From the NCBI GenBank assembly GCA_964473325.1, contig CAYYOG010000004.1, positions 48,258 through 112,257 of the forward strand: a stretch of 64,000 nt of DNA. The letters run 5' to 3'. The notes beneath the pieces were generated by a model that was not told the origin of the DNA, did no database searches, and worked only from the letters and a program-made list of their open reading frames with translations. Every line of letters starts with the position of its first letter. Position 1 is the stretch's first letter. Position numbers and translations under genes: made by a program. Positions 1 to 64,000 of this stretch are shown here, in pieces. Source of the stretch: an uncultured Thermotogae bacterium (GTDB lineage Bacteria > Bipolaricaulota > Bipolaricaulia > RBG-16-55-9 > DRXL01).

Positions 1-2
1 GC

Positions 3-791
3 ATTGACTTTTCAGATATTTCGCTCGTCGGCGCGACGTATGGGCCAGGGCTGGTCGGCCCGCTCCTCGTCGGGCTGTCGTATGCCAAAGCCGTCGCGTA
101 TGCGCTGAAAAAGCCGTTCGTCGGCGTCAATCACTTAGAGGGGCACATCTTCGCCCACTATATAGAGAACCCTGACGCGCCTCCGCCGTTTCTCGCGCTC
201 ATTGTCTCCGGAGGGCACACGCTCTTGGCAGAGGTGCGCACCTACGGCCAGTACGAAGTCCTGGGCGAGACGCGAGATGACGCTGCTGGAGAAGCCTTCG
301 ACAAAGTGGGAAAGCTCTTGGGCTTGGGCTATCCCGCCGGAGCAGCGTTAGATACATTAGCTCGCCAGGGCAACCCCAAAGCGATTGCACTCCCAAGGCC
401 GATGCTCGATTCAGATTCTTTAGAGTTCAGTTTTGCTGGGCTGAAGACGGCGATTGTCTATTATCTGCGCGATCACCCCAACGCTGACAGAGCTGACGTC
501 GCGGCGTCGTTTCAAGAATCTGTCGTAGACGTCTTGGTCGAGAAGGCGCTGCGGGCCGCGCAGCAGCTCCATATAAAAAAGATTGTCGTTGTGGGCGGAG
601 TGGCCGCGAATTCACGGCTGCGTGAGCGCTTACTCGCTCAGAAAAATTTTGAAGTCTTCTTCCCAAAGATGGAGCTGTGCACCGACAACGCTGCCATGAT
701 CGCGGCCTGCGCGGCGTTTCGGTATAGAGTTCTTGGACAAAGTGATTCTCTCGATTTAGCCCCGCAGCCGGGCTTAGCTCTCGTTTCCTAA
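3..791 (+). CDS. tsaD: tRNA N6-threonylcarbamoyladenosine synthase TsaD (5' truncated by window edge)
   Basis: Frame is open from the window start: IDFSDISLVGATYGPGLVGPLLVG...VNHLEGH...GETRDDAAGEAFDK...FSFAGLKTA...GGVAAN...CTDNAAMIA, all TsaD/Kae1 motifs. Confidence 0.95.
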   Translation: MDFSDISLVGATYGPGLVGPLLVGLSYAKAVAYALKKPFVGVNHLEGHIFAHYIENPDAPPPFLALIVSGGHTLLAEVRTYGQYEVLGETRDDAAGEAFDKVGKLLGLGYPAGAALDTLARQGNPKAIALPRPMLDSDSLEFSFAGLKTAIVYYLRDHPNADRADVAASFQESVVDVLVEKALRAAQQLHIKKIVVVGGVAANSRLRERLLAQKNFEVFFPKMELCTDNAAMIAACAAFRYRVLGQSDSLDLAPQPGLALVS

Positions 792-2024
792 AAAATTGCC
801 GCGCACTTCTAAGACGTTTAATTCTGTCACTTCTGCAGCTGTGCCCAGAAGCTCGCTTATGCTGGGGCGCGTCCGCCCACCGTCCCCAGAGACTAACTCT
901 TTGATATACAAGCCCCCCTCGCAGTGAACCGTGATCAGAGCTTCTGGTGGACTGAGCAGTTCCCCAGAGATCTCCAGCACGCGCCGCGTGCGCACCAAAT
1001 CTGCCCGACGATGAGCGACTCGCGCGGGCGTGCGCTGCTCAATCGTCGCGCCGCGCAAGCGCTCGAGCACTTCTTGCAGTTGCTCAAGTTTGATTGGTTC
1101 CGCAAAGCGCACCTTGGCTTCATAGACTTTTTCCGCTTCAGTGTTCTTTAGTTTCTCGACCACCGAGCCCTTGACAAATTGCAGCTCGCTCACCTCGACC
1201 TTCCCTGCAGCGTTTTCATTGATCTCTTTCTGAAGCTTCTCTAGATCAAGCGTGCGCACTTTTGGTTCTTTAATCTCAATGACAAAGGGGCGGCCCGTGC
1301 CCAGCATCAGCGCGTCTATGTCTTCTCTACCCGCACCGTGAAAAGCTGTGCCCGTGCCTTGTGTCTCGCGCAAGAGCGGCGGGCTGATCAGCTCTTCCAC
1401 GCTCTCTTGATAAGTCTTTCCTGTAAAATTACACTCTGGGCAACCGCGCCCACGACATCTCCGACAGGGCCACCTCGTCTGAGGGATCGTCCGCACGAAT
1501 TTCTTATAGCGCCCGTAGATGAAGAGCGGGTTGATCCGAAGGTGTAATTCAGATTTTTCAAGGTCCATCAGCAGAACGATCTCGGGGTCGAGAAAATCCA
1601 CGACAACGGGGTGACCACGTTCTGCAAGCAGCATCCCGAAGAGCCGCCCGACCTCTCTATTGAATTCTTGCTTGAACGGCTCGCCCTGCAGCTCATACTT
1701 CTCTGTGAGGGCCAGCTCAGCGCTCTCTATGTGCGACGGCACCCGCGTGCCCATCAGGTACGTGCGAAATTCTATGCCTTCAACGGCTGTGAGAGCACGC
1801 GTGGCCCACCGCTGAACTTGAGAGAAGATCCCCTTGCAAACGCGACAGCTCTGCTCATTCTCTACAAAGACGTGCCCCTCCATATTGAGTACAGTACGCA
1901 GGGAGCGCCCTCTCTGGGCGTTGCGCAGCCCCCTCCCCACGTGCGAGAACGCCCGCCCAAGACAATGGTCACAGAGATCACCTTCAGCGAGTATCTGACG
2001 CGCTTTCTCTAATAGAGCGGACAT
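774..2024 (-). CDS. pus10: tRNA pseudouridine(54/55) synthase Pus10, archaeal type
   Basis: N-terminal LCDHCLGR; THUMP-like region (EPFKQEFNREVG); YGRYKKFVRTIPQTRW; Zn motif CRRCRGRGCPEC; catalytic FHGAGREDID..LGTGRPFVIE; C-terminal QRTPARVAHRRAD and CEGGLYIKELVSGDGGRT. Confidence 0.93.
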   Translation of the reverse strand: MSALLEKARQILAEGDLCDHCLGRAFSHVGRGLRNAQRGRSLRTVLNMEGHVFVENEQSCRVCKGIFSQVQRWATRALTAVEGIEFRTYLMGTRVPSHIESAELALTEKYELQGEPFKQEFNREVGRLFGMLLAERGHPVVVDFLDPEIVLLMDLEKSELHLRINPLFIYGRYKKFVRTIPQTRWPCRRCRGRGCPECNFTGKTYQESVEELISPPLLRETQGTGTAFHGAGREDIDALMLGTGRPFVIEIKEPKVRTLDLEKLQKEINENAAGKVEVSELQFVKGSVVEKLKNTEAEKVYEAKVRFAEPIKLEQLQEVLERLRGATIEQRTPARVAHRRADLVRTRRVLEISGELLSPPEALITVHCEGGLYIKELVSGDGGRTRPSISELLGTAAEVTELNVLEVRGNFLGNES

Positions 2025-2101
2025 GCGACCTTGGTCTCTCCCTTCGTCTGGGGTAGATTATATCCCACCGGAGGTCCGCCTGACAGCGAGGTCTGGGCAC
2101 T

Positions 2102-3217
2102 GTGAAAAATAATATTCGAGGCACACAGCGAGGAAAACGTCGACGTTTTGCTCTATGTGGGCTTGCCCTTGTCGGGTTTACGATGTTACTCTTTGTTCTC
2201 ACCCAGCCAGAGCGTCCTGCGCAGCCGGTCTCCAAGGCTGCGCTCGTTCCCATCAGCAAGAAAGTCCCGACGATCTCAAATCGTGATTCATCTTTGGGAG
2301 AGCTTCCTCAAGTCCGTGCGGTCTATCTGCCGGCGGCCGTCGCTGCTAACCCCAAAAAACTCCAAGAAATCATAGAGAACTCCCAGCGTCTTGGGTTCAA
2401 TGCCCTTGTGATAGACATCAAAGACAATCACGGCACGGTCGCCTATGACACAAAAGTCCCGTTAGCGCAGAAGATCGGTGCGCGTCTCAATCTCTTACAG
2501 CTTGATGAGCTTCTGCCCCGACTGAAAAAGCTCGGCTTCTATGTAATCGCCCGACAGGTGCTCTTCTATGATCCCAAGCTAGCTGGGCATCTGAACCCAT
2601 TGCCGAGTGAGAGAGAGCCTCAGCGGTGGGTCTCCCCAGCCGACGCGCGCGTCCAAGAGTACAATCTCGCGATTGCTGCAGAAGTCGCGTCGCTGGGCTT
2701 TGATGAGCTGCAGTTTGATTATATTCGCTGGCCCGACGGGGGAGCGTATAAGCCCGTCTATGCCGAACGCTACGATGCTATCGAGAGATTTCTGCAGCGC
2801 GTCTCGGAGAGATTACACGGAAAGATTCGGCTTTCGGCGGACGTCTTCGGTCGGACGCTCTGGGGGTGGAATCTCAAAAAGATAGACCCCATCGGGCAGC
2901 ACCTGGAGACGTTCAGTAGATTTTTCGACGTGCTCTCGCCGATGGTCTACCCGTCGCATTACGAGACGGAAGCGCTCCGTTCCGATCCCTACGGGACGGT
3001 GAAAAAAGCCTTAGAGAGCGGGCTGAAGCGCAATCTCAAATTGAGACCCTTCTTGCAAGCCTTTGAGATGCGCATTCCCGCTCATATGAGCTATGCGCGC
3101 TACATTCGCGAGCAGATCCGCGCAGTGCGCGAGCTGGGATTAGAGAGCTATCTTTTCTGGAACCCCAGAGGAGACTATACAGCGCTCTGGAGGGCACTGG
3201 AGGCAGGATCTCCTTAG
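2102..3217 (+). CDS. Membrane-anchored putative glycoside hydrolase (DUF4015-like TIM barrel)
   Basis: N-terminal TM segment; VRAVYL, NALVIDIKD, GFDELQFDYIRWP and SPMVYPSHY motifs; start codon uncertain. Confidence 0.75.
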   Translation: MKNNIRGTQRGKRRRFALCGLALVGFTMLLFVLTQPERPAQPVSKAALVPISKKVPTISNRDSSLGELPQVRAVYLPAAVAANPKKLQEIIENSQRLGFNALVIDIKDNHGTVAYDTKVPLAQKIGARLNLLQLDELLPRLKKLGFYVIARQVLFYDPKLAGHLNPLPSEREPQRWVSPADARVQEYNLAIAAEVASLGFDELQFDYIRWPDGGAYKPVYAERYDAIERFLQRVSERLHGKIRLSADVFGRTLWGWNLKKIDPIGQHLETFSRFFDVLSPMVYPSHYETEALRSDPYGTVKKALESGLKRNLKLRPFLQAFEMRIPAHMSYARYIREQIRAVRELGLESYLFWNPRGDYTALWRALEAGSP

Positions 3218-3298
3218 CGCCTCGACTGGGAAAGAGGTGCTCCCCCTCTTGACAATTGTAGGGATTTTATGTTATCTTTATTCGATGAGGAGTTAGCT

Positions 3299-4075
3299 AT
3301 GCACGCGAAGCGATGGCTGGGGTTGGTCTTCCTTCTCATAACGATAGGGCTGTTTGTGGGGCACTACCTCGGGAGTAGCCAGCAGGAACAATCAGCCATC
3401 GATCCAGTCAAGGCGGAGCAGATCTTTCAAGAGCTGAGGGAGCTTCTCCTCACCGCTACGGATGTCAACGAAGTGATGATAGGCCCACAATGGCTTCTGA
3501 CCCCGCCGTGGTTTCAGCCCTGGACATGGTCTCTGCAGGCCACAGGGCGGCTCGAAGCCCAGCGGGAAGAGCGCTTGGGTAACCCTATTAGCGCTGCTGC
3601 AGTCTTTCAAAAGCGCGGCCGCACCCGTGAGGAAGCCATCCGCCTCACGGTCGTCTTGCTCTATTATATGAACGAAGAGATTGTCGAACAGTTCTTCGCT
3701 TCTGGGCCAGTGGAAGTCATCGGCTTTGGCACGCCGGCAGACCTTCCCAATGAAGTCGTCGCTCCTATTCGGGCAGCGCTCAAGGACTGGGTCGATGACA
3801 TTCAGATCTACAAATACGATCCCCATGAACTTGCTCTGACTTTCCGAAAGCACGTGGTTCGCAGGATCGATGTTGAAGCCCCTCTGCGAGCCGGAAGGCT
3901 CTCTATCCTACAGCAAGGTGTCATCGTTGGGGCGTTTCGGAGCCCTCTGCTGTCACCGGAGGAGCGCACAAAATCCGAAGCTGAGCAGTTGAAGCTTATA
4001 GCCGACCGTCTCATCGCTCTCACGCGCCGGCAGATCGAGCGCCTGGAGAAAGGGCCTGTCGGCTTGAGGAGGTGA
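3299..4075 (+). CDS. Hypothetical membrane-anchored protein
   Basis: Long ORF with GAGGAG SD before ATG 3299; hydrophobic N-terminus WLGLVFLLITIGLFVG. Confidence 0.65.
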   Translation: MHAKRWLGLVFLLITIGLFVGHYLGSSQQEQSAIDPVKAEQIFQELRELLLTATDVNEVMIGPQWLLTPPWFQPWTWSLQATGRLEAQREERLGNPISAAAVFQKRGRTREEAIRLTVVLLYYMNEEIVEQFFASGPVEVIGFGTPADLPNEVVAPIRAALKDWVDDIQIYKYDPHELALTFRKHVVRRIDVEAPLRAGRLSILQQGVIVGAFRSPLLSPEERTKSEAEQLKLIADRLIALTRRQIERLEKGPVGLRR

Positions 4076-4161
4076 TCTGCTTTTTCACGGAAGACTGTAA
4101 AAAAAAGCCCCTCAGCCTGTAGCTTTTCAACAAGACTTAACTTACAAAGGAGGTTGGTCAC

Positions 4162-5457
4162 ATGAAGAAGATGGCTCTCCATAAAATCTTGGGTGTAGCT
4201 CTCATTGGTGCGCTCGTTGGGATGGTTATCATTGGGTCAGGGTCTTCGGTGATGGTGACGGCGCAGCAGGCTCAGCCCATCCCCAGCGCCAATGAGGACG
4301 TGCGGATTGCAGCAGGGTTGCTGTTGGCTCAAGAGCTAATCAACATCACCTCGAAGGAAGCAGTAGTTCTTGGAGGGATGCTGAAACTGGCTGCAGCACC
4401 TATGCCAGGCTGGGATGTGGTAGGAGGAACTGGGCTGACTTCTCAAAGCCGCGCGGCTGCTAGCTCCAGCGGCTTGGCTCGCAGCGAGGTACTCTTGGCG
4501 CCTGCAGCCCCGGAGTTCCAGGTGACTCCTACGGTCAAGATTAAGAACCCCTTGCTGCAGCGAGCTGGCACCGCCCAGAACACTATGCTCACCACCATCC
4601 ATAGAGTGATAGCTGAAGCCGAGGCTGCCGGCCAGATGGAACTCGCTTATACCCTCGCCTCGATATATTTGACCAACGGGTTGCTCAACTTCTTCAACCG
4701 CGGCGTGGCTATTGGACTAGAGCGGATTGAGAACTGTCTTGCTGGCAAAGACATTACGCTGGAAATCACCGATCCCAGCACCGGGAGGAGCACGATTTTC
4801 CCCGTAGAGTGCAGCAAGTCCAAAGCCTTGCGCGCGGTAGTCGCTGCAGAGATCGCCCCTGGTGCGTACTCCTTCTTCGGTCCCTTAGCCGACATCGGCT
4901 GCGAACAGCTCCTCGAGCTGGCTACCGATGCGAAGCAGCTTGGCTTGAAAGCCGGCCTGAAGTTGGCTACGGCGCGTGCTTACGTCCAAGGGGTTCAGAT
5001 CTTCGCCGGGGTCTTTGGGGACTGCATCCCTGCTGATGTGGATGCGCTCATCGCTGCAGCTAAGCAAGCTAAAGAAAACAAACATCAGGAGCTGCTGCAA
5101 GAGCTTGTGGGCTATGACTATCAGCTCTACAACGATGCCGATGGCAGCCCCATAGCAATGTACTCGTCGTTTACCAAGCGGCGTGGGCTGGCCAAGCTTT
5201 TCGAAGACGCTGAGACCTCACTGCTGGAGCAGCTCGCTCAGGATGCTAACACCCCTGAGATCGGCCTAGCAGCTTATTACGCTCTGGGAGATCGCTGGGC
5301 AGACAAACCTGAGGCGGAGCTGCGCGCGCTCATGGCTGATGAGAATGCGACGCCTGCGGTACGCCGTGCTGCGACGAAGGCACTCTTGCTACAGCTAGGT
5401 CGAGCATTTGACGTCCAGTGCTTGCAGAACTTGGCCAACGGCCAGGAGTGCAAGTAA
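4162..5457 (+). CDS. Exported hypothetical protein with helical (HEAT-like) repeats
   Basis: AAGGAGG SD; signal-like N-terminus; repeated xLxxLAxx..xxLxxAAxxAL segments; followed by a hairpin. Confidence 0.7.
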   Translation: MKKMALHKILGVALIGALVGMVIIGSGSSVMVTAQQAQPIPSANEDVRIAAGLLLAQELINITSKEAVVLGGMLKLAAAPMPGWDVVGGTGLTSQSRAAASSSGLARSEVLLAPAAPEFQVTPTVKIKNPLLQRAGTAQNTMLTTIHRVIAEAEAAGQMELAYTLASIYLTNGLLNFFNRGVAIGLERIENCLAGKDITLEITDPSTGRSTIFPVECSKSKALRAVVAAEIAPGAYSFFGPLADIGCEQLLELATDAKQLGLKAGLKLATARAYVQGVQIFAGVFGDCIPADVDALIAAAKQAKENKHQELLQELVGYDYQLYNDADGSPIAMYSSFTKRRGLAKLFEDAETSLLEQLAQDANTPEIGLAAYYALGDRWADKPEAELRALMADENATPAVRRAATKALLLQLGRAFDVQCLQNLANGQECK

Positions 5458-5483
5458 CATCTATAAAGTAAGAGCAGAGTGTA

Positions 5484-5530
5484 CACAGCCCTGTCGAGCT
5501 GTCAAGCTTGGCAGGGCTGTTATTGTTTTA
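5484..5530. terminator. Probable bidirectional intrinsic terminator
   Basis: ACAGCCCTGTCGAGC-TGTCAA-GCTTGGCAGGGCTGT hairpin followed by a T-rich tail, between convergent genes. Confidence 0.7.
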
Positions 5531-6637
5531 TCTTCCCTGAACTGAGAATGGATCGGTCGCGTCGCGCAGCGCGTCCCCCATAAAATTGAACGCCAAGACA
5601 GCGATAATAATAAAGAATCCCGGGATCATCAGCCACGGGTGATACGTCAGATTCGTGATCGTGCTGTCGGTAAACTGATTTAAAAGCTGGCCCCAGCTTG
5701 TCATGGGATCGCGAATGCCAAACCCCAGAAAGCTTAACGAAGCTTCGGCTAAGATCAGCCCCGGAATGCCCAGCGTGGCACTGACGATTAAGTAGCTGAG
5801 CGTATTAGGCAACAGATGCTTAAAGATAATGCGGGCGTTGCTGGCGCCCATCGCTCTCGCAGCGAGTGCGAACTCTTGCTCTCTCAAAACCAAAAAGAGC
5901 CCGCGTAACGCTCGGGCTGTCCCGCCCCAGCCTAAGATTGACAGAATCATAATAATCAATAAGAATGAGATCGCCGGCGGCAATCCTGGGGGCAAGATCG
6001 CTGCTAACGCTAATAACAGGGGCAATCCTGGGAAGGAGTTTAAGACTTCAATCATTCTTTGGATGAAGATGTCCCAGCCGCCGCCAAAGTACCCGGAAAT
6101 CCCGCCAAAGACGATCGCTAACGTTAAGCTAATCGCTAACGCTAACGGCCCAATGGAGAGCGAGACCCAGCCCCCTATCAGCGTGCGTGAGAAGAGATCG
6201 CGCCCGACATCGTCGGTGCCGAAGAGAAAGATCTGTCCTGGAGAATTGGGATCGCGCTCGCCTGTGCCAAACAGGTGAATGTCTGTAGGGATGAGCCAAA
6301 AAAGTTTATAGGGGTCGCCCTTGACGAAGAACTTGATGGGATAGACTAGATCAGTGTTCTCACGATAGATCCAGCGTCCACGAGGGTCGCGCTCGCGCGA
6401 GAGCCCATAGACGAAGGGCCAGCTTAAGCGCCCGTCTTTATCAAAAAAGTGAATCTTCGTCGGCGGGGCGAACGCAAAGCGTCGGTGCTGTGTTGCGTAA
6501 TCATATGGGCTGATGAAGTGCGCAAAGAGCGTGAGCATCGTAAGCAAGACGATAACGATCCCACCTAGGGCGCCGAGCTTATGGCGTCGGAACCGCCGCC
6601 AGATGAGTTGCCCCTGACTCACGGGTCTTTCAGTCAT
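5528..6637 (-). CDS. oppC: Oligopeptide ABC permease OppC/DppC (system 1)
   Basis: IWRRFRRHKLG, FGTDDVGRDLFSR, EAA-like FALAARAMGAS loop. Confidence 0.9.
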   Translation of the reverse strand: MTERPVSQGQLIWRRFRRHKLGALGGIVIVLLTMLTLFAHFISPYDYATQHRRFAFAPPTKIHFFDKDGRLSWPFVYGLSRERDPRGRWIYRENTDLVYPIKFFVKGDPYKLFWLIPTDIHLFGTGERDPNSPGQIFLFGTDDVGRDLFSRTLIGGWVSLSIGPLALAISLTLAIVFGGISGYFGGGWDIFIQRMIEVLNSFPGLPLLLALAAILPPGLPPAISFLLIIMILSILGWGGTARALRGLFLVLREQEFALAARAMGASNARIIFKHLLPNTLSYLIVSATLGIPGLILAEASLSFLGFGIRDPMTSWGQLLNQFTDSTITNLTYHPWLMIPGFFIIIAVLAFNFMGDALRDATDPFSVQGR

Positions 6638-7778
6638 AGCGAATCCGGGGATCGACCCACGCGAGCATGATATCTGCTAAGAGATTGCCCAGCAGTAATA
6701 AGATCGCGAAGAACATCAGCAGCGTCTGGACTAAATAATCGTCATAGGCGCGCAGGGCTTCGTAAAAGAGCCGTTCGACTGTGGGGAAATTGAGCACGAT
6801 CGCCGTGATGAGCGCACCGCCGATCAAGCCGGGAAGACTCTGCCCAAAGATGCTGATCATCACATTGAGGGCGTTGCGCAGCGCGTGCTTATAGATGACG
6901 ACGCGCTCACTCAATCCCTTAGCCCGCGCGGTCATAATATATTGAGAACCTAGAATGTCGAGCATCTGCCCGCGCATGACGCGCATAAGCCCCGCAATCG
7001 ATGAGCTGCCAATCACCAAGACTGCTGGCCACAAGTGCCATAGATAGTCAAGCCATTTTCTGAGCGACCAATCCCACGGCCAGGGTGACCCGCCCATGTG
7101 CTCTTGCACGAAGAGCCCCCCTACAGACGCTCCGGGATTGCCTGGGCAGAAGAACTGCCAGCCCCAACCGCACAGCGTCGGCGTGAGCGAGACGACGAGC
7201 CAGTACATTAACACTAACGCCAGGAAGAAATTAGGGATTGAAAGCCCGGCAAACCCTAAGAGCGTGAAGATATTGTCGCCAAGAGAGTATTGTCGCGTCG
7301 CGGCGTAGATCCCCAGTGGCAGCGAGATGAGCCACGCAAAGAGAAATGTTGGCACAGTCACTAAAAGCGTGAGAGGCAGGCGCTCCCAAAAGAGCGTTGA
7401 GACGGGTTGGTTGGTCTCGAACGAAAACCCAAAGTCGGGGTTCCAATGGATGAACGGAAATTTAGCGCTCACTGACCAGACTTTCCATCGTTGTCCGGTT
7501 GCGGGGTCAGAGCTCTCACTGCTGAAGAGAATCCCTTTGAGCCAGCGCCAGTAGCGCTCCGCGCAGCCGCTCCATTGCCATTGCAAAGGCTCGCAAGGCT
7601 TCTCGAGCCCTAAGTGCTTGGCAATGTTTTGCAGTGTCTCTTGGGAGATGCGCTCGTTTAGTTTGTATTTTGTCAAGAAGTCGCCAGGAGCGAGCTGGAC
7701 GACCACGAACGCGACGATGGAGATGACAAACATCGTCGGGATCATATAGACGAGACGGCGCACAATATAGTTGAGCAT
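6630..7778 (-). CDS. oppB: Oligopeptide ABC permease OppB/DppB (system 1)
   Basis: MLNYIVRRL start, LAPGD, YIMTARAKGLSE, YAWVDPRIRY-like C-terminus. Confidence 0.9.
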   Translation of the reverse strand: MLNYIVRRLVYMIPTMFVISIVAFVVVQLAPGDFLTKYKLNERISQETLQNIAKHLGLEKPCEPLQWQWSGCAERYWRWLKGILFSSESSDPATGQRWKVWSVSAKFPFIHWNPDFGFSFETNQPVSTLFWERLPLTLLVTVPTFLFAWLISLPLGIYAATRQYSLGDNIFTLLGFAGLSIPNFFLALVLMYWLVVSLTPTLCGWGWQFFCPGNPGASVGGLFVQEHMGGSPWPWDWSLRKWLDYLWHLWPAVLVIGSSSIAGLMRVMRGQMLDILGSQYIMTARAKGLSERVVIYKHALRNALNVMISIFGQSLPGLIGGALITAIVLNFPTVERLFYEALRAYDDYLVQTLLMFFAILLLLGNLLADIMLAWVDPRIRYD

Positions 7779-7786
7779 AGAACATG

Positions 7787-7843
7787 CTCTCACCCCCGGC
7801 CCCTCTTCCTACTAAGTAGGGAGAGGGGAGCACGGGGTGGGGA
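7787..7843. repeat. Palindromic repeat family A, copy 1 (intergenic, oppA1-oppB1)
   Basis: CTCTCACCCC...CCCCTCTTCCTAC-TAA-GTAGGGAGAGGGG...GGGGTGGGGA nested hairpin. Confidence 0.8.
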
Positions 7844-10474
7844 TTACCTCCGTCGTTGTTCGTTCTTCCACCACAGGGTGTCGGCGAACGCTAGTACGCC
7901 CCAGTTGGGTTTAAAATTCTCGTTATTGCCCAAATCGGCCTTGCTTGCATAGAGAAACTGCTGATTGACCAGGTAGATATAGGGAAGGTTCTCCGAGACG
8001 AGCCGCTGAAACTCTTTATAGATACGCTTCACTTCGTCGTCATCAAAGGTCGTGGCTCCCAGATCGAAGAGCTCGTCCACGCGCTTCTCCCACGCCGGGG
8101 GGCTCTCTTTCGAAGAGTAGCGCCAGAAGTGTAAGCGCCCGTTGGTCTTCCAGACATTGGAGCCGTTGTTGGGTTCTGGGCCGCCGGTCAGCCCTAGTAC
8201 TATCGCTTCGAAAGTGCTCGTCGTCAGTTGATTCACTAAAGCGTTGAAGTCCATCGGGCGAGCGTTAGCTTTCACGCCAATCTTGGCAAAGTCATTGACC
8301 AAGAGCGAGACGATCTTCTCCCGGATCTGGTTGCCCGAATTGGTCGCCAAAGTAAACTCTAATTCGCGGTCCTTCTCTGGGCCAAGGCTGGCCAAGTCCG
8401 TAGGGCGGTCTTCGGGGTTTGCGAAGTTCTTTAAGAACCCATCAGTGATGTTGCGCACGCCGTCGCCATCTGTATCTTTGAGGCCGATCTCGTCGAGCAG
8501 TTGGGCTGCTCGCTGTAAGCTGTACTCGTACTTGGCGAACGACTCGCTCTTGTCATAGTAGGGTGAGGGGATACTGACGGGACTCCATTGAGGAATCGCT
8601 AGCCCGTTATAGATATTTTCGATGATCGACTCTTTGTCGATAGCATGAGCCATAGCGCGACGGAACTGCACATGGCGGAAGACAGCTTGTAAGGCTCTAT
8701 AGAACGGCTTGGTGGGGTCGACCTTCTCTACATCTTGGTTGAATGCCAGATACGTCTCACCGAAGGTCGGGCCGTCGCGCAAGAGCTTCCAATGGTTGAC
8801 GCTGTTAAAGCAGATCGTGACGTCGCTCGACCTCTGAACACAGTCTTTTTCAATATCTTTGACGCCTTCCATTAACAGCGGCCAGTCCTGAGGCCGCGGC
8901 CCAAAGACATCAGTCTCGCCAGACTTAAACTTTAAGAACGCTGTGTTGAGATCGGGCACGACAAGAAAGACAAACTGATCGAAGTACGGCAACTGCACCC
9001 CGTTGGGATCGATCTTCCAATAGTACGGGTTGCGCTCCAAGATGACTTGCTGGTCGACGTCGTAGCGTACGAAGCGATACGGCCCTAACCCCACAAACTC
9101 GCTGGCAGGCGTGCCCAGGCTCCACGTATTATTAAAGAGCTCAGGCGAGACGCCCGCCCACTTGCCTGCCTCGGCCTGTTCGAGCACTTTCTGGGCATCG
9201 TCTGTAGCGCGCTGCAAGGCTTCGATCAGCTCGGCTTGCTCCTCCCTGACAGCGGCCTGCAAGGCTTGTAATGTCTCTTTGATGCTCGTGACACGTGCGC
9301 GCACTTGGTCGAGTTGTTGAGCGTTCACGGCCTCGCCCAGCGCCCCAAGCTTCTTATCAAGATCTGAAAGCTTCTCTGCAGAGACGCCTTGCAGATCTTT
9401 TCTGTTGTCTTCGATGACTTTCTTCAAGCCCTCAAAGTACCCCCGTGCGCCGGGGTTAAGCTTGGCGACTTTGTCGGCCAACTTGAACTTGGGCAAGATA
9501 GCAAACGTCAACGACCAGAAGATGGGTCGGAAGGGTTTCGGCATAATGACTTTGACGGTCTCGTCGTCAATTTTGACGAACTCTAATGGCTTGCCCTCAA
9601 CGTAGAGCAAATCGCGCCCGGCAGAGTTCACTTCAGGGTTGAGATGCAGATCGTTGTACGTGAAGAGCACGTCGTCGGCGCTGAAGCAGCACGTGCCGTC
9701 GGACCAGCGCACGTCACGGCGCAGGTGCAGCGTGAGCTCTTTTTTATTCTCAGAGAGCTCCCAAGCGACGGCGAGGCCCGGCGTGGGCGTGTAGTCCTCC
9801 CAGCGCGTCTCGATCAGCCCGGCGTGCATCAGACCTGTTATGTCTGTAGAGCTCGTCTCTTGGGCGACGACGGGATTGAGCGTCTTTGGCCCGCTGATGG
9901 TGCTGATAACAATCTTCCCTCCGGGGACACCGGGCTCTCTTAGTCCCTCAGGAGCGCTGACGACCTTGGCATCAGCGGGGATGACGCCGCCTCGCAAGGG
10001 CTGCGGCTCAATCACAGTGATCTCTATTTTTTGTCCAGCCAGCTCGACGGTCTTCGGGCCAAACGTGGCAAAGCCACGGATCTGGAAGTGTACGTGCTTT
10101 GTCTCTCCGGGCAAAAGCTTCGCCGTCTGGGTCCCAAGGCGCTCCCCATCGAGCGTGAGTGCGATCTCTTCCGTGGCTTCACTTGTCCCTGGATTGTGCA
10201 AATAGACATTGAATGCCACGGTCCCGTCTCTAACAACGAGGCGGTTGCTGGGGAAGACTTCTATTCGTGTGACGGAGAGCGCACCGATCTGCCCTAGAGT
10301 TTCTTTTGGCTCTTCAGCTCTCTCTTGAGGAGGCTGTGCTGGCTCCTTGGGCTCCTCTACTCTTGGTAGCAGTTGTTGCTCCGGGGGCTTCACTCCCGGC
10401 GGTACCCCTTGGCACCCGCTGAGCCAGACCCCAAGCCCGACTATCGCGGCGAATACTATCAGACTCTTGTTCAT
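7844..10474 (-). CDS. oppA: Peptide ABC substrate-binding lipoprotein (family 5) with CARDB-like Ig domain and helical insertion
   Basis: SD AAGGAG; lipobox LSGC; GPKTLNPVV, LRRDVRWSDG, VGLGPYRF and LERNPYYW motifs. Confidence 0.88.
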   Translation of the reverse strand: MNKSLIVFAAIVGLGVWLSGCQGVPPGVKPPEQQLLPRVEEPKEPAQPPQERAEEPKETLGQIGALSVTRIEVFPSNRLVVRDGTVAFNVYLHNPGTSEATEEIALTLDGERLGTQTAKLLPGETKHVHFQIRGFATFGPKTVELAGQKIEITVIEPQPLRGGVIPADAKVVSAPEGLREPGVPGGKIVISTISGPKTLNPVVAQETSSTDITGLMHAGLIETRWEDYTPTPGLAVAWELSENKKELTLHLRRDVRWSDGTCCFSADDVLFTYNDLHLNPEVNSAGRDLLYVEGKPLEFVKIDDETVKVIMPKPFRPIFWSLTFAILPKFKLADKVAKLNPGARGYFEGLKKVIEDNRKDLQGVSAEKLSDLDKKLGALGEAVNAQQLDQVRARVTSIKETLQALQAAVREEQAELIEALQRATDDAQKVLEQAEAGKWAGVSPELFNNTWSLGTPASEFVGLGPYRFVRYDVDQQVILERNPYYWKIDPNGVQLPYFDQFVFLVVPDLNTAFLKFKSGETDVFGPRPQDWPLLMEGVKDIEKDCVQRSSDVTICFNSVNHWKLLRDGPTFGETYLAFNQDVEKVDPTKPFYRALQAVFRHVQFRRAMAHAIDKESIIENIYNGLAIPQWSPVSIPSPYYDKSESFAKYEYSLQRAAQLLDEIGLKDTDGDGVRNITDGFLKNFANPEDRPTDLASLGPEKDRELEFTLATNSGNQIREKIVSLLVNDFAKIGVKANARPMDFNALVNQLTTSTFEAIVLGLTGGPEPNNGSNVWKTNGRLHFWRYSSKESPPAWEKRVDELFDLGATTFDDDEVKRIYKEFQRLVSENLPYIYLVNQQFLYASKADLGNNENFKPNWGVLAFADTLWWKNEQRRR

Positions 10475-10510
10475 AATCTCGTCTCCTTTGGTTCCCATTA
10501 TAGCTGACGG

Positions 10511-10705
10511 TCAGCGGCTACGTCCATACTGGGCTACCCCAATCAGCCCCATTACTAAGCCGACCAACGATGCCCCGTATGAGAAGAAGCTCAAAGCGAA
10601 GCTAGGCTGTATAACCCTTATGACCATTAAGAAGGGCAGGATGGCCCCAGCGAGGAGAAGCACGGTAGCGAGAATGAGAAGCCGCACGGGAGCTGAGACT
10701 CTCAT
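10511..10705 (-). CDS. Small two-TM membrane protein in the opp operon
   Basis: ATG overlaps the oppF stop (TGATG); 64 aa, almost entirely hydrophobic (MRVSAPVRLLILATV...). Confidence 0.65.
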   Translation of the reverse strand: MRVSAPVRLLILATVLLLAGAILPFLMVIRVIQPSFALSFFSYGASLVGLVMGLIGVAQYGRSR

Positions 10706-11667
10706 CAACGATAGAGCCAGCATTCTACCAGGTGCCCCGCAGAGGGCTCGAACTCTGGGGGTATCTCTTTATCGCACAGTCCGGCCATGAATGCTGGGCA
10801 GCGCGGGTGGAACCGGCAGCCCGATGGGGGATTCACCAAACTCGGAGGCTCCCCCGGCGGAACTTTCTTGAATGTTTGGGCGTTCGCGGGGTCAGGATCG
10901 GGAATAGCTGCTAAGAGCGCTTGGGTATACGGATGTTTCGGGTCTTTGAGGAGTTTCTGCACCGGGGCTTTCTCGATGAGCTTGCCCGCGTACATCACAA
11001 AGATCCGTTCGGCAAAGTAGCGCACCGTCGAGAGATCGTGTGTAATATAGATTACAGTCAGATCGTGCGAGCGCTGCAAGCCGCGCAACAGCTCCAAGAT
11101 CTCGACCCTCACCGACGCATCGAGCATCGAGACCGGCTCATCAGCGACTATAAATTTGGGCTTTAAGATCATAGCCCGCGCGATAACTAAGCGTTGCTGC
11201 TGCCCCCCAGAGAGCTGATGTGGGAATTTATAGAGAAAATCTTCGACAGGGGTGAGCTTCACTTCTTCTAAAACTTCTCGGATGCGTTGCTCTCTGTCAC
11301 CACGAAAGTTATTGATCACTAACGGCTCTGTTAAGATGCGATGGACGTCCATAAATGGGGGCAGGGCCCCATAGGGGTCTTGCTGGATGTACCCGATCTG
11401 GGCACGATACCATCGCAGATCTCCATCGAGAGGGCGGCCCTCAAAGAGCACCTGGCCCTGAGTAGGGCGATAGAGCCCTAGGATAGTCCGAGCGAGCGTC
11501 GATTTCCCGCAACCGCTCTCGCCCACAACAGCGATCGCTTCGCCGTGGCGCAACTCAAAGCTGACGCCGTCCACGGCGCGGACAAAACCCGCCCGCCCAA
11601 ATGCCCCACGACGCAACTCAAAGTGCGTATGCAGATCCTTCACGGATAAGAGCATCTTGTCTTGCAT
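10705..11667 (-). CDS. oppF: Oligopeptide ABC ATPase OppF/DppF
   Basis: Walker A GESGCGKS, LSGGQQQR, ADEP, C-terminal CRFHPRC Fe-S motif. Confidence 0.92.
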   Translation of the reverse strand: MQDKMLLSVKDLHTHFELRRGAFGRAGFVRAVDGVSFELRHGEAIAVVGESGCGKSTLARTILGLYRPTQGQVLFEGRPLDGDLRWYRAQIGYIQQDPYGALPPFMDVHRILTEPLVINNFRGDREQRIREVLEEVKLTPVEDFLYKFPHQLSGGQQQRLVIARAMILKPKFIVADEPVSMLDASVRVEILELLRGLQRSHDLTVIYITHDLSTVRYFAERIFVMYAGKLIEKAPVQKLLKDPKHPYTQALLAAIPDPDPANAQTFKKVPPGEPPSLVNPPSGCRFHPRCPAFMAGLCDKEIPPEFEPSAGHLVECWLYR

Positions 11668-11675
11668 AGTCTCTT

Positions 11676-12680
11676 TTATCTATATAACCAACATTTGACC
11701 AGCCGTCCACCTTGGACTTCGATCATGGGTGGCTCCTGCTCGCACTGCAGGAACTTTGAAGGGCATCGTGCGGCGAAGCGACACCCCGTGGGAGGGTTAA
11801 TAAGACTGGGCGGCCGCCCTGCGATGAAATCGAGCGGACGGTCTTCGCGCAGGCGGGGCACGCTCGCCATCAGCTTCTGCGAGTAGGGGTGTAAGGGGTT
11901 AGGGTAAAAATCTTCAGCCCTCCCCCATTCGACAAATTGTCCCGCATACATAATAGCCACGTGATCGGCGAGTTCACTCGACGTAGCGATATCATGGGTG
12001 ATGAGAATATAGCTCTTCTGAAGGTCTTTTTTTATGTTCTTGAGCACGTTCATGATATTCGCTTGGGTGAGGACGTCCAGAGCCGACGTGGGCTCATCGA
12101 GAATAATCAAATCGGGATTGGTCACCAGTGCCATAGCGATCACGACGCGCTGGCGCATCCCGCCGCTCAGCTCAAACGCATATCGCTGCAAAAAATCCAC
12201 GGGAACGCCAACGAGCTGGACGGCCTCGCGCGCTCGCGCCCACGCGCTCCTCTTGTCCATATTATTATGAATAATCAACGGCTCGGCGATTTGATCTCCG
12301 ACTTTCAGAACGGGATTGAGCGAGTTCATCGCCGCCTGAGAGACCATAGAGATCTTCGTCCAGCGCACTTCTTTGCGAAAGCGCTCCTCGCTCCAGAGCA
12401 TGACGTCAACGCCGTCGATCTCCACCCGCCCACTGTAAGTGTGGACGTTGCGTGGTAAGAGTCTCAAGATGGCTCGCGCGAGCGAGGTCTTCCCGCAGCC
12501 AGATTCCCCTAAGATCGCTAGGGCTTGATTACTCTCCAGCACAAAACTGATACTGTCAACAGCTTGTACGACTCCTTGCGTCGTGCGAAAGTATAATTTT
12601 AATTCTTCAACGCGAAGCAAGGGGCTGGCCAACCCCAGCCTGGTTCCTACGCGATTTTGTATCTCTGTCTTCTCTCTCAT
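11676..12680 (-). CDS. oppD: Oligopeptide ABC ATPase OppD/DppD
   Basis: GESGCGKT, LSGGMRQR, LDEPT, CRFAARC; likely start MREKTE overlapping the upstream stop (ATGA). Confidence 0.92.
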   Translation of the reverse strand: MREKTEIQNRVGTRLGLASPLLRVEELKLYFRTTQGVVQAVDSISFVLESNQALAILGESGCGKTSLARAILRLLPRNVHTYSGRVEIDGVDVMLWSEERFRKEVRWTKISMVSQAAMNSLNPVLKVGDQIAEPLIIHNNMDKRSAWARAREAVQLVGVPVDFLQRYAFELSGGMRQRVVIAMALVTNPDLIILDEPTSALDVLTQANIMNVLKNIKKDLQKSYILITHDIATSSELADHVAIMYAGQFVEWGRAEDFYPNPLHPYSQKLMASVPRLREDRPLDFIAGRPPSLINPPTGCRFAARCPSKFLQCEQEPPMIEVQGGRLVKCWLYR

Positions 12681-14035
12681 AGCTCTCTCAATCTCGGATT
12701 GAAGATGCGGTCCAACGCAAACCCTAACAACGAGAAGCCCAACGCCGTGAACATCAGCAGCACCGAGGGGCTGAGCACCCAGTAATAATAGCCCTTGTAG
12801 AGTGCGCCATTGTTCTGGGCATCGTTGAGGACCTTTCCCCACGTCGGCAGAACCGGGTCACCCAATCCGAGCAGTCCCAGCGACGCTTCTAAGAAGACTA
12901 GCCCAGGAATGAGCGTGACAAACCCCGGCACTAAGATGGGGATGATCCGCGGGGCCATATAGCGCACGATAATTCGCAAGTTGCTCGCCCCATAGGCTCG
13001 CGCGGCTTCTATATAGGGCGACTCTTTGATCTGCAAGAAGATCGCGCGATAGACTTTGATCGCCGCAGTGAAGATCGACAAGAGCGTAATGGCGATCATC
13101 ATCACCCAGATGCTGCGCGAATAGAACGTCCCGATGATGATCAAGATGGGCAAGTACGGCAAGATGATATTCACTTCTGTGATTCTCTGGATAAGCGCAT
13201 CGACCCAACGTCCGTACCACGCCCCAATGGCAGCGATAATCAGGGTCGTTAGGCTAGTGCCTACGGCAACGATAAATCCGAATGCCAAGGCAACCGGAGC
13301 GCCCCATAACAAGGCAACCATGAGATCACGGCGCTTGTGATCAGTGCCGGCGAGCCCGTGTACCTTGCCGTAGACGACAAGCTTAGCGTCCATATCTGAG
13401 TTCTCTTCAAAGAGCGTTCCCGTGATCTGGAGCTCGTAGCGCCCCTTGAGCGGGGCTTGGCCGGATGGGGTGAGGAAGAGCCCGATTTCCGGAGGGCGAT
13501 TCCCCAAGCGTCGCTCTAAGCGCGTATCTTGGGAGATGCTGTAGCGTTCGCTCGCAGTGAGCTTGCGCTCGCCCAGGGAGATCTCCCGGCCGTCAGGGGT
13601 GCGCCAGCGCAGCACCGCGTAGGGCAAGAGTTCAGCATAATTGGCTGTTAAGAAGAGCGTAATCTCGCTGGGGAAGTCGTCATAAGTGTAGTTGAACGCC
13701 AATGAGATTGTGACAGTCTTATCCGAGCGAGTCTTACTGACTTGGCCCTGCACCCTTCTCGCTTGCCAGGGAGAGGTGCTGAGAGGAAGGGTGCTGACGA
13801 CGATTGTCTCTGGGAGTTTTTTCGCCGAGAAGAGATTGAGCCACGCGGGCCGAGCGTAGCGTGGGCTCTCCTGCCAGACCTCTTCGCCGCCGCGCCACAG
13901 CTGAATCGCTTCGTCATACGGGAGGATGATCACCGCGGCGATAGCTAAGAAAATCAGCGCTATGATGATGGCTAACCCGACGAGGGCTGAGGGGTATCGG
14001 CGGATCTGCTGGAGTCCAGTACGGAGGGCGTTCAC
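12677..14035 (-). CDS. oppC: Oligopeptide ABC permease OppC (system 2) with large extracytoplasmic loop
   Basis: LAGTDHKRRDL, YIEAARAYGAS, LDRIFNPRLR. Confidence 0.88.
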   Translation of the reverse strand: MNALRTGLQQIRRYPSALVGLAIIIALIFLAIAAVIILPYDEAIQLWRGGEEVWQESPRYARPAWLNLFSAKKLPETIVVSTLPLSTSPWQARRVQGQVSKTRSDKTVTISLAFNYTYDDFPSEITLFLTANYAELLPYAVLRWRTPDGREISLGERKLTASERYSISQDTRLERRLGNRPPEIGLFLTPSGQAPLKGRYELQITGTLFEENSDMDAKLVVYGKVHGLAGTDHKRRDLMVALLWGAPVALAFGFIVAVGTSLTTLIIAAIGAWYGRWVDALIQRITEVNIILPYLPILIIIGTFYSRSIWVMMIAITLLSIFTAAIKVYRAIFLQIKESPYIEAARAYGASNLRIIVRYMAPRIIPILVPGFVTLIPGLVFLEASLGLLGLGDPVLPTWGKVLNDAQNNGALYKGYYYWVLSPSVLLMFTALGFSLLGFALDRIFNPRLREL

Positions 14036-15114
14036 ACGGTACCACCCTCCGCGCCGACCTTCACTCGCGGGTCCACGAGAGCGTAGATAATATCGAGCAA
14101 GAAGACTGTCAATGCCAAGAGATACGCATAGATCACGGTCGAAGCGATGATGACCGGAGTATCATAAAGTCCGATTGCTTGGAAGGTGAGTCGTCCGATC
14201 CCTGGCCAGTTGAAGACCGTCTCTAAGATAATAGCACCGCCCCATAGCCCGATGAGCAGGAACGCGAACTGTGTAATAATGGTGGGCAAGGTTGGGCGCA
14301 GAATATAGCGGCGTTCGATTATGCCTGAGGGCAATCCCTTGGCACGGGCCATTTCGACGTAATCCTCGCTGGCAAAGATCAAGAAGAACGTGCGCCGCGA
14401 GTAGATTGCAAGAAAGATCGAGCTGAGCCACAAGGCCAGCATGGGCAAGATCATGTGTTTGAGGACGCTCAGCGCGTACTGCAGGATGTCTTTAGGTGGC
14501 GGGGCGTCGACCATGCCTCCAAAAGGCAAGATCTTCAAAAGCGACGCGAAGATCAAGATGAGAAAGATCCCGTAGAACCACGCGGGCGCGGCCGACGTCG
14601 GCGTCAACGCGATCACTAATTTGTCTAAGAAGCTCCCGTAGCGGCGCGACAGCCACAGCCCGGCAAAGAGCGAGAAGAAGAAAAACAAGAGATTCGCCGT
14701 GCCAAAGAGCAGCAGCGTCGCTGGGAGTCTCTCGAGGAGAATCAAGCGCACTTGGCGTGAGCCGGAGTCGCTGGAGAGCTGCTCGGCACGTCCTAGATTG
14801 AGTGAGAGCGCGTCCCACAGATAGGTAAAGCTCCGCACCATGAAGGGCTTATCGAGCCCTAAGCGCTTGTATTCGAGCTCCTTGCGCTGATCTATGATAC
14901 GGCGCAGTTCACTAGGGGGGAGCCCCTGCAAGGAGCGATCCCCCAGCACTGCAGCCCCGATGGCCTCGTCGATCTGGGCCTTACGGATCACGTCGACGTA
15001 GCCGCCCATATTGGCGATCAGAATAGCTAAGTAGACTCCAATCACTACTGTGACCGCCAAGGCGACGACACGATAGACCGTGTATATGAATACTCGTCGC
15101 AGTGTTTCGAACAT
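14032..15114 (-). CDS. oppB: Oligopeptide ABC permease OppB (system 2)
   Basis: LERLPATLLL, YVEMARAKGL, YALVDPRVK. Confidence 0.88.
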   Translation of the reverse strand: MFETLRRVFIYTVYRVVALAVTVVIGVYLAILIANMGGYVDVIRKAQIDEAIGAAVLGDRSLQGLPPSELRRIIDQRKELEYKRLGLDKPFMVRSFTYLWDALSLNLGRAEQLSSDSGSRQVRLILLERLPATLLLFGTANLLFFFFSLFAGLWLSRRYGSFLDKLVIALTPTSAAPAWFYGIFLILIFASLLKILPFGGMVDAPPPKDILQYALSVLKHMILPMLALWLSSIFLAIYSRRTFFLIFASEDYVEMARAKGLPSGIIERRYILRPTLPTIITQFAFLLIGLWGGAIILETVFNWPGIGRLTFQAIGLYDTPVIIASTVIYAYLLALTVFLLDIIYALVDPRVKVGAEGGTV

Positions 15115-15131
15115 ATACGTATTCTCGGGAT

Positions 15132-15182
15132 CTCTCCCCCGGCCCCTCCTCTCTAAAACGGGAAGGGGACTCGGGGGTTAGG
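15132..15182. repeat. Palindromic repeat family A, copy 2 (intergenic, oppA2-oppB2)
   Basis: CTCTCCCCCGGCCCCTC...GGGAAGGGGACTCGGGGGTTAGG; left arm nearly identical to the copy at 7787. Confidence 0.7.
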
Positions 15183-15188
15183 TCTTCA

Positions 15189-17831
15189 TCACTGCACCGT
15201 GACGAACGTGGTCTCCTCCGTCGAGGGGATGCTCACAAGCTTCGAGACGACGATCACCTGGAGGCGGTTGCCTCCGGCGGCCAGTTGGGCCGTCTGCTCT
15301 GGGCTGAGCGCGACGCGCCACAACCCGTCATGGACCACCTCAGCTTCGCCAACGAGCGTGAGCTGGCCCGTCGCATCGAAGACCAAGAACTTCACAAAGT
15401 CTATATCTTTCACAGCATAGGGCTCGCCCTTGAACGTCACTTGGACGTCAAACGTCGCGGTGTCGCCGATCTTGACTTCTATCGGTCCAGAGATATCGAC
15501 ATCAGCAATGCGGGGCTCGCTGAAGCGCAGCCATTTCTCTGGGCCATCGGGGAAGTCCGCAAATCTCTTGATGACGATATTCTTCTCGACGGGGTGGACC
15601 GAATCAAGGAAGAATGGCCCGTTGCCAATCCAGAAGTGCTTGTGTGCGTTGTACCATTCGCCGAGAAGTCTATAGCGCTCTTTCGCTTCTTGGGGGGTGA
15701 TGAACTCTTTCAGGGTGTTTTCGTAAGGGATAAAGCCTTGCTCGAATGCTTGAGCGCGGTATTTCTCTAAGATCGCCAATGCTGGACCGGCGATGTAGCT
15801 GGCCCGCTCGACTTTGAGCTTATCGGACTTCGCTGCGGAGAACGCCAGCTCTTTGTTCTGTTCGGCTAAGATCCCGACAGCTAAGGATTGCAGGGGGACA
15901 GTCGTGAAGAGATAGCCTGATCGTGACGAGGCGATCCACTCGGCATCAGGGTAGAAGAGATCGCTATAGACCTCGACGATGAGTGGGTCTTTTTGCACGA
16001 TCTTCAGCCCGCGGAAGTGACGCATGAACGACTCAAACGCCGGTACGGCAGCTTCGTCGTAGATGGGGCTTTCGGGCTTGGCTCGCTCAAACGTCAAGAT
16101 AAACCCGATCACGCAGTCGGCCAAGGAGATCTGTGAGCCGTCGTGCCACTTCATCCGGAAGAGGTTCTCTGGATAGTAGATAACGGCCTTGGTCTTGGCT
16201 GTGACTCCTTCAGGGTACTTTTCGCGTACCGTGATAAATCGTTGATTGACGGGGTCCCAGTCAGCCCACGCCTCTTCGGGAACTTTGATCTTGGGGAGGA
16301 ACTCTAACTTCAGCCACTCAAGGGTCCGTGTGACAGGGATGCCCTCTTGGACATAGACGTCTACGAACTTGACGCGCTGCGGCCAGTACAGCCCGGTGAA
16401 GGGGTCAGGCAGAGTATCTGCATCTACAGTAGCACGGATGATCATCGTGTCGAAGATCCAGTTTGTACCCGCGACAGGGTTCCACGGCTCGGTCATCAAG
16501 CTGGGCACACCCCAGACGAGTCTTTCTACTTGTTGGCGCCCTTCTACACGCAGTGTGAATGGCCACAGCGCTGAGCCGGACATCCCCCCGGCCAAGTCCG
16601 ACGCTAATCTCACTTCAGCGCGGCGTGCCCAGACGTCAATCGTATCGGCCAACCAGACCCGCACCGAATCTTTCATCGCCAGGCGCAGGGCTTTCTCCAT
16701 CAGTGCTTGGCGCTCTTCGATGGTCTGGTAATCACGGCGTCCAAGGCGATTGGAGACCTCATCAAATTCTGGCTCAGGGGTGTATGCCTGCCAGAGCGGG
16801 TCAGGGCGCCCTCGGGAGGTGTAATAGAAATCGAAGTTGCCCGCCAGATCGCGATTCACAACGGTCGAGACCCAGCCTGCTGTGTAGAGGTGCCATCTGC
16901 CGTCAGCGGGATCGCTGCCGATCCAGATGGGCGAGGCCTCAGCGGCTGTCTTGTACTGACGATCAACTGTAAAGCCTAAATCTTCTAAGAGATTCGCGAT
17001 GTAGTCGCCCACCTCGCGGCGCTTATCTTCAGTACGGATGATGAAGATCAGCTTGACCGGCTGGTTATTATAGTGCCATTTGTTGTTTCGGAGCTCTGCG
17101 CCGAGCTTCTGCATCTCTTCGGTGATGACGGCGCGGGCCTTGTCAGGGTTTGGAGCATAGTACGCTTCGAGCGCTTTGGCAACGTGAGCAAGGCGGGCAT
17201 AGTCAGGGAAGACCGTGTTGATGGGCAAGTATCTGGGCACAGCCAGGCCGCCATAGATCTCTTGGGCGATGATGTTTCTATCGACGAGCCAGTTGAGTGC
17301 CTCACGGATTGCCGGCACGGAGAAGGGATTGAGCACCCCGTTCTTGAACGTCGGCCCCACGGGGTTGAGCGTGAGCTCCACAGACCCACCATAGGACGTC
17401 TCGTACCCCAAGACCGGTGAAACCCTCACTTTGCGGGCCAATTCTGGGTCGCGGATCCCAAATGCGTAGAGATCTATCTTGCCCGCGATGAGCATATCGA
17501 GCGCTTTCGCTTGATCGGGCTCCTGCACGAAGACGACTCCATTGATAAGCCCCACAGGAGGCTGGACTTGCGGCTGTTCTGGGGGCAACGTCGGCTGCTC
17601 TCCCGGCGTGACGGCTGCTGTGGGAGGAGCTGGCGGAGGTGTGGGTTCAGTCGCAGGTGGCGGTGTTGTTGGAGGTTGCGTCTCTGTCGGCGGTGGTGTC
17701 GTCGGTTGCTGCGTGACTTCTGGAGGTCGTGTCGGCTGTGGCCGTTGCCACGGCTGGGCAATCAGCAGAATCGCTATCCCGATGACAACTAAGACCCCGA
17801 TAGTTAACCAGATCCGGCCCTTCTCAGTCAT
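15189..17831 (-). CDS. oppA: Peptide ABC substrate-binding protein (system 2) with Pro/Thr-rich linker and C-terminal Ig-like domain
   Basis: N-terminal TM, PTTPPP repeats, ELTLNP, AIREALNWLVDR, KWHDGSQI, IGNGPFFLDS. Confidence 0.85.
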   Translation of the reverse strand: MTEKGRIWLTIGVLVVIGIAILLIAQPWQRPQPTRPPEVTQQPTTPPPTETQPPTTPPPATEPTPPPAPPTAAVTPGEQPTLPPEQPQVQPPVGLINGVVFVQEPDQAKALDMLIAGKIDLYAFGIRDPELARKVRVSPVLGYETSYGGSVELTLNPVGPTFKNGVLNPFSVPAIREALNWLVDRNIIAQEIYGGLAVPRYLPINTVFPDYARLAHVAKALEAYYAPNPDKARAVITEEMQKLGAELRNNKWHYNNQPVKLIFIIRTEDKRREVGDYIANLLEDLGFTVDRQYKTAAEASPIWIGSDPADGRWHLYTAGWVSTVVNRDLAGNFDFYYTSRGRPDPLWQAYTPEPEFDEVSNRLGRRDYQTIEERQALMEKALRLAMKDSVRVWLADTIDVWARRAEVRLASDLAGGMSGSALWPFTLRVEGRQQVERLVWGVPSLMTEPWNPVAGTNWIFDTMIIRATVDADTLPDPFTGLYWPQRVKFVDVYVQEGIPVTRTLEWLKLEFLPKIKVPEEAWADWDPVNQRFITVREKYPEGVTAKTKAVIYYPENLFRMKWHDGSQISLADCVIGFILTFERAKPESPIYDEAAVPAFESFMRHFRGLKIVQKDPLIVEVYSDLFYPDAEWIASSRSGYLFTTVPLQSLAVGILAEQNKELAFSAAKSDKLKVERASYIAGPALAILEKYRAQAFEQGFIPYENTLKEFITPQEAKERYRLLGEWYNAHKHFWIGNGPFFLDSVHPVEKNIVIKRFADFPDGPEKWLRFSEPRIADVDISGPIEVKIGDTATFDVQVTFKGEPYAVKDIDFVKFLVFDATGQLTLVGEAEVVHDGLWRVALSPEQTAQLAAGGNRLQVIVVSKLVSIPSTEETTFVTVQ

Positions 17832-17894
17832 ATATCTTCCTCCCTTGCTCTGTCATGAGCTCCCCTTTAGCCTACCATATAGAGCATTAAGAAT

Positions 17895-18083
17895 TCAAAT
17901 CGCTTTCTGGACCTTGCCGGCCTTCAAGCAGCGCGTGCAGACTGTAATTTTCATGGTTCGGCCGTTGACGATGGCGCGCACGGTCTGCAAATTGGGCTTG
18001 AACGTTCGATTGTTGCGATTCCCGGCAAAGCTCACTTGATTGCCAAACTTTGTCGTCTTGCCACAGATAGCACATGCGGGCAT
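17895..18083 (-). CDS. rpmB: 50S ribosomal protein L28 (Zn-ribbon type)
   Basis: MPACAICGK..FGNQVSFAGNRNNRTFKPNLQ..VCTRCLKAGKV. Confidence 0.95.
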   Translation of the reverse strand: MPACAICGKTTKFGNQVSFAGNRNNRTFKPNLQTVRAIVNGRTMKITVCTRCLKAGKVQKAI

Positions 18084-18246
18084 AGCATTTGTCACCCCTA
18101 TAGAGTATTGAGATTGTATTATCTCAAAAAACGGAGCTGTTCGCAAGGAGCTCTCGATTTGACTCCCCCCCCCTTTACTATATATATCAACCAAGGAAGC
18201 CAATAAAGGGAACACCGGTTCATTCGCTTGGAGGAGGTTGGTCGTG

Positions 18247-19722
18247 ATGAGAGGCCTATCGGTAGGGGTTAGCTTAATCTTTAGTGTTTTCTTGATTGCT
18301 CTTCCCATCGGTGCAGCGCCCATCTCTGGGGAAGCCAATATCGGCCTTGTCCTGCGCTCCGCGACGTGCGGCATCGATGCCGATGGCGATACGTTCGTGG
18401 ACGAAGATCCCCCTAATACTATTGACGACGACGGGGACACGCTCATCGACGAAGACGACTGCTCGAAGATCGATCTGAGCGTCTTGAAGTTCGAGTCAGA
18501 TCTGGTAGTGAATCTCTCTATCAGTGGGCTGCAGATCACCAGCACGTCGGTGTTCACGTTCAAGGGCTTAGAGTACCAAGCGTTCAGCTTCGCTATGACT
18601 GTCGGGGCGCTCTCGTTTAGTGACGTTATCGTCTTTGCGCCTAGCGTCACGGAGATCGCTTTAGTGCGCAACGCGAGCAGCCTCAGTGTGCGCTATTGTA
18701 TTTTAGACTCTGCGCCGGGGAGCGTCAGCCCGCCGTTTCGGAGCTGTCCGCTCTTTGATAGTCGTTTATATTGGCTCTTAGAGGGCGATGGCTTCTATCA
18801 TCCGACGGTCGCGAATCTGATCCTCGCGCAGATCTTCGACGAAGGAGGAATGCTCCTGCCTAAGACGCTGACGCTTCGGAAGAAAGTCGCTGATCTTGCG
18901 TTTAATATTGCTGGCATGACAGTAAGCACCCGCGCGCTCTTGGCCAATCTGGGGAGCGTTTCAGCGCCGGAGTTTCGAGTAGGGCTGGTGCTAGGGCTGG
19001 AGGGCCAGACGGTGAGCGGGATTCTCATCCGCAGCGAAACGTGGATCGGCGCACGACAAGGTTTAGAGTGCTTCGCCGAGTGCAAGCCTCTAGAGCGTCT
19101 CTATCTGGGGATCGTCACCGACGAGTTTAGCTTCCAAGAGGAGAAGCTCTTCGTGCGCAACGTAAAGTTTCTTGGCATGACGTTTCACTTTCTGCTTGAA
19201 GTCGGCGCTGTCTGCGCCGAAGATTTCCTCTGCTATGCTGAGGTGAATACGATCATCCCAGTTCAGCCGCTCGGTCTAGAATTCAATAATACTCTGCGAT
19301 TTGGCCCGGGGATACGCGAGCACTTTGATGCTCTGAGCACAACGTTGCGCTTCGGAGACGCATCGGTCTTGGCGCTCTGGTACTTCTACCCACGCACCGG
19401 CTCATGGAAAGCACAAATAGCCCGTATCATCAGCTCATTTGATCCACCAGGTCTGACGGTCTCAAGCGATGTGCAGCTGTGCACGGGAACGGCGTATCTC
19501 TTCTGCTCCAGTGGGGTCACCAAGCACACGGTTTCGCTGACGGCAACGATTGGCGATCTCTCGCTCGACACAAAACTGATCTTCATCGGGTTGATTAAGA
19601 ACTTCTATCAGCTCTGGCTCGATGCAGCCTGGAAGCTAGGCGGGGTCGAGCTGTCTAGCTCTATCGTGCTCTCAGTGAAATATCTCAATGCTTTCGCAAT
19701 GGGGATCACAGTGAGGTTCTAA
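18247..19722 (+). CDS. Exported beta-rich protein, probable outer-membrane barrel, with acidic metal-binding loop
   Basis: GGAGG SD; signal peptide; DADGDTFVDEDPPNTIDDDGDTLIDEDD; alternating hydrophobic strands; terminal GITVRF. Confidence 0.6.
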   Translation: MRGLSVGVSLIFSVFLIALPIGAAPISGEANIGLVLRSATCGIDADGDTFVDEDPPNTIDDDGDTLIDEDDCSKIDLSVLKFESDLVVNLSISGLQITSTSVFTFKGLEYQAFSFAMTVGALSFSDVIVFAPSVTEIALVRNASSLSVRYCILDSAPGSVSPPFRSCPLFDSRLYWLLEGDGFYHPTVANLILAQIFDEGGMLLPKTLTLRKKVADLAFNIAGMTVSTRALLANLGSVSAPEFRVGLVLGLEGQTVSGILIRSETWIGARQGLECFAECKPLERLYLGIVTDEFSFQEEKLFVRNVKFLGMTFHFLLEVGAVCAEDFLCYAEVNTIIPVQPLGLEFNNTLRFGPGIREHFDALSTTLRFGDASVLALWYFYPRTGSWKAQIARIISSFDPPGLTVSSDVQLCTGTAYLFCSSGVTKHTVSLTATIGDLSLDTKLIFIGLIKNFYQLWLDAAWKLGGVELSSSIVLSVKYLNAFAMGITVRF

Positions 19723-19724
19723 CT

Positions 19725-22700
19725 ATGCGCCCTATAAAACTCACCTTCGCAGTCGTTCTCGTAGCTCTGGGAATCGGCCTATGGCTCAGTGGGGTTCCGG
19801 CATACGCGCAGTTCACGATCACCAGGACATCATCTCCTATCTTTTACATTGACAGCGGCGTCAGCCCACCGCTCAGGGCAATGTATGTTTCTTACAAAAT
19901 CTGCAACACCAGTGGGACCAACTATCCAGACATCTGGGTGAATATTAGCGGTTTTACTGGTGGGATCGTCTCATTAGCTCCCTATGAGGACGGTGTGGTG
20001 CATCTTGGCACGATCAACGCGGGGCAATGTAAGGCAGCGTTCTTCTACCTGCAAGCGAGCGGGCCAACAACTACACCGCAGTCGCACACGGTGCGCGTCT
20101 TTGCTGGACCTCCGTCGGGCACACCGCTGGCCAGCGCGACGTTCTCGTTTACGAGCGTCGAAGAGACCATCAAGGCGAGCGCTAACAAAGTCCATACTGT
20201 GGTCATCAGCACCAATGATCCCATACTCGGAACGCTCATTGTTATCACCGTGACAGGCGAATCCGGCGTAATAGGCGCAGCACGAGTGATGTCTTATACG
20301 CCTGCATCGTACACGACATGGCGTGCGGATTGCTTCATGCTCTACAGGACGACGATCACCCTTACTGGGGGCAACACCGGCACGTTCACCGATCAATTGC
20401 TGATACCACCCGACTCGCTTCCCTCTCCGGCAAACACGAATTACACGGCAATGTACACATTTCGTGTAGCGGATGTGTGTACTCTCCCGACAACAGTGAG
20501 CCCTGTGGCCTATATCAGCAGCGGGATGGAAGTGAAGCACACAGACACGGGCAATTTCGGCGCACTGCCCCCTGTCAACCCTGTGAGTAATAACCTCGTC
20601 ATCCTTAGCAAGACAGCAACACCAGATACTTTGCCGGGAACGGGCGGTGTAGTAACTTATACGATAACATTAGCCAACGGCGCTGCCGATGACGTTACCC
20701 TCGACGATGTCAGAGACACACTGCCCACGACTCCAGCTATACCAACGTATGTAAGCGGGTCATCCCAGTGGGACGGCTCACCAGTCCCTGATCCTGTTGT
20801 ATCGGGCAATATATTAACTTGGTATGGGTTCTTAACGATCCCTGCTGGTTCAACTGCGGCGTTAAGGTATCAGATAGCATTCCCCGCGATCAACTGCGTC
20901 TCGTACCACAACAGCGCCGTTGGTCATATCGGATCAGCGCAGATAGATACGACTCTTGATACAACAGATAATGCCCCCGCTCAAGAGACCGTGAACGTGG
21001 GAACCAATTGTCAGGATCTAGCGATCACCAAGACCCACACGGGCAATTTCGTCGTCGGCCAGCAAGGGGTGTACACAATCACTGTGACGAACGTTGGTGA
21101 AGCAAGTACAACAGGAACGATCACAGTGACTGATACGTTGCCTACAGGACTAAGCTACGTTTCTGCCACGGGAACGGGTTGGAGCTGCTCTGCTATGGGA
21201 CAGATAGTCACGTGCACGAACCCTGGGCCCTTAGCTCCCGGCGACAGCACGAGTATTACTATCACCGTAAACGTGCTCCCTGGGGCCTACCCCAGCGTGG
21301 ACAACGTGGCAACAGTTTCAACGCCTGGCGATACCAATACTTCAAACGATCAAACAACTGATACAACACTGGTCGATGCTCCAGATCTCGCTATTCAAAA
21401 GACCCACACAGGGGACTTCATCGTAGGGCAAGATGGGACGTACACCATCACCGTGACGAACGTCGGCACTATCCCAACCACAGGAACGATCACTGTCACA
21501 GACACGCTGCCCAATGGATTGAGTTTTGTCTCCGGGGTAGGCACAGGCTGGAGCTGCTCTGCCGTTGGACAAACAGTCACCTGCACCAATCCTGGCCCGC
21601 TGGCTCCTAGCGCAAGTAGTACTCTCACTTTAACAGTCAGCGTCGGCCCTGGAGCAGTGCCCAGCGTCACAAACAGCGTCACGGTCTCTACTCCCAACGA
21701 CCCAAACCCCAATAACAATACTGCTGATGACCCCACTGTGGTGTTATCAGCACCAGATCTAACAATTGTTAAGAGTCATAGCGGCGATTTCATCGTCGGG
21801 ACTACTGGGACGTACACGATTACCGTGACCAATATCGGCTTTGGGAGCACGACGGGGACGATCACCGTGACGGATACGCTGCCCACAGGGCTGAGCTTCG
21901 TCTCCGGGACGGGAACGAATTGGACGTGCTTTGCCGTTGGGCAGACCGTGACGTGCACGAACCCTGGCCCGCTCAACCCCAGCGACAGCAGCAGCATTAC
22001 GCTCACGGTGAGTGTGGACCTAGACGCTTATCCATCAGTCATAAATACAGCAAGCGTCTCTACACCAGGCGACATTGATCCTGATAACAATAGCGACGAC
22101 GATCCCACAGATGTCCTTGCGCCTGATCTGCAGATCACAAAGAGCCACGTGGGGAACTTCGTGGTCGGGCAACACGGCGTCTATACAATCGCGGTCACCA
22201 ATACTGGGATGGCTCCTACGGTAGGGACGATCACTGTTACAGATAATTTGCCCCTCGGACTGACGTTTGTCTCAGGGGTAGGTCCGGGCTGGACGTGCTT
22301 TGCTGACGTCCAAACCGTGACGTGCACGAACCCCGGCCCGCTCAACCCCGGCGATAGCAGCAGCATTACGCTCACCGTCAGTGTCGGCCCAGAAGCCGTT
22401 CCTAGCGTCACTAACTCCGCGACGGTGACAAACCCTTACGATCCTGATCCGTCCAATAACACCGATGACGACCCAACCGATGTCGAGCCGGTTGCTGATC
22501 TGCACCTCATCAAGACCGTCGACAATCCCAACCCCAACCTGGGCGATACAATCACCTTTACAGTGACTGTCACCAACGACGGTCCCAACACCGCGACGGG
22601 CGTCGTAGTGACCGATCAATTGCCTTCAGGACTGACGTTCGTCTCGTACAGCGCCAGCCAAGGGACCTATAACAACGTCACCGGAATCTGGACGGTCGGA

Positions 22701-24932
22701 ACACTCAATGTCGGCGCGAGCGCCACGCTCTCCATTCAAGCCATCGTCTCGACTGTAACCCCCATCGTCAATACCGCGGAAGTGACCGCGTCGGATCAGC
22801 TCGATCCCGACTCGACTCCCAATAACAATGACCCCACGGAAGACGATCAAGCAACGGTGATCGTCGCGGGCCAAGTCGCTGATCTGAGCTTACAAAAGAC
22901 CGTAGACAACCCCACGCCGGGAGTGGGAAGCACGGTGACCTTCACGATCACGCTCTCCAACGCCGGTCCTAATACCGCGACCAATGTAGCCGTGCAGGAT
23001 CAACTGCCGACAGGGCTAGGTTTCGTCTCTTACGCGGCTAGCCAGGGCACCTATAACACCATCACTGGGGTCTGGACCGTGGGCAACGTGCCTGCTGGAT
23101 CTACGGCCACGTTGACTATAGTCGCCCTGGTGACAGCGCCGGGGGCGATCACGAACAGCGCTGAAGTGATCGCAGTGGATCAACCCGATCCCGATTCCGT
23201 CCCCAATAATAACGATCCCACCGAGGACGACCAAGATGACGCGGTGATTGAGGCTCAACCCGCCGATCTCACGATTACCAAGAGCCATTCCGGGAGCTTT
23301 GCTGTAGGTTACACCGGTACATATACGTTAACTGTTACGAATATCGGCGCGGGGAGCACGACTGGGCCGATTATCGTCACGGACAATCTGCCGATGGGAC
23401 TAACGTTTGTCTCGGGCACCGGGCCAGGCTGGACCTGCTCAGCCGCTTTGCAAGTCGTCACCTGCACGAACCCCGGCCCGCTCGCCCCCAGCGCTAGCAC
23501 AACTATTACGCTGACAGTCAACGTCTTAGAGGGGGCATTCCCCAGCGTGACCAACCGCGTCACCGTCACGACGCCCGGCGACGGCAACCCTGACAACAAC
23601 TCCGACGACGACCCGACAGATATCGTCGCCCCCGATTTACAGATCACCAAGAGCCATACGGGAAGCTTCGTTACTGGCTCTACCGGTGTCTATACGATCA
23701 CCGTGACGAACGTGGGCAACGGGCCAACGTATGGCCCTATCGTCGTCACTGATACGCTGCCGACGGGGCTGACGTTCGTGTCGGGGACTGGGCCAGGGTG
23801 GACCTGCTCAGCAGCTTTGCAAGTCGTCACGTGTACGAACCCCGGCCCGCTCGCCCCTGGGGCAAGCACGACGATCACCCTCACGGTGAGCGTCTCTCGT
23901 GACGCCATCCCCAGCGTCATAAACACTGTGACTGTCTTCACGCCGGGTGATATAAACCCCGAGAACAACAGCGACGATGACCCAACTGACGTTGAGATTG
24001 GCCTAGGACAAATCTGCGGCTTCAAGTGGCTCGATCTTGACGCCGATGGCAACCGAGCTGAAAACGAGCCGTATTTGCCGGGCATTACGATCACCCTTGT
24101 CGGCGTGGACGTCTTCGGTAACCCCGTCACCCTCTCGACCGTCACCGACGAGAACGGGCAGTATTGCTTCACTGGACTTGTGCCAGGGACGTATCTCATC
24201 TGTGAGGCACCGCCCGAAGAGATCTCGTTCTTCGAGACCTTCCCCGTCAGCGGACCCGTTTGCCCCAATGGCACCATCGGCTGGCTCATCAATTTGGGGG
24301 ATGGGCAGAATCTGCATCGCATCAAGTTCGGGAACGCCCCCGACGAGCCGTCGCTCGCCCCGTTGTCTGTGACAGTGATCCAAGCCGTCGCGACCCCGCA
24401 CGCGGTCTACTTCCGCGCCATCGGCCAGGGGATCAAAGAGATCGCCGTTGAACTCTTCGACCTAAGCGGGCGAGCGATCTATCGCAGCGGGTGGCAGAAG
24501 AATAACTTCGTGTGGACCTATCAGAACGAGCGCGCCGGGCGCGTCGCTCCAGGAGTCTATCTCTACTTCATGGGCGTCAAGGGCCACGACGGGACAATAA
24601 TCAAAACAGAGCTGCGTAAGCTGGTCATCTCGCCCAAGCCTTCTATCGTCGAGCAGCTCGTGGCTCAAGCGTCTCCGACGGTTCTGGTACGCTCGCAGCG
24701 CGAGGGGATTCAGTTTACGCTCATGAGCCATCACGAGTTCCGTGTGCAGGTCTTCGATCTGAGCGGACGACTCGTCTACACGAGCGACTGGGGGAATACG
24801 AATATCCTCTGGAAGCTTCAGAATAATAAGGGCCAGCGCGTTGCCAAGGGCGTCTATCTCTACGTCGTCACCGTGTGCAGCCCTGATGGGGAGATCACGC
24901 GAACGAAGCTTCAGAAGCTGATCGTGAAGTAG
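19725..24932 (+). CDS. Large surface adhesin: about 9 DUF11 repeats, SdrD B-like domain, two T9SS-CTD/FlgD-like C-terminal domains
   Basis: DLxITKxH / DLxLxKTVDN...TITVTN.G...VTDTLP repeats; GFKWLDLDADG...TDENGQY.F..L.PGTY; tandem FDLSGR...GVYLY...KL modules. Confidence 0.85.
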   Translation: MRPIKLTFAVVLVALGIGLWLSGVPAYAQFTITRTSSPIFYIDSGVSPPLRAMYVSYKICNTSGTNYPDIWVNISGFTGGIVSLAPYEDGVVHLGTINAGQCKAAFFYLQASGPTTTPQSHTVRVFAGPPSGTPLASATFSFTSVEETIKASANKVHTVVISTNDPILGTLIVITVTGESGVIGAARVMSYTPASYTTWRADCFMLYRTTITLTGGNTGTFTDQLLIPPDSLPSPANTNYTAMYTFRVADVCTLPTTVSPVAYISSGMEVKHTDTGNFGALPPVNPVSNNLVILSKTATPDTLPGTGGVVTYTITLANGAADDVTLDDVRDTLPTTPAIPTYVSGSSQWDGSPVPDPVVSGNILTWYGFLTIPAGSTAALRYQIAFPAINCVSYHNSAVGHIGSAQIDTTLDTTDNAPAQETVNVGTNCQDLAITKTHTGNFVVGQQGVYTITVTNVGEASTTGTITVTDTLPTGLSYVSATGTGWSCSAMGQIVTCTNPGPLAPGDSTSITITVNVLPGAYPSVDNVATVSTPGDTNTSNDQTTDTTLVDAPDLAIQKTHTGDFIVGQDGTYTITVTNVGTIPTTGTITVTDTLPNGLSFVSGVGTGWSCSAVGQTVTCTNPGPLAPSASSTLTLTVSVGPGAVPSVTNSVTVSTPNDPNPNNNTADDPTVVLSAPDLTIVKSHSGDFIVGTTGTYTITVTNIGFGSTTGTITVTDTLPTGLSFVSGTGTNWTCFAVGQTVTCTNPGPLNPSDSSSITLTVSVDLDAYPSVINTASVSTPGDIDPDNNSDDDPTDVLAPDLQITKSHVGNFVVGQHGVYTIAVTNTGMAPTVGTITVTDNLPLGLTFVSGVGPGWTCFADVQTVTCTNPGPLNPGDSSSITLTVSVGPEAVPSVTNSATVTNPYDPDPSNNTDDDPTDVEPVADLHLIKTVDNPNPNLGDTITFTVTVTNDGPNTATGVVVTDQLPSGLTFVSYSASQGTYNNVTGIWTVGTLNVGASATLSIQAIVSTVTPIVNTAEVTASDQLDPDSTPNNNDPTEDDQATVIVAGQVADLSLQKTVDNPTPGVGSTVTFTITLSNAGPNTATNVAVQDQLPTGLGFVSYAASQGTYNTITGVWTVGNVPAGSTATLTIVALVTAPGAITNSAEVIAVDQPDPDSVPNNNDPTEDDQDDAVIEAQPADLTITKSHSGSFAVGYTGTYTLTVTNIGAGSTTGPIIVTDNLPMGLTFVSGTGPGWTCSAALQVVTCTNPGPLAPSASTTITLTVNVLEGAFPSVTNRVTVTTPGDGNPDNNSDDDPTDIVAPDLQITKSHTGSFVTGSTGVYTITVTNVGNGPTYGPIVVTDTLPTGLTFVSGTGPGWTCSAALQVVTCTNPGPLAPGASTTITLTVSVSRDAIPSVINTVTVFTPGDINPENNSDDDPTDVEIGLGQICGFKWLDLDADGNRAENEPYLPGITITLVGVDVFGNPVTLSTVTDENGQYCFTGLVPGTYLICEAPPEEISFFETFPVSGPVCPNGTIGWLINLGDGQNLHRIKFGNAPDEPSLAPLSVTVIQAVATPHAVYFRAIGQGIKEIAVELFDLSGRAIYRSGWQKNNFVWTYQNERAGRVAPGVYLYFMGVKGHDGTIIKTELRKLVISPKPSIVEQLVAQASPTVLVRSQREGIQFTLMSHHEFRVQVFDLSGRLVYTSDWGNTNILWKLQNNKGQRVAKGVYLYVVTVCSPDGEITRTKLQKLIVK

Positions 24933-25586
24933 ATGCGACTTGTAGCGATAGCTTTGATAATCATTGGGCTGAGTGGGTGCCGGCCCGCTCAGCCCAATCT
25001 TCTTCGCAACGGGAGCTTCGAGCAGGGAATTGCGCCGTGGTTCTCACTTGCATCTGAGAATTGGGCAGGGTTCTCGATCACGGATCGTTACGCTAAGGAC
25101 GGGCGCTTTTCAGCGTATCTGGCTCTGCGCGCTGACAAAAACGATCACGGCGCGAAAGTCTTCGGGCTGATCCAAGAGCTCAGCCCCCAGAGATTTCCCA
25201 AAAAGCTTTTGGGATACTATCGCGTCGAGAACTGGCGGCGCGGCACAGAGAAGCAATATCTGCAGTGCGTCGTGATCGTCTGGGGTGACAGAGCCGTCGC
25301 GCAGTATCAGAATATTCAGATACGCTATATTCTGACGGGCATTGCTGAGCCGCCGTTTGCGATCAGTAACGCGCGCTTTGTCTTCCTAGGGGGCCGTGAG
25401 CCGACCATCGGGCAGTGGGTGCATTTTCAACGCGATCTGCACGCTGATCTTTTGCAGTACTGGGGGCATGTTCCGGAGAATTTTGAAAAGATTCGAGTGC
25501 TTTTTGAGGCGCGCTACGACGACAAAGAGCTCGGCACAGAGCTGGCTGCCGACGTCTACTACGACGCACTCTCCTTAGGGGAGTAA
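24933..25586 (+). CDS. Lipoprotein with carbohydrate-binding (CBM4/9-like) jelly-roll domain
   Basis: Lipobox LSGC; NLLRNGSFEQG start; VYYDALSL end. Confidence 0.6.
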   Translation: MRLVAIALIIIGLSGCRPAQPNLLRNGSFEQGIAPWFSLASENWAGFSITDRYAKDGRFSAYLALRADKNDHGAKVFGLIQELSPQRFPKKLLGYYRVENWRRGTEKQYLQCVVIVWGDRAVAQYQNIQIRYILTGIAEPPFAISNARFVFLGGREPTIGQWVHFQRDLHADLLQYWGHVPENFEKIRVLFEARYDDKELGTELAADVYYDALSLGE

Positions 25587-25587
25587 G

Positions 25588-27654
25588 CTAACGCAGATAA
25601 AGCTCTACGCTGTTTTTCTGTGAGTCCCACAGCACCCCGACGCGTATAAGAGCGTCGGGGAAGAACTCAAGCTCTGTGCCAAGCTGCCCGTCTTTGTGAG
25701 CGAAGAGACGCGCGCGCAGATGCTCGCTCAGTTCAGTCGTCACGCCCACACGCCAGCCAAGACTGTTCTCCCAGAGGCGTTGCCCTGTGCGCGTCGCAGT
25801 CACAGCCCATACAGAGAGCTCAAGCCAGTTTTGAAAGACTCTCCAGCTTCCACTCCATTCAACGCCAATCTGATGAGCGATAGAGTCTTCTTCTATACGC
25901 CGATAGAAGAGCGATAGGCTCTGTTGTGTGCTTAAGCTCGTGATGAGAGGCAGCGTCGCCGTCAGCGACTGATGGGCTTTCAAGCCATCTCGCGCGATGA
26001 GGGCTTCTAGAGACGCTAAGAGTACGCGGTTCTCATAGCGCACAAAGTACGTTGGCAGCAGCGTCTTCCAATTGAAGCCTAGCAGCACGCTATAGAGATG
26101 TTGTCGCAGCGCGTCGCTGCCGAATGTCAGCAGGCTGATGCTGCCAGGCCCTGGCAGAGGAATTAACATCTTAGGCTCCAGCGACAGGCGCGGATCGTAT
26201 GGCGTGATGGGGTAGTCTGTATCGGGGAAGCCGTCCCAAGGTGGGAACGGCTCCGGCTCGATGTGCACTGGCTCCCAACTGTTGATATCAGAAACGTCTA
26301 CGACCTCAAAGAATGTCCCGTCAGCGATTCGATACGCATACGTCTTGAAGAGACCGTCGCGGTCTGACGTGAAGAGCACGAAGTGTCCGTCGGGCGAGAA
26401 CGCTGGGGAGAGATCGAGGGCACGGTCGCGGGTGATTGGGGAAAAGGCCCTCACTCCTAGCTCCTCTCCCGTGGGTGAGCCACGGGAGAGAGGTACTGCA
26501 GGCAGGGTGAGGGCCATCAGATAGATATCTTGAAAGCCGCCGCGGCGCCAGATCGAGAGCGCGATATGTTCGCTATCGGGCGAGATCGCGAACGAGTCTA
26601 TAAAATAATCGTGCAACGGGAATTCTTTCAGCGTCTGCATCTGTTGTGTCGCGAGATCAAAGATCGCCAAGGCTGGCCCTTGATCCCCCCAGCGATGGCG
26701 CGCTACTAAGATTCTTTGTTCATCAGGGAAAAGCGCAGCACGGTAGATCCGCGCACCCTCGGTCAGACGGATCTCTCGGCGTGCCTTGGAGTCGTAGAGA
26801 TAGAGATCGCCGAAGAGAGACGAGTGTTTGTAGATTTCGTGCTTGATGAAGGCCCTCACCCCTAACCCCTCTCCCGTGGGTGAGCTACGGGAGAGGGGTG
26901 CCGCAGGCAAGGTGAGGGCCTCAAACTCGGCAGCGATCTGTGCAAACGATTTCCCAGTCAAACGCCGAAATATCTGATCACGATCGTTCCAAAGCCCCAG
27001 CGAGAGCGTCGCTTTAGGGTCGTTGGCTTGCAGCCGATGCCATTCTTTCAAAAACTCCGGTCCGAAACGCTCTGCGAGGAAGCGCACGAATCTGTGCTCT
27101 CCTCCAATATGGAGACGTGCATCGGGCGGCGTGTTCAAAGCCTCTTCGGCGAGATACTCCCCAATCCCAGCGAGAAGCTCTGAAGATTTTAAGTTTGGTA
27201 AAACGAGCTTGCCCAGCAGCGGCCTTAAGACTTCCGAGATGCCAAAGACATAGTTAGCGCTCACCAACTGCGCGTAGAGCACAAAGACGCTCTGCTCTAC
27301 CCAACCGGGGAATTTGGGGTTGAAGCGCTCAGCGAGATCTCCTTGAGCGACGCAGATCGTGATTCTGTTTTGAAAAACATCGAGCTCCCGGTGCGCTGTA
27401 TCCCTAGCATCGCACAGCACGAGGTCAACTCTCTCAGAGGGTGCATATGCGAGTTTGGTGAGCAAATACTGATACGCGTCCTCGGCAGCGACAGCTGCTT
27501 CTTGGGCGAGGCCCTCCAATCCCGATGGGAATGTCACGCGAAAGTGCTCAGTGTGGATCGTGTGCCAAACTAAACTTGGCTCACCGAGCCGTTGCCCAGA
27601 CGTACCCCACGACAGCCCTAACAGCACTGTGAGAGCGACGACGATAGAGCGCAT
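25588..27654 (-). CDS. Degenerate paralogue of the peptidase-PD40-Omp85 protein, carrying two in-frame palindromic insertions
   Basis: Collinear with 29988-32741 (WHTIHTEHF, GDLYLYD, RRGGFQDIYL, PAFSPDG); no HExxH; shortened barrel region. Confidence 0.75.
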   Translation of the reverse strand: MRSIVVALTVLLGLSWGTSGQRLGEPSLVWHTIHTEHFRVTFPSGLEGLAQEAAVAAEDAYQYLLTKLAYAPSERVDLVLCDARDTAHRELDVFQNRITICVAQGDLAERFNPKFPGWVEQSVFVLYAQLVSANYVFGISEVLRPLLGKLVLPNLKSSELLAGIGEYLAEEALNTPPDARLHIGGEHRFVRFLAERFGPEFLKEWHRLQANDPKATLSLGLWNDRDQIFRRLTGKSFAQIAAEFEALTLPAAPLSRSSPTGEGLGVRAFIKHEIYKHSSLFGDLYLYDSKARREIRLTEGARIYRAALFPDEQRILVARHRWGDQGPALAIFDLATQQMQTLKEFPLHDYFIDSFAISPDSEHIALSIWRRGGFQDIYLMALTLPAVPLSRGSPTGEELGVRAFSPITRDRALDLSPAFSPDGHFVLFTSDRDGLFKTYAYRIADGTFFEVVDVSDINSWEPVHIEPEPFPPWDGFPDTDYPITPYDPRLSLEPKMLIPLPGPGSISLLTFGSDALRQHLYSVLLGFNWKTLLPTYFVRYENRVLLASLEALIARDGLKAHQSLTATLPLITSLSTQQSLSLFYRRIEEDSIAHQIGVEWSGSWRVFQNWLELSVWAVTATRTGQRLWENSLGWRVGVTTELSEHLRARLFAHKDGQLGTELEFFPDALIRVGVLWDSQKNSVELYLR
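26446..26515. repeat. Palindromic repeat family A, copy 3 (in frame within CDS)
   Basis: GGCCCTCAC...GTGAGGGCC ends; inner stem CTCTCCCGTGG/CCACGGGAGAG; 62/70 identical to the copy at 26851. Confidence 0.92.
26851..26920. repeat. Palindromic repeat family A, copy 4 (in frame within CDS)
   Basis: Perfect 10-bp inverted ends GGCCCTCACC/GGTGAGGGCC; inner stem CCCCTCTCCCGT/ACGGGAGAGGGG. Confidence 0.92.
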
Positions 27655-27708
27655 ATCTTATTGTACGCGCTGGGGCGGGGGGCAGGGCAAACGACGTCGG
27701 TGACTTGT

Positions 27709-27737
27709 CGGAATCCCCACCGCGCGCTATAATTTCA
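27709..27737 (+). promoter_or_regulatory. Probable sigma70 promoter
   Basis: TTGTCG-17 nt-TATAAT upstream of the ORF at 27763; coordinates approximate. Confidence 0.55.
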
Positions 27738-27762
27738 GCTTACTATAGTGAGGTGACTTGCT

Positions 27763-28521
27763 ATGCAGCGATGGGTCTCTCTTTTGGTGCTTGGTGTTCT
27801 TGTAGTCGGTTGGCCGAGCTCCTCTGCCCAGCCCCCTGATATCTCTGGGCCATGGGCTCATCTTCAAGTTACGTCATCTCTCACCAATGCCCCTGTGCTG
27901 GGTACGATCAACCTCAAGACCATCACAACTCTACGACTAGAAGTTACACAACAGGGTTCAGAGCTTTCGATTGTCTTCGAGCCTTGTGCCGTCGAGAGCG
28001 AGAGCAGCAGCCCATTCTTTAGAGTGATCTTCCCCGAAGCGTTCGTGAAGCATATGGGGATCGATACCAAGCCGGCACGGCTCGAATCTGGTGGGAGGAG
28101 TTGGCAACTCTTCCAGCCGCGCTACACAATCGTGCGCGGGGTGCGCCTACAAGACCCAGAGAGAGACCCATTGCCCACTGATCCCAATGATCCGAGAATC
28201 TTCGACCAAGATAAAGACGGCAAGCCGGGTATGACAATTCGCGTCAATGTGTTGGGTATTATCGAAGGGGAGATCTATATCATTCAACGAGACTGGAACA
28301 GCCTGCGCAGCACGACGCTCGATACTATGATCATAGACGGGCTCATCGAGTGGGGTAGTGAGCAAGTCGTGCTCGGGGCGAGCAACCCGCTCTTAGCAGG
28401 CCAGAGCGAGAACGTCCCTGATCCCAAGAAAGAGAACAGTTACTTCCGCACGACACGCATTGAACCCAACACGACGTGTGAGCAGATCGTGAAAAATCGC
28501 GATAAGCTCTTCGCTCGGTGA
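27763..28521 (+). CDS. Exported hypothetical protein
   Basis: GAGGTG SD; signal peptide; DQDKDGKPG acidic loop; two Cys; overlaps the next gene. Confidence 0.7.
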   Translation: MQRWVSLLVLGVLVVGWPSSSAQPPDISGPWAHLQVTSSLTNAPVLGTINLKTITTLRLEVTQQGSELSIVFEPCAVESESSSPFFRVIFPEAFVKHMGIDTKPARLESGGRSWQLFQPRYTIVRGVRLQDPERDPLPTDPNDPRIFDQDKDGKPGMTIRVNVLGIIEGEIYIIQRDWNSLRSTTLDTMIIDGLIEWGSEQVVLGASNPLLAGQSENVPDPKKENSYFRTTRIEPNTTCEQIVKNRDKLFAR

Positions 28522-29975
28522 TCCCGATGAGATGGCCTCGCTGGAGCTTTGTCATCGTCGCTCTGATATTTGTAGTGTTGGGGCTGGCAGCGCATGCAGA
28601 GCGCAGCGGGCCTGCTGCGTTGAAGATCACGCCCTTCGTCCAGAAAGCGCTTGCTGAACATAAGCGCGCTGACGTCTTGGTTATTCTCAAAGAGAAAGCT
28701 CACCTCGGCGATACTCAGCGTTTTGCGACGCACGTAGAACGCGGGCGCTACGTCTACGAAACGCTCACGAAAACGGCTCAACGCTCCCAACGGGAGCTTC
28801 GACGCGAGCTCGACGCCAAGGGCATACCGTATCGAGCGCATTATTTAGTGAATATGATCGCTATTCCAAACGCCGATGCCCAGCTCATTCAGGCGCTCGC
28901 GGTGCGAGACGACGTGGCGCGCATCGAGCTCAATCCCAGAGTGAAACAGCTCTCGCTATACTATGAGCCTGAGCAAGAGCGGCAGACTACAGTGCTTTGG
29001 AATCTTCAGCTCATCAACGCTAACAAGGTCTGGGAGATGGGGATCACCGGCAAGGGGGTTGTCGTCGCTGGGGCCGATACGGGCGTGGACTGGCTCCACC
29101 CCGCGCTCATCAATCAATATCGTGGCTACAGCAGCGAAGACGAGATCGCTGATCATAACTATAATTGGTTCGACGCTGTCGAAAACTCTTCAGAGCCTAT
29201 AGATCCTGGCGCTCACGGGACGCTCACGTTGGGGGTTGTCGTAGGAACTGAAGAGTCTATACGCACAGGGGTCGCATTCGAGTCTCAATGGATCGCGTGT
29301 CGGAATATGGACTACGACGGCTACGGCACGCCAGAGAGCTATATCGGGTGCATGGAGTTCTTTCTCGCTCCGTTTCCGTTAGGTGGCGACCCCATGACCC
29401 AGGGCGATCCCAGCAAGGCGCCGCAAGTTATTAATAATTCGTGGGGCTGTCCGCCGTATGAGGGCTGTGAGCCTGACACGTTGAAAGAAGCTGTGGGACG
29501 CGTGCGTGCCGGGGGAATTCTCTTCGTCGCAGCGGCGGGCAACGAAGGGCCAAGCTGTAGCTCTATCATACATCCGCCGGCGATCTATGAAGCAGCGTTC
29601 ACTGTCGGTGCGATGACCCGCGATGATAAGATCGCGCATTTTAGCAGTCGCGGGCCAGTGACGATTTGGGGGACAGAGCAGATCGAGCCGGACGTGAGCG
29701 CGCCGGGGGTGAGCATTCGTGGCCCCATGCCCGGTGGGAGCTATCTCAGCGTCGGGGGGACTTCTTTGGCTGCGCCGCATGTGACGGGCATAGCAGCGTT
29801 GATGCTCTCAGCGGCGCCGTATCTGAAGGGCCGCGTCGAGGTCCTCGAGGAGCTGATCCGTCAGACAGCTGTGCCGAAGATCGGCGACTGCGGTGGCGAC
29901 CGACCCAATAACGCCGTTGGCTGGGGCCGCGTGGACGCGCTCGCCGCGGTGAAGGCCGCGCTGGAAGCAAAATAG
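28518..29975 (+). CDS. Secreted subtilisin-family (S8) serine protease with propeptide
   Basis: Triad motifs GADTGVD, AHGT, GGTSLAAPHV; oxyanion AAAGN. Confidence 0.92.
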   Translation: MIPMRWPRWSFVIVALIFVVLGLAAHAERSGPAALKITPFVQKALAEHKRADVLVILKEKAHLGDTQRFATHVERGRYVYETLTKTAQRSQRELRRELDAKGIPYRAHYLVNMIAIPNADAQLIQALAVRDDVARIELNPRVKQLSLYYEPEQERQTTVLWNLQLINANKVWEMGITGKGVVVAGADTGVDWLHPALINQYRGYSSEDEIADHNYNWFDAVENSSEPIDPGAHGTLTLGVVVGTEESIRTGVAFESQWIACRNMDYDGYGTPESYIGCMEFFLAPFPLGGDPMTQGDPSKAPQVINNSWGCPPYEGCEPDTLKEAVGRVRAGGILFVAAAGNEGPSCSSIIHPPAIYEAAFTVGAMTRDDKIAHFSSRGPVTIWGTEQIEPDVSAPGVSIRGPMPGGSYLSVGGTSLAAPHVTGIAALMLSAAPYLKGRVEVLEELIRQTAVPKIGDCGGDRPNNAVGWGRVDALAAVKAALEAK

Positions 29976-29987
29976 CTTACATCTGGT

Positions 29988-32741
29988 TTACATCCCAAAT
30001 GCCAAATAGACTCGCGGGCTTGGCTCGCCCAGCCCCTGCGCGACGCCAGCCCTCAATGCCCAGCTCACGAAATACCCTGTTGTCAGCGAGAGACTGATCT
30101 CTGCACCAAAGCCGAGCTTCAAACTGTCTATAGTGAGCGTCTCCCCAGCAAGCCCTGCGTCAATGAAGACCCCGCCGCGAAGATCGTCGAAGAAGATCGG
30201 CCAATAGCCCAGCGCGCGCTCGATCGTCGCTAAGGGGAATCTATACTCGATCGACGCAATGAGAGCTTGCTTACCCTGCTGGACTTTTTCGGCGAAGCCC
30301 CGCAACGCAAACTCTCCCATGTGCCCGCCAAGCGAAAAGCCGTCCTCGGCTTTCTCCGCGTCGCTCCAGCCGCCAATAAATCTCAAGCGCAGCGTGTGCG
30401 CCTCTACGAAGGGCAGCCGAAAGACCTCGCTCAGCGTCATGGTGAGCTTTCGATAGGGCTTGCCATCGCTGGGGCTTGTGAGTTGTCCTCTCACTGAGAG
30501 CGAGAGCGTGTCGCGCCAGAGATCTGCCCCGCGCATGCTTCGATAGCTGTATTGCGCAGTGTACGTGTCTTCTGTCCAGGGAGTGGGATGGTCCGGCTCT
30601 TTGGGTGGGCGATTCGCATGGCTGTAGCTTACGCTGAGTTGTTGCTGGCTCAAGATGCTTAGCGCCAGCGGCATCAGCGCGCTGATTTTCTGAACGCGGC
30701 CGTCGCGAGTATCGCTCATGGAGAGCGAGAGCGCAGGCAAGAACTGCGCGAGCGCATAATCAACCGAGTAGAACGGCTTGCTCTGCTCGGGGTCCCAGCC
30801 CGCGACGATCTGATACGCGTGCTTGCCCAAGACGTCTTGTCCAAGAGTAACAACCCCAACAGATTTCCCGTCGCTGAAGGGCAACCAGAGCTTGGGCAAG
30901 AGTGAGGGGATCATATCGTAAGGCTTGAGAGAGAAGTGTGTCTTTTGAAAGCCGGGCCACTCCGGAAGGGTCTCTTTGGTGATCGTGACGGGCTTCCAAC
31001 TTTGCGGGTTATAGGGCATCAGGTGAATATCATAGCCGTCGCTGCTGTAGCTCGTGAACGCGATCGTCGTTCCGTCAGGTGAGACGACAGGGTCGAAAGC
31101 GCCCGTCAAGACGTTCGTGACTTTGTAAAACGAGCCATCGTCGAGCTTATATGCGTAGATATTCGCAACGCGATACTCGCCCCTATCGGAGCTGAAGAGA
31201 ATATACTGCTCATCGGGCGCGAAGCTAGGATCGAGGTCTTCGTCTTTGTCTTGGGTGATGGGCTGGAGCTCGCCGCCTTCAGTGGGCAAGAGATAGATAT
31301 CTTGATACCCACCACGCCGCCAGAGTGAAAGCGCGAGCGCCTTGCCGTTGGGAGAGACAGCAATCGAGTGCACTGTGACGCTGTTGTCAGCAAATTCTTT
31401 GACGGGCGTGATCTTCCCAGATTTCAGATCGAGCTTGGAGATTGCCGTGCTGGCGTCGCGCCCGATGTGATGGGCAAAGTAGATCGTCTGGCCGTCAGGG
31501 GCAAACGCCGCGACATAGGCCCGCGCGCCGTGCGTCAGCCGCCGTTCCCTCTTTTGCTCTAAATCGTATAGATATATGTCGCTGAAGGCGTAATAGAAGC
31601 CGTTAAGGTCGAGCTTGGTGTAGAGCACAGAGCGCCCGTCGGGGGCAAAGGACGGCAGTTCGTTGGGACCAAAGAGAATCTCGTGATCGTTCTCGCCTTC
31701 GGCGCTTATGACTCTCAGTCCATTGCGCCCTGGCCCGCTGTGGCTATAGGCGATCTGCTTCCCATCGGGTGACCACGAAGGTTGCCCGCTCATCCAGCCG
31801 AGCTGGGTCAGCCGTACGCTCGATGTCAAACCCTCGCGGGTGATCGCTTCGATCTCAGCAGAAAATTTCTGACGCAGCCAGGCGCGAAAGCCTGCATAGG
31901 CTTCATCAGCCGACTTACCCAAAGCTTTCTTTAAGATCGTGTCAAAGTTGTCACCGAAGAAGAGCATCAAGAGTGCATTCATCACGCTTGCGGAGTTGAC
32001 GTCGTTGAATTTCTTCATGCTCTCTGGACCGTAGGTCTCCTCGATGTAGTGCAGGAACCAAGAACTAAAATTGTAGACGAGCAGGCCCACCGGTGGCCAC
32101 GCCGCGCGATTATAATAGCGCGAGATCTCATCGAATCTGGGAATCTTGTTGTCTAAGACCAGCTGGCGGACCATCATGATCGTATTGGCGTCGTTGAGGC
32201 GCGACTCGCCCAAATGCTTGTATTTCTCGTAGACAGCTAAACCCTCGATGAACGTGATAGGCTTGCTCGCATTGGGGACGACGATCCTGCCGAAGATCGC
32301 GCGCAGCAGCGCGTTCACTCCCGTTGCAATGTCCAAGTCCATGATGTGCAGCAACTCGTGATAGACCACAACGCGAATCCAGCTATCGAGGCGTACGTTG
32401 GCCCAGTCGGCCAGGCGCATCTGTGCTGGGCCAATATAAATAGTATTTTGGGGGAAGGGCGTGGCTGAGCCGACAATCGAGTCTATAAAGTCAACGATGA
32501 CGATATACACTTTGTCCGTTGGAGCCTTGCCAAACTCGCGCTTGATGATCTCATACGACTCTTCGGCGACAGTTGCCGTCTCATGGGCGATGTTCTCTAG
32601 GCCCTGATGAAAGACAATGACAAAGTGCGGCGTTTCTAGCTGCTGCCAGATGAGCGCCGGATCGAAGATTGTCACTTGGGCATAGCTCACTACAGCGCTG
32701 CAAGCCACGAGAAGCGCTATGAACAGAATGCGACGCGTCAT
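29988..32741 (-). CDS. Gluzincin (peptidase MA-like) + PD40/TolB propeller + Omp85/BamA-type barrel protein
   Basis: Signal peptide; YHELLH and FIEGLA; PSWSPDG, PSFAPDG, PVVSPDG repeats; barrel motifs LRGF and FIDAG. Confidence 0.85.
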   Translation of the reverse strand: MTRRILFIALLVACSAVVSYAQVTIFDPALIWQQLETPHFVIVFHQGLENIAHETATVAEESYEIIKREFGKAPTDKVYIVIVDFIDSIVGSATPFPQNTIYIGPAQMRLADWANVRLDSWIRVVVYHELLHIMDLDIATGVNALLRAIFGRIVVPNASKPITFIEGLAVYEKYKHLGESRLNDANTIMMVRQLVLDNKIPRFDEISRYYNRAAWPPVGLLVYNFSSWFLHYIEETYGPESMKKFNDVNSASVMNALLMLFFGDNFDTILKKALGKSADEAYAGFRAWLRQKFSAEIEAITREGLTSSVRLTQLGWMSGQPSWSPDGKQIAYSHSGPGRNGLRVISAEGENDHEILFGPNELPSFAPDGRSVLYTKLDLNGFYYAFSDIYLYDLEQKRERRLTHGARAYVAAFAPDGQTIYFAHHIGRDASTAISKLDLKSGKITPVKEFADNSVTVHSIAVSPNGKALALSLWRRGGYQDIYLLPTEGGELQPITQDKDEDLDPSFAPDEQYILFSSDRGEYRVANIYAYKLDDGSFYKVTNVLTGAFDPVVSPDGTTIAFTSYSSDGYDIHLMPYNPQSWKPVTITKETLPEWPGFQKTHFSLKPYDMIPSLLPKLWLPFSDGKSVGVVTLGQDVLGKHAYQIVAGWDPEQSKPFYSVDYALAQFLPALSLSMSDTRDGRVQKISALMPLALSILSQQQLSVSYSHANRPPKEPDHPTPWTEDTYTAQYSYRSMRGADLWRDTLSLSVRGQLTSPSDGKPYRKLTMTLSEVFRLPFVEAHTLRLRFIGGWSDAEKAEDGFSLGGHMGEFALRGFAEKVQQGKQALIASIEYRFPLATIERALGYWPIFFDDLRGGVFIDAGLAGETLTIDSLKLGFGAEISLSLTTGYFVSWALRAGVAQGLGEPSPRVYLAFGM

Positions 32742-32759
32742 GGGAGACCTCCTTTGTTA

Positions 32760-33701
32760 TTAGAAACCAAAGAGAAAGTGAAACTGCCCGTCGCCAGTGA
32801 AGACGAAGTCCGCGCGCGCTTTGGCACCTATCGCGTCGAGAGAGAGCAACAAGCTCACGCCCCACGACAGCTGATTCTGCCAGTCTCTCTTTCCCTCGCC
32901 TTGCTTATCGCTGGGCAGCTCAATCTTCCCGGCGCTGACGACTTGGAGGAAGACACCACCCTGCACAAGAAGCTCCAGCGACTGCGGCAACAAGGGCACA
33001 GGTACTGAGACGGTCGTCACGTCGAAAGCTCGCTCGAACTGTACCGACCAGAACTGATCGCCTGTGAGTGTAGTGCGTTCACCTTTGACGCCTTGAACGA
33101 AGATAAAGCCTGGGAACCTGCTCTCGTTCTCAAGAGTGCCATAGCTCACGACGATACTAAGCAGCTCGCGGCGCAGGGAGAGCTGAGTTTGGCTGTACTG
33201 AAACTGTGATGGTAAAACCCCTAGTTGCCACCATCCCACCAGCGCCCGCTGGAAGAACCCCAGCTCGATCTCGAAGGGCAAGCGCAGACTCTGACTGGAT
33301 TCATACATCACGTAGACGATATCGGGCGGATGGGGGTCATACGGCCAGGGCCAGAGCGTCCCGAAGAACCCGCTCAATGTGGGCAAGCCCCACGGGAGCT
33401 TGAGCGTAGCTTTCAGCCCCGCTTCGCCGATGCGCCCTAAGACTGCCGTGCGCGGCCAGTCGAGCATCGCTAGGGTGACATCCCAGAAGTGCAGCCCAGC
33501 TTTATATCGAATCTTCTGGCTTTGCAAGCCATAGGCCAATCCCAGCGATGGCTCCAGCCAGCCGAAAAATTTGTAGCTCCCCTCAGCGCCAAGCAGCAGC
33601 CCGTCCACGCTGTTCTCCTCGATGATAGGATTGAAGCTCTGCGCTGCTACTGGGAGTGACAACGTCAAGAGTGAAACCGATAGTACAACCAAGATCTTCA
33701 T
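32760..33701 (-). CDS. POTRA-less Omp85-like outer-membrane barrel protein
   Basis: Signal peptide; NSVDGLLLG and AYGLQSQKIRY; amphipathic strands; terminal HFLFGF. Confidence 0.55.
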   Translation of the reverse strand: MKILVVLSVSLLTLSLPVAAQSFNPIIEENSVDGLLLGAEGSYKFFGWLEPSLGLAYGLQSQKIRYKAGLHFWDVTLAMLDWPRTAVLGRIGEAGLKATLKLPWGLPTLSGFFGTLWPWPYDPHPPDIVYVMYESSQSLRLPFEIELGFFQRALVGWWQLGVLPSQFQYSQTQLSLRRELLSIVVSYGTLENESRFPGFIFVQGVKGERTTLTGDQFWSVQFERAFDVTTVSVPVPLLPQSLELLVQGGVFLQVVSAGKIELPSDKQGEGKRDWQNQLSWGVSLLLSLDAIGAKARADFVFTGDGQFHFLFGF

Positions 33702-33831
33702 AGAGCCTCCTTCGCTCTCGGTTACTTATTGTAAAGCCGAGGTGCTTTGGTAAGCAAATAGTTCTGCAAATCCCTAGCACGCAGGACACCAGTCCGTGCC
33801 TGTCACAAGGAATACTCGCTATGCTCACAGC

Positions 33832-35292
33832 ATGAAACTCTCAGCAAGGGAGATCACTCAAGCGACCGGCGGGGCTCTCATGGTAGGCTCGCTCGAGGCT
33901 CTTTGCGATGGCGTCTCGATAGACTCCCGCACAATTTGCTCAGGGCAACTCTTCGTGCCATTGCGGGGCGCTCGCCACGACGGGCACGACTTTATCGCTG
34001 AGGCGCTGCAGCGGGGAGCAGCTGGCTTTCTGTTTTCTAGGCCTTTGCCCCCTCACCCCTCTTTCCCCTCTCCCCTCCGAAGGGACTATGGGGTGAGGGC
34101 CGCCATTCATGTCCACGACACCCTGCGCGCCCTAAGCGATCTCGCCCAACGGGCCATCACGAAACTCAACGCTCAGATTGTTGCGGTTGCTGGGAGTAAC
34201 GGCAAGACCACCACCAAAGAGCTGGTCGCTTTTGTGCTCGCTCAGCGGTTTCGCACCCACGCAACACCAGGAAACCAAAACACTGAGATTGGGCTTCCCC
34301 TCACTGTGCTCAATGCCCCAGACGACACAGAGATGCTCGTCCTTGAGATGGGGACGACAGCTCTCGGAGAGGTGCGCCGGCTCTGTCAGATCGCTCCGCC
34401 TCAGATCGGCGTGCTCACCAGTGTCAGCGAGGAGCATCTGGAGACGCTGGACAACCTCGAGAGCGTCATGGAAGCCGAGACGGAGTTACTGGAAGCACTC
34501 CCTCCGTGTGGGCTTGCTGTCGTCAACGGTGACAATCCTGAAGTGCTTACGGTCGCCCACAGAAAAGCTCGCTGTCGGATTGTCACATTCGGGTTTTCCC
34601 CACAGAACGATCTCGTCGCTGAGGGCGTGACGATATCACGCCGAGGGACACGCTTTTTCATAAAAAGCCCGGGATGGCGGGACGAAATGGGCATAGCGCT
34701 CTTGGGACGCCCAGCGGTCCTCGCCGCTTTAGCAGCAATTGCCGTCGCGCAACACCTTGGGCTTTCTTTCTCAGAGATCCGCCGCGGCTTGATGAGCGCT
34801 CGTAGCGTCTGGGGACGGCTCCAGCTTCTCCCTATTCCCGACACAGCGATCACTGTCTTGCACGATGCGTACAACGCCAACCCGGCTTCGATGCGCGAAG
34901 CGATCTTCTGTGCTGCGCAGATTCGCCATCCCGACGAGGAGCTGATCTTCGTGCTCGGGGATATGCTCGAGCTGGGAGCGCTGAGCGAACGTGCGCATCG
35001 CGAGATCGGGAGATTGCTCGCTGACTCCAAGTTCCGGCCGGATCGGCTTATCGTCGTCGGGGGGTGGGCACGGCTCATAGGAGAGGAAGCGGCGCGTGCA
35101 GGCATCCCTGTAGAGTGTTGTGCGACTTCTGATGATGCTGCCCAGGCTGTACCTTTGATATGTGACAGACAATGCTTTGTCTTGCTGAAAGGCTCGCGCG
35201 GGATGCGCCTTGAAAAAGTGCTTGATGTGCTAGCACATCAAGCACTTCTATCTGCATATAGCGATAACCAAGCGCGAGCGAGCCGAACGTGA
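33832..35292 (+). CDS. murF: UDP-MurNAc-tripeptide--D-Ala-D-Ala ligase MurF
   Basis: IDSRTI, VAGSNGKTTTKE, GNQNTEIGLP, LEMG, DAYNANPASM, GDMLELG, LKGSRGMRLE. Confidence 0.93.
   Translation: MKLSAREITQATGGALMVGSLEALCDGVSIDSRTICSGQLFVPLRGARHDGHDFIAEALQRGAAGFLFSRPLPPHPSFPSPLRRDYGVRAAIHVHDTLRALSDLAQRAITKLNAQIVAVAGSNGKTTTKELVAFVLAQRFRTHATPGNQNTEIGLPLTVLNAPDDTEMLVLEMGTTALGEVRRLCQIAPPQIGVLTSVSEEHLETLDNLESVMEAETELLEALPPCGLAVVNGDNPEVLTVAHRKARCRIVTFGFSPQNDLVAEGVTISRRGTRFFIKSPGWRDEMGIALLGRPAVLAALAAIAVAQHLGLSFSEIRRGLMSARSVWGRLQLLPIPDTAITVLHDAYNANPASMREAIFCAAQIRHPDEELIFVLGDMLELGALSERAHREIGRLLADSKFRPDRLIVVGGWARLIGEEAARAGIPVECCATSDDAAQAVPLICDRQCFVLLKGSRGMRLEKVLDVLAHQALLSAYSDNQARASRT
34049..34101. repeat. 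Palindromic repeat family A, copy 5 (in frame within murF)
   Basis: Perfect inverted ends CCCTCACCCC/GGGGTGAGGG; encodes PPHPSFPSPLRRDYGVRA. Confidence 0.8.
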
Positions 35293-35377
35293 CCAAGCTG
35301 GGCCGGGTGCTGACTCCATCAGCTAAAGCTATACTTTTCTTGACTCCACCAGCGTTTTTCATTACACTGGAGCTGTC

Positions 35378-36286
35378 ATGAGCGGCGCAAAGGCCCGCTT
35401 TGCCCTGCTCTCTGTGGGCGCAGCGGTGGCCACAATAGCCCTGAAATTCACGGCGTATTTGCTCACCGGCTCGGTGGGGATTCTCTCCGATACCTTAGAG
35501 TCTTTCGTGAACTTGGCAGGAGCCCTGATCGCCCTGACGGCGCTGAAGATCGCTGCGCGCCCTGCGGACAAGACTCATCCCTACGGCCACGACAAAGCCG
35601 AATACTTCTCAAGCGGCGTCGAGGGCACGCTCATTCTTATCGCGGCTACGAGCATCGGTTATGCGGCTATTAGGCGCTTGCTCTCTCCTGTCCCCCTCGA
35701 ACAACTCGGCTGGGGATTGGCTTTCACAGCCAGTGCGTCACTGCTCAATCTTATCGTCGCGCGAGCGCTGCTAAGCGCTGCAAAACGCTATGATTCGATC
35801 ACTCTCGAAGCCGACGCCAAACACTTGCTCACGGATGTCTGGACGAGTGTGGGCGTCATTGCTGGATTGCTTGCGCTTACGGTGACGGGCTGGCAGTGGC
35901 TCGATCCTGTGATCGCACTCGCAGTCGCTGGGCATATTGTTATTACCGGGGTCAGTTTAGTGCGCCGCTCAATAGACGGTCTGATGGACTATACCCTGCC
36001 CCCTGAAGAACTAGCTCAGCTCGAAGGGATTCTCAAGAATCATCGTGATCAGTTTGTCGCATACCATCAGTTGCGGGCGCGCAAGTCCGGTCCACGGCGC
36101 TTCATCGATCTCCATCTAGTCGTCCCTGGTGAACAGACGGTGCAACAAGCGCATGACTTGTGCGAACAGTTAGAGATGGAGATCGAGGCTGCTCTGCCCA
36201 ATGCGAGCGTCACGATTCACGTCGAGCCTGCCGAAGACGCTGCCTCATGGGACGAAGAGAAACATAGAACCCTAGCCATGCGCTAA
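35378..36286 (+). CDS. Cation diffusion facilitator (FieF-like)
   Basis: SDTLES, HPYGHDKAEY, ADAKHLLTD, HQLRARKSG, DLHL, TIHVEP; TTGACT-17-TACACT upstream. Confidence 0.9.
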   Translation: MSGAKARFALLSVGAAVATIALKFTAYLLTGSVGILSDTLESFVNLAGALIALTALKIAARPADKTHPYGHDKAEYFSSGVEGTLILIAATSIGYAAIRRLLSPVPLEQLGWGLAFTASASLLNLIVARALLSAAKRYDSITLEADAKHLLTDVWTSVGVIAGLLALTVTGWQWLDPVIALAVAGHIVITGVSLVRRSIDGLMDYTLPPEELAQLEGILKNHRDQFVAYHQLRARKSGPRRFIDLHLVVPGEQTVQQAHDLCEQLEMEIEAALPNASVTIHVEPAEDAASWDEEKHRTLAMR

Positions 36287-36309
36287 GTTCTTATCTTTAT
36301 TTCAGCCTC

Positions 36310-37287
36310 CTAGATTGCTGTGCAGGATCCTAACGCCCGCTTCACCAAGCCCTTAGCTAACGGCACTTTATACGCGTTATCCCGCAATGGCTGTGCCCCG
36401 GCAACCGCAGCCTCAGCAGCGCGCTCGGCCAGCTCCTCAGAAAACTTCTGCCCCAGTAATATCTTCTCGCTATCTTTGGCACGCCAGGGGATCGCGGCAA
36501 CCCCGCCCAAGACCAATCTCGCGTCGGTGATGCGCTCGTCCTCAAAGCTCAGCTGCGCCGCAACGCTCACAATCGCAAACGACCAGCTTCCGCGCTCCAT
36601 CGCCTTCAGATACACCCCGCGTGCCTTCTTCTTGGGAGCGGGCACGCGAATCTCAACAATAAGCTCGCCCGGCCCAAGGATCGTCATCTGGCGACGGCTC
36701 TCTGTTGGTTTGGTGTACAGCTCTTCAAGGGAGATCTCGCCGTCAAGATCTGGCCCGACGACGCGAATCGTCGCATCGAGCGCGATCAACGCTGGAGCTA
36801 AATCTGACGGATGCACAGCATGACAGCGATCAGCTCCCAAGACTGCGTGATATTTATTCTCCCCGTCTTCAGCAAAGCATTTTTCTCCGCCCTTGAGCCA
36901 GCATGGGAAGAGTTTATGCCGATAGTACCAGCAGCGAGGTTTCTGACATAGATTGCCCCCAAGAGTGCCCATGCTTCTGAGCTGGGGTGTTGCGGCAGAA
37001 GAAGCCGCTTGAGCGAGGATAGAGAACTTCTCGCGAATATTTGGATGCCTCTCGATCTCGGCGAGCGTTACAAGCGCACCGAGCCGCAGCCCGGCTTTGG
37101 GGCTATAGTGAATCTCGCGAAGCTTTGAAAGCGTCTTGAGATTGACCAAGCGTTGTGGGCTGCGCAGGTGCGCTTTGAGTTCTCCTAACAGATCCGTGCC
37201 TCCGGCGATGGCCTCTGTTGCAGGTTCGCTCAATAGTGCAATGGCTGTCTTGATATTCGGTGCATTGACGTGCTCAAAAGATCGCAT
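36310..37287 (-). CDS. Xanthine dehydrogenase-family FAD subunit (PaoB/YagS-like, with 4Fe-4S insert)
   Basis: AIAGGTDLL, PQLRSMGTLGGNLCQKPRCWYYR..C..KGGEKC, HPSDLAPAL. Confidence 0.9.
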   Translation of the reverse strand: MRSFEHVNAPNIKTAIALLSEPATEAIAGGTDLLGELKAHLRSPQRLVNLKTLSKLREIHYSPKAGLRLGALVTLAEIERHPNIREKFSILAQAASSAATPQLRSMGTLGGNLCQKPRCWYYRHKLFPCWLKGGEKCFAEDGENKYHAVLGADRCHAVHPSDLAPALIALDATIRVVGPDLDGEISLEELYTKPTESRRQMTILGPGELIVEIRVPAPKKKARGVYLKAMERGSWSFAIVSVAAQLSFEDERITDARLVLGGVAAIPWRAKDSEKILLGQKFSEELAERAAEAAVAGAQPLRDNAYKVPLAKGLVKRALGSCTAI

Positions 37288-37291
37288 AGTT

Positions 37292-39571
37292 TCACACTCT
37301 CCCTAAAGCCTTAAGAATCTTCTCGCGCGTGAGGGGCAGCTCATAGATGCGCACTCCCAAGGCATTAGCGACGGCATTGGCAATCGCCGCTGCTGTGGGA
37401 ATGATCGGCGGCTCGCCCACCCCCTTCGCGCCTAGATTGTTCGCTCTCGGATCGGGCCGGTCGACCATCTCGAAAACAATCTCGGGAATATCGAGCGCTG
37501 TGGGAAGTTTATAGTTTTCCAAGTTATCGTTCACGACGATGCCCGTATTTCTATCCACAACGCGCTGCTCGAAGAGCGCATACCCCAGCCCTTGGATGAT
37601 GCCGCCCTCGATCTGGCTTGAGAGCGTCAACGGATTGATAACTCGTCCAGAGTCGTGTACGGCTACAATTCTTTCGACTCTGACTTCTCCGGTCTCCGTG
37701 TCGACCGTAACTTCAGCAAACTGAGCCCCAAACGTATTCACCGTGACGTCTTCGGGGTTGGGCTCACGTGCCCCGCGCCCGATGATCATGAAATTCTCAA
37801 GATTCTTGAGCACTTCATGCACGGCAACGGGCTTTGGGAGTGCTGAGTTAGTGAGTAGCCCATCAGCGATGGTGAGCGAGTCGCGTGGGACTTCGAGCAC
37901 CTGGGCGGCAACGTCTAAGAGCTGCTGGCGTGCATCGTGCGCGGCGACGCGCACTGCTGGGCCAACGCTCGCTACCGTCATGCTCCCTGCGCTCAACGGC
38001 GCATACAGCCCCATCTGCGTGTCCCCAAGCGCGACTGAAATCTTCTCCAGGGGAAAGCCCAGCTCTTCCGCAGCGATCTGTGCTAAGATCGTCTTCGTTC
38101 CCGTGCCGATGTCTTGGGTGCCGGTGATGACCGTAGCGGTGCCGTCGGGGTTGATCTTGACGATGGCGTAAGCTGGAGGCATGCCGTTGCCGCTCCAGAT
38201 CTGCGATGCCATGCCGAAGCCACGGCAAATTCGTCCTGAAGACTCAGCGTGCTTGGGCCATCTAAAGAGCTTCGCCCCGCGCTCGTAGGCTTCGCGCAGG
38301 CCCTTGGTCGAGTAAGGCCGCCCCGTCGTCTGGTCTATCTCTGTATAGTTTTTGAAACGCAGCTCGAGCGGGTCCATGCCCAGCTCTTTGGCTAGCTCGT
38401 CCATGATGGACTCGAGCGCAAAGGTGCCTTCGACGTAACCAGGGGCACGGAAGGCCGACAACGGCCCGGTGTTCGTGAAGACCGTATACTGTTCAGTTCG
38501 TACGTTTGGGCACGCGTAGAGCTCGCGTGCTGGGCCACCAAGCGACGGCGGCCACAGACAATACGCTCCGCCAGTAACGATTGCTTTCAGCTCGAGCGCT
38601 GTGAGTGTGCCGTCGCGCTTGGCTCCGATCTTTACATGCTGCACGCTTGCAGGGCGGTTGCCTGTGGCGAGATTCTCTTCATGGCGATCTAACATAATTT
38701 TGACAGGCCGGCCTGTCATCTTCGCCGCGAGCGCCGCGATCACTGTGTATTTGCCGAGATTGTTCTTGCTGCCGAAGCCTCCGCCCATGTAGTGTTTGAT
38801 CACCCTGACTTTGTGCAGGGGCAACCCCAACAGACGCGCTAAGCCCTCGCGCACCCCAAAGATATGTTGCGTCGAATCCCAGACAGTGAGAGTATCTCCT
38901 TCCCACATGGCAACGCTGCCATGGGGTTCCATGCAGTTATGAAGAGCGCACTGGGTTCTGAACGTTCTTTCTATAACGACGTCAGCCTGAGCGAAGCCTT
39001 GAGCGAGATCGCCCCGTTGGTAGACTTCGGGCTGTCCCCCTAATAAATTGCCGTCGGGGTGGATCTTGGGCGCGTTTGGCTGAAGAGCTTCTCCTGGGTC
39101 AAGCACGAAGGGTAAGACTTCATACTCGACTTCGATAAGTTCGAGAGCGTCTTGGGCGATCTCCTCGTCGTCGGCGATGACGCACGCGACCTCGTCGCCA
39201 ACATAGCGCACGACTTCATCAAATATGAACGTCTGGCGCCGAAAAGATATTTTGGGGGTGTTTTTATAGCTAAGCACGGCGCGGACGCCGGGGAGTTTTT
39301 CAGCACGCTGAGTATTGATATTTTTAATTCTCGCGTGCGGGTGCGGGCTGCGTAGAATTTTGCCGTAGAGCATTCCTGGAAGCTGTACGTCGAATGTATA
39401 GACGGCTTTGCCGGTAGCGCGCTCTGGGCCATCAATCCGCGTGGTCTTTTTGCCGACACATTGTAAGGGGGTCTGGGCTTCCCACGCCGATAGCCCTTCG
39501 CCCTCAACAACGATATACTCTTCTAAGACGCGACCTTCAAACTCTGTTTTTGTTTTTATGATTTTGGGCAT
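37292..39571 (-). CDS. Xanthine dehydrogenase-family molybdopterin subunit (PaoC/YagR-like)
   Basis: ILRSPHPHARI, HNCMEPH, MGGGFGSK, FRAPG, QDIGTGT, AKGVGEPP. Confidence 0.92.
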   Translation of the reverse strand: MPKIIKTKTEFEGRVLEEYIVVEGEGLSAWEAQTPLQCVGKKTTRIDGPERATGKAVYTFDVQLPGMLYGKILRSPHPHARIKNINTQRAEKLPGVRAVLSYKNTPKISFRRQTFIFDEVVRYVGDEVACVIADDEEIAQDALELIEVEYEVLPFVLDPGEALQPNAPKIHPDGNLLGGQPEVYQRGDLAQGFAQADVVIERTFRTQCALHNCMEPHGSVAMWEGDTLTVWDSTQHIFGVREGLARLLGLPLHKVRVIKHYMGGGFGSKNNLGKYTVIAALAAKMTGRPVKIMLDRHEENLATGNRPASVQHVKIGAKRDGTLTALELKAIVTGGAYCLWPPSLGGPARELYACPNVRTEQYTVFTNTGPLSAFRAPGYVEGTFALESIMDELAKELGMDPLELRFKNYTEIDQTTGRPYSTKGLREAYERGAKLFRWPKHAESSGRICRGFGMASQIWSGNGMPPAYAIVKINPDGTATVITGTQDIGTGTKTILAQIAAEELGFPLEKISVALGDTQMGLYAPLSAGSMTVASVGPAVRVAAHDARQQLLDVAAQVLEVPRDSLTIADGLLTNSALPKPVAVHEVLKNLENFMIIGRGAREPNPEDVTVNTFGAQFAEVTVDTETGEVRVERIVAVHDSGRVINPLTLSSQIEGGIIQGLGYALFEQRVVDRNTGIVVNDNLENYKLPTALDIPEIVFEMVDRPDPRANNLGAKGVGEPPIIPTAAAIANAVANALGVRIYELPLTREKILKALGRV

Positions 39572-39574
39572 AGT

Positions 39575-40105
39575 TTATCTCCCTGTGCGCACGAGATCTG
39601 CTGCGCGCAGTGCAGCTTTGAAGATCTTCGGATACGCTCCACAGCGACACAAGTTTCCCGCCAGAGCGCGCTTGACATCCTCGAGTGTGGGGGTGGGGTT
39701 CTTGTCGAGCAGCGCTTTCACGGACATAATTTGCCCTGGGGTGCAAAAGCCGCACTGGAGGGCATCTTCTTCGATGAACGCTTGCTGTATGGGATGGAGC
39801 TTCTCATTGTGAGAAAGCCCCTCGATGGTCTCGATGGACTTGCCCTCACACTCGACGGTGAGGGCCATACACGCGTAGATCGGCTCGCCGTCTACTAAAA
39901 CAGTACACGCGCCGCAGGTGCCCTCATCGCAGGCTTTCTTCGTTCCCGTCAATCCCAGGTCTTTTCTGAGGGCGTCCAGAAGTGTGCGGCGCGGCTCGAC
40001 GAGCACGTCATGCGTTTCGCCGTTGACGATCAGTTTTACAGGGGTTTTGCTCGGCCCGCGGGCAGCGATCTTGAGTTTTCTTGAACGGGCGGCTTTGGTC
40101 GCCAT
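39575..40105 (-). CDS. Xanthine dehydrogenase-family 2x[2Fe-2S] subunit
   Basis: GTKKACDEGTCGAC, QCGFCTPG, GNLCRCGAY; GAGGAGG SD before ATG 40105; no Tat motif. Confidence 0.92.
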   Translation of the reverse strand: MATKAARSRKLKIAARGPSKTPVKLIVNGETHDVLVEPRRTLLDALRKDLGLTGTKKACDEGTCGACTVLVDGEPIYACMALTVECEGKSIETIEGLSHNEKLHPIQQAFIEEDALQCGFCTPGQIMSVKALLDKNPTPTLEDVKRALAGNLCRCGAYPKIFKAALRAADLVRTGR

Positions 40106-40134
40106 AGGAACCTCCTCGCTCACACTCTCGGAAG

Positions 40135-40216
40135 AGTATAGTCGAGCATGACCAGAACGTCAACGAGGGAAGCTGTGTGTGGAGCTCTTGCCTCAAACAA
40201 GCCTAGACGCTATAAT
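40135..40216. promoter_or_regulatory. Back-to-back sigma70 promoters
   Basis: Minus strand TTGACG-17-TATACT (40163-40135); plus strand TTGCCT-17-TATAAT (40188-40216). Confidence 0.7.
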
Positions 40217-40222
40217 CTCGCC

Positions 40223-41242
40223 ATGGCCACGATGCAGCTCGATGGACTTCTGCAAAAGACTAAAGAACTCGAACAGCAAGCTCTGCAAGAGCTGAAGGCG
40301 CTTTCGAGCACCAAGCTCTGCGAAGAATTTCGCGTCAAATATCTTGGGCGCAAGGGCCAGCTCGCCCAACTCTTAGATGAGCTGAAGACATTGCCCCCGC
40401 ACGAGCGCGCCGAGGCTGGCCGCACGCTCAACACCCTTAAAGAGACATTAACTGCTGAGCTGGAGCGACGCTTGGCGGAGTTTGCCCGCATTGAGAAAGA
40501 AGCGCGCCTGCGCGCCGAAGCCCTTGATGTAACGCTTCCTGGACGTCGGCACAAACTAGGAAGTTTGCACTTAATCACCCAAGTCACCAAAGAGCTCGAG
40601 GATATCTTTGTCCGATTGGGCTTTGAGGTCGTCACTGGCCCTGAAGTCGAGACAGATTACTATAATTTTGAAGCGCTCAACATGCCTAAAGATCACCCGG
40701 CTCGCGACGACTGGGACTCTTTCTATATCGAGGGCTTCGACGATCTACTCTTGCGCACGCATACGTCACCGGTGCAGATTCGCGTGATGCAGCAGCGTCG
40801 CCCGCCGGTGAAGGTCGTCGTTCCGGGCAAATGCTTCCGGCGCGACGCGACTGACGCCACGCACTCACCGGTCTTTCATCAGATCGAGATGCTCTGGGTG
40901 GACAAAGGCATCACCTTAGCGCACTTGAAGGGCACCATTCTCGCATTCATTGAGGAGTTCTTTGGGAGGAACTTCGAAGCACGCTTTGTGGGAGATTACT
41001 TCCCATTCACGGAGCCGAGCTTGCAGGTCCATGTGCGGCGCAAGGGCAGCGAACGATGGCTTGAAATTCTCGGTGCGGGCATGGTCGACCCCGCTGTACT
41101 CCAAGAAGTCGACTACGACCCCGAAGAGTACACAGGCTTTGCGTTCGGACTTGGCGTCGAGCGCATGGCTATGCTAAAATACGGCGTGGACGATATACGG
41201 ACGTTCTATCAGAACGATATTCGCTTTATTGAGACGTTCTAA
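40223..41242 (+). CDS. pheS: Phenylalanine--tRNA ligase alpha subunit
   Basis: KYLGRKG, LDVTLPG, NFEALNMPKDHPARD, LRTHTSPVQ, THSPVFHQIE, FPFTEPS, GFAFGLGVER. Confidence 0.96.
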   Translation: MATMQLDGLLQKTKELEQQALQELKALSSTKLCEEFRVKYLGRKGQLAQLLDELKTLPPHERAEAGRTLNTLKETLTAELERRLAEFARIEKEARLRAEALDVTLPGRRHKLGSLHLITQVTKELEDIFVRLGFEVVTGPEVETDYYNFEALNMPKDHPARDDWDSFYIEGFDDLLLRTHTSPVQIRVMQQRRPPVKVVVPGKCFRRDATDATHSPVFHQIEMLWVDKGITLAHLKGTILAFIEEFFGRNFEARFVGDYFPFTEPSLQVHVRRKGSERWLEILGAGMVDPAVLQEVDYDPEEYTGFAFGLGVERMAMLKYGVDDIRTFYQNDIRFIETF

Positions 41243-41271
41243 AGGGAGGGATTCCACGAAGCTGGGCGAAG

Positions 41272-42201
41272 ATGCATCACGAGCCGGAAGAAGAGATCCC
41301 GCCACAACGTGGGTACTGGGTGCCTCAGAACTTCGGAGGGCTGCCTCCGGAGTTCTCTCGTTTTGCGTCGGCGCGTGCGGTCGTTCTCCCTGTGCCGTAT
41401 GATCTGACGACGTCGTATCTAGCAGGCACACGTCACGGCCCTCAAGCAATCATCGAGGCGTCGGAACATTTGGAGCTTTACGACGAAGAGCTCCAGTGTG
41501 AGCCCTATCGCGTAGGGATTCACACCCTGCCTCCGCTGGAGCCTTCAGCAGCTAGTCCCCAAGAGACTCTCCAGCGCGTCGAAGAAGTCATTGCGTGGCT
41601 TGTGGACCATGACAAATTCCCAGTGATGCTCGGTGGTGAACACTCGCTGACGCTTGCGCCTGTGCGGGCGTTCCGAAAAAGATTCAAAGAGTTTTCGGTC
41701 TTGCAGCTCGATGCCCATGCTGACTTGCGTGACAGTTTCCAGGGCACACCATTCAATCACGCTTGTGTCGGGCGACGGATACACGAGCTTGGGGTCAACC
41801 TCGTGCAGATCGGGGTTCGCGCGATTAGCCCTGAAGAAGCTGAATTTATCAGCAGGGCGAGGAATCTGCACGTCTGCTTCGATTATGCGCTGCAGAGCGA
41901 CTCAGCCCAAATTGAAGAAGCTCTCCATAGGCTGCGTACCCTCGTCTATGTGACTATAGACTTAGACGTCTTCGACCCCGCGCTGATGCCCGCTGTGGGC
42001 ACCCCAGAACCCGGTGGGCTCGATTGGTACACTGTGCTCAAGATTCTCCGATACGTTAAAGAAACACACACGGTGCTCGGCTTTGACGTCGTCGAGCTGT
42101 GCCCTATTGCGGGGATAGTGGGGCCGAACTTTCTTGCTGCCAAGCTCGTCTACAAGATGCTCGGCTATTTTCTCAGCACGACGAAAGGAGGTCAGAGATG
42201 A
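41272..42201 (+). CDS. speB: Agmatinase (ureohydrolase family)
   Basis: GGEHS, DAHADL, DLDVFDP, GTPEPGG motifs. Confidence 0.9.
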
Positions 42202-42752
42202 ACGATTTTCCCCTGGTGCCGACGCGGGTCTTCTTCACGAAGGGGGTCGGGACACACAAGGAAGAGCTGCGCTCATTCGAGGCAGCGCTGCGTGATGCAG
42301 GGATCGAAAAATATAATTTAGTCCATGTCTCGAGCATCTTGCCACCGCGGTGCAAGATCATCCCGAAATCTGAGGGGCTCAAAGAGCTCAAGCCGGGGCA
42401 GATCGTCTTCTGCGTCATGGCGCGCTGCTCCAGCGATGAACCTCGTCGGCTTATTGCTGCGTCTATCGGGTGTGCCGTGCCCGCTGACCCTGATGCCTAC
42501 GGGTATCTCAGCGAACACCATGCCTACGGACAGAACGAAAAGCAAGCGGGCGACTACGCTGAAGACCTCGCAGCTTCTATGCTGGCCTCTACCTTGGGAA
42601 TTGAGTTCAACGACACAGCGAACTGGGACGAGAAAGAGCAAGTCTGGAAGATGTCGGGGAAGATCGTGCGCACGCGCAACGAGACGCAAACAGCAATTGT
42701 CAACGGCGACGGGTGGACGACAGTCGTCGCGGCAGCCGTCTTTCTCTTCTAA
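42198..42752 (+). CDS. pdaD: Pyruvoyl-dependent arginine decarboxylase
   Basis: [36 protein letters not shown]; ATGA overlap with speB. Confidence 0.9.
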
Positions 42753-42753
42753 A

Positions 42754-42837
42754 CCAGGCTTCGCCTGCACGCTGCGCGTGGGCTTCATCTTCGCCGGCCC
42801 CTGGCCGGCGAAGGCGTACGGTCCAGGCGAAGCCTGG
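42754..42837 (-). repeat. MITE-like repeat family B, complete copy
   Basis: Perfect 14-bp terminal inverted repeats CCAGGCTTCGCCTG/CAGGCGAAGCCTGG; internal CTTCGCCGGCC/GGCCGGCGAAG hairpin; 84 bp. Confidence 0.88.
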
Positions 42838-42852
42838 CCCACACGCGGAGTG

Positions 42853-42881
42853 TTGACAGAATCACCGATATCGATTAATAT
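42853..42881 (+). promoter_or_regulatory. sigma70 promoter of tRNA-Lys/Glu
   Basis: TTGACA-17-TAATAT, 9 nt before the tRNA. Confidence 0.7.
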
Positions 42882-42890
42882 AAAAGAGCT

Positions 42891-42963
42891 GGGTCGTTAG
42901 CTCAACTGGTAGAGCATCCGGCTCTTAACCGGAGGGTTGTAGGTTCGAGTCCTACACGACCCA
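42891..42963 (+). tRNA. tRNA-Lys (CTT)
   Basis: Acceptor GGGTCGT/ACGACCC; anticodon arm TCCGG-CTCTTAA-CCGGA; GGTTCGAG T-loop; CCA not encoded. Confidence 0.95.
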
Positions 42964-42970
42964 CATCTTT

Positions 42971-43043
42971 GTCCCCATCGACTAGCGGTCTAGGTCACGG
43001 CCCTTTCAAGGCCGAAACGGGGGTTCGAATCCCCCTGGGGACG
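42971..43043 (+). tRNA. tRNA-Glu (TTC)
   Basis: Acceptor GTCCCCA/TGGGGAC; CGGCC-CTTTCAA-GGCCG; GGTTCGAA T-loop; CCA not encoded. Confidence 0.95.
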
Positions 43044-44187
43044 TATCTAGTCTATCGCTCACCAGCTCGATCAAGTCTGTGACTTGAATCTGGCTGCCTA
43101 CGACTTTTGTGGCCTCGTGGAGGTTCACCATGCAGAATTGGCAAGCCGTCACAACAAGATCAGCGCCGGTGTCGATGGCCTGCTTCAAGCGAGTCTCGGC
43201 TAAGCGTGCTTGTTCGTCTTTGATGGGCTCAACCCACATCCTGCCGCCACCGCCCCCGCAACAGAGCGCGCGTTCTCTACAGTCTTTCATCTCGATCAAC
43301 GTGACGCCGGGCATCGCGTTGATGATCTGCCTAGGGGCGTCGTAGATCTTATTGTGCCTGCCCAAAAAGCAAGGATCATGATACGTAACTTTAATCGGTG
43401 GCCCCTCAGCGAAGCTCAATCGGCGAGCTTGGAGAAGCTCTGCAAGGAACTGAACATAGTGCTGCACTTCCCAAGGTCCTGAAGGGTACTCATTTTTGAA
43501 AGCATTATAGCAGTGAGGTGACCCAGCCACGATCTTCTTGATCTTATACTTGTGCCAGAGCGCAGTATTAGTGTCAACGAGCATCTGAAAGAGCCCTTCT
43601 TCACCCAAACGGCGAATGCAACTGCCGCAACAGTTCTCTTCTTCTCCTAGGATGCCAAAGGGAATCCCAGAGTGTATCAAGACACGGACCATAGATTGAG
43701 CGATCTTCTGGGCTCTGGGATCATACGAGGCAGCACAACCGACATCATAGAGTATTTCCGTGTTTTCCGTGGGACGCCCGATATTGAGTGCAGCAGCCCA
43801 TTTAGCGCGTTCGCTCCGTGGCTTGCCCCAAGGGTTTCCGTACCGATCTGTCCCTTTAAAAGCAGCAAAGAGTGCCTTCGTGACGTGTTGAGGTACGCTG
43901 CCATTCTCGACGGCCCGGCTCCGCAGTGAAGCCAAAACTTCTGGAGGCTTGACTGCCATGGGACAGCGTGCCACGCAGGCGTTACAACTCGAGCAAACCC
44001 AGAGCTGCTCAGAACTGAGAACTTCTTCTGGTGCCAGTTGTGCTTTGAGCATTAACTTCCTCGGGTTGAAGCCCACGGTAGTGCTAAAGGGGCAGATGCT
44101 GCCGCAGGCCCCACACTGAAAACAGATATTCGCTTGCCGCAGCCTCGACTCTATGACTTTCTCGATATCAGTTATCTCTGCTGCCAT
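43006..44187 (-). CDS. HdrD/GlpC-like Fe-S oxidoreductase (2x4Fe-4S + 2 CCG domains)
   Basis: CFQCGACGSICP, CSSCNACVARCP, ENCCG, YHDPCFLGR, LCCGGGGG. Confidence 0.88.
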   Translation of the reverse strand: MAAEITDIEKVIESRLRQANICFQCGACGSICPFSTTVGFNPRKLMLKAQLAPEEVLSSEQLWVCSSCNACVARCPMAVKPPEVLASLRSRAVENGSVPQHVTKALFAAFKGTDRYGNPWGKPRSERAKWAAALNIGRPTENTEILYDVGCAASYDPRAQKIAQSMVRVLIHSGIPFGILGEEENCCGSCIRRLGEEGLFQMLVDTNTALWHKYKIKKIVAGSPHCYNAFKNEYPSGPWEVQHYVQFLAELLQARRLSFAEGPPIKVTYHDPCFLGRHNKIYDAPRQIINAMPGVTLIEMKDCRERALCCGGGGGRMWVEPIKDEQARLAETRLKQAIDTGADLVVTACQFCMVNLHEATKVVGSQIQVTDLIELVSDRLDTSPGGFEPPFRP

Positions 44188-44203
44188 ACTCTATCTAGCT
44201 CCT

Positions 44204-46009
44204 TCATAGTGCTTCTGCGACCAGCTCGGCGATCTCTTTGACTGCGATTCGCTTTTCATTCGCAGTAGTTTTAATAGCATCGCTGAACATCACTATGTCT
44301 TTGGGGCACGCTACGACAAGGTACTGTACTCCGTTTAGTGCAACAGCTTCGCGGACGCGACTCTCGCTGGGGCGCTCCTTCAAGTCAGCGAGCTCTTCCA
44401 TCCAGATCCGGCCACCCCCAGCGCCACAACAGTACGAATGCCCAAACGAGCGAGGCATCTCTCTGATCTTTACCCCTAAAGCGCGCAGCACCCGACGCGG
44501 AGGATCATACACCCCGTTGCAGCGCCCCAAATAGCATGGATCGTGATAGGTCAGCATATACTCGAGCTTCTGACGGAGGCGGAGCTTGCCCGTTTGGATC
44601 AGATCGTCTATAAGCTCTGTATGGTGAAGGACTACTTTGTCCCAGTTGTACTCGTTCTTGAGCGCATGGTAGCTATGGGGGTCTGTGGTCACGATCTTTT
44701 CGCAGCGCTCCATCGCTTTGATGTTCTTCTCTCTCAATATCTCGAAGAGCCCTTCTTCACCCACGCGGCGGACGTCTGTGCCCGCGTTCCGCTCTCCCTC
44801 GTAAAGAATGCCAAAATCCAGCCCTGCAGCACGGAAGATCTGTGCTACAGCCCGGGTGATCGGCTGCACCCTTGGGTCATAAGAAGCGTAGTCCCCGACA
44901 AACCATAAATATTCCACCGGCTCTGTGCGGGCATCTTTAATGTGAAAATCGAGCCCTTCCGTCCATTTGGGACGAGCGCGCTCTGACTTCCCAAACGAAT
45001 TGCCATAGCGTGTGAGACGAGCTAGGACATCTTGTAGTGATTGGTCCATCTCACCGCGTGCTACAAGGGCACGACGCATCTCCACGATGAGCGCGACATG
45101 CTCATTGAGAATAGGGCACCGCTCCATACACGCATAGCAAGTAGTGCATGACCAGATCTCTTTGGCTGAGATAGCATCGCCGGCAGGATTTGTCGCGCAC
45201 ATCAGCTCTTTGATATGGTGGATAAGCATCTTGGGCGAGAGCGCGGAACCGCTGTTCAAGGCGGGGCAAGCGCGGTCACAGCGCCCACACGCGGCGCAGG
45301 TCAGGCCGTTGAACAGCTGGCGCCACGTGAACTCTTCAAGGCGTGAGGCTCCCTCCGAGGGCGGTGGCACACTCCCAGGACGTAGCGAACCAAAGAACAC
45401 ACTGAAGGGCGAAGCCACTATGTGCCAGTGGTCTGAGAGCGCCATAAGGGCGACTATGGCCAGGCCAGCTCCTATGTAGATCCACCATACCCATGGAAAA
45501 GAATTCCTCAGGAGAAAAGCAAGAAGCATTACCCCGGAAAGCAGCTTGAGGACTAGAGTAGCATCAGCTGCTCTTTCCAAGCGAGGAGGAGTGAAAATAT
45601 AGCGTCGCACAGCTGCTACTATTAATGCTGTCAGAGCGAATGCACCCAGTACTTCCAGAGCAGAAGCCATCCACGGCACTTCATAAGCATAAGCAATAGG
45701 GGCGAAGGGGAACAGCTCCTTGAACAGGTTCCAGAGAAAGCCGACTGCGTGAAAGACGAACGCCCAAAAGATAAAGAAATGAGCGACACCGATCAGGGGC
45801 TCTTCAAAGAGCTTCTTTTGTCCCAATACATAGGTGAGAACAAGCTTGACCCGCTGAGGGAGTTGATCCCAGCGGTTTTCAGGGCGTGCTCTCTTGAAGA
45901 GGCGAATATAATGTACCGCGCGCCAAATGAAAAGAGAAAAAGAAGCTGCCGTGCCAAGCCAGAGAAGGAGACTTCCCACAAGCGTTGTTGTGGTATGCAT
46001 CTCGCTCAT
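44204..46009 (-). CDS. Membrane-anchored FadF/HdrF-like Fe-S oxidoreductase
   Basis: N-terminal TM domain (AHFFIFWAF), CAACGRCDRACP, CTTCYACMERCP, YHDPCYLGR, YCCGAGGG. Confidence 0.85.
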   Translation of the reverse strand: MSEMHTTTTLVGSLLLWLGTAASFSLFIWRAVHYIRLFKRARPENRWDQLPQRVKLVLTYVLGQKKLFEEPLIGVAHFFIFWAFVFHAVGFLWNLFKELFPFAPIAYAYEVPWMASALEVLGAFALTALIVAAVRRYIFTPPRLERAADATLVLKLLSGVMLLAFLLRNSFPWVWWIYIGAGLAIVALMALSDHWHIVASPFSVFFGSLRPGSVPPPSEGASRLEEFTWRQLFNGLTCAACGRCDRACPALNSGSALSPKMLIHHIKELMCATNPAGDAISAKEIWSCTTCYACMERCPILNEHVALIVEMRRALVARGEMDQSLQDVLARLTRYGNSFGKSERARPKWTEGLDFHIKDARTEPVEYLWFVGDYASYDPRVQPITRAVAQIFRAAGLDFGILYEGERNAGTDVRRVGEEGLFEILREKNIKAMERCEKIVTTDPHSYHALKNEYNWDKVVLHHTELIDDLIQTGKLRLRQKLEYMLTYHDPCYLGRCNGVYDPPRRVLRALGVKIREMPRSFGHSYCCGAGGGRIWMEELADLKERPSESRVREAVALNGVQYLVVACPKDIVMFSDAIKTTANEKRIAVKEIAELVAEAL

Positions 46010-46965
46010 CCTTTAGGCCTTCTAAGGGCATCTACCAAGGCGTGCAGCATATCTGAGGCCTCAGCGACAACGCCGTAGTGTGCCACGTTAAAGATAGGAG
46101 CTGCAGGGTCAGTATTCACTGCCACGATGAGCTCAGAATTTTTCATGCCTTCTGTGTGTTCAGGTGCCCCGCTAATCCCTAACGCAAGATAGAACTTGGG
46201 CTTCACTTGAATCCCTGAGCTCCCCACTTGTCGTGTGGCCGGCAGCCATCCCTGGTCGATCACGGGACGCGAGCCGCAGACCGCTCCACCCAATGTCTTA
46301 GCCAGCTCTTCTGCTACAGCAAGGTTTTCCTGATCGCCAATGCCGCGTCCCACGGCTACTAAGACGTCCAGCTTTGTAATGTCGAGATCGCCTGCTGCTG
46401 GCTCTATGTATTTCACGAATTTCACCTTGGGCGTTTCAGGAAGAGCTACGTGTACTGTCTCGATAGGGGGCATTCGTTCTGTGCGCCGTGCAGGCCTGGC
46501 CCCAGGTAAAATCCCCAAAATGGTCATCGGCGCTTCTGATGCAGCCGTGACCTCGATCTTACCCCCGTACAAGAGACACGTAGCTTGAATGGTACCGTCT
46601 ACTACGAAGACATTTTTGCAAGAGTTCACAAAGGGGACATTCAGCTGTGCAGCAAGCAAAGCTCCCAAATCCCACGACAGATTTGTCAACGGGATCAAGA
46701 GCGCCTTGGGCTGACGCTCCTTCAGGAGCATGGCCAGCGCCTCAGCGTACACTTCCGGTGTAGCGTCGGCTAGGGCCGGGCAGTCCGCATAAAGAACAGC
46801 ATCAGCCTCGCCTAGCTTTTCTCCCAGTTCTCTCATATTATGCCCAAGCAGTACAGCTTCTACTTTAGGAGCCAACTCTCGAGCGAGCGAAAGCATCTCG
46901 TAGGTCACTTCAGAGATCTGCCCTCTCCAGTGCTCAGCGAATACCCATACGGTCATAGCTCTCAC
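46006..46965 (-). CDS. etfA: Electron transfer flavoprotein alpha subunit
   Basis: VAVGRGIG, GSRPVID.GW, QVGSSG, GISGAPEH, AVNTDP.APIF. Confidence 0.92.
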   Translation of the reverse strand: MRAMTVWVFAEHWRGQISEVTYEMLSLARELAPKVEAVLLGHNMRELGEKLGEADAVLYADCPALADATPEVYAEALAMLLKERQPKALLIPLTNLSWDLGALLAAQLNVPFVNSCKNVFVVDGTIQATCLLYGGKIEVTAASEAPMTILGILPGARPARRTERMPPIETVHVALPETPKVKFVKYIEPAAGDLDITKLDVLVAVGRGIGDQENLAVAEELAKTLGGAVCGSRPVIDQGWLPATRQVGSSGIQVKPKFYLALGISGAPEHTEGMKNSELIVAVNTDPAAPIFNVAHYGVVAEASDMLHALVDALRRPKG

Positions 46966-47738
46966 CCTTGTGGAAGAAGGCCACGAGCAGATAGGAGCTC
47001 GCAGATTTTTCTGGCGACTTCTTCAGGAGAGCCTTCTAAAAATTCTGCGCGCTCAGCAACCTGCGGCTTCGCCATGCGAACGACCTTGACTGGACTCGAC
47101 GTTGACACTGCGGGTGCAGCAACGCTCTCGATCTTCTGGGATTTCATGGCAGCCCGAACCTTCACTACGGGCACGTAGCGTGGCGGCTGCTCGGCCGATT
47201 GAATCCCTAGAACTGCCGGCAGAGGGATCTCGAATTCGCCGCGTATCCCGCCGGCATATTCTCGGGTTACGAGAGCCCTCTGATCCGTAATCTTCACCGA
47301 TGAGATGATCCCCAAGTAAGGCAGCTTCAGAGCCTGCGCGAGGCTCGGGGCCAGCAGCCCATCGAGGTCATCAATTGCTTGAACCCCCGTCAGAATAAGA
47401 TCTGCTGGCCACGCCTCAGCGAGAGTCGTCAGGGTTTGGGCAAAAAGCCGCGCGAGGCCAGCAGTACTGGAAACGCTCTGTGGAGCGGAGACCTTGATCG
47501 CCCGATCTGCTCCCTTCGCTAAAGCAGTAAAGAGAACATCATCGACACCGGGAGCCTCCAGCGCTAGAACCGTCACTGTCCCGCCATGACGCTCTTTCAG
47601 AAGCAACGCTTGTTCGAGAGCGTGTTCGTCACGCTCGTTGGCAATGAAGCGAAGATCGGAAAGATCTAAAGAATTTTCAGAAATTTTTAGCTCCTCTACG
47701 ACGTCAGGCACCATCTTGAGGAGAACGAGAATCTTCAT
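46962..47738 (-). CDS. etfB: Electron transfer flavoprotein beta subunit
   Basis: MKILVLLKMVPD, DEHALEQAL, ALAKGAD, LTGVQAID. Confidence 0.92.
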   Translation of the reverse strand: MKILVLLKMVPDVVEELKISENSLDLSDLRFIANERDEHALEQALLLKERHGGTVTVLALEAPGVDDVLFTALAKGADRAIKVSAPQSVSSTAGLARLFAQTLTTLAEAWPADLILTGVQAIDDLDGLLAPSLAQALKLPYLGIISSVKITDQRALVTREYAGGIRGEFEIPLPAVLGIQSAEQPPRYVPVVKVRAAMKSQKIESVAAPAVSTSSPVKVVRMAKPQVAERAEFLEGSPEEVARKICELLSARGLLPQG

Positions 47739-47749
47739 GTTCAGCTCCG

Positions 47750-50140
47750 CTAAACCAAAACTTGTACAGCTTTCTCTATCTCTTCTTCCGTCACGGTAGC
47801 TAATAGCTTTTCTAGCTCTTTGAGCTTTTCCACGAACTTGTCGGCCTCGCTGGCACTGAACCAGCCCAGCTGTAATCGTTCGGGATTAATGCCTTTGGCC
47901 ACAAGCTTCTTCCTCCAGCGAGTAAACCGCTCTTTGGCCTTGAGGTTCCCCTGAATATAGTGGCACTCTCCTTCGTGACACCCGCTCATCAAGACGATTC
48001 CCGCTCCTCTCTTGAAAGCGTGCAGAACGAAGGCCTCATCGATCCGCCCGGAGCACATCGTCCTGATAATTCTGACTGAAGCGGGGTACTCCATGCGAGA
48101 GATCCCGGCCAGATCAGCCGCTGCATACGAACACCAATTGCAAGCAAATACGAGTATCTTCTCTTTCGCGTTGGTTTCCAAAGCCGCATCTATCTGGGCC
48201 AAGATCTGCTCATCGGTGAAGTGGCGTTGCCTGATCGCGTTACTTGGGCACTCGGCAACACAGGTCCCGCAGCCTTGACAGGCAGCCTCGGTGATCTTCG
48301 CTTTCCCGTCCATCTGAGCCGCATGGAATGGGCAGACCTTCTCACAGAGCTTGCACGCCGTACACTGCTCTTCGTTGACTACAGCTGTCAGGGCTTCGAT
48401 CTTGATAGCGCCTTCTTTCATGAGGCGGCTAGCTCTGGAAGCGGCGGCCTTGGCTTGAATGGAGCTCTCTCGAATGTCCTTAGGGCCCTCTGCCGTGCCA
48501 GCGAGGAATACGCCAGCGATAGCCGTATCGACGGGCTCAAGCTTCGGGTGCTTCTCCAAGAAGAATCCCGTCGCGTCGCTTGAAAGATTGAACTTCTTTT
48601 GGAGGTCCTTGCTCCCTGCTCCTGGCTCTAGACCGACGGAGAGTATCACCATATCGACGGTCTGCTCATAGACTTCACTGAGCAAGATATTCTCCCCGCG
48701 GAGGGTGAGACTCTTATCTGGATTCTCGGTGATTTGAGAGGGAATGCCCTTAACGAAACGAATTCCTTCGGTGCGCGCACGCCAGTACATCTCCTCAAAG
48801 CCCTTGCCCTTGGCCCTGATATCTATGTAATAGACTGTGATCTGAGCTGAGGGTAGTTTCTCCTTGAGCAAGAGGGCCTGCTTGATGGTGATCATACAGC
48901 AGATGCCGCTGCAGTAGGGATGGGCCCCAAATGCAGCGTTGGTTGCGCGTGAGCCCACACACTGAATAAACGCTACCCGCTCAGGAGGTTTGCGCGTGCT
49001 GGGCCGGATCAGCTTGCCCCCGGTGGGACCAGTGGGGCTGATAATGCGCTCGAAATCCAGCGTCGAGATGACATCATCGAATCTGCCGTATCCATACTCA
49101 GGAATGCTGCTGGGATCGAAGGCATCCGCTCCGGTAGCGACGATGACCGTGTCCGCATGGATTTGAAACTCTCTTTCGTAAGGGGTGTCAAAACTGATAG
49201 CTTTGGCCTGGCACGCTTCTATGCACCTCTCACACGCGATAAAGTTCTCTTTATTCAAGCACGCTGCAGGATCTATAGCATATTCAGCGGGCACAGCTTG
49301 GGGGAAGGTCTTGTAGATGGCCTTTCTTTGGGAGAGCCCCGCGTTGAACTCGTCAGGGACCGTGATAGGACAAACGGCGACACAGTCGTTGCAGCTGGTG
49401 CAGTCCTTACTCACAAACCGAGCTTTTTGTCTAATGGTCACGGAGAAATTACCCACGTGGCCTTTGACTTCTTTGACCTCAGCGTTAGTTAAGAGCTGGA
49501 TGTTAGGATGGCGAGCCACCTCGGACATCTTGGGCGCTAAAATACACGTGGAGCAGTCCAGGGTGGGGAAGGTCTTGTCCAGCTGGGCCATCCGGCCACC
49601 GATGAACGGCTCCTTTTCTACTAGATAGACTGTATAACCGGAATCAGCGAGATCCAAAGCTGCTTGAATTCCAGCGATCCCGCCGCCGATGACCAGACAA
49701 TGGGAGCCGATGGCGATCTCGCTGTCTTTGAGTGGCTGAAGCAATCGCGCCCGGGCCACCGCCATCTTAATGAGATCTTTGGCTTTTTCTGTCGCTTGAT
49801 GGCCGTTCTTATGCACCCAGCTGGCTTGCTCGCGGATGCTCGCCATCTCAAATAAATACTTATTCAAGCCGGCTCGCTCACAAGCCGCCCGAAAGGTGGG
49901 CTCATGCATCTTCGGCGAGCAGGCAGCGACCACCACTCGGTTTAATTTCTGTTCTTTGATGTCGAGCTCGATCTCGCGCTGGCAAGGCTCTGAGCAGGCG
50001 TACATCATGGTTTTCGCGACCACGACGCCGTCTAAATCCTTAGCGAACTCCGCGACTTCTTTGACATCGACGACGCCGGCAATATTCGTGCCGCAGTGGC
50101 AGATGTAGACCCCAACACGGATTTCTTCTGTCGGTTTCAT
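47750..50140 (-). CDS. hdrA: Heterodisulfide reductase subunit A fused to MvhD
   Basis: VYICHCGTNI, VAACSP, VIGGGIAG, QLDKTFPT.DC, QCVGSR, CSGICC, four CxxCxxCxxxC motifs; C-terminal MvhD FACNWCSY..CSGRID..GCHEGECHY. Confidence 0.92.
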   Translation of the reverse strand: MKPTEEIRVGVYICHCGTNIAGVVDVKEVAEFAKDLDGVVVAKTMMYACSEPCQREIELDIKEQKLNRVVVAACSPKMHEPTFRAACERAGLNKYLFEMASIREQASWVHKNGHQATEKAKDLIKMAVARARLLQPLKDSEIAIGSHCLVIGGGIAGIQAALDLADSGYTVYLVEKEPFIGGRMAQLDKTFPTLDCSTCILAPKMSEVARHPNIQLLTNAEVKEVKGHVGNFSVTIRQKARFVSKDCTSCNDCVAVCPITVPDEFNAGLSQRKAIYKTFPQAVPAEYAIDPAACLNKENFIACERCIEACQAKAISFDTPYEREFQIHADTVIVATGADAFDPSSIPEYGYGRFDDVISTLDFERIISPTGPTGGKLIRPSTRKPPERVAFIQCVGSRATNAAFGAHPYCSGICCMITIKQALLLKEKLPSAQITVYYIDIRAKGKGFEEMYWRARTEGIRFVKGIPSQITENPDKSLTLRGENILLSEVYEQTVDMVILSVGLEPGAGSKDLQKKFNLSSDATGFFLEKHPKLEPVDTAIAGVFLAGTAEGPKDIRESSIQAKAAASRASRLMKEGAIKIEALTAVVNEEQCTACKLCEKVCPFHAAQMDGKAKITEAACQGCGTCVAECPSNAIRQRHFTDEQILAQIDAALETNAKEKILVFACNWCSYAAADLAGISRMEYPASVRIIRTMCSGRIDEAFVLHAFKRGAGIVLMSGCHEGECHYIQGNLKAKERFTRWRKKLVAKGINPERLQLGWFSASEADKFVEKLKELEKLLATVTEEEIEKAVQVLV

Positions 50141-50679
50141 AATGGGAGAGATCGCACCCCGTGCTCGTAGCCTGTGTGAAAGGCTGCTTCGTTCAGTTCT
50201 TGGGCCTTCTTAGGAACGGTATCGAGAATTGCTTGTTGCATCGCTTGAGGACTGACAAGCTTGGTCACCGCCGTGAAGAAGCCCAGCATGACAATATTCG
50301 TGACGACCCTCGTGCCGAGCCCTTCCGCAAGGCGATTGGCCCCAATCTTGTAGATCTGGGCATCGCCATGGTTGTGTGTATTTATAGTGACAAGGTCTTC
50401 ATCGAAAATAATGATCCCGTGGAGCTGGTGAGCACCATAGACGTTATAAGCCTCTTGAGACATAAATACGGCAATATCCGGTTTGATAACCTTCGGGTAA
50501 TCGATAGGGGCGTCAGAGATGATGACATCAGCACTGACTCTGGCTCCACGGCTTTCTGGCCCGTAGGACTGAGTCATGACCGCGTTCTTCTTGTCGAGAA
50601 GGGCGGCTTTCCCCAAAATGAAGCCAGCTGTAACGACACCCTGACCGCCAAAACCGCTCAATCTGACCTCAACTTTCAT
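50137..50679 (-). CDS. korC: 2-oxoacid:ferredoxin oxidoreductase gamma subunit
   Basis: SGFGGQG, SYGPESRG, NIVMLG. Confidence 0.88.
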   Translation of the reverse strand: MKVEVRLSGFGGQGVVTAGFILGKAALLDKKNAVMTQSYGPESRGARVSADVIISDAPIDYPKVIKPDIAVFMSQEAYNVYGAHQLHGIIIFDEDLVTINTHNHGDAQIYKIGANRLAEGLGTRVVTNIVMLGFFTAVTKLVSPQAMQQAILDTVPKKAQELNEAAFHTGYEHGVRSLPL

Positions 50680-51530
50680 GATGTGATGACCCCGGCTTTT
50701 TGTAGCACTTCGCGCTGTCTCTCGAGGAAAGTAGGCCTTTCTCTATCGATGAAGTTTCCCAGCACGATCTTCGAGCCTTTCTTCATGGTGATCCCAATCT
50801 CATGGAGATCGGCGTGCGGGTCAATGACGGAGCTCTCTTGGTACCATTTCATTTCATCGAGTCCCATGCCCAAGTCATTAGGGCGACCAAAGCTCGTAGG
50901 GCATGGGGCTAGGACTTCGATAAAAGTGAACCCGTTCTTCTCAAAGGCTCTGCGGATCGCATCCCGGAGGTGACGGACATGCAGGGTCGTCCACCGCGCT
51001 ACGAAGACTGCGCCCGCTGCCGCAGCCAGATAGGGCAGATTAAACCCGTCCTCCGAATTGCCGTAGGGGGAGGTCGTCGTAAACGCATATTCTGGGGTAG
51101 TTGGCCCCAGCTGCCCCCCAGTCATGCCGTAGTTGAAATTATTCACACAAATAACGTTCAAGTCTATATTCCTGCGGGCTGCATGGATGAAGTGATTACC
51201 GCCGATGGCGAACAAGTCCCCATCGCCGCTGAAGACAGTGACTTCTAAGCTTGGGTTGGCAATCTTCAGGCCAGTCGCAAACGGGATCGCCCGGCCATGA
51301 GTCGTGTGATACGAATCGATGTTCACGTAGCCGGCAACTCTGCCTGTACACCCGATGCCTGAGACGATGATCTGTTTTTCGATGGGGATTGGCGCGCTGC
51401 GCATGGCTTCAATATAAGCCATCATAGCCACGCCGAGGCCGCAGCCAGCGCACCAGATATGGGGCATCCGATCTGCACGTAAGTACACGTCTTCAGGGTG
51501 TGTATCTGCCTTACAAATCGCTGTGCTCAT
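50676..51530 (-). CDS. korB: 2-oxoacid:ferredoxin oxidoreductase beta subunit
   Basis: WCAGCG, SGIGC, HGRA, TPP motif SGDGDL.AIGGNH, NYGMTGGQ, PCPT. Confidence 0.92.
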   Translation of the reverse strand: MSTAICKADTHPEDVYLRADRMPHIWCAGCGLGVAMMAYIEAMRSAPIPIEKQIIVSGIGCTGRVAGYVNIDSYHTTHGRAIPFATGLKIANPSLEVTVFSGDGDLFAIGGNHFIHAARRNIDLNVICVNNFNYGMTGGQLGPTTPEYAFTTTSPYGNSEDGFNLPYLAAAAGAVFVARWTTLHVRHLRDAIRRAFEKNGFTFIEVLAPCPTSFGRPNDLGMGLDEMKWYQESSVIDPHADLHEIGITMKKGSKIVLGNFIDRERPTFLERQREVLQKAGVITS

Positions 51531-51539
51531 GAGAATCTC

Positions 51540-52664
51540 CTAAACGCATTCTTCAATAGCTGCAGTTATAGCTTCGGGAGGCATCATATCTCCCCCAGCG
51601 TGCACAACTCGCTTCACCGGATAACGGGCGAAGCGCTCTACCTCCCGCGCCATCTGGCCCAGGTTCACTTCTGGGACGATGAACTTTCTGTCTGCAAGTT
51701 CCTTGATCTTCTCTTCAGGGAATGGCCAGCACGTGATAAGTCGCAGCAAGCCAACGCGGATCCCGCGCTCCCTGGCCTCTCGCATAGATTTTCTTGCTGA
51801 GCGCGCTGTCGAGCCGTACGCCACGAGCACGATCTCCGCATCTTGCAAGAAATACTCTTCGTATTCGATGATCTCGTGTCTGTGTTTTTGGATCTTCTGC
51901 ACGAGGCGGGCGAGCATCCGTTGATGCGCTTCCGCGGTGGTCGCAGGATAGCCTCGCTCGTCATGGGTCAAACCAGTAACGTGGATTCTGTATCCCTCTC
52001 CAGCGAGCGCCATAGGAGGTACAAGGTCTTCATCGGGCTCAAAAGGCTTGAAGCCATTCTTCCTCAGAGGCCGCTTTCTGTTTATAATCTGTATATCTTC
52101 TTCCTTGGGAATGACGACCCGCTCGATCATATGGCCTACGATCTCATCAGCCATGACGAAAGCAGGCACTCGATATCTTTCGGACATATTGAACGCTTTG
52201 ATCGTGAAGTCGAACATCTCTTGGGGGGAGCTGGGGGCATAGGCGATGACCTCGTAATCGCCATGGGAGCCCCATTTGGCTTGCATCATATCGGCCTGGC
52301 TCGTCAGAGTTGGCAACCCTGTAGAGGGCCCTCCTCGCTGGACATCAATAATAACAAAAGGGGTCTCCGTGATGAACCCCAGGCCAATGTTCTCTTGCAT
52401 CAAAGAGAAGCCCGGCCCGGAAGTAGCAGTCATTGCTTTCAACCCTGCACAAGAGGCTCCGAGAACGGCAGCGATGCTTGCCAACTCATCCTCCATCTGG
52501 ATGAAGTGGCCTCCGACTTGGGGGAGCCTGCGGGCCAACCGCTCGGCAACCTCACTAGACGGTGTAATTGGGTATCCCGCGAAGAAACGGCACCCCGCGG
52601 CAATAGCTCCTTCGGCCGCCGCGAAGTCGCCGTTCATGAAGTGCTCTCCCGTCAGGACTTTCAT
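51540..52664 (-). CDS. korA: 2-oxoacid:ferredoxin oxidoreductase alpha subunit
   Basis: GYPITPSSE, QMEDE, TATSGPGFSLMQE, QRGGPSTGLPT. Confidence 0.92.
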   Translation of the reverse strand: MKVLTGEHFMNGDFAAAEGAIAAGCRFFAGYPITPSSEVAERLARRLPQVGGHFIQMEDELASIAAVLGASCAGLKAMTATSGPGFSLMQENIGLGFITETPFVIIDVQRGGPSTGLPTLTSQADMMQAKWGSHGDYEVIAYAPSSPQEMFDFTIKAFNMSERYRVPAFVMADEIVGHMIERVVIPKEEDIQIINRKRPLRKNGFKPFEPDEDLVPPMALAGEGYRIHVTGLTHDERGYPATTAEAHQRMLARLVQKIQKHRHEIIEYEEYFLQDAEIVLVAYGSTARSARKSMREARERGIRVGLLRLITCWPFPEEKIKELADRKFIVPEVNLGQMAREVERFARYPVKRVVHAGGDMMPPEAITAAIEECV

Positions 52665-52670
52665 TCTCTC

Positions 52671-52926
52671 TCACCCAACTTCGACGCTGTAAATGGCAAA
52701 CTCTGGACAGATCAACATACAGGTCTTGCAGTCTACGCAGGCTTCTTCTTGGCCGGCCTTCACTCGAGGAAGATGGTACCCTTTGCTGTTGATCTCCTCA
52801 GATTCTTCTAAGACTTTCTTAGGGCAGAATGTCCAACAAAAGCCGCATCCCTTACATCGTTCGGGGATGATATGGACGCGCCCTCGAGGGGTTCTCAACT
52901 TCTCTCCGAGGAGTTTTTGTGCACTC
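52671..52926 (-). CDS. korD: 2-oxoacid:ferredoxin oxidoreductase delta subunit (2x4Fe-4S)
   Basis: [28 protein letters not shown]; start assumed near MSAQKL (approximate). Confidence 0.85.
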
Positions 52927-53416
52927 ATACGCTCTTTTTTTAGTATAAATGGTTGACACAAAATTGCCATGACGTTGATCATGATAAGTATTGATTCTAC
53001 ACAGATATCGCTTGCTGGCCCTCTTGATAGATGTCATGACTTCCAACTGCAAAGATCACTACAATAACAAACAGTTACCCCATTGGCTGTAGAATTGCTG
53101 AAGCGCCGTAGTCGCTATGGCTCACCCCCCAGCCTGCCGAGCGAGGCCGTCTGAGTAGCTTTTCTACAGCTTGGCTGGGTCGAGTATCTCTTGCTTGCTT
53201 GGATTCGAGCCAGCCTGTGACTTCACAGACTTGATCGACAAAGACAAAGCTGCGACAGATGTTGGCTGTAAGATGAAACGCGCGAGTGAGTATGAGGAAG
53301 AAACGTGCGGCAGGGCATCGGTTACGTTCCGGACATTGAGCATCTGGGGAGAGCATGGCGAGACTACTCTAACCGATACTGGGGGGCAGAACAAGTTAAT
53401 CCACTCCCAAGGGTTA

Positions 53417-53445
53417 TTGACGTGTACCCTATCAGGTGTTACAAT
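53417..53445 (+). promoter_or_regulatory. sigma70 promoter of tRNA-Gly/Arg/His
   Basis: TTGACG-17-TACAAT. Confidence 0.75.
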
Positions 53446-53458
53446 TATTAAGACCTCC

Positions 53459-53530
53459 GCGGGCGTAGCTCAGAGGTAGAGCACTGGCCTTCCAAGCCAG
53501 GTGTCGCGGGTTCGATTCCCGTCGCCCGCT
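53459..53530 (+). tRNA. tRNA-Gly (TCC)
   Basis: GCGGGCG/CGCCCGC; CTGGC-CTTCCAA-GCCAG; GGTTCGAT. Confidence 0.95.
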
Positions 53531-53533
53531 CCC

Positions 53534-53603
53534 CCAGGCTTCGCCTGGACCGTACATCTTCGCCAGCCACAGGCTGGCGAAGACGAGGCCCACGCGCAGC
53601 GTG
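53534..53603 (+). repeat. Repeat family B, copy filling the Gly-Arg spacer (right TIR absent)
   Basis: CCAGGCTTCGCCTGGACCGTAC..CTTCGCCAGCC/GGCTGGCGAAG..GGCCCACGCGCAGCGTG matches the reverse complement of 42754-42837. Confidence 0.88.
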
Positions 53604-53678
53604 CGCCCGTAGCTCAATGGGAAGAGCAGGGCCCTTCTAAGGCTCAGGTTGCAGGTTCGAGCCCTGCCGGGCGCGCCA
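53603..53678 (+). tRNA. tRNA-Arg (TCT)
   Basis: GCGCCCG/CGGGCGC; anticodon loop CTTCTAA; GGTTCGAG; CCA encoded. Confidence 0.93.
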
Positions 53679-53679
53679 G

Positions 53680-53749
53680 CAGGCTTCACCTGCACCGTAC
53701 GCCTTCGCCCGCCAGAGGCGGGCGAAGATGAAGCCCACACGCAGTGTGT
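53680..53749 (+). repeat. Repeat family B, copy filling the Arg-His spacer (right TIR absent)
   Basis: CAGGCTTCACCTGCACCGTACGCCTTCGCCCGCC/GGCGGGCGAAGATGAAGCCCACACGCAGTGTG. Confidence 0.88.
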
Positions 53750-53827
53750 GAGGGACGTAGCTCAGCCTGGCAGAGCATCGGCCTGTGGAGCCGACCGTCG
53801 CGGGTTCAAATCCCGTCGTCCCTCCCA
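53750..53827 (+). tRNA. tRNA-His (GTG)
   Basis: Encoded G-1 opposite C73; AGGGACG/CGTCCCT; TCGGC-CTGTGGA-GCCGA; CCA encoded. Confidence 0.95.
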
Positions 53828-53828
53828 G

Positions 53829-54251
53829 ATGCGCCATAATATAATAATATGGGTTGGCATAGTGCTGATGGTGGGGGCAATAGGTCTCTCTGGGTGTGCT
53901 CCGCTTGTTGTGGAGGAAGCCCAGCTCGATGAGCCCTTCACACTTTTTGTCCGACAAAAGGCCCAAGTTGGCGATCTCCAGATTCGCTTTATCGGCGTGC
54001 CAGAGGACTCTCGGTGCCCTGTTGGTGTCGATTGCGTCTGGGCTGGAAACGCAAAGATCGTGCTGGGCGTCTCCCTTAAAGGCAGTACGGAAGAGACTGC
54101 AATCACTCTCAATTCGACTGTAGACCCTCAAGAAGCTCTCTACGCGGGCTATCGCATTCGGTTTGTCTCCCTCAAGCCGACGCCCCTCAGTGGACGCGCG
54201 ATCAATCCTGCAGAGTATCGCGTCACTCTGATCGTCTCGCGGGCACCCTGA
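53829..54251 (+). CDS. Conserved hypothetical lipoprotein
   Basis: MRHNIIIWVGIVLMVGAIGLSGC lipobox; EDSRCPVGVDCVWAG Cys-pair motif. Confidence 0.75.
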   Translation: MRHNIIIWVGIVLMVGAIGLSGCAPLVVEEAQLDEPFTLFVRQKAQVGDLQIRFIGVPEDSRCPVGVDCVWAGNAKIVLGVSLKGSTEETAITLNSTVDPQEALYAGYRIRFVSLKPTPLSGRAINPAEYRVTLIVSRAP

Positions 54252-54261
54252 TATTCTTTGA

Positions 54262-54783
54262 TCAGGAGATCACGATCACGAAAAGTTCTTGCGGCCCGTG
54301 CACGCCGATCACGGGCGTCAGTTCTATATCAGCTGTGCGGCTTGGCCCGGTCACGAAGACAAAATCCCGCGGGGTGCGTTCGAGCTCTCTCTGGCAGAAC
54401 GCGAAAGCTTCCTCGAGCGTCTCAACAATCTGATCGGCGCGAATGACAGCAATATGCACTGGCGGTAGCGCCGCGACCAATTCTGAAATCCCATCATGAC
54501 TGATGAGCAGCGAGCCTGTCTCGGCGACAGCAAGTTCAGCTCCTGAAATCCCGACATCGGCGCGGGCGATCTCATGCCCGTTGACAAGCTCATAGCCGTC
54601 TTTGCGCAGCGTGTTCTCTACCCTGTGCGCAAGAGCAAACGGTGCGAGGGCGACAGCGCGGGCGTGGCGCGAGCGTACGATCTCCAACACAAGCTCCAGG
54701 GCGTGCTCTTCAGAGCTAGCGCGGTGAGCTTTTCCCGCGACGCGCTCTAGCTCGTCTATGAAGCGTCCCACAAGATCGTTCAT
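54262..54783 (-). CDS. lutC: LUD-domain protein LutC/YkgG
   Basis: AVAETGSLL, LPPVHIAV, VTGPSRTADIE..V.GVHGP. Confidence 0.88.
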   Translation of the reverse strand: MNDLVGRFIDELERVAGKAHRASSEEHALELVLEIVRSRHARAVALAPFALAHRVENTLRKDGYELVNGHEIARADVGISGAELAVAETGSLLISHDGISELVAALPPVHIAVIRADQIVETLEEAFAFCQRELERTPRDFVFVTGPSRTADIELTPVIGVHGPQELFVIVIS

Positions 54784-56150
54784 TCAAAGATCTTCCCCGG
54801 ATTGAGAATGCCGTTGGGGTCTAACAGCTTTTTGATCTCTTTCATCAGCTCATAGCTTGCGCCGTGCTCGGCTTGCATAAATTTGATCTTGCCCACGCCA
54901 ACCCCGTGCTCGCCCGTTGCCGTGCCGCCCAGCTCTAGAGCGCGCAGGACGATGGCATCGTTGGCCGCGTCGGCGCGGGATTTCTCGTCTGGGTCTTCAG
55001 GATTATAAAAGATCCCGACGTGAAAATTCCCGTCGCCGGCGTGGCCGAAGACCGGTCCATAAAGCGAGTGCTCAGCGAGCTTCTGCTGCGCGAACTCAAC
55101 CATCGTTGGAAACTTTGAGATCGGCACGGCAACGTCGACGACAATGGCGCGCTTGCCGGGATTGAGTGCTGCGGCCGCGTATGCTAAATGATGGCGCGCC
55201 TCCCAGAGCTTGTTGCGCTCTTCTTGCCCTAAGGCGCTCGAAAAGCTTGTGCAGCCGTTCTGCTCGCAGATCTCTTGGGCGAAGCGCAGATCATCTCGTA
55301 CGACTTCTAAAGCATGACCGCGAAATTCTAGAAAGAGCGTGGGTTGCTCAGCAAGCTTAAGATTCTTTAGATAATTAATCGCTCGCATGCAGTCAGGGTC
55401 AAGGAGCTCTAACGCTGCCGGGTCCAAGCCTGACTGCACGATCTGCACGACGGCTTGGGCGGCGTGTTCGAGCGTAGGGAACGCTGCCGTCGCTGCAGAG
55501 ACCTCTTTGGAAATGCCTGTTAAGCGCACTGTGATCTCTGTGAAGATTCCTAGCGTCCCTTCAGAGCCGACGAACAGCCCAACTAAATTATAGCCCGATG
55601 ACGTGCGCATAGCGCGGTTGCCCACTCTGAGGATATCCCCATTCGCAAGCACGACTTCGAGAGCTAAGACATAGTCTTTCGTCGCGCCGTATTTGATCGC
55701 TTGAATGCCGGCAGCGTTATTGGCTACCATCCCGCCGATGGTCGCGGGGGCTCCTGGATCAGGCGGGAAGCAAAGCCCATACTTTGAGAGTTTCTGATTC
55801 AGCGCGGTGTGCGTGACGCCAGGCTGGACGACAGCTTGCAGGTCCTCCGGGTAGATCGCGATGATTTGATTCATTTGCGAAAGATCGAGCACGATGCCGC
55901 CGTAGATAGGGACGGGGTTGGCTTCCATGCTCGTGCCTGCACCCCAGGCAGTGACGGGGATCTTGCGCTCGTTGGCGAATCTCAGGATTTTTGAGATCTC
56001 TTGGGCGCTCTTGGGGTAGATGACGGCGTCGGGCTTGTGTTCGGGGTGATGGGATTCATCGCGGGCGTGGATGAGCAGCTCTGACTCTCCCGTGAGGACG
56101 CGCTCTGGGCCGAGAAGGGCTTGAAGCTCTTGAAGATCTGTATTTTGCAT
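54780..56150 (-). CDS. FAD-binding oxidoreductase (GlcD / D-lactate dehydrogenase family)
   Basis: PDAVIYP, GAGTS, PPDPG..ATIGG, GSEGTLG, GHAGDGNFH, GEHGVG, LNPGK. Confidence 0.9.
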   Translation of the reverse strand: MQNTDLQELQALLGPERVLTGESELLIHARDESHHPEHKPDAVIYPKSAQEISKILRFANERKIPVTAWGAGTSMEANPVPIYGGIVLDLSQMNQIIAIYPEDLQAVVQPGVTHTALNQKLSKYGLCFPPDPGAPATIGGMVANNAAGIQAIKYGATKDYVLALEVVLANGDILRVGNRAMRTSSGYNLVGLFVGSEGTLGIFTEITVRLTGISKEVSAATAAFPTLEHAAQAVVQIVQSGLDPAALELLDPDCMRAINYLKNLKLAEQPTLFLEFRGHALEVVRDDLRFAQEICEQNGCTSFSSALGQEERNKLWEARHHLAYAAAALNPGKRAIVVDVAVPISKFPTMVEFAQQKLAEHSLYGPVFGHAGDGNFHVGIFYNPEDPDEKSRADAANDAIVLRALELGGTATGEHGVGVGKIKFMQAEHGASYELMKEIKKLLDPNGILNPGKIFE

Positions 56151-56204
56151 AGCTGATCAGTACTAAATCCTAACTGAACACGTGCGCAGCGTCAAATCGC
56201 GCCC

Positions 56205-56233
56205 TTGCAGTGCTCGCACTCTTGCCCTATAAT
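56205..56233 (+). promoter_or_regulatory. sigma70 promoter of tRNA-Thr
   Basis: TTGCAG-17-TATAAT. Confidence 0.7.
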
Positions 56234-56246
56234 TTTTTTGTCCAAT

Positions 56247-56318
56247 GCCGGCGTAGCTCAGCGGTAGAGCAACGGTTTCGTAAACCGTGGGTCGGAGGTT
56301 CGATTCCTCTCGCCGGCT
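56247..56318 (+). tRNA. tRNA-Thr (CGT)
   Basis: GCCGGCG/CGCCGGC; ACGGT-TTCGTAA-ACCGT; GGTTCGAT. Confidence 0.95.
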
Positions 56319-56321
56319 CCC

Positions 56322-57908
56322 ATGCGACGCCTTATGCTCGGTATAGCATTCTTTTTTATCGCTCTCGCTCCCCAGACCCTTTCAGGGAATCTCCCATCGT
56401 TCTGCTGGCTGCTGGACTCGCTCTGGCGGGAATTTCTCTCCAGCTCAGGAGAATCTATGCTCTCGAACATCTGCGCTCCTCAGCAATCTCGCAGCCCTCA
56501 ACACGCGCTGGCCCGCATCGCGGCACAGTTCGCAAATATCCAAGTCAATGACCCTTCGACTGATATCCCTGAACAGACTACTCAGAGCGAGACGACTATT
56601 GCGATCTATAAAGATACCGTGCTTGTCGCGTTCGTCGACACGGGGCAGTATCTGCCGGTCACTGTGGGTGTCTCAAGTCTGTCGGGCTATGCTCGATCTG
56701 ACGATGGCGGACAGACGTTTATAGACCTAGGGCGCGTCCCGCCTAGCTCGCGCTCCATCGGGTATTCGGACCCATCGCTGGGCGTGGACAGCCAGGGGAG
56801 TTTTTACTTTGCAAATCTTCAGTACATTCCAGAGCAGCGACGCACGCTCTCAATGCTTGGCGTGGCTAGATCTACAGACGGCGGCAGGACGTTTAGCGAG
56901 CCAGTGCTCGTCGGCGGCACTGACCAAGCAAACTTTCAAGACAAAGAACTGATCGCTGTTGATAACAGCGGGGGGCGCTTCGACGGCAATGTCTATATGG
57001 CCTGGACAGAATTCACCCCCAGTGGCCCACGAATTCTCTTCGTGCGCTCGACCGATGGGGGCAAGACGTTCTCTTCGCCCTTGGTGCTCTCTGACGATAT
57101 CTCTGTGCAGGGCGCAACTCCCGCTGTTGGCCCCGATGGCGAAGTCTATGTCGCTTGGATCGCGTTTGAAGGGAATGAACGCATCTTGAAGATTCGCCGC
57201 TCCGACGACGGCGGGGTCAGCTTTGCTGAGCCGGTCATCGCTACTCAGATCATGCGCACGGCTGATCCCCAGGCGACTCGCGACTGCCGTCGCCAAGCCC
57301 TCAGAGGGGGTATTCGCACGTTAGAGTTGCCCTCCGTCGCTGTCGATCGCAGTCCAGCGAGCCTCTTCCGCAGCGCGCTCTATATCGCATACCAATCTGA
57401 CCCCGATGGTCCCGGCCCAGATATGAGCGACGTCTTCCTCGTCAGATCGTTCGATGGTGGCAAGACCTTTTCGCCACCCGTGCGCGTTAATGACGACCAA
57501 ACTCAGACAGATCAGTTCATGCCCGCAGTTGCCGTCGCTACTGACGGCACCGTCGGCGTCTTCTTCTATGATCGTCGGCTCGATTCCAATAATCTCAAGA
57601 TTGACGTCTACTTTACACGTTCGCGCGACGGTGGCAAGACTTTCGAGCCAAATATTCGCGTGACCGACGTCTCGTTCGATGTGCCCCCGACGTTCGGGCA
57701 ACCCACAAGTTCCACGAATTTCGACGCGCTCCGAGGGATATGCTACATGGGCGATTACAATCAGATAGCTGCTGACGAAAAGTTCTTCTATCTTGCATGG
57801 GGAGATAATCGCAATATTCTCAAAACTGAGAACTACCCCAATGGCCGTCCCGATCCCGATGTCTTCTTCGCGAAGATCCCCGTACAGTCGAGTGTGAAAA
57901 CAAAGTAA
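56322..57908 (+). CDS. Secreted BNR/Asp-box repeat beta-propeller (sialidase-like fold)
   Basis: Signal peptide; six Asp-boxes (RSDDGGQTF, RSTDGGRTF, RSTDGGKTF, RSDDGGVSF, RSFDGGKTF, RSRDGGKTF); GDY near C-terminus. Confidence 0.85.
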   Translation: MRRLMLGIAFFFIALAPQTLSGNLPSFCWLLDSLWREFLSSSGESMLSNICAPQQSRSPQHALARIAAQFANIQVNDPSTDIPEQTTQSETTIAIYKDTVLVAFVDTGQYLPVTVGVSSLSGYARSDDGGQTFIDLGRVPPSSRSIGYSDPSLGVDSQGSFYFANLQYIPEQRRTLSMLGVARSTDGGRTFSEPVLVGGTDQANFQDKELIAVDNSGGRFDGNVYMAWTEFTPSGPRILFVRSTDGGKTFSSPLVLSDDISVQGATPAVGPDGEVYVAWIAFEGNERILKIRRSDDGGVSFAEPVIATQIMRTADPQATRDCRRQALRGGIRTLELPSVAVDRSPASLFRSALYIAYQSDPDGPGPDMSDVFLVRSFDGGKTFSPPVRVNDDQTQTDQFMPAVAVATDGTVGVFFYDRRLDSNNLKIDVYFTRSRDGGKTFEPNIRVTDVSFDVPPTFGQPTSSTNFDALRGICYMGDYNQIAADEKFFYLAWGDNRNILKTENYPNGRPDPDVFFAKIPVQSSVKTK

Positions 57909-57923
57909 CCAAAGGAGGAGCTT

Positions 57924-59039
57924 ATGCGCACCGTCACTCGTACAGTGCTTGTCTTAGGGATGTTGGCTCTCATGGCAGGCTTGTCAGCGGGGCAGCAGCC
58001 CACACTTACCCCGCTAGCGAAGTTCGACCTCGTTGGAGAGATCGTTGCTCTGGCAGCGTGCAATAACAATACCCAGCTTGTCGTTGCTACAAAAGCCGAA
58101 GGCTCGACGACGCTGCGTCTTTTTAATACGCTGACACGCCAACCTGAGGGCACACCCGTCTCCGTCCCACGCACCGACCCCACGGCTCTGGCACTCAACC
58201 CCGATTGCAGTGTCGCGTTTCTTGCGGATGCGATGACCAACTCTGTGCTCATAATCTCCCTGCCCAGCGGAGCCGTACGGACGACAGTCAAAGTCGGCCA
58301 ACGGCCCATCGCGCTGGCCCGTGCCACCCATAACAAAGACCTCTACGTCGTCAACGCTGGCGACGGCACGCTCAGCATCATTGACACTACTACAGCAGCC
58401 TTAAGAACAGATATCCCAACAGTGCCCATCGGCGCCAGCCCGGAAGCCATCGCGCTCTACAGCGCTGGGGCGTTCAATCGCGCGTTCGTTACCCATAGTG
58501 ACCTAAATGCAATCACCGTGACGGATATTAACGATGATCCCAATAACGCCAATCGTTACCAAGTGATCCAGACGGCACGCACCGGGCCGAAGCCCGGCCC
58601 GATTGCTACAGCTCCAGGGACGCTGCTGGGCGATCTCTACGCGTACTTTATTAACACAGGCAACGACACGCTCAGCCGGATCGCGACGACGACATTTCAG
58701 ATAGACTCCGTCGTCCCTGTAGGCGATGCCCCGCGTGCAGTCTTCCTCGATCCCGTTCTGGCGTGCGTCTACACCGTGAACACGGGGACGCGCTCCGGAG
58801 TCGGCTTTGTCCAAGCGTCGTTCATCGCCAGTCCGGGAGCGCAGCCAGGACAAGACCCGTTCCATAGCGTACAGCTGTTGAGCACCGCTGAGCGCTTGAG
58901 CAAGGTCGCGCTCTTAGCGACTCCCACCGTCGCGCTCAGCCCATCGGAGTCACGGGTTGAACGCCAGCTGTGGGTGGCCAACGGGACGAATCCCAGCGAA
59001 TTACTCCTGTACTCGTTGACGGGCTTCTGTACGCAATAA
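57924..59039 (+). CDS. Secreted YncE/YVTN-type beta-propeller protein
   Basis: AAGGAGG SD; signal peptide; VKVGQRP, LYVVNAGDGTLSIID, VPVGDAP. Confidence 0.75.
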   Translation: MRTVTRTVLVLGMLALMAGLSAGQQPTLTPLAKFDLVGEIVALAACNNNTQLVVATKAEGSTTLRLFNTLTRQPEGTPVSVPRTDPTALALNPDCSVAFLADAMTNSVLIISLPSGAVRTTVKVGQRPIALARATHNKDLYVVNAGDGTLSIIDTTTAALRTDIPTVPIGASPEAIALYSAGAFNRAFVTHSDLNAITVTDINDDPNNANRYQVIQTARTGPKPGPIATAPGTLLGDLYAYFINTGNDTLSRIATTTFQIDSVVPVGDAPRAVFLDPVLACVYTVNTGTRSGVGFVQASFIASPGAQPGQDPFHSVQLLSTAERLSKVALLATPTVALSPSESRVERQLWVANGTNPSELLLYSLTGFCTQ

Positions 59040-59042
59040 GGG

Positions 59043-59981
59043 ATGGCTACGGAGCAGCTGCTGCAGAGGTTCTTCGCGCAGGACACTATCGCCCTGGCGA
59101 AGATCATCTCGCTGATAGAAAATCGCGTGCCGGGATATCAAGAGATTCTCGACGCGCTCTACCCCAAGACGGGAAGGGCTTATAGAATCGGGATCACCGG
59201 GCCGCCGGGCGTGGGCAAAAGCTCGTTAGTCGACAAGCTTGCCCCGCTCTATCGTGCGGAAGCGAAAAGGGTCGCGATCCTCGCGTGTGACCCCACAAGC
59301 CCATTCACCGGGGGCGCGTTGCTTGGGGATCGCATCCGGATGCTCAATTTGCTCAGTGACGAGGGCGTCTATATTCGCAGCATGGCCACACGAGGAAGCT
59401 TGGGAGGCTTAGCGAAAGCTGCTCAAGAAGTCGCGCTTGCTCTCGATGCCTTCGGCTTCGATATTATCTTTTTAGAAACGATTGGGGTCGGGCAAGTCGA
59501 GGTCGACATCGTGCAAGCAGCCGATACAGTCGTCTTAGTCTTAGTCCCGCAATCGGGCGACGTCGTGCAGGCGATGAAAGCCGGGCTGATGGAGATCGCC
59601 GATGTCTTCTGTGTGAACAAGGCCGACCAAGGCGAAGCTGATCTTGCCGTGAAAAATCTCCAAACGATGTTGAGTCTGGCAATGCGCGACTGGATGCCGC
59701 CGATTGTGCCCACCGTTGCCTTGACTAATCAGGGCATTGAGAAACTCAAGGAAGCCATCGAGAAGCATCGGGCGTTTCTTGGGGAAGCGGGTTTACAGAT
59801 GCGGCGGCGCGAGCGCCTGCGGGCGTTTCTCCGACAGTTGATAGAAGACGAACTGCGCGCGTCGCTCGGCGAGGGGCTGAAGAACTTAGAGAGCCAGCTC
59901 GAGCGCGTCTGGGCCAAAGAGCTGAGTCCCCATCAAGCAGCACGGGAGCTACGGGCGTTATTGCTGCACCGTGATCGATGA
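59043..59981 (+). CDS. meaB: MeaB/ArgK-family GTPase (cobalamin mutase chaperone)
   Basis: GITGPPGVGKSS, DPTSPFTGGALLGDRIRM, RSMATRG.LGG, ETIGVGQ, VNKAD. Confidence 0.92.
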   Translation: MATEQLLQRFFAQDTIALAKIISLIENRVPGYQEILDALYPKTGRAYRIGITGPPGVGKSSLVDKLAPLYRAEAKRVAILACDPTSPFTGGALLGDRIRMLNLLSDEGVYIRSMATRGSLGGLAKAAQEVALALDAFGFDIIFLETIGVGQVEVDIVQAADTVVLVLVPQSGDVVQAMKAGLMEIADVFCVNKADQGEADLAVKNLQTMLSLAMRDWMPPIVPTVALTNQGIEKLKEAIEKHRAFLGEAGLQMRRRERLRAFLRQLIEDELRASLGEGLKNLESQLERVWAKELSPHQAARELRALLLHRDR

Positions 59982-60674
59982 CTTCAGCTCTAATGGAGGC
60001 TGTGCGCCCTCTTCCGTCGCCGGAGTTGCCTGGCCGGAGATCGTAAATGTCCCTGTCCCCGCTTTGATCTGATAACTGAACTCTAATTTCTGGTTGGCGT
60101 TCATGCCAAGCTGCGCTGCTCGTAAATTCCCCGACACAAGCTGTACTCCTGACGGAAGCGTCTCGCTCACGACCAACGCCCGCAGAGCTGTCTTCGCCGT
60201 CACGACAACGGTGACCGTGAACGCTTGATGAGAACCGAGCGTATCGGGGAGAGTGCGGGTATAAATGATGAAATTGTTCTCGATCTTATCGGTGCGCATG
60301 GACGGTGGAGGCGGCGCCGATGGCTCAATGACAAAGACCGTGCCCGTGGTGGAATCGCTTGCGCCCTTGTCATCAGTGACCGTCAGCGTGACAACGAACG
60401 AGCCCTCCTTTGTGTATTCGTGCTCGGCGAAGATCCCGGTGCCCTGAGTGCCGTCGCCGAAGTTCCAGACGTAGCTGACGATCTGGCCATCGGGATCAGT
60501 AGACATCTCGGCGCTGAAGTGCACCGTCAACGGAACTTCCCCGAACGTCGGGGCAAACTCCATCACGGCAATCGGAGGCTTGTTCTCTGGCTTGGGCGGG
60601 GTCGTGTCACGTGTGCACGCGACAAGACTTAAGCTCAGTGCAAGGGCAAACGCTATCAGTCTTCTCGGTATCAT
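59958..60674 (-). CDS. PKD-domain lipoprotein
   Basis: Lipobox LVAC; S.DPDGQIVSYVWNFGDG..G..AEHEY...VTLTVTDDKG; TTGACA-18-TACAAT just upstream; start approximate. Confidence 0.8.
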   Translation of the reverse strand: MIPRRLIAFALALSLSLVACTRDTTPPKPENKPPIAVMEFAPTFGEVPLTVHFSAEMSTDPDGQIVSYVWNFGDGTQGTGIFAEHEYTKEGSFVVTLTVTDDKGASDSTTGTVFVIEPSAPPPPSMRTDKIENNFIIYTRTLPDTLGSHQAFTVTVVVTAKTALRALVVSETLPSGVQLVSGNLRAAQLGMNANQKLEFSYQIKAGTGTFTISGQATPATEEGAQPPLELKSSITVQQ

Positions 60675-60716
60675 TGCGAAGGTATTGTAGCGCATATGTG
60701 CTCACAATGTCAAGAG

Positions 60717-61568
60717 TCAGTACGACTCTTTTTTCGGAAGCTGAAATTCCCCGATGATCATCGCGAGCACGACGAGCACGCCGCCCAGCCAGCCTTGAGT
60801 GCTAAGCATCTCACCTAAGAGAAAGTACGCGAAGATTGCTGCAAAGACAGGTTCGAGAGCGAAGATCAACGCAGCCGCATACGCGGGCACGACGCGCTGT
60901 GCCAGCGCTTGTAACCATAAGACGAGCGCTGTCGCAAAGATCGCGAGATAGAGCAGCGCAGAAATTTCTGAGAGACTCAGATTTTTGAGCACGTGCACCT
61001 CAGGCACGGCCCAACCCCAACTCAGCAGTGCGACGACAATTATCTGCAACGACGTGAGCACGATGGGCTTGTGATGTGTCGCGATCTCGCCTAAATAGAC
61101 AATGTACAGCGCATACGCGAGCGCTGTCCCCAAGACCCAAAGATCTCCGACGACCAGCCCTTCGTGAGGGTTGAGCGTCATCAGCCCCAGCCCAAGAATC
61201 GCTAAGAGCGCGGCGAACCACGCGCGCATGGGAACTCTGTGGCGCAGCCAGATCGCCCCGACTATCGGGGTGAGGATCACGCTCAAGCCCGTGATGAATG
61301 CAGCTTTCGAAGCCGTTGTCGTGAGCATTCCCACACTCTGGGTGGCGTAGCCCGCAAAGCTCAGCACTCCCAGGATCAGCCCAGGTATGAGCGTTTTACG
61401 CTCCGGCTTCACCCAAAGCAATATCAGTGCCGCGAAGCTGAACCGGATCGCCAGCAGAATGGGCACCGGTACGGTCTCGATGGTCTCTTTGATGATAGCG
61501 AAGGTGCTACCCCAGATCAGCGTCACAAAGACTAAGAGCAGCACCCCGACGATGGGTGAGGGTGTCAT
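60717..61568 (-). CDS. EamA/DMT-family transporter
   Basis: LIWGSTF, TTASKAAFITGL, GDLWVL, FALEPVFA; about 10 TM segments. Confidence 0.88.
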   Translation of the reverse strand: MTPSPIVGVLLLVFVTLIWGSTFAIIKETIETVPVPILLAIRFSFAALILLWVKPERKTLIPGLILGVLSFAGYATQSVGMLTTTASKAAFITGLSVILTPIVGAIWLRHRVPMRAWFAALLAILGLGLMTLNPHEGLVVGDLWVLGTALAYALYIVYLGEIATHHKPIVLTSLQIIVVALLSWGWAVPEVHVLKNLSLSEISALLYLAIFATALVLWLQALAQRVVPAYAAALIFALEPVFAAIFAYFLLGEMLSTQGWLGGVLVVLAMIIGEFQLPKKESY

Positions 61569-61572
61569 CGCG

Positions 61573-63474
61573 TCACATCAAGTGCTTCTTGAAGAAATTC
61601 ACAATCTCGGCGTAGCACTTGACTTTGTTCTCGTACTTCAAGACGTCGTGGCCCTCGTTCTCGAAGATTATATACTCTACCTGTTTGCCCTGGGCGCGCA
61701 GCTCGTTGACTAAATCTGTAGATTCAGCCTCGCGCACGCGCGGGTCGTTCCGCCCTTGAATCACCAACAGCGGGCACGCTAATTGATGGAGATACGTATT
61801 GGGCGAACGCTCGATAAAGAACTCTTTGTCTTTCTCTGGATGGCCTACAGCGAGATAGAAATATGTCTTCCACGTCTCGGGGATGCGCTCGATAAACGTG
61901 AAGAGATTGTATGGACCGAACATGTCGCAGCCAGCCTTCCAGAGCTCTGGGTGCCGCCCTACGAGCATAAGCGTCATGTAGCCCCCGTAGGAGCGGCCCA
62001 TCACACCCGCGCGATTCATATCTAAGCGCGTGTCTTTCTTGAGGAACTCAAAGGCCGCGACATGATCTAATCGATCTTTGCCGCCCCAGTCGCGGTCGAC
62101 TTGTTTCATATATTTGAGGCCGTACCCGGAGCTGCCGCGCACGTTGGGCACGAAGACGGCAAAGCCGTTGAGCGTAAAGTACTGAATGAGGGGCATGGAG
62201 AACCAGGCAAAGTTGGGTCTCTCTTGGCTTTGCGGCCCGCCATGTACGTAGAAGACCACCGGATACGGCGCAACATAGTTGAGCTTCTTCGACGGCAAGT
62301 AGAGCCGCGCGGAGACTCTCAGCCCATCATGACTGATATACGAGGCGTCCTCTCCTGCGGAGAGTAGTTCTTTAGGGATCCCCAAGATGCGCTCGTTGGT
62401 CTGGGGCTTGGCGCGCCCGCCTTCTATTAGATAGAGCTGTGTGGGGGAATTGGCTGTCGAGAACGACGCGATGTAGCGGTTGCGCTTCTTATCATAGTAA
62501 AGAGATTGCACGACGCCGTTGCTGAGCGTGCCCTTTCCGATGATGTTCTTGGTGATCTTGAAGGCGAGCTTCTTCTCGTCGAAGACTCCTTCGTAGACCC
62601 AGGAGCAGCCGTCAATGTTATAGCTGAGCAGATAGCGATTCTCCCTGAGGTGTTCGAGATACTCGAGCTCGCCCATGCCCTTGTGCATCGTGCCCTTGAT
62701 CGTGACGGGCTGAATATCTTCGGGCTTGGTGAGCTTCATATACCCGAGCCCATAGGTGTCTTCAAAGAGCGAGGTGACGAAGAGCAGGCCCTTGTCTCTG
62801 GGCGTGAAGTGACACGAATGAATCGAATTAAGCGGGACTTCCTCGCCTTTGTCACGAGCCTCTATGGGCTTACCGTAAAGTAAAGTTCGTTCTTTATCGT
62901 CGCGCTCGCGAATGTAGACGACGTGATCCCCTGCTGTGTAGCCATCAATGAGAATGAACTTAGAGTGCTCTTTATTGACCCCGGCAACCCAGTTGCCATA
63001 GAGACTTGTGCCCAAGTCTTCAAGCTTCAGTTTTTGTAGATCTACTCGATAGGTCTGATGGACGGGGCTGGTGCGCGGGTCGACTTGGAAGAACGCTGTA
63101 TTTTTGTCGGGGTCACAGTGATGAGCGTGCACTTGCTGGCCCTTGAACTGATCGCCGAAGACGGGTTCGGGGATGCCGCCGTCAATGGGGATGAAGCACG
63201 GCTGATAGTTTTCGTCGCCGTCACGATCTATCATCACTAAGATCTTTTTGAGCTTTGGAAACACGTAGAACGGCACGCCGCCCATGAGCGTGGGGTTCTG
63301 CAGAGCAATATCTGGGGGCAGAAGCGGCTCAGGGACGCTGCCGCCCTTGTTCATCGCGTAGAGACTTAGTCTTCCTGAAAGATCGCTGATGAAATAGACG
63401 CGATCCCCGACGATCTGCGGGCTCATAAAAAGCCGCGCTGAGAGCAACGACTCGATGCGAAATGCCTTATCCAT
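61573..63474 (-). CDS. S9-family (acylaminoacyl/prolyl oligo-) peptidase
   Basis: VHGGP, PNVRGSSGYG, nucleophile GRSYGG, QGRNDPRV, ENEGH. Confidence 0.92.
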   Translation of the reverse strand: MDKAFRIESLLSARLFMSPQIVGDRVYFISDLSGRLSLYAMNKGGSVPEPLLPPDIALQNPTLMGGVPFYVFPKLKKILVMIDRDGDENYQPCFIPIDGGIPEPVFGDQFKGQQVHAHHCDPDKNTAFFQVDPRTSPVHQTYRVDLQKLKLEDLGTSLYGNWVAGVNKEHSKFILIDGYTAGDHVVYIRERDDKERTLLYGKPIEARDKGEEVPLNSIHSCHFTPRDKGLLFVTSLFEDTYGLGYMKLTKPEDIQPVTIKGTMHKGMGELEYLEHLRENRYLLSYNIDGCSWVYEGVFDEKKLAFKITKNIIGKGTLSNGVVQSLYYDKKRNRYIASFSTANSPTQLYLIEGGRAKPQTNERILGIPKELLSAGEDASYISHDGLRVSARLYLPSKKLNYVAPYPVVFYVHGGPQSQERPNFAWFSMPLIQYFTLNGFAVFVPNVRGSSGYGLKYMKQVDRDWGGKDRLDHVAAFEFLKKDTRLDMNRAGVMGRSYGGYMTLMLVGRHPELWKAGCDMFGPYNLFTFIERIPETWKTYFYLAVGHPEKDKEFFIERSPNTYLHQLACPLLVIQGRNDPRVREAESTDLVNELRAQGKQVEYIIFENEGHDVLKYENKVKCYAEIVNFFKKHLM

Positions 63475-63544
63475 GAGTTTTTCCCTTCCTTAGGCTGAGT
63501 ATATACTGCTATCTTACGTCAAGGTTCTTTCTATCTCAAGTGAT

Positions 63545-63568
63545 AAGGGGCAAGGAACCCTTGCCCCC
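63545..63568. other. GC-rich hairpin (terminator or REP-like)
   Basis: GGGGCAAGG-AAC-CCTTGCCCC downstream of the 62-aa ORF. Confidence 0.5.
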
Positions 63569-63600
63569 GACTTTCCCACGTAGCCACGATGCACACCTAG

Positions 63601-63789
63601 CTAATCTTTCGATTCTTCAAGAGTTGTGCGCATCTCGTGTAGCGTCCTTGCCATCTGATCAAGAAGATCCTCGATGCTCTCGCGATCCATCTCCTCCCAG
63701 GCTGCCTCTAAATCGTTGTGTTGCTCGGTCAAGTCATCCAGCAGGGGGTTGAGCTTGTCAATGAGGTCCTTCTTCGAAACGTAAGCCAT
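63601..63789 (-). CDS. Small acidic coiled-coil hypothetical protein
   Basis: GAGGTG SD; 62 aa with heptad-like Leu pattern. Confidence 0.65.
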   Translation of the reverse strand: MAYVSKKDLIDKLNPLLDDLTEQHNDLEAAWEEMDRESIEDLLDQMARTLHEMRTTLEESKD

Positions 63790-63862
63790 AGGCGTATCAC
63801 CTCTGGATTACGAGTTTTGGAAGAGCGTTCTTATTATCTCGTATAGAGCCGAACGATGCAAG

Positions 63863-64000
63863 TCAGTCGCCGCCAAAGCGCGCAAAGATCGTCTCGACGT
63901 GTTTCAAATGATATTCGTAGTTAAACAGCTCGTCGAGTTCTTTAGGGCTGAGCAATTTTTGAATCTCAGGGTGTGCTGCAACAAGCGATCTGAAGTCTTT
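63863..64000 (-). CDS. purB: Adenylosuccinate lyase C-terminus (5' part outside window)
   Basis: KDFRSLVAAHPEIQKLLSPKELDELFNYEYHLKHVETIFARF matches the typical PurB C-terminal helical domain from memory. Confidence 0.75.
   Translation of the reverse strand, partial: KDFRSLVAAHPEIQKLLSPKELDELFNYEYHLKHVETIFARFGGD

Follow-up and report, generated by a model that had tools for sequence, protein, structure and literature searches.

The pus10 locus and its neighborhood

The window, i.e., the whole stretch of 64,000 nucleotides of Bipolaricaulota DNA analyzed here, carries close to its start a gene that sequence and model identify as pus10, in a bacterial gene context; six tRNA genes lie further along the window. 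The relevant features are listed below with their positions in the window and their strand.

3..791 (+): tsaD, 3' part, bacterial type (PF00814), in convergent orientation to pus10, with which it shares 18 nt (774-791)
774..2024 (-): pus10 coding sequence, tRNA pseudouridine(54/55) synthase; intact ORF of 416 aa, ATG at 2024-2022, stop codon at 776-774
804..1523 (-): pseudouridine synthase catalytic domain, residues 168-407 (Pus10_C), aligning to residues 287-520 of human PUS10
1005..1013 (-): thumb loop H338-R339-R340, "hook" residues; H338/R339 correspond to H376/R377 of M. jannaschii Pus10 (MjPus10)
1314..1331 (-): catalytic motif G232-R-E-D235-I-D237 with predicted catalytic Asp235; R233 and D235 invariant, D237 nearly so
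1431..1466 (-): forefinger-loop Cys cluster C187-x2-C190-x3-G-C195-x2-C198, from the sequence; equivalent of MjPus10 ffl1/ffl2
1563..1808 (-): THUMP-like RNA-binding domain, residues 73-154 (Pus10_THUMP_arc)
1836..1973 (-): predicted N-terminal zinc-ribbon region, residues 18-63, with C18, C21, C60, and C63
2036..2086 (-): putative expression signals of pus10, CTGTCA-18 nt-TATAAT (2086..2057) and a Shine-Dalgarno-like GAAGGGAGAG (2045..2036) before the ATG at 2024
2102..3217 (+): DUF4015 gene (PF13200, E 3.2e-68), divergent neighbor of pus10
42891..43044 (+): tRNA-Lys(CTT) and tRNA-Glu(TTC), predicted substrates (ARAGORN, Rfam), with G53-U54-U55-C56-G57-A58
53459..53827 (+): tRNA-Gly(TCC), tRNA-Arg(TCT), and tRNA-His(GTG), predicted substrates (ARAGORN, Rfam)
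56247..56320 (+): tRNA-Thr(CGT), predicted substrate (ARAGORN, Rfam)

As judged from its sequence and its modeled structure, the ORF at 774-2024 encodes a genuine Pus10, and the full-length, intact enzyme that an earlier note had read from the DNA alone was borne out. The protein matches the NCBIfam equivalog TIGR01213 with 524.6 bits (cut-off 200) over model positions 1-401 of 402. Two Pfam families account for its domains, namely, PF21238 (Pus10_C; residues 168-407, model positions 1-231 of 232, E 3.9e-71, 239.7 bits for a cut-off of 27) and PF22023 (Pus10_THUMP_arc; residues 73-154, model positions 1-78 of 78, E 1.3e-20, 73.8 bits for a cut-off of 28). Human PUS10 (2V9K) was found by a sequence match to the catalytic domain (E 4.7e-33) and is also the best PDB match of the AlphaFold (AF2) model (pLDDT 94.6, pTM 0.88) in Foldseek, where it covers both domains (E 2.7e-31, query-normalized TM score [TMq] of 0.76); the next matches, TruA, Cbf5, and TruB, cover the catalytic core only. 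Full-length matches to the family models, an R-x-D-x-D active site, a four-Cys site combined with a THUMP domain, and the two-domain fold of human PUS10 together place the protein in the Pus10 family, COG1258.

The gene resides in a bacterial chromosome. TsaD is recognized by TIGR03723 (320 bits, cut-off 296), and the archaeal Kae1 model scores under its own cut-off; MurF (TIGR01143, 383 bits), bacterial PheS (TIGR00468, 339 bits), and ribosomal protein L28 are likewise encoded in the window; these are the four genes that the earlier note had named as bacterial markers. The promoter-like boxes upstream of pus10, which include a -10 box in bacterial style and reach 10 of 12 consensus matches in a scan, and the Shine-Dalgarno-like element, which was read off the sequence, are pattern matches.

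The presence of a Pus10 in these surroundings might be suspected to result from an assembly or binning artefact that joined an archaeal fragment to a bacterial contig, for which the unexpected taxonomy of the family is the sole argument. This reading is refuted because the synteny of tsaD, pus10, and DUF4015 is conserved: the same gene order, with identical junctions, recurs in 10 independently assembled MAGs from different studies (loci L001-L009 and L014), and tsaD and pus10 share the 18 nt of their 3' ends. Chimerism at this junction, which the earlier note had named as a refuting outcome, can be dismissed, and we assign it practically no probability. The DUF4015 gene is the most conserved partner: it adjoins pus10 in 15 bacterial loci, including some in which Pus10 identity has fallen to 54%. 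Divergent orthologues sit in other bacterial contexts, next to RuvX, sigma-70, PriA, and LigA, on contigs of up to 488 kb. The composition of pus10 (GC 0.558, GC3 0.624) also matches that of the window genes (0.557+-0.014 and 0.640+-0.040, respectively). With dN/dS values of 0.08-0.14, the gene is under strong purifying selection.

Active site and specificity loops

Conservation was analyzed in 51 aligned homologues and, separately, in 18 bacterial copies and 120 archaeal representatives. Positions were mapped onto MjPus10 by motif order and consistent numbering offsets rather than by direct alignment to the M. jannaschii sequence, and the residues tied by mutagenesis to MjPus10 activity were taken from PMC3753934. 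Both proteins have the same order of domains, i.e., an N-terminal four-Cys zinc site, THUMP, and the catalytic domain, and all motifs pointed out in the earlier note are present (C18xxC21, C60xxC63, C187RRCRGRGC195PEC198 as the CxxCxxxGCxxC motif, and G232REDID237). The four N-terminal cysteines C18, C21, C60, and C63, counterparts of MjPus10 C31, C34, C106, and C109, are invariant in the 51 homologues and in 18/18 bacterial sequences and occur in 118-120 of the 120 archaeal representatives. The active-site residues R233, D235, D237, Y301, I374, K375, and L402 correspond to MjPus10 R273, D275, D277, Y339, I412, K413, and L440; they are invariant or nearly so in both sets and are kept in every one of the 18 bacterial copies (Ile or Val at position 374).

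Two elements bear on the nucleotide that is modified. Deletion of ffl1/ffl2 in MjPus10 abolished Psi54 activity and left Psi55 activity unaffected, and MjPus10 expressed in E. coli with both truB and trmA mutated produced Psi54 as well as Psi55 and outcompetes TrmA (PMC3753934, PMC7912444). The P. furiosus enzyme belongs to the same family and has the same catalytic residues as the window protein but forms Psi55 only; it is devoid of ffl1/ffl2 and has Asn-Ser where MjPus10 has H376/R377, whereas the window protein possesses the long loop (CRRCR at 187-191, C195PEC) and H338-R339, as does MjPus10. The Cys cluster of this loop is invariant in all bacterial copies (n=18), as are H338 and R339. 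The segment W185-E207 comprises 23 residues, a length shared by 98 of the 120 archaeal representatives, and a short loop of 6-12 residues was found in 7 of them; going by published residue numbers, the Cys-cluster spacing in the window protein is apparently 3 residues shorter than in MjPus10. Since the window enzyme keeps every MjPus10 residue linked by mutagenesis to Psi55 and Psi54 formation, among them those of the complete forefinger loop and the His-Arg pair of the thumb, it is predicted to be a dual Psi54/Psi55 synthase, probably with the same mechanism and products as MjPus10 but in a bacterial host. Human PUS10 has the same overall fold (24% identity); it differs by a bigger accessory domain and by the lack of the 9-residue Cys-rich forefinger insertion, and it works beside TRUB1.

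U54 and U55 are common to almost all tRNAs. Their presence in the window tRNAs, all six of which have the T-loop G53-U54-U55-C56-R57-A58, agrees with what the earlier note had reported, but its use as evidence for Pus10 chemistry was rejected because these nucleotides are universal. The canonical T-loop is nevertheless of relevance for the idea that Pus10 is no T-loop Psi54/55 synthase but has taken on a different target (rRNA, tmRNA, or mRNA, for instance) or serves chiefly to chaperone or bind RNA. Human PUS10 does have a catalysis-independent role in miRNA processing, and TruB itself is credited with chaperone activity. However, the tRNAs with canonical T-loops are at hand, the catalytic and T-loop-related residues are all invariant, and the end-to-end match to the archaeal equivalog, at 2.6 times its cut-off, argues against neofunctionalization, which makes recruitment to another task improbable.

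Distribution and origin of bacterial Pus10

Among the matches listed, homologues with identities between 100% and about 44% bear the names Bipolaricaulota, Acetothermia, or Fraserbacteria. Hence, pus10 is a phylum-wide gene of the Bipolaricaulota (Acetothermia) and not the property of one odd lineage, as the earlier note had assumed; the novelty it claimed shrinks further because NCBI and IMG already auto-annotate Bipolaricaulota proteins as Pus10 in dozens of MAGs. Three short matches from Tissierella and unnamed bacteria (L021-L023) are not Pus10; they extend over only 18-35 residues around the Cys motif.

The window enzyme groups with archaeal Pus10, as had been proposed for verification. 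Its nearest named relatives among the matches listed are from Halobacteriota (Methanosarcinales and Halobacteria), which share 47-50% identity over the full length and all motifs and have 403-434 aa as compared to 416 aa; these enzymes are encoded in archaeal genomes, and their sister relation to the bacterial copies is without bootstrap support. Pus10 of Bathyarchaeota, Thermoplasmata, and Thermosphaera show 31-43% identity to the bacterial copies among the matches listed. In neighbor-joining (NJ) trees bacterial Pus10 sits among the archaeal representatives, and a single bacterial clade beside Methanosarcinales was suggested. This clade is not supported, as NJ bootstrap values amounted to 22% for the main bacterial clade, outside of which some Bipolaricaulota-labelled copies fell, and to 0.5% for all bacterial copies together; a combined clade of bacterial and Halobacteriota sequences was not recovered in the bootstrapped NJ subset (0.5%). 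Given these low bootstrap values, neither a single ancient transfer nor a specific donor is claimed.

The scenario that we consider best compatible with these data is that pus10 would have been acquired from Archaea anciently and has since resided in the Bipolaricaulota and been passed on vertically. Alternatively, Pus10 may be ancestral in this deep-branching phylum and have been lost in all other Bacteria, with no archaeal transfer involved. The poorly supported backbone of the Pus10 tree leaves room for such a history, but it appears very unlikely: bacterial Pus10 lies among the archaeal representatives in the NJ trees and not outside archaeal Pus10, the best non-bacterial matches are those of Methanosarcinales and Halobacteria, with higher identity than those of Bathyarchaeota, Thermoplasmata, and Thermosphaera, and a second Methanosarcina-type gene, HdrA2, is found in the same window.

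T-loop modification and the lack of truB after rbfA

Bacterial TruB acts on the same T-loop nucleotide and shares the fold of the catalytic core with the window Pus10 (Foldseek matches 1K8W and 1ZE1, approximately 1e-7) but belongs to a different family, has a PUA domain, lacks THUMP and the zinc site, and forms Psi55 only. In bacteria, truB commonly belongs to the infB-rbfA-truB operon. In eight Bipolaricaulota lineages the order infB-DUF503-rbfA is followed by unrelated genes, and no PF01509 match occurs within +-10 kb of rbfA, whereas two control bacteria from the same RbfA search have the order rbfA-nrnA-truB-ribF. A 215-aa ORF directly 3' of rbfA in one of the loci (L035) was considered as a degenerate TruB and rejected, as it has neither a Pfam match at E<=1 nor tblastn similarity. 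A validated E. coli TruB query, which recovers the controls at 1e-40 to 1e-44 in tblastn, has no match in the Bipolaricaulota DNA searched, which amounts to about 540 kb. Searching the Bipolaricaulota DNA with E. coli TrmA in tblastn gave no match either, and the TrmY methyltransferase family (COG1901/PF04013), which together with Pus10 makes up the m1Psi54 pathway of archaea, is absent from all listed pus10 and rbfA neighborhoods. Table S1 of Takami 2012 records 0 TruB for Ca. Acetothermum autotrophicum and the presence of NusA, IF-2, RbfA, RibF, S15, and PNPase, but this composite genome is incomplete, with 0 also for the entire ribosomal-protein cluster and TruA. Per-genome annotations of truB or Pus10 are absent from the supplements of Hao 2018, the isolate preprint, the Biga Peninsula study, and the Lost City study, the tables of which are given per sample and not per MAG.

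These data give indirect support to the view that TruB has likely been replaced by Pus10 in the Bipolaricaulota. The most likely role of Pus10 would be that of the T-loop pseudouridine synthase of the phylum, taking the place of bacterial TruB by non-orthologous displacement. As a stand-alone, THUMP-containing, and by prediction zinc-binding enzyme, it would flip out and isomerize U55 of the T-loop, and probably U54, by means of Asp235. Psi54 formation is probable because the enzyme shares the full forefinger loop and the His-Arg pair of the thumb with MjPus10, an enzyme of dual specificity, and the result may well be an archaeal-style Psi54-Psi55 T-loop. Taken as a whole, this explanation, namely, a functional Pus10 that was anciently acquired, stands in for TruB, and probably forms Psi54 as well, appears to us reasonably probable.

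The earlier note had proposed that Pus10 either replaces TruB or supplies Psi54; truB is indeed missing after rbfA and the Psi54 determinants are kept, but truB could sit elsewhere in the genome because the infB operon of the Bipolaricaulota is in any case broken up: this locus also lacks nusA, ribF, rpsO, and pnp, which are nevertheless present in Ca. A. autotrophicum, so that absence from the locus does not equal absence from the genome. Pus10 could therefore coexist with a TruB that makes Psi55, and could itself form Psi54 in all or some tRNAs, replacing or competing with m5U54 formation by TrmA/TrmFO. The conserved Psi54 determinants would suit such a division of labor, which has a precedent in human cells, where TRUB1 is responsible for Psi55 and PUS10 for Psi54. 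Coexistence is nonetheless less probable than replacement, since TruB is missing from the core-gene table of Ca. A. autotrophicum in which all its usual neighbors were found and from the Bipolaricaulota DNA searched; phylum-wide retention under strong purifying selection fits an essential-type role as sole Psi55 synthase at least equally well.

Returning to replacement, a more far-reaching version can be put forward tentatively, with somewhat less confidence than the explanation above. The Bipolaricaulota as a whole may have lost TruB, the gene of which is regarded as a universal marker of bacteria, and rely on an archaeal Pus10 for both Psi55 and Psi54. In that case, a T-loop of the archaeal Psi-Psi type (possibly with m1Psi54) would for the first time be found in bacteria in place of T-Psi. 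The exchange would go back to the base of the phylum, which branches deeply and has anoxic subsurface habitats and, apparently, genes such as that for HdrA2 in common with methanogenic Halobacteriota.

Reviews from 2021, 2023, and 2025 state that Pus10 is restricted to Archaea and part of the eukaryotes and that the bacterial enzymes are TruB and TrmA. A conserved and selected Pus10 across a bacterial phylum contradicts this statement, and no mention of Bipolaricaulota Pus10 was found in the literature searched. A first cultured Bipolaricaulota isolate has been reported (bioRxiv 10.1101/2025.11.21.689855), and the prediction is therefore directly testable. If truB is truly gone, the phylum would offer a clear-cut natural instance in which an enzyme of tRNA modification that ranks among the most conserved was displaced by a non-orthologous one and, if Psi54 is indeed formed, possibly the first example of this modification in Bacteria. 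In phylogenomic and completeness pipelines, TIGR01213 counts among the archaeal markers and TruB (TIGR00431) among the bacterial ones. If these uses hold, the slight contamination and incompleteness that such pipelines would assign to Bipolaricaulota genomes would have a biological cause.

Pus10 in a bacterial chromosome

A single gene is at the centre of this analysis:

774..2024, (-) strand: pus10, intact ORF of 416 amino acids

Its product, by whose own residues positions are numbered unless stated otherwise, matches Pfam Pus10_C over residues 168-407 (E 3.9e-71) and Pus10_THUMP_arc over residues 73-154 (E 1.3e-20). It covers the whole of the NCBIfam equivalog TIGR01213, "tRNA pseudouridine(54/55) synthase Pus10", at 524.6 bits (cut-off 200 bits), a model that we take to be a GTDB archaeal marker. 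The full-length, intact Pus10 described in the earlier note was thus recovered at its exact coordinates, together with every Cys and GREDxD motif listed there: C18xxC21, C60xxC63, C187xxCxxxGC195xxC198 and G232REDID237. Human PUS10 (2V9K) is the sole solved relative by sequence (E 4.7e-33) and also the top PDB match, over both domains (E 2.7e-31, TM 0.76), to an AlphaFold2 model built from an alignment with 51 homologues (mean pLDDT 94.6, pTM 0.88); TruA, Cbf5 and TruB come next and match the core only. Since all testable hallmarks of Pus10 were found, the protein is a true member of this family and not a mere look-alike; what is said below of its function is predicted from sequence and modelled structure.

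The window is an ordinary piece of bacterial chromosome. Its TsaD is of the bacterial type, scoring above the cut-off of TIGR03723 and below that of the archaeal Kae1 model, and MurF, bacterial PheS and ribosomal protein L28 are also encoded, as the earlier note had it. Two Opp-type ABC operons, a giant DUF11 protein and genes for ETF, Hdr-like proteins and a 2-oxoacid:ferredoxin oxidoreductase are further contents. All six tRNAs possess the canonical G53-U54-U55-C56-R57-A58 loop, so that the U54/U55 initially pointed out are present; they are necessary for a Pus10 model but not diagnostic of it. Among the matches listed, the closest homologues (100% to about 50% identity) belong to MAGs named Candidatus Bipolaricaulota, Bipolaricaulia, Acetothermia and, in a few cases, Fraserbacteria, and 17 bacterial loci of 44-91% identity came up in a genome scan, along with three archaeal ones. 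The Fraserbacteria-labelled database loci L003, L008 and L009 encode a Pus10 that is 82-86% identical to that of the window and have the tsaD/pus10/DUF4015 synteny in common with the Bipolaricaulota-labelled L001, L004, L005 and L014. These NCBI labels are clearly inconsistent for one lineage; "Fraserbacteria" is, we assume, placed by GTDB inside Bipolaricaulota.

The gene is neither a chimera nor a recent arrival. The order of convergent tsaD, pus10 and divergent DUF4015 is repeated in ten MAGs from different studies (L001-L009 and L014), and in the window tsaD and pus10 share 18 nt at their 3' ends, which rules out the assembly chimerism at this junction that had been a concern. The DUF4015-pus10 pair is kept down to 54% Pus10 identity, and divergent copies have RuvX (L024) or sigma-70, PriA, NAD-ligase and RlmN (L025) as neighbours. 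Its GC content of 0.558 and GC3 of 0.624 compare with 0.557+-0.014 and 0.640+-0.040 for the other window genes, and dN/dS against ten orthologues is 0.08-0.14. The chance that this Pus10 is an artefact is negligible. Upstream of the ATG are a CTGTCA-18-TATAAT element and a Shine-Dalgarno-like GAAGGGAGAG, both of them pattern matches only.

Pus10 is described as absent from Bacteria in reviews of 2021 (PMC7912444), 2023 (PMC9957541) and 2025 (PMC12710931), and our literature search found no report joining Pus10 or pseudouridine with Bipolaricaulota or Acetothermia in the sense of Pus10 presence. Dozens of Bipolaricaulota-lineage proteins among the matches listed already carry the name Pus10 through NCBI and IMG auto-annotation. 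Bacterial Pus10 is in the databases but unremarked in the literature, and the unusual feature of the window protein is its host.

Origin and predicted specificity

Sequence comparison gives good support to an archaeal origin of bacterial Pus10, but neither to a particular donor nor to a given number of transfers. When all 50%-identity cluster representatives were searched, 588 Pus10 clusters scored E<=1e-30; the best representative shares only 48% identity with the window protein. Among named archaeal representatives, those of Halobacteriota, Halobacteria and Methanosarcinales are the nearest, and copies from Bathyarchaeota, Thermoplasmata and Thermosphaera show 31-43% identity. In NJ trees, as the earlier note had anticipated, the bacterial proteins group among archaeal Pus10, adjoining Methanosarcinales, but the backbone is star-like and the main bacterial clade weak (22% bootstrap). 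Beside this placement, an ancestral gene that was retained and not transferred appears very improbable. Outside the main clade are the proteins P0146 and P0154 (named Acetothermia/Bipolaricaulota) and P0160 (unlabelled). This group (57% bootstrap) is 40-43% identical to the window protein, and its placement could reflect fast evolution or a second transfer.

In MjPus10, the dual Psi54/Psi55 synthase of Methanocaldococcus jannaschii, D275 is required for all activity, the mutants Y339A and L440A have no detectable Psi54 activity left, and activity depends in part on R273, D277, I412 and K413 (Joardar et al. 2013, PMC3753934). Its Psi54 determinants are the forefinger segments ffl1 (C227-R231) and ffl2 (C238-V249) and the thumb H376/R377; P. 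furiosus Pus10, which lacks them, produces Psi55 only (PMC3753934). Mapped by consistent numbering offsets (40, then 38) and not by direct alignment with MjPus10, the functional residues correspond to R233, D235, D237, Y301, I374, K375 and L402, and the forefinger and thumb determinants to C187RRCR191, C195PEC198 and H338/R339. The window protein thus has equivalents of all these MjPus10 elements, unlike the P. furiosus enzyme with its missing determinants. All these equivalents, forefinger and thumb included, are invariant or nearly so among 51 aligned homologues, and a comparison of 18 bacterial copies with 120 archaeal cluster representatives found them conserved in all 18 of the former. 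The forefinger has its full length of 23 residues, as in 98 of the 120 representatives; in seven the loop is short, at 6-12 residues. Conserved residues and full-length forefinger together lead to the prediction of a dual-specificity, MjPus10-like enzyme.

In such an enzyme, the THUMP and zinc domain would dock on the acceptor/T-arm and the forefinger and thumb loops would hold the T-stem-loop. U55 would be flipped into a pocket lined by Y301, I374/K375 and L402, U54 likewise in a second binding mode, and the flipped U would be isomerised via D235. MjPus10 performs the same reaction in E. coli mutated in both truB and trmA, and it prevails in competition with TrmA (PMC3753934, PMC7912444), which by analogy suggests that Pus10 needs nothing archaeal-specific and can act on bacterial tRNA. 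Action on another RNA, or a non-catalytic role, is unlikely next to the conserved functional residues.

The truB question

The earlier note had proposed that Pus10 may replace TruB, the usual bacterial Psi55 synthase, or give Psi54. RbfA from the divergent locus L016 (a 488-kb Acetothermia contig on which pus10 is followed 2.5 kb downstream by infB-DUF503-rbfA) was the first query and a Bipolaricaulia RbfA the second, and eight distinct Bipolaricaulota rbfA loci were examined (L016/26, L032, L030/31, L027-29, L033, L034, L035 and L038/39). In all eight, infB-DUF503-rbfA is followed by unrelated genes (convergent DUF501, a PLD-family gene, or FTHFS, CCA-adding enzyme, DUF87, HPF and rpoC), and no TruB_N (PF01509) was found within +-10 kb of rbfA. 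Two non-Bipolaricaulota bacteria from the same search served as positive controls; both have rimP-nusA-ylxR-infB-rbfA-nrnA-truB-ribF, followed in L036 by rpsO-pnp. A tblastn search with E. coli TruB (query validated against PDB 1R3F at 1e-150) found both controls at 1e-40 to 1e-44, whereas about 540 kb of DNA from Bipolaricaulota yielded no match. TIGR00431 (TruB) is presumably a GTDB bacterial marker.

Table S1 of Takami et al. 2012 (PMC3267732) covers near-universal bacterial genes in the composite genome of Ca. Acetothermum autotrophicum; NusA, IF-2, RbfA, RibF, S15 and PNPase are present and "tRNA pseudouridine synthase B" is scored 0, in a genome that is incomplete and for which TruA was also scored 0. 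The unusually few bacterial ribosome-biogenesis factors of Bipolaricaulota (2025 survey, PMC12641178) fit a lineage shedding bacterial RNA-maturation genes and are no evidence on truB itself. On balance, we lean towards a genome-wide absence of truB in Bipolaricaulota. As the Bipolaricaulota infB operon is missing every other customary partner as well, truB could be encoded at another place in the genome; coexistence of TruB with a Pus10 limited to Psi54 is a possible but distinctly less probable reading. It ranks first among the rivals, ahead of another target or non-catalytic role, ancestral retention and artefact, in that order. As a cultured isolate exists, the T-loop chemistry hypothesis is now testable.

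Loci L027-L029, L033-L035 and L038-L039 have no rimP-nusA-ylxR upstream and no nrnA-truB-ribF-rpsO-pnp downstream of infB-DUF503-rbfA. In L033, L034, L038 and L039 the stop of rbfA overlaps the start of the formate-tetrahydrofolate ligase gene behind it; in L035 a 215-aa ORF (10368-11015, +) lies between the two, directly after rbfA, and was rejected as TruB, as it neither resembles TruB nor matches any Pfam family at E<=1. CCA-adding enzyme, DUF87, hibernation factor and rpoC come next in these ligase-bearing loci. L033 and L038, different but syntenic loci on different contigs, come from one assembly (GCA_040961015.1), in which two related genomes were probably binned or assembled together. 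In one Bipolaricaulota subclade (L016/L026 8533-16331; L032 2621-10387), infB-DUF503-rbfA follows pus10 at a distance of 2.5-3.4 kb, in the order RuvX (opposite strand), pus10, OsmC (opposite strand), M32 peptidase, (S58 peptidase), infB; this nearness to the usual truB place may be coincidence.

Other features of the window

7844-10498 and 15189-17831, (-) strand: unusually long family-5 solute-binding proteins (884 and 880 aa) of the two Opp-type ABC operons
19725-24932, (+) strand: 1735-aa protein with eight DUF11 repeats and SdrD-B-like and CHU_C-like C-terminal parts
41272-42201, (+) strand: agmatinase
about 42216-42752, (+) strand: pyruvoyl-dependent arginine decarboxylase (NF009064, 228 bits), after agmatinase
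47750-50140, (-) strand: HdrA2-like protein, 796 aa (NCBIfam Methanosarcina-type HdrA2 with fused MvhD-like end, 1134.9 bits, cut-off 1100)

The HdrA2-like gene adds a second methanogen-flavoured gene to the window, a hint of more extensive gene flow from Halobacteriota. Its neighbours (43006-47738, 50137-56150) encode two HdrBC-like CCG proteins, EtfAB and a 2-oxoacid:ferredoxin oxidoreductase, and the region also has a GlcD-like FAD oxidase and a LUD protein. Agmatinase and arginine decarboxylase form an archaeal-type putrescine route; the decarboxylase ORF start at 42099, which overlaps agmatinase, is probably too far upstream. Family-5 solute-binding proteins usually have roughly 500-550 aa, and the DUF11 protein is probably a surface protein. 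A 258-aa ORF (17895-18671, -) is a listing artefact; only its residues 200-253 match L28, so the real rpmB is confined to its 3' end, with about 60 codons. No Pfam match was obtained for the 494-aa ORF (18238-19722, +) that overlaps the 258-aa one. The 3' CCA is encoded in tRNA-Arg and tRNA-His (53603-53827) and not in the Lys, Glu, Gly and Thr tRNAs of the window.

What the first reader, a model, noticed from the sequence alone, without database searches (positions are those of the whole stretch)
26446..26920. Two copies of a 70-bp palindromic element translated in frame inside one protein
Seen: two 70-bp elements (62/70 identical, 10-bp inverted ends, inner GGGAGAG/CTCTCCC stem) are both read in the same frame as ALTLPA(V/A)PLSR(G/S)SPTGE(E/G)LGVRA. 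Against the paralogue at 29988-32741, one replaces the short loop PTEGGELQ and the other sits where roughly 70 aa of propeller are missing. Known analogues are Rickettsia palindromic elements and cyanobacterial small dispersed repeats. Inference: an active, frame-preserving mini-element is remodelling proteins in this lineage, and may promote deletions.
Basis: partly seen in the sequence, partly recalled or inferred. Interest (0 to 1): 0.75.

Follow-up and report, generated by a model that had tools for sequence, protein, structure and literature searches.

The report
Triplex-motif palindromic repeats inside genes
Two copies (plus a decayed third) of a small, hairpin-forming repeat related to the known BoxC/"triplex-motif" repeats of bacteria sit in frame inside working genes and are translated as floppy surface loops; this is a new example of a known phenomenon, not a new kind of system.

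Summary
Two 70-nt palindromic repeats (62/70 identical) lie at 26446-26515 and 26851-26920 in one 688-aa ORF. Both are read as ALTLPA(V/A)PLSR(G/S)SPTGE(E/G)LGVRA. Two independent assemblies carry the same protein. A third, decayed copy sits in frame in MurF (34047-34101).

The element is built from the CCCTCNCCC/GGGNGAGGG blocks of the published BoxC/PIT/"TM" intrastrand-triplex repeats (Holder 2015). Here they form a two-ended, two-hairpin sub-family. Its closest copies are in Bipolaricaulota/Fraserbacteria MAGs and metagenomes, some intergenic and some in frame in RecG, Tgt, a Mur ligase and a GT2 enzyme.

Distant homologues lack the inserts. Orthologues carry different variants or other palindromes at the same sites, extra copies elsewhere, and in two relatives a stop codon inside the element. 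AlphaFold models both inserts as the only disordered internal loops. The host gene is under purifying selection (dN/dS 0.12-0.28).

"Frame-preserving" is not intrinsic: copies average 2.9 of 6 open frames, like random sequence, and lengths are not multiples of three. No transposase or target duplication was found. The elements coincide with deletion junctions.

Verdict: a new variant of a known kind (RPE-like in-frame repeats), of moderate interest.

The parts
26851..26920 (.). Copy c2 of the two-ended, two-hairpin repeat, close to the sub-family consensus. On the + strand it reads GGCCCTCACCCC-TAA-CCCCTCTCCCGT-GGGTGAGCT-ACGGGAGAGGGG-TGCC GCA GGCA-A-GGTGAGGGCC. It is translated on the - strand as host residues 246-268, ALTLPAAPLSRSSPTGEGLGVRA.
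   Evidence: (-57.4 kcal/mol, z -8.2). It matches a copy in RecG on an unrelated metagenome contig (64/70) better than it matches c1 (62/70).
26446..26515 (.). Copy c1, the more decayed copy, with several stem mismatches. It is translated on the - strand as host residues 381-403, ALTLPAVPLSRGSPTGEELGVRA.
   Evidence: (-48.7 kcal/mol, z -5.5).
25588..27654 (-). Host ORF, 688 aa: signal peptide, N-terminal helical domain, TolB-like PD40 beta-propeller (shortened) and a C-terminal beta-rich domain. It carries both inserts and is under purifying selection.
   Evidence: dN/dS 0.12-0.28; pLDDT 86.8; the only internal segments below 50 are 252-264 and 386-399; TolB top hits.
34047..34101 (.). Third, decayed element of the same block family: CCCCCTCACCCC-TCTTT-CCCCTCTCCCC-TCCGAAGGGACTAT-GGGGTGAGGGCC. 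It is read in frame on the + strand inside MurF as PLPPHPSFPSPLRRDYGVRA. It is orthologous to an intact four-block copy in the relative L126 (2633-2687).
   Evidence: I4; about 13 extra residues against E. coli MurF 1gg4.
33796..35292 (+). MurF (UDP-MurNAc-tripeptide--D-Ala-D-Ala ligase) ORF, hosting the third element in the loop before the conserved V-DT motif.
   Evidence: E 8.8e-55 to 1gg4; dN/dS 0.15.
29988..32741 (-). Full-length 917-aa paralogue without any element. It serves as the reference for the ancestral state of both insert sites.
26270..26302 (-). Site 3, a deletion junction in the host ORF (...FFEVVDV|SDINSWEP...). A 32-aa propeller segment kept by orthologue L122 is missing here. 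Relatives L126/L127 (CCCCTCCCCGACACGGGGAGGGG) and L124 (CCCTCTCCCTGAGAGGGA) carry small C/G-block hairpins at this junction. The window has none.

Best explanation
The two 70-nt repeats, and the decayed copy in MurF, are members of a dispersed, non-coding, hairpin-forming repeat family. The family is built from the CCCTC(A/T)CCC / GGG(A/T)GAGGG blocks that define the BoxC/PIT/'TM' intrastrand-triplex repeats.

In this lineage the blocks form a 'two-ended' sub-family: a 10-12 bp outer stem (GGCCCTCACCCC...GGGGTGAGGGCC) enclosing a long hairpin (CCCCTCTCCCGT-loop-ACGGGAGAGGGG) and a short one (TGCC-CGnAG-GGCG).

Shown:
- The family is spread over unrelated loci and organisms.
- It lands or persists inside coding sequence.
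- The copies that survive there sit in surface loops or at domain junctions.
- They happen to be stop-free and restore the frame.
- They encode a P/G/S/L-rich peptide that is predicted to be disordered.

Inferred:
- Spread and turnover need a factor acting in trans, or short-homology recombination or template switching at the conserved termini. There is no linked transposase and no target duplication.
- Copies at a given site are renewed or replaced over time.
- The hairpins favour adjacent deletions, which have shortened this propeller step by step.
For: Identity with the known blocks:
- On the - strand c2 reads CCCCTCTCCC-N13-GGGAGAGGGG-TTA-GGGGTGAGGG. That is the block order, and the type-A TTA loop, of the TM motif in PMC4666352.
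- Canonical TMs that fit the published pattern exactly occur in the orthologous loci, both in frame (L123 809-845) and intergenic (L123 2325-2360, L125 275-309).

Dispersal:
- The architecture was found in at least 119 genome stretches from many phyla and at least 120 metagenome stretches.
- 21 two-ended copies align over their whole length.
- The structure is 97% paired, against at most 59% in slid controls, with compensatory changes at the variable pairs.

DNA-level element, not a protein motif:
- Copies are intergenic in Bipolaricaulia.
- They are read in different orientations and frames inside RecG, a Mur ligase, Tgt and GT2.

Insertion polarity:
- E. coli and P. aeruginosa MurF and all distant propeller homologues lack the inserts.
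- L122 has a private copy behind the signal peptide where the host, L124, L125 and L126 are empty.
- L123 has a private canonical TM.

Independence of the two window copies: c2 is closer to L189 (64/70) than to c1 (62/70).

Tolerance:
- The AF2 model has pLDDT 86.8, and only residues 252-264 and 386-399 are disordered internally.
- dN/dS is 0.12-0.28.

Selection rather than design: 2.9 of 6 frames are open, as in random sequence; lengths are not multiples of 3; and there is a stop inside the element in L126/L127.

Deletions: site 1 replaces about 51 aa that L122 keeps, and site 3 hairpins sit at a 32-aa deletion. This fits the TM-associated instability reported in PMC4666352.
Against: - No mobilising enzyme was found. 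None appeared among 40 window ORFs, and no transposase family recurred among 148 ORFs near copies (only the top 25 of 182 families were shown).
- There is no recognisable target-site duplication.
- No pair of identical copies was seen, so recent activity is not demonstrated.
- The strict published TMECO pattern does not match the window copies: loop 1 is 13 nt, not 3-6, and the stems are 10 nt.
- At site 2 every orthologue has some palindrome, two of them unrelated to TM. An in-situ process or selection for a hairpin could also explain this.
- A search with the insert peptides found no other protein.
Confidence: 0.72

Rival explanations
1. It is a classical MITE: a deletion derivative of an insertion sequence. 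A cognate transposase would recognise the GGCCCTCAC.../...GTGAGGGCC terminal inverted repeats and move it by cut-and-paste or copy-paste.
For: - The 10-12 bp inverted termini are almost invariant across 21 copies.
- Copies are dispersed in unrelated genes, with presence/absence differences between orthologues.
Against: - The one clean filled/empty comparison shows no target-site duplication.
- There is no transposase in the window, and none recurs near 148 ORFs beside copies.
- The parent family was reported not to be associated with transposons, phages or plasmids (PMC4666352).
- Most relatives carry only one 'end'.
Confidence: 0.15
2. The hairpins are made or kept in place. Quasi-palindromes in tolerant loops would be perfected by replication template switching, or a stem-loop at these positions of the mRNA or DNA would be selected for a function such as a pause or processing site. 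The similarity to the dispersed family would then be secondary.
For: - At site 2 all five orthologues have a palindrome, but with five different sequences. These include a perfect 14+14 (L124) and a perfect 27+27 (L125) unrelated to the window copy.
- The window has a perfect 16+16 palindrome inside the MurF 3' coding end, whose L126 homologue is not palindromic.
- Variable pairs covary.
Against: - The window copies are 86-91% identical over 70 nt to copies in unrelated genes on unrelated contigs. In-situ origin cannot produce that.
- Rfam has no match.
- Hairpins at the same site break the gene in L126/L127, which argues against a conserved function.
- Different REPs at one site of recB are already known from Xanthomonas and are ascribed to insertion (PMC3733652).
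Confidence: 0.1
3. The repeated peptide is a genuine, ancestral protein motif (a linker or binding site) duplicated within the protein.
For: Both window copies are read in the same frame and orientation.
Against: - Distant and close homologues lack the peptide.
- DNA is conserved while the peptides differ by frame (ALTPPFGHPSPVGDYGRGVGGEGL, RPSPLAPLPSSRTGEGWPIGRGEGP, EALTPSPSPVGELRERGAEGGVRA).
- Intergenic copies exist.
- Both inserts are predicted to be disordered.
- A peptide search finds nothing.
Confidence: 0.02
4. It is an assembly artefact, or a recent local duplication of one copy within the gene.
For: There are two similar copies 405 nt apart in one gene.
Against: - Two independent read sets give the identical protein.
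- c2 is closer to external copies than to c1.
- Relatives at about 78% nt identity also carry block-type elements at both sites.
Confidence: 0.01

Closest known systems
BoxC / PIT elements / 'TM' (TMECO) G/C-rich intrastrand triplex motif repeats (Bachellier; Hoyne & Maher 2000; Holder et al. 2015, PMC4666352)
   Same: - Same sequence blocks in the same order (CCCTCTCCC ... GGGAGAGGG-TTA-GGGTGAGGG), including the type-A TTA loop.
- High G+C, multi-copy and dispersed, found in many phyla.
- No associated transposase.
- 'Palindromic' paired forms exist.
- Associated with local deletions and instability.
- Canonical TMs occur in the orthologous loci of relatives.
   Different: - The window copies have 10-nt blocks, a 13-nt first loop (published range 3-6), a fourth block that makes the element two-ended, and an extra short hairpin. 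The published pattern does not match them.
- TMECO in E. coli is always intergenic. All three window copies are translated.
- Triplex formation was not tested here.
Rickettsia palindromic elements, RPE (Ogata et al. 2000, 2002; summarised in PMC10969869 and PMC3733652)
   Same: - Small palindromic repeats inserted in frame into unrelated, functional housekeeping genes.
- They add a peptide that is compatible with the fold.
- No own coding capacity, and the mobilising enzyme is unknown.
   Different: - RPEs are about 100-150 bp, A+T-richer, confined to Rickettsia and tagged by CGTC. There is no sequence relation to them.
- Here the element is 61-76 nt, 70-80% G+C, and belongs to a pan-bacterial block family.
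- RPEs were reported to be biased towards in-frame insertion. This family shows no intrinsic frame bias.
REP sequences (GTAG/CGTC super-families) found inside genes (Di Nocera et al. 2013, PMC3733652)
   Same: - Short G+C-rich hairpin repeats, mostly intergenic, with a minority inside ORFs of known proteins, many of them DNA repair or replication genes (here RecG).
- Different REPs at about the same site of recB in two Xanthomonas species resemble site 2 here.
   Different: - REPs are 20-40 nt single hairpins with a GTAG or CGTC tag, and GTAG REPs are linked to RAYT transposases.
- These elements end in GGCC...GGCC and have a three-helix fold, and no RAYT was seen.
Bacterial MITEs that make in-frame fusions (intragenic ERIC, Coxiella QMITE, Anabaena MITEs; PMC10969869)
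   Same: Terminal inverted repeats, non-autonomous, and occasional in-frame fusion with host ORFs.
   Different: MITEs normally have target-site duplications and a recognisable parent IS. Neither was found here.

Membership tests
BoxC / PIT / TMECO triplex-motif repeats | Three blocks in the order CCCTCNCCC, GGGNGAGGG, GGGNGAGGG on one strand | tested here: met
   On the - strand c2 reads CCCTCTCCC ... GGGAGAGGG ... GGGTGAGGG (block list). c1 has the same blocks with 1-2 substitutions each. The MurF copy has lost the middle G block.
BoxC / PIT / TMECO triplex-motif repeats | Loop lengths of the published pattern: first loop 3-6 nt, second loop exactly 3 nt between 9-nt blocks | tested here: not met
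   The regex of the published pattern, and a relaxed version, find no match in the window. The first loop is 13 nt. The second loop is TTA only if the blocks are counted as 10 nt. Canonical matches do occur in relatives (L123 809-845 and 2325-2360).
BoxC / PIT / TMECO triplex-motif repeats | Intergenic location (23 of 23 in E. coli K-12) | tested here: not met
   All three window copies lie inside ORFs and are translated. Across other phyla the motif is depleted from long open frames: 51/128 against about 97/128 for random positions.
BoxC / PIT / TMECO triplex-motif repeats | Forms an intrastrand purine-motif triplex in vitro | not testable with these tools
   Only duplex and hairpin folding could be computed. 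CD or NMR on the oligonucleotide would be needed.
BoxC / PIT / TMECO triplex-motif repeats | Multi-copy, dispersed, not linked to transposons, phages or plasmids | tested here: met
   At least 119 genome and at least 120 metagenome stretches. No transposase near the copies.
Rickettsia palindromic elements (RPE) | Palindromic repeat inserted in frame in unrelated functional genes | tested here: met
   Host propeller protein, MurF, RecG, Tgt, a Mur ligase and GT2. The host gene has dN/dS 0.12-0.28.
Rickettsia palindromic elements (RPE) | About 100-150 bp units of the ten RPE sequence families, restricted to Rickettsia, with a CGTC tag | tested here: not met
   The units are 61-76 nt with GGCC termini, and the closest copies are in Bipolaricaulota/Fraserbacteria MAGs. 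Sequence comparison with RPE consensus sequences was not run, because none was at hand.
MITE | Terminal inverted repeats | tested here: met
   GGCCCTCACC / GGTGAGGGCC; 11 outer pairs are 98.7% paired in 21 copies.
MITE | Target-site duplication flanking the insert | tested here: not met
   Filled L122 against the empty host/L126 alleles: CAG|element|TTA GGG against CAG AGG CTG GGC. One codon is replaced and there is no duplication. The flanks of c1, c2 and c3 share nothing. This rests on a single clean comparison.
MITE | Parent IS or transposase with matching ends | tested here: inconclusive
   None was found in the window or among 148 neighbouring ORFs, but no whole genome could be searched.
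REP / RAYT system | 20-40 nt hairpin with a terminal GTAG (or CGTC) tag, and a RAYT gene in the genome | tested here: not met
   The termini are GGCC...GGCC and the fold has three helices. No Y1 transposase was found in the window. Genome-wide absence could not be tested.

The most novel reading that the evidence does not exclude
Small hairpin repeats in this lineage are not inserted at random. Instead they are copied into, or replace, pre-existing hairpins at fixed positions inside coding sequence. This hairpin-targeted turnover would work by a trans-acting enzyme, or by template switching at the conserved GGCCCTCACCCC/GGGGTGAGGGCC ends. Under this reading the same codon position of one gene carries a different palindrome in every orthologue, and each round can remove flanking codons. 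Repeat-driven, stepwise domain loss and loop remodelling would then be a regular mode of protein evolution, reaching essential enzymes such as MurF, RecG and Tgt.
Probability: 0.25. Interest if true: 0.7.

Novelty: new variant of a known kind. Interest (0 to 1): 0.45.

Why it matters
BoxC/PIT/TM repeats are among the most widely conserved small repeats in bacteria, yet they have no known function or mobility mechanism. They have been described as strictly intergenic. This locus shows a composite member of that block family being translated inside genes under purifying selection, including essential ones.

Its close relatives give a natural series: empty sites, filled sites, different variants at one site, elements that introduce a stop codon, and deletion junctions. 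That series makes two open questions directly testable. One is how these repeats spread without a transposase. The other is whether they really cause local deletions.

[quoted passage not shown] It is a practical warning as well: the repeats break assemblies and gene calls (L125, L126, L127).

Tried and rejected
- The search for homologous proteins timed out three times with the full host protein, with or without the inserts. A 181-aa fragment returned only three fragmentary hits, which nevertheless led to the useful loci L126 and L127.
- A search with the two insert peptides joined together found no protein sharing words.
- Rfam gave only sub-threshold chance hits to a miRNA model.
Counts are therefore lower bounds.
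Only the closest element matches point to Bipolaricaulota/Fraserbacteria.
- A local duplication of one copy was considered and rejected.
- A protein-level motif was considered and rejected.
- Host-gene decay as the reason for tolerance was considered and rejected for the window allele (dN/dS). The orthologue is, however, broken in L126/L127.
- Intrinsic frame preservation was tested and rejected.
Full report
**1. The observation**

The window holds one two-copy repeat family at 26444-26515 and 26849-26920: 72 nt, 89% identical, 405 nt apart. Patterns derived from the copies match nowhere else in the 64 kb and in none of 100 shuffles.

Both copies lie in ORF 25588..27654 on the minus strand. 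They are read in the same frame as ALTLPAAPLSRSSPTGEGLGVRA (residues 246-268) and ALTLPAVPLSRGSPTGEELGVRA (residues 381-403). Each folds into a very stable structure: -57.4 and -48.7 kcal/mol, z = -8.2 and -5.5.

Against the 917-aa paralogue at 29988..32741, one copy stands in place of the loop PTEGGELQ. The other sits where about 70 residues net are missing. The identical 688-aa protein is encoded on contigs assembled independently from two read sets, so an assembly duplication is excluded.

A gapped search for the termini found a third, shorter element at 34047-34101. It is read in frame in MurF as PLPPHPSFPSPLRRDYGVRA. Here the window protein has about 13 residues more than E. coli MurF, in the loop before the conserved V-DT motif.

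**2. What the element is**

A literature search with the DNA motifs led to Holder et al. 2015 (PMC4666352). That paper describes the BoxC/PIT/'TM' repeats: 5'-CCCTCNCCC N3-6 GGGNGAGGG N3 GGGNGAGGG-3', with type A (TTA) or type B (CCG) second loops. It reports 3610 copies in 262 proteobacterial genomes and high numbers in cyanobacteria and Thermus. In E. coli K-12 they are always intergenic. They are not tied to transposons, phages or plasmids, and they are associated with local rearrangements and small deletions.

On the minus strand, copy c2 reads CCCCTCTCCC-N13-GGGAGAGGGG-TTA-GGGGTGAGGG. That is the same blocks in the same order, with the type-A loop. The window copies are not canonical, though:
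- the blocks are 10 nt;
- the first loop is 13 nt;
- a fourth block (CCCTCACCCC) makes the element two-ended;
- a short extra hairpin (TGCC-GCA-GGCA) is present.

The published pattern does not match them.

A scan of one genome per species found the half-architecture in at least 119 stretches. These came from Chloroflexota, Acidobacteriota, Planctomycetota, Armatimonadota, Gemmatimonadota, Proteobacteria and others. Most of those have only one 'end'. The full two-ended form was closest in MAGs labelled Candidatus Bipolaricaulia, Bipolaricaulota and Fraserbacteria.

A metagenome scan for the sub-family's inner stem found at least 120 stretches. Among them were 18 two-ended copies up to 64/70 identical to c2.

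Twenty-one two-ended copies align end to end. They support a three-helix fold: 97.1% of cells are paired, against at most 58.8% when partners are slid. Compensatory changes fall exactly at the variable pairs, at the top of the long hairpin and in the short hairpin. Rfam has no family for it.

**3. DNA element, not protein motif**

In the Bipolaricaulia locus L053 the copies are intergenic, just upstream of AAAGGAG. In metagenome contigs, Pfam-supported proteins carry copies in frame:
- RecG (L189, aa 94-117);
- a Mur ligase (L208);
- tRNA-guanine transglycosylase (L235);
- a GT2 glycosyltransferase (L244).

Simpler TMs sit in PepN (L076) and a Ser/Thr kinase (L067). The encoded peptides differ by orientation and frame while the DNA is conserved.

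Across phyla the motif is depleted from long open frames: 51/128 against about 97/128 for random positions. Genic copies are therefore the minority.

**4. Orthologues**

An exhaustive HMMER search gave 7742 homologues. The closest ones (P0001, P0002, P0007, P0013), together with fragments P0151 and P0055, could be traced to contigs L122-L127. Synteny confirms orthology. L126 and L127 are about 78% identical to the window in DNA.

Distant homologues have a short xGGELxP loop at site 2 and a full propeller blade region at site 1.

*Site 2.* Every orthologue has a palindrome, and all are different:
- Window: c1.
- L123: a diverged two-ended copy with the same junctions.
- L126/L127: another block-type composite that contains an in-frame TAG, so the gene is split there.
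- L125: a perfect 27+27 nt C/G-block palindrome at which the contig ends.
- L124: a perfect 14+14 palindrome unrelated to TM.
- L122: an unrelated sequence with 8-nt arms that keeps an ancestral-looking loop.

*Site 1.* The window's c2 replaces about 51 residues still present in L122. L126 has a four-block TM there, and L122, L124 and L125 show block remnants.

*Private copies.* L122 has a 60-nt copy behind the signal peptide where the host, L124, L125 and L126 are empty. It replaces one codon and has no target duplication. L123 has a canonical TM in frame at 809-845 and another between genes.

*Site 3.* A 32-residue propeller segment kept by L122 is missing. L126, L127 and L124 have small C/G-block hairpins at the junction, and the window has none.

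*MurF.* The MurF copy is orthologous between the window and L126. The window version has lost about 6 nt of its third block and reads in another internal frame, yet the overall frame is kept.

**5. Tolerance and selection**

The AlphaFold model of the host protein is confident (pLDDT 86.8, pTM 0.87). Its only internal low-confidence stretches are 252-264 and 386-399, which are the two inserts, modelled as coil between regular elements. The central domain resembles TolB.

dN/dS between the window and L126 is 0.12, 0.28 and 0.18 for the three host fragments, against 0.06-0.17 for neighbouring genes. It is 0.12 against the intact orthologue L122. The window allele is therefore a gene under purifying selection, not a pseudogene.

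The family has no built-in frame preservation. Copies have on average 2.9 of 6 frames open, against 3.07 for random 70-mers of the window and 4.3 for composition-matched shuffles. Lengths modulo 3 are 5/8/8. In-frame copies are survivors.

c2 is closer to external copies (64/70, 63/70) than to c1 (62/70), and c1 carries more stem-breaking changes. The two are therefore independent family members of different age, not a local duplication.

**6. Mechanism**

*Shown:* a dispersed structured repeat of the BoxC/TM block family occupies coding loops, is translated as disordered peptide, differs between orthologues, and coincides with deletion junctions.

*Not found:*
- any transposase, RAYT or nuclease among 40 window ORFs;
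- any such family recurring among 148 ORFs next to copies;
- a target duplication.

*Inferred:* spread and renewal use a factor encoded elsewhere, or short-homology recombination or template switching at the nearly invariant termini. The hairpins promote adjacent deletions, as proposed for TMs.

*Rivals:* a classical MITE, in-situ palindrome formation or a selected hairpin, an ancestral motif, and an artefact. They are weighed in the respective fields.

**7. Comparison and novelty**

In-frame palindromic repeats are known: Rickettsia RPEs, intragenic REPs (including different REPs at one site of recB), and intragenic ERIC and other MITEs. The block family itself is also known.

Relative to the literature I could search, three things are new:
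- a composite, two-ended member of the BoxC/TM family is translated inside functional and essential genes;
- a set of relatives shows site-specific turnover;
- the elements are linked to stepwise loss of propeller segments.

I rate it a new variant of a known kind, of moderate interest.

**Limits**

The source genome and its copy number were not obtained. The collection scans were truncated. The organism is not identified. Activity and the deletion-promoting role are inferred, not demonstrated.

Noticed in passing
window 35216-35247: A perfect 16+16 nt palindrome with no spacer (AAGTGCTTGATGTGCT|AGCACATCAAGCACTT) lies inside the 3' coding end of MurF, encoding KVLDVLAHQAL. The homologous stretch in the relative L126 is not palindromic. 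This looks like an imperfect inverted repeat made perfect in place, possibly by template switching. About 1e-5 such palindromes are expected by chance in 64 kb.
   Followed up: partly
window 774-2024 (-): An archaeal-type tRNA pseudouridine synthase Pus10 (Pus10_C E 3.9e-71, archaeal THUMP domain E 1.3e-20) sits in an otherwise bacterial-looking chromosome segment. This is unusual for bacteria.
   Followed up: no
window 21010-23928, within ORF 19725-24932 (+): Six tandem units of about 369 nt (62-73% identical) occur inside a 1735-aa CLIPPER/SdrD_B-type giant surface protein. That gene is missing between the host orthologue and rpmB in the relative L126.
   Followed up: no
L126 9107-11231 and L127 3-1261: In two relatives (about 78% nt identity) the host orthologue is split into three gene calls. 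The element at site 2 carries an in-frame TAG, and P0055 and P0023 also show frameshifts. The same kind of repeat that is tolerated in the window has therefore broken the gene there. In L126 the 917-aa paralogue is also split into two calls (3978-5573, 5701-6732).
   Followed up: partly
L125 5261-5314 (GCA_022683915.1, JAJHSG010000025.1): The contig ends exactly inside a perfect 27+27 nt palindrome (CTTTCCCCCTCCCTGGCCCTCCCCGTA|TACGGGGAGGGCCAGGGAGGGGGAAAG) at site 2 of the orthologue. Many metagenome hits (Ga0100377 contigs) also have copies at contig ends, so these repeats appear to break assemblies.
   Followed up: no
L189 11777-11846; L235 1277-1348; L208 4527-4597; L244 11231-11301; L076 2583-2635; L067 6316-6369: Block-type repeats are read in frame inside RecG, tRNA-guanine transglycosylase, a Mur ligase, a GT2 glycosyltransferase, aminopeptidase N and a Ser/Thr kinase. 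These come from unrelated metagenome and MAG contigs.
   Followed up: partly
L053 967-1058 and 3756-3850: Both Bipolaricaulia copies share longer flanks (GAGGTAA before, and nnAAAGGAG, a Shine-Dalgarno-like sequence, after). In that genome the repeat unit may be larger and may sit in 5' untranslated regions.
   Followed up: no
L133, L154, L178, L194, L198, L202 (metagenomes Ga0100377 and Ga0210033): Copies of a related one-ended variant occur in tandem 46 nt apart and in inverted pairs, in many contigs of one metagenome. Some organism there is extremely rich in this family.
   Followed up: no
window 42891-43044, 53459-53827, 56247-56320: Six tRNA genes: Lys-Glu, Gly-Arg-His and Thr. tRNA-Gly and tRNA-Thr are preceded by similar TAnAAT-containing leaders (repeat family D2).
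   Followed up: no
L122, L123, L124 downstream of the host orthologue: Three relatives have a 159-aa 2Fe-2S ferredoxin-like gene (Fer2/Fer2_2) directly after the host orthologue. It is absent at that place in the window, which has a similar gene at 39575-40123 next to xanthine-dehydrogenase-type subunits.
   Followed up: no

Follow-up and report, generated by a model that had tools for sequence, protein, structure and literature searches.

Three copies of a 70–84-nt palindromic element were found in the window, the whole 64,000-nt stretch of DNA analysed here, and they likely belong to a non-autonomous, mosaic, REP/BIME/REPIN-like family of uncultivated Bipolaricaulota (Acetothermia), which is mobile and favours the borders of stable-RNA genes. 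The copies were located at positions 42754–42837 (copy A), 53533–53603 (copy B), and 53679–53749 (copy C). The pattern of the central hairpin was matched three times in the window, against 0.01 matches expected from 100 shuffles; the repeat is real and not a product of chance.

The element was a mosaic composed of a 25-nt central hairpin (H; CTTCGCCNGCC-NNN-GGCNGGCGAAG) and the small flanking hairpin modules a (CCAGRC-TTC-GYCTGG), b (CAAGC-TTC-GCTTG), and c (CACGC-TGC-GCGTG), which were all of the form CANGC-NNN-GCNTG, with stems of 4–6 bp and loops of 3 nt. The canonical unit consisted of an a module, 9 nt, H, 8 nt, and a b or c module. It was frequently closed by a second, inverted a module, which gave the unit its appearance of terminal inverted repeats (TIRs). 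The architecture was regular and modular across about 100 copies, and the modules occurred in set combinations. The 70-nt a-H-c form was a common complete architecture in the family, a> ... a< ends were present on at least 15 full copies from related genomes, and the a-H-a form was a 73-nt near-perfect palindrome. Modules also stacked on one another at a spacing of 0–1 nt, which points to structure-directed placement. Among 46 copies of the b module, CGTC stood in front of 33 and GGTC in front of 10, followed by AAGC...GCTT. The loop of H was hypervariable, with 25 different triloops. The sequence GCGAAGC or GCGCAGC was present in 58 of 64 copies, and GCGNAGC is a DNA mini-hairpin motif (PMC13037366, PMC3201870). 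A base triple was considered for columns 5, 11, and 18 of the a module (G-C-C or A-T-T) and was rejected, since the stem was not homopurine and recombinant forms occurred; these columns represented a subfamily marker.

Copy A was the full 84-nt form and read a>(9)H(8)c<(-1)a< on the minus strand, with spacings in nucleotides in parentheses. The outer 14 nt were perfectly inverted (CCAGGCTTCGCCTG / CAGGCGAAGCCTGG), and the central hairpin (42789–42813) was CTTCGCCGGCC-CCT-GGCCGGCGAAG, with G:C as the variable pair. The predicted fold of copy A had an energy of −57 to −60 kcal/mol, with a z score of about −6 to −7. On one side, copy A began 2 nt after the stop codon (42750–42752) of a PvlArgDC/pdaD gene (Pfam, E=1.6e-62). 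On the other side, 15 nt separated its end from a promoter-like site of tRNA-Lys, TTGACA-17-TAATAT (42853–42881, plus strand). An 84-bp element with perfect 14-bp TIRs between the pdaD stop and the tRNA-Lys promoter was thus present as an earlier note on this DNA had described it. A degenerate c-type module, CCCACACGCGGAGTG (42838–42852, plus strand), adjoined the −35 hexamer and was part of the 99-nt insertion that includes copy A. The promoter-like site itself was outside the element and was conserved in two related species (L059 and L022). Copy A was located upstream of this promoter and was therefore outside the tRNA transcript. The genes of tRNA-Lys(CTT) and tRNA-Glu(TTC) (42891–43044, plus strand) were separated by a 5-nt spacer without an element, and the tRNA-Thr gene of the window was also without one.

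Copies B and C, located on the plus strand and opposite in orientation to copy A, filled the Gly–Arg and Arg–His spacers to the nucleotide, which bears out the claim that the two copies make up these whole spacers. A promoter-like site, TTGACG-17-TACAAT (53417–53445, plus strand), preceded the Gly-Arg-His operon, so that both copies would be co-transcribed with the tRNAs. Copy B, a 70-nt form a>(9)H(8)c< with the central hairpin at 53558–53582 (variable pair A:T), occupied the whole spacer after tRNA-Gly(TCC) (53459–53532, plus strand), whose 3′ end was CCC here and CCA in relatives. The last G of the c module of copy B, at 53603, was also nucleotide 1 of tRNA-Arg(TCT) (53603–53678, plus strand), in which CCA was encoded. 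Copy C, a 71-nt insertion, was composed of an a-variant GCAGGCTTCACCTGC, a central hairpin (53703–53727) with C:G as the variable pair, and a c-variant CACACGCAGTGTG. Its borders were exact, with the CCA of tRNA-Arg on one side and the G-1 of tRNA-His(GTG) on the other (53750–53827, plus strand, including a genome-encoded G-1 at 53750). Neither copy B nor copy C had a second a module. The right TIR, which had been thought to be missing where the tRNA begins, was not truncated by the tRNA, as the a-H-c form is complete in itself. In a covariance-model scan of positions 42000–57000 with Rfam, only tRNAs were detected at E ≤ 1. Repeats at 26446–26920 were considered as members of the same family and were rejected, as they belonged to a different sequence family on reading.

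The family was then scanned in related genomes, using one genome per species and requiring the exact central hairpin. At least 114 loci were found among the matches listed, mostly from 12 Bipolaricaulota/Acetothermia metagenome-assembled genomes (MAGs; at least 12), of which DAIPXV01 carried at least 26 copies. A tRNA end was located within 36 nt of H in 42 of the 100 copies listed, against an expectation of about 1% (1.3% of sampled positions were as close to a tRNA end), where the copy percentages are rough because the sample was incomplete (at least 114 loci), the exact H was required, and orthologous sites were included. When diverged copies were added, 45 of the 106 copies listed were at tRNA ends. 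The distance between H and the tRNA had a mode of 19–24 nt, which means that the outer module abutted the tRNA at −3 to +1 nt, and the module start was likewise at −3 to +1 nt where a terminal tRNA had a free 3′ flank. Seventeen different tRNA junction types were occupied, among them the Gly–Arg spacer (four species) and the Arg(TCG)–Leu(TAG) spacer (seven species). The a module was found 33 times at tRNA 3′ ends and 5 times at 5′ ends, whereas the c module was found once and 12 times, respectively (Fisher p=4e-7); in most cases the a end adjoined the 3′ CCA, and the c end adjoined nucleotide +1. Where a genome had few copies, almost all of those sampled were at tRNAs, which could mean that copies at tRNA borders are old and have been retained for a reason. 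Copies were also present in contigs labelled Bryobacteraceae, Thermotogae, and Fraserbacteria, which could reflect mis-binning or true spread. No copy was found in viral contigs, and carriage by phages is unsupported.

The proposal of a tRNA-targeting mini-element with a bias to tRNA genes was thus upheld in the relatives' genomes, but the claim that the repeats occur only at tRNA clusters was correct for the 64-kb window and not for the family. Among the copies listed from related genomes, 53 of 98 were located more than 110 nt from any tRNA. In-frame copies, flanked on each side by Pfam domains, were found in the genes of aconitase, Dxr, ArgRS, and Sua5; the aconitase copy was at the same residue in two species, and the copy in a Dxr linker was also found in two species. 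In four species, copies were located within RNase P RNA, in helices P3 and P12. No conserved target motif was visible by eye at the non-tRNA copies, and CCA preceded the a module at tRNA sites.

When the window was compared with L059 and L022, the sites of copies A and C were empty. The Arg–His spacer in these species was 0–1 nt, against the 71-nt insert in the window, and only 4 nt (ACGC or GCGC) were present between the pdaD stop and TTGACA, against the 99-nt insert. The comparison of empty and filled sites gave no target-site duplication at A and C, with at most one ambiguous shared G at C. The Gly–Arg spacer, the site of copy B, was occupied in L059, L022, and L105 with a different module make-up, and a relative in run X7 had 23 unrelated nt instead of copy B. 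Orthologous spacers in relatives likewise carried differing module combinations and H variants. Copy A was present in runs X2, X4, X5, and X6, and the filled site of copy C was present in X2, X4, and X5. In X6, a hot-spring metagenome, a contig of a near-identical strain joined 53678 directly to 53750, with 0–2 differences in the flanks, no depth over the element, and a depth of 487, equal to that of the strain. These differences indicate that the family is mobile now or was so in the very recent past, and that insertion or excision is precise and without target-site duplication. For the difference in X6, parsimony with the empty relatives alone would favour an insertion rather than a precise excision. 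The label of a miniature inverted-repeat transposable element (MITE), which the earlier note had used, fits only loosely: the ends of copy A are inverted over 14 bp, but there is no target-site duplication, the architecture is a mosaic, and no partner transposase was found in the sampled loci.

The stems of the element were conserved, with 98.8% of cells paired and 8 pairs changed on both sides, a result reached by none of 500 shuffles. The compensatory variants G:C, A:T, and C:G were as previously described, but they do not separate RNA structure from DNA structure and are no proof of selection on RNA. Such changes are equally expected from a DNA hairpin that is recognised in transposition or from templated correction of quasi-palindromes. 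Mismatches in the central hairpins linked to tRNAs, counted by eye, comprised three G.U and three A.C on the sense strand; they showed no RNA-strand bias, and this comparison was uninformative. Assembled metatranscriptome contigs of relatives spanned element–tRNA junctions at a depth that was low compared with tRNA-only contigs, and no defined RNA ends were readable in them. RNA depth, as the average over each contig, reached 77,000 (X23) over sequence resembling an a module plus H, in contigs at 85% likeness and with other flanks. This depth was considered as a sign of a released spacer RNA and was rejected, because it belonged to other loci of 85% likeness and was averaged over the contig. 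Copies in RNase P RNA are a plausible source of the abundant element-like RNA; a search of the loci for the flanks of this RNA gave nothing useful.

The hairpins may alternatively be selected RNA elements of the pre-tRNA, that is, a domesticated structured spacer that guides RNase P, RNase Z, or RNase III, insulates the folding of adjacent tRNAs in a thermophile, or supplies a spacer RNA of about 70 nt. The position of copies B and C inside a tRNA operon with a predicted promoter, the RNA contigs that cover spacer and tRNA, the maintenance of stems by compensatory change, and the T that c and b modules put at position −1 of the tRNA are all consistent with such a role. The same holds for the repeated occupation of the Gly–Arg and Arg(TCG)–Leu(TAG) spacers, the orientation of a modules towards 3′ ends and c modules towards 5′ ends, and the concentration of sampled copies at tRNAs in low-copy genomes. 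However, close relatives have neither copy A nor copy C at the corresponding sites, a near-identical strain also lacks copy C, another relative has unrelated sequence where copy B would be, and copy A is not in the tRNA transcript. The Lys–Glu pair and tRNA-Thr of the window do without elements, and elements of the same sequence are found in either orientation and inside protein genes and RNase P RNA. The equal numbers of G.U and A.C mismatches and the plausible origin of the very abundant RNA in RNase P RNA also argue against a domesticated spacer, which we consider quite unlikely. The corresponding claim of the earlier note, a domesticated spacer or a released small RNA, was not supported. 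As a point against the mobile-element reading, the polarity of a and c modules relative to tRNA transcription could reflect selection at the RNA level rather than strand-specific insertion.

Two further explanations concern how the copies came to lie at tRNA ends. Insertion could be untargeted, with tRNA flanks enriched only because leaders and trailers that are cut away make insertions neutral, so that they persist in a very compact genome. The genome is indeed compact, as the empty sites of the relatives show, the insertions into RNase P RNA are in the length-variable helices P3 and P12, and copies in genes are within linkers or insert-tolerant regions. But positions within a few nt of tRNA ends are estimated to cover about 0.01–0.02% of a genome of about 2 Mb, against about 25–42% of copies or independent sites, the module start at terminal tRNAs is confined to −3 to +1 nt rather than lying anywhere in the trailer, and the stacking of modules points to structure-directed placement; such a filter acting by itself is unlikely. 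An origin of the a-H-c unit in a spacer between tRNAs, made of a 3′ trailer hairpin and a 5′ leader hairpin, with later spread among tRNA clusters by gene conversion at conserved tRNA ends or at microhomology (CCA, G1) and not by transposition, is very improbable. Copy A, between a stop codon and a promoter, and the sites in protein genes and RNase P helices have no tRNA homology, and the flanking tRNAs are of 17 kinds with little sequence in common. This origin would nevertheless account for the a module often sharing the CCA of the tRNA, for the last G of c or b being nucleotide 1 of the tRNA, and for the differing module combinations and H variants in orthologous spacers, and it agrees with the absence of a transposase in the RayT search of about 670 kb.

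The likely reading therefore remains that of a mobile, REP/BIME/REPIN-like family. The element probably moved as single-stranded DNA. Its single-stranded hairpins would be mobilised in trans by an enzyme that recognises structure and is of the HUH/Y1 type (IS200/IS605 or RAYT) or akin to it. Its preferred targets would be heavily transcribed, hairpin-forming stable-RNA genes, and selection would afterwards remove all insertions except those at the edges of genes and the tips of helices. In the Gly-Arg-His precursor, copies B and C would be removed by RNase P and 3′ processing and, being cut away, would be tolerated passengers and not required signals. A required role in processing is not supported, and nothing indicates that the family is needed by the cell. 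When E. coli RayT was compared by tblastn with about 670 kb (the 114 loci and the window), the best match had E=0.16; this match, in L012, was rejected because it was inside a 294-aa membrane-protein ORF. No candidate for an autonomous insertion sequence with the same ends was found in the sampled loci.

Palindromic repeats of the REP, BIME, RPE, and MITE types are common in bacteria. To our knowledge, the site choice of small palindromic repeats is mostly unknown, and several families have no known mobilising enzyme. The family resembles the REP/BIME/REPIN elements of proteobacteria, which depend on the Y1 HUH enzyme RAYT, in its short GC-rich imperfect palindromes, high copy number, and pairing of inverted units into a single long hairpin. 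In both, different units are joined by fixed linkers into mosaic clusters, stems show compensatory changes, target-site duplications are absent, and copies persist vertically at orthologous sites. However, the GTAG tag, which is the RAYT cleavage site, was lacking, with GTAG or CTAC anywhere in only 1 of 64 copies, and the sampled DNA (about 670 kb) yielded no RAYT gene, which in the known system is usually flanked by REPs. In contrast to the extragenic REPs, many copies were inside genes, and about 40% of the copies listed abutted tRNA genes to the nucleotide. We know of no description of exact tRNA-gene abutment for REPs. A literature search gave no account of such repeats in Bipolaricaulota or Acetothermia, and none of REP-like elements in bacteria that target the borders of tRNA genes.

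The superfamily of CGTC-tagged REPs, which includes the Rickettsia palindromic elements RPE-4 and RPE-6, has stems of 8–9 bp, loops of 4–5 nt, and noted CCA 'tails' (Di Nocera et al. 2013, PMC3733652). The b modules, and only these, share with it an unpaired CGTC beside a stem that starts with A-T, and the two groups are also alike in head-to-head dimers, in-frame copies in protein genes, and the lack of a known dedicated transposase (PMC3733652). They differ in the 4–6-bp stems and 3-nt loops found here, in the additional conserved 25-nt central hairpin, and in the phylum, and a preference for tRNA borders was not reported in PMC3733652. The Rickettsia palindromic elements as a whole match only in behaviour, with in-frame copies in protein genes and copies in RNA genes, while the sequence family and host phylum are different. 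The palindrome-associated elements derived from IS200/IS605 (PATEs, 'peel and paste') also have hairpins at or near their ends and insert or excise precisely without duplication, and dependence on single-stranded DNA would be an expected further likeness. The elements described here are much shorter and modular, and no conserved target motif of 4–5 nt, 3′ of which IS200/IS605-type elements insert, was seen at the non-tRNA copies.

GC-rich palindromic repeats of organelles are likewise located beside tRNA genes in compact genomes, and both a signalling role in processing and a selfish, mobile nature have been discussed for them. They are unrelated in sequence, whereas the present family has empty sites and strain differences, nucleotide-exact abutment, and a host in a free-living bacterial phylum. 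The retrotransposons of eukaryotes that target tRNA genes (Ty3, Dictyostelium TRE) are similar as mobile elements homing to tRNA genes as safe sites. However, they are autonomous, find their sites through Pol III factors, integrate at a distance of tens of bp, and generate duplications, and both mechanism and sequence are unrelated. A more specific proposal, which we regard as possible and advance tentatively, is that a transposition system acting on single-stranded DNA and guided by structure or transcription directs insertions to stable-RNA genes (those of tRNAs and RNase P RNA), at their borders and at helix tips. It would recognise either its own hairpin modules or the base of the acceptor stem, and its copies would now be the standard inter-tRNA spacers and the P3 helix of RNase P RNA throughout the phylum, with a possible secondary role in pre-tRNA processing. 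If true, such a homing system would be a bacterial counterpart of the Pol III-targeted retrotransposons of eukaryotes.

The extreme and easily scored preference for tRNA ends, the recent insertion that is polymorphic in near-identical strains, and the clean, duplication-free junctions are useful traits of the family, and together they make target choice and mechanism testable. In practical terms, the repeats break MAG assemblies and create spurious 'conserved structured spacers', which could be taken for regulatory RNAs. The family also shows how selfish hairpins can be built into pre-tRNA transcripts and RNase P RNA, here in a thermophilic phylum that is deep-branching and uncultivated.

Six tRNA genes were located in the window by ARAGORN and Rfam: tRNA-Lys and tRNA-Glu (42891–43044), tRNA-Gly, tRNA-Arg, and tRNA-His (53459–53827), and tRNA-Thr (56247). 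Three copies of one palindromic repeat lay at the Lys-Glu and Gly-Arg-His clusters: copy A (42754–42837, 84 nt), copy B in the Gly-Arg spacer (53533–53603), and copy C in the Arg-His spacer (53679–53749). The motif of their 25-nt central hairpin (H), CTTCGCCNGCC-NNN-GGCNGGCGAAG, had three matches in 64 kb, where 0.01 would be expected. As the earlier note had read, the variable pair of this hairpin was G:C in copy A, A:T in copy B, and C:G in copy C, and both spacers were fully occupied by copies B and C. Copy A began 2 nt 3′ of the stop codon of pdaD, which encodes a pyruvoyl-dependent arginine decarboxylase (Pfam PF01862, E = 1.6e-62), and was followed by a degenerate extra hairpin module and a TTGACA-17-TAATAT promoter-like site. 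A second promoter-like site was located upstream of copies B and C, both of which lay within the Gly-Arg-His transcription unit. The final G of copy B was nucleotide 1 of tRNA-Arg, and copy C was bounded by the tRNA-Arg CCA on one side and by the encoded G-1 of tRNA-His on the other. Whichever strand was taken, all window copies folded far better than shuffled sequences (z −3.8 to −6.8), and an Rfam scan of the copies gave no family match. The 3′ end of tRNA-Gly was T-CCC (53530–53535), so CCA repair or addition is needed; in the related-genome loci L059, L022, and L105, T-CCA directly preceded the family's hairpin module named a (described below). A different palindromic repeat, GGCCCTCACCCC...GGGAGAGG...GGTGAGGGCC, occurred in two copies at 26446–26920 and was ruled out as a family member because its sequence is unrelated.

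Relatives were sampled by scanning genome contigs for the central-hairpin pattern, which gave at least 114 loci, all listed from assemblies other than that of the window. Among the matches listed, about 85 came from 12 assemblies named Bipolaricaulota or Acetothermia, a few more complete copies were in bins labelled Fraserbacteria, Bryobacteraceae, and Thermotogae, matches in other phyla were bare hairpins without flanks, and the loci nearest to the window were L022 and L059 (80–84% identity). The complete off-label copies (L094, Bryobacteraceae; L053, Thermotogae; L037, L056, L067, L080, L097, and L105, Fraserbacteria) reflect either mislabelled or contaminated bins or a family range wider than Bipolaricaulota; L105 had the same Gly-element-Arg-His cluster as the window. 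Contig ends or starts fell inside copies in several MAGs (e.g. L033, L036, L073, L107, L009, L021, and L038). So many copies exist that short-read assemblies break at them, and MAG-based copy numbers are therefore underestimates.

The build was modular and regular across the approximately 100 copies read. Three small hairpin modules flanked H and shared the form CANGC-NNN-GCNTG, whose middle pair varied in a compensatory way: a (CCAGGC-TTC-GCCTGG or CCAGAC-TTC-GTCTGG), b (CAAGC-TTC-GCTTG), and c (CACGC-TGC-GCGTG). The commonest unit was a-9 nt-H-8 nt-(b or c), often with a second, inverted a module 0–1 nt further on, and the a-9-H-9-a form was a near-perfect palindrome of 73 nt. The right terminal inverted repeat described earlier corresponded to this second a module and was present in copy A, the full form, but copies B and C were not cut off by the tRNA as had been supposed; both were the common 70-nt a-H-c form. 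GCGAAGC or GCGCAGC was found in 58 of 64 copies, on the strand opposite the TTC/TGC loops; the GCGNAGC motif forms DNA mini-hairpins of extraordinary stability (PMC13037366, PMC3201870).

The location census comprised 100 exact-pattern copies from Bipolaricaulota-type loci and the window, among the matches listed; a tRNA end lay within 36 nt of the central hairpin in 42 of them, and in 45 of 106 when diverged copies among the matches listed were added. Only 1.3% of sampled bases were equally close to a tRNA end, in loci that are themselves tRNA-enriched by the association. The distance from H to the tRNA peaked sharply at 19–24 nt, followed by 68, 77, and 106 nt and then >1.9 kb, and a peak at this distance puts the outer module in contact with the tRNA gene, at −3 to +1 nt. 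The tRNA 3′ CCA was often common to the a module, and tRNA nucleotide 1 was the final G of a c or b module, leaving T at −1. With orthologous, non-independent sites included, a modules occurred 33 times at 3′ ends versus 5 times at 5′ ends, and c modules once versus 12 times. At least 17 tRNA junction types were occupied, which excludes one inherited insertion. Copies are very strongly enriched at tRNA borders and, more broadly, at stable-RNA genes.

The claim that the repeats were found only at tRNA clusters was wrong for the family, since the other half of the copies lay elsewhere, for example in protein genes and RNase P RNA. In-frame copies were found in aconitase at the same residue, about 430, in two species (L003 5379–5448 and L095 4821–4890), in the linker between the Dxr domains in two species (L041 and L045), and once each in ArgRS (L085) and Sua5/YrdC (L096); Pfam domains flanked every one on both sides. 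RNase P RNA contained family units at four orthologous loci of four Bipolaricaulota species (L087 802–1305, L061 2493–2920, L060 5485–5891, and L108 2473–2839). The P3 helix of the L087 RNA was an a-H-a palindrome (57 extra nt), and P12 held related units, whose central hairpin in some cases differed (GTGCCGCC-GCA-GGCGGCAC). A fluoride riboswitch was observed 3′ of an RNase P RNA gene carrying family units. The viral contigs searched contained no family copies.

In an alignment of 64 oriented copies with the three-hairpin structure imposed, where the search pattern had already fixed most of the central stem and subfamilies inflated the counts, standard pairs made up 98.8% of cells and both-sided changes occurred at eight pairs (69 cells). 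The observed covariation was reached by 0 of 500 shuffles, and pairing in slid controls was 19–44%. The variable central-stem pair was A:T in 59, G:C in 31, C:G in 7, and non-Watson-Crick in 9 of 106 copies; two other central-stem pairs showed double compensatory changes in a few copies, and the 3-nt loop had 25 different sequences. In DNA palindromes, compensation can also arise from templated correction or from a transposase reading a DNA hairpin. The structure is clearly maintained, as had been argued from the compensatory changes, but covariation does not demonstrate an RNA function.

In L059 and L022, Lys-Glu-Gly-Arg-His formed one five-tRNA cluster. The Arg-His gap was 0–1 nt in both (gcgcca-G-agggacg), and the window had 71 extra nt exactly there, with no duplication of the flanks. 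The pdaD stop codon was 4 nt from the −35 hexamer in both loci, and the window had 99 extra nt (copy A and the degenerate c module), likewise without duplication. The Gly-Arg spacer was occupied in all four genomes (those of the window, L059, L022, and L105), with differing module combinations and H variants; a relative in metagenome run X7 had 23 unrelated nt there. The strain of the window was present in public hot-spring metagenomes, compared at a likeness of at least 97%. Copy A was found in all four runs (X2, X4, X5, and X6). Copy C was traversed by contigs of X2, X4, and X5, whereas a 1099-nt contig of X6 linked 53678 directly to 53750 at a depth of 487 versus 493 for the strain, with 0–2 flank differences and no depth over copy C. 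These filled and empty sites indicate that copy C was inserted precisely and very recently or, as the less parsimonious alternative, was precisely excised in X6. The family is active now or was very recently.

The tRNA cluster of the window was divided into Lys-Glu and Gly-Arg-His by a minus-strand operon of ~10 kb (43045–53458; CCG/Fe-S protein and OFOR/Hdr/ETF-type genes); in L059 and L022 it was contiguous, with Glu and Gly separated by a promoter only. Near the two operon borders were a perfect 16-bp inverted repeat (43067–43082/53223–53238) and a related direct repeat (43067–43085/53205–53223). The minus-strand ORF 43006–44187 (CCG and 4Fe-4S domains) extended 39 nt into the opposite-strand tRNA-Glu (43006–43044) before its stop codon.

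The elements had hairpin modules at their ends and precise, duplication-free junctions, modules stacked at 0–1 nt from each other and from the feet of tRNA acceptor stems, helix tips were occupied in RNase P RNA, and DNA mini-hairpin motifs were present. We infer that the element is most likely moved in trans as single-stranded DNA by a hairpin-reading enzyme, candidates being an HUH/Y1 transposase (IS200/IS605 or RAYT type) and an IS110-like enzyme. A tblastn search of about 670 kb of sampled DNA with E. coli RayT as query gave no credible match. Preferred targets would be heavily transcribed, structure-forming stable-RNA genes, and of the resulting insertions selection would then retain only those at borders and helix tips. 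Random insertion and selection alone is an improbable explanation of the tRNA-border copies, because it cannot yield 25–42% of copies in ~0.01–0.02% of the genome (our estimate of target size) or account for abutment at terminal tRNAs with free flanks.

The earlier note had proposed a tRNA-targeting mini-element or a domesticated spacer guiding tRNA processing. Targeting agreed with the tRNA-border bias, the empty sites, and the strain difference, but a required role in pre-tRNA processing was not supported: relatives do without copies A and C and the sister strain does without copy C, copy A is outside the tRNA transcript, and neighbouring tRNAs have no elements. Co-transcribed copies B and C would have to be removed from the precursor by RNase P and by 3′-end processing, which fits the low-depth metatranscriptome contigs of relatives that cross element-tRNA junctions. 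A secondary benefit would be compatible with the polarity, the T at −1, and the fact that some spacers have long stayed occupied. In sediment metatranscriptome runs X23 and X24, contigs matching the a module and the left H arm (window 53524–53577) had a depth of 18,000–77,000, and the tRNA-Gly depth was about 40. Their flanks (...CACCCTTGCCCGCACCCA before, ...ATGAAGGTCAAGCGGAGCT after) had no match among the loci, and these contigs probably represent a relative's abundant stable RNA that contains a copy.

Classification as a classical MITE failed because no target duplication was found. In behaviour and build the family was closest to REP/BIME/REPIN elements, and its modular mosaic followed the logic of BIMEs and REPINs, whereas the GTAG tag of RAYT-linked REPs was absent. 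It also closely resembled the CGTC-tagged REPs, a superfamily to which some Rickettsia palindromic elements belong (PMC3733652); the CGTC tag was on b modules in 33 of 46 copies, but the stems and loops were shorter than in that definition (PMC3733652). For palindromes flanking tRNA genes, the nearest functional precedent, as far as the citing article relates it, was that of the Neurospora mitochondrial PstI palindromes (Yin et al. 1981, cited in PMC7218506). The literature searched did not describe the family reported here. The repeat family is real, well-structured selfish DNA with an unusual and testable preference for the borders of tRNA genes.
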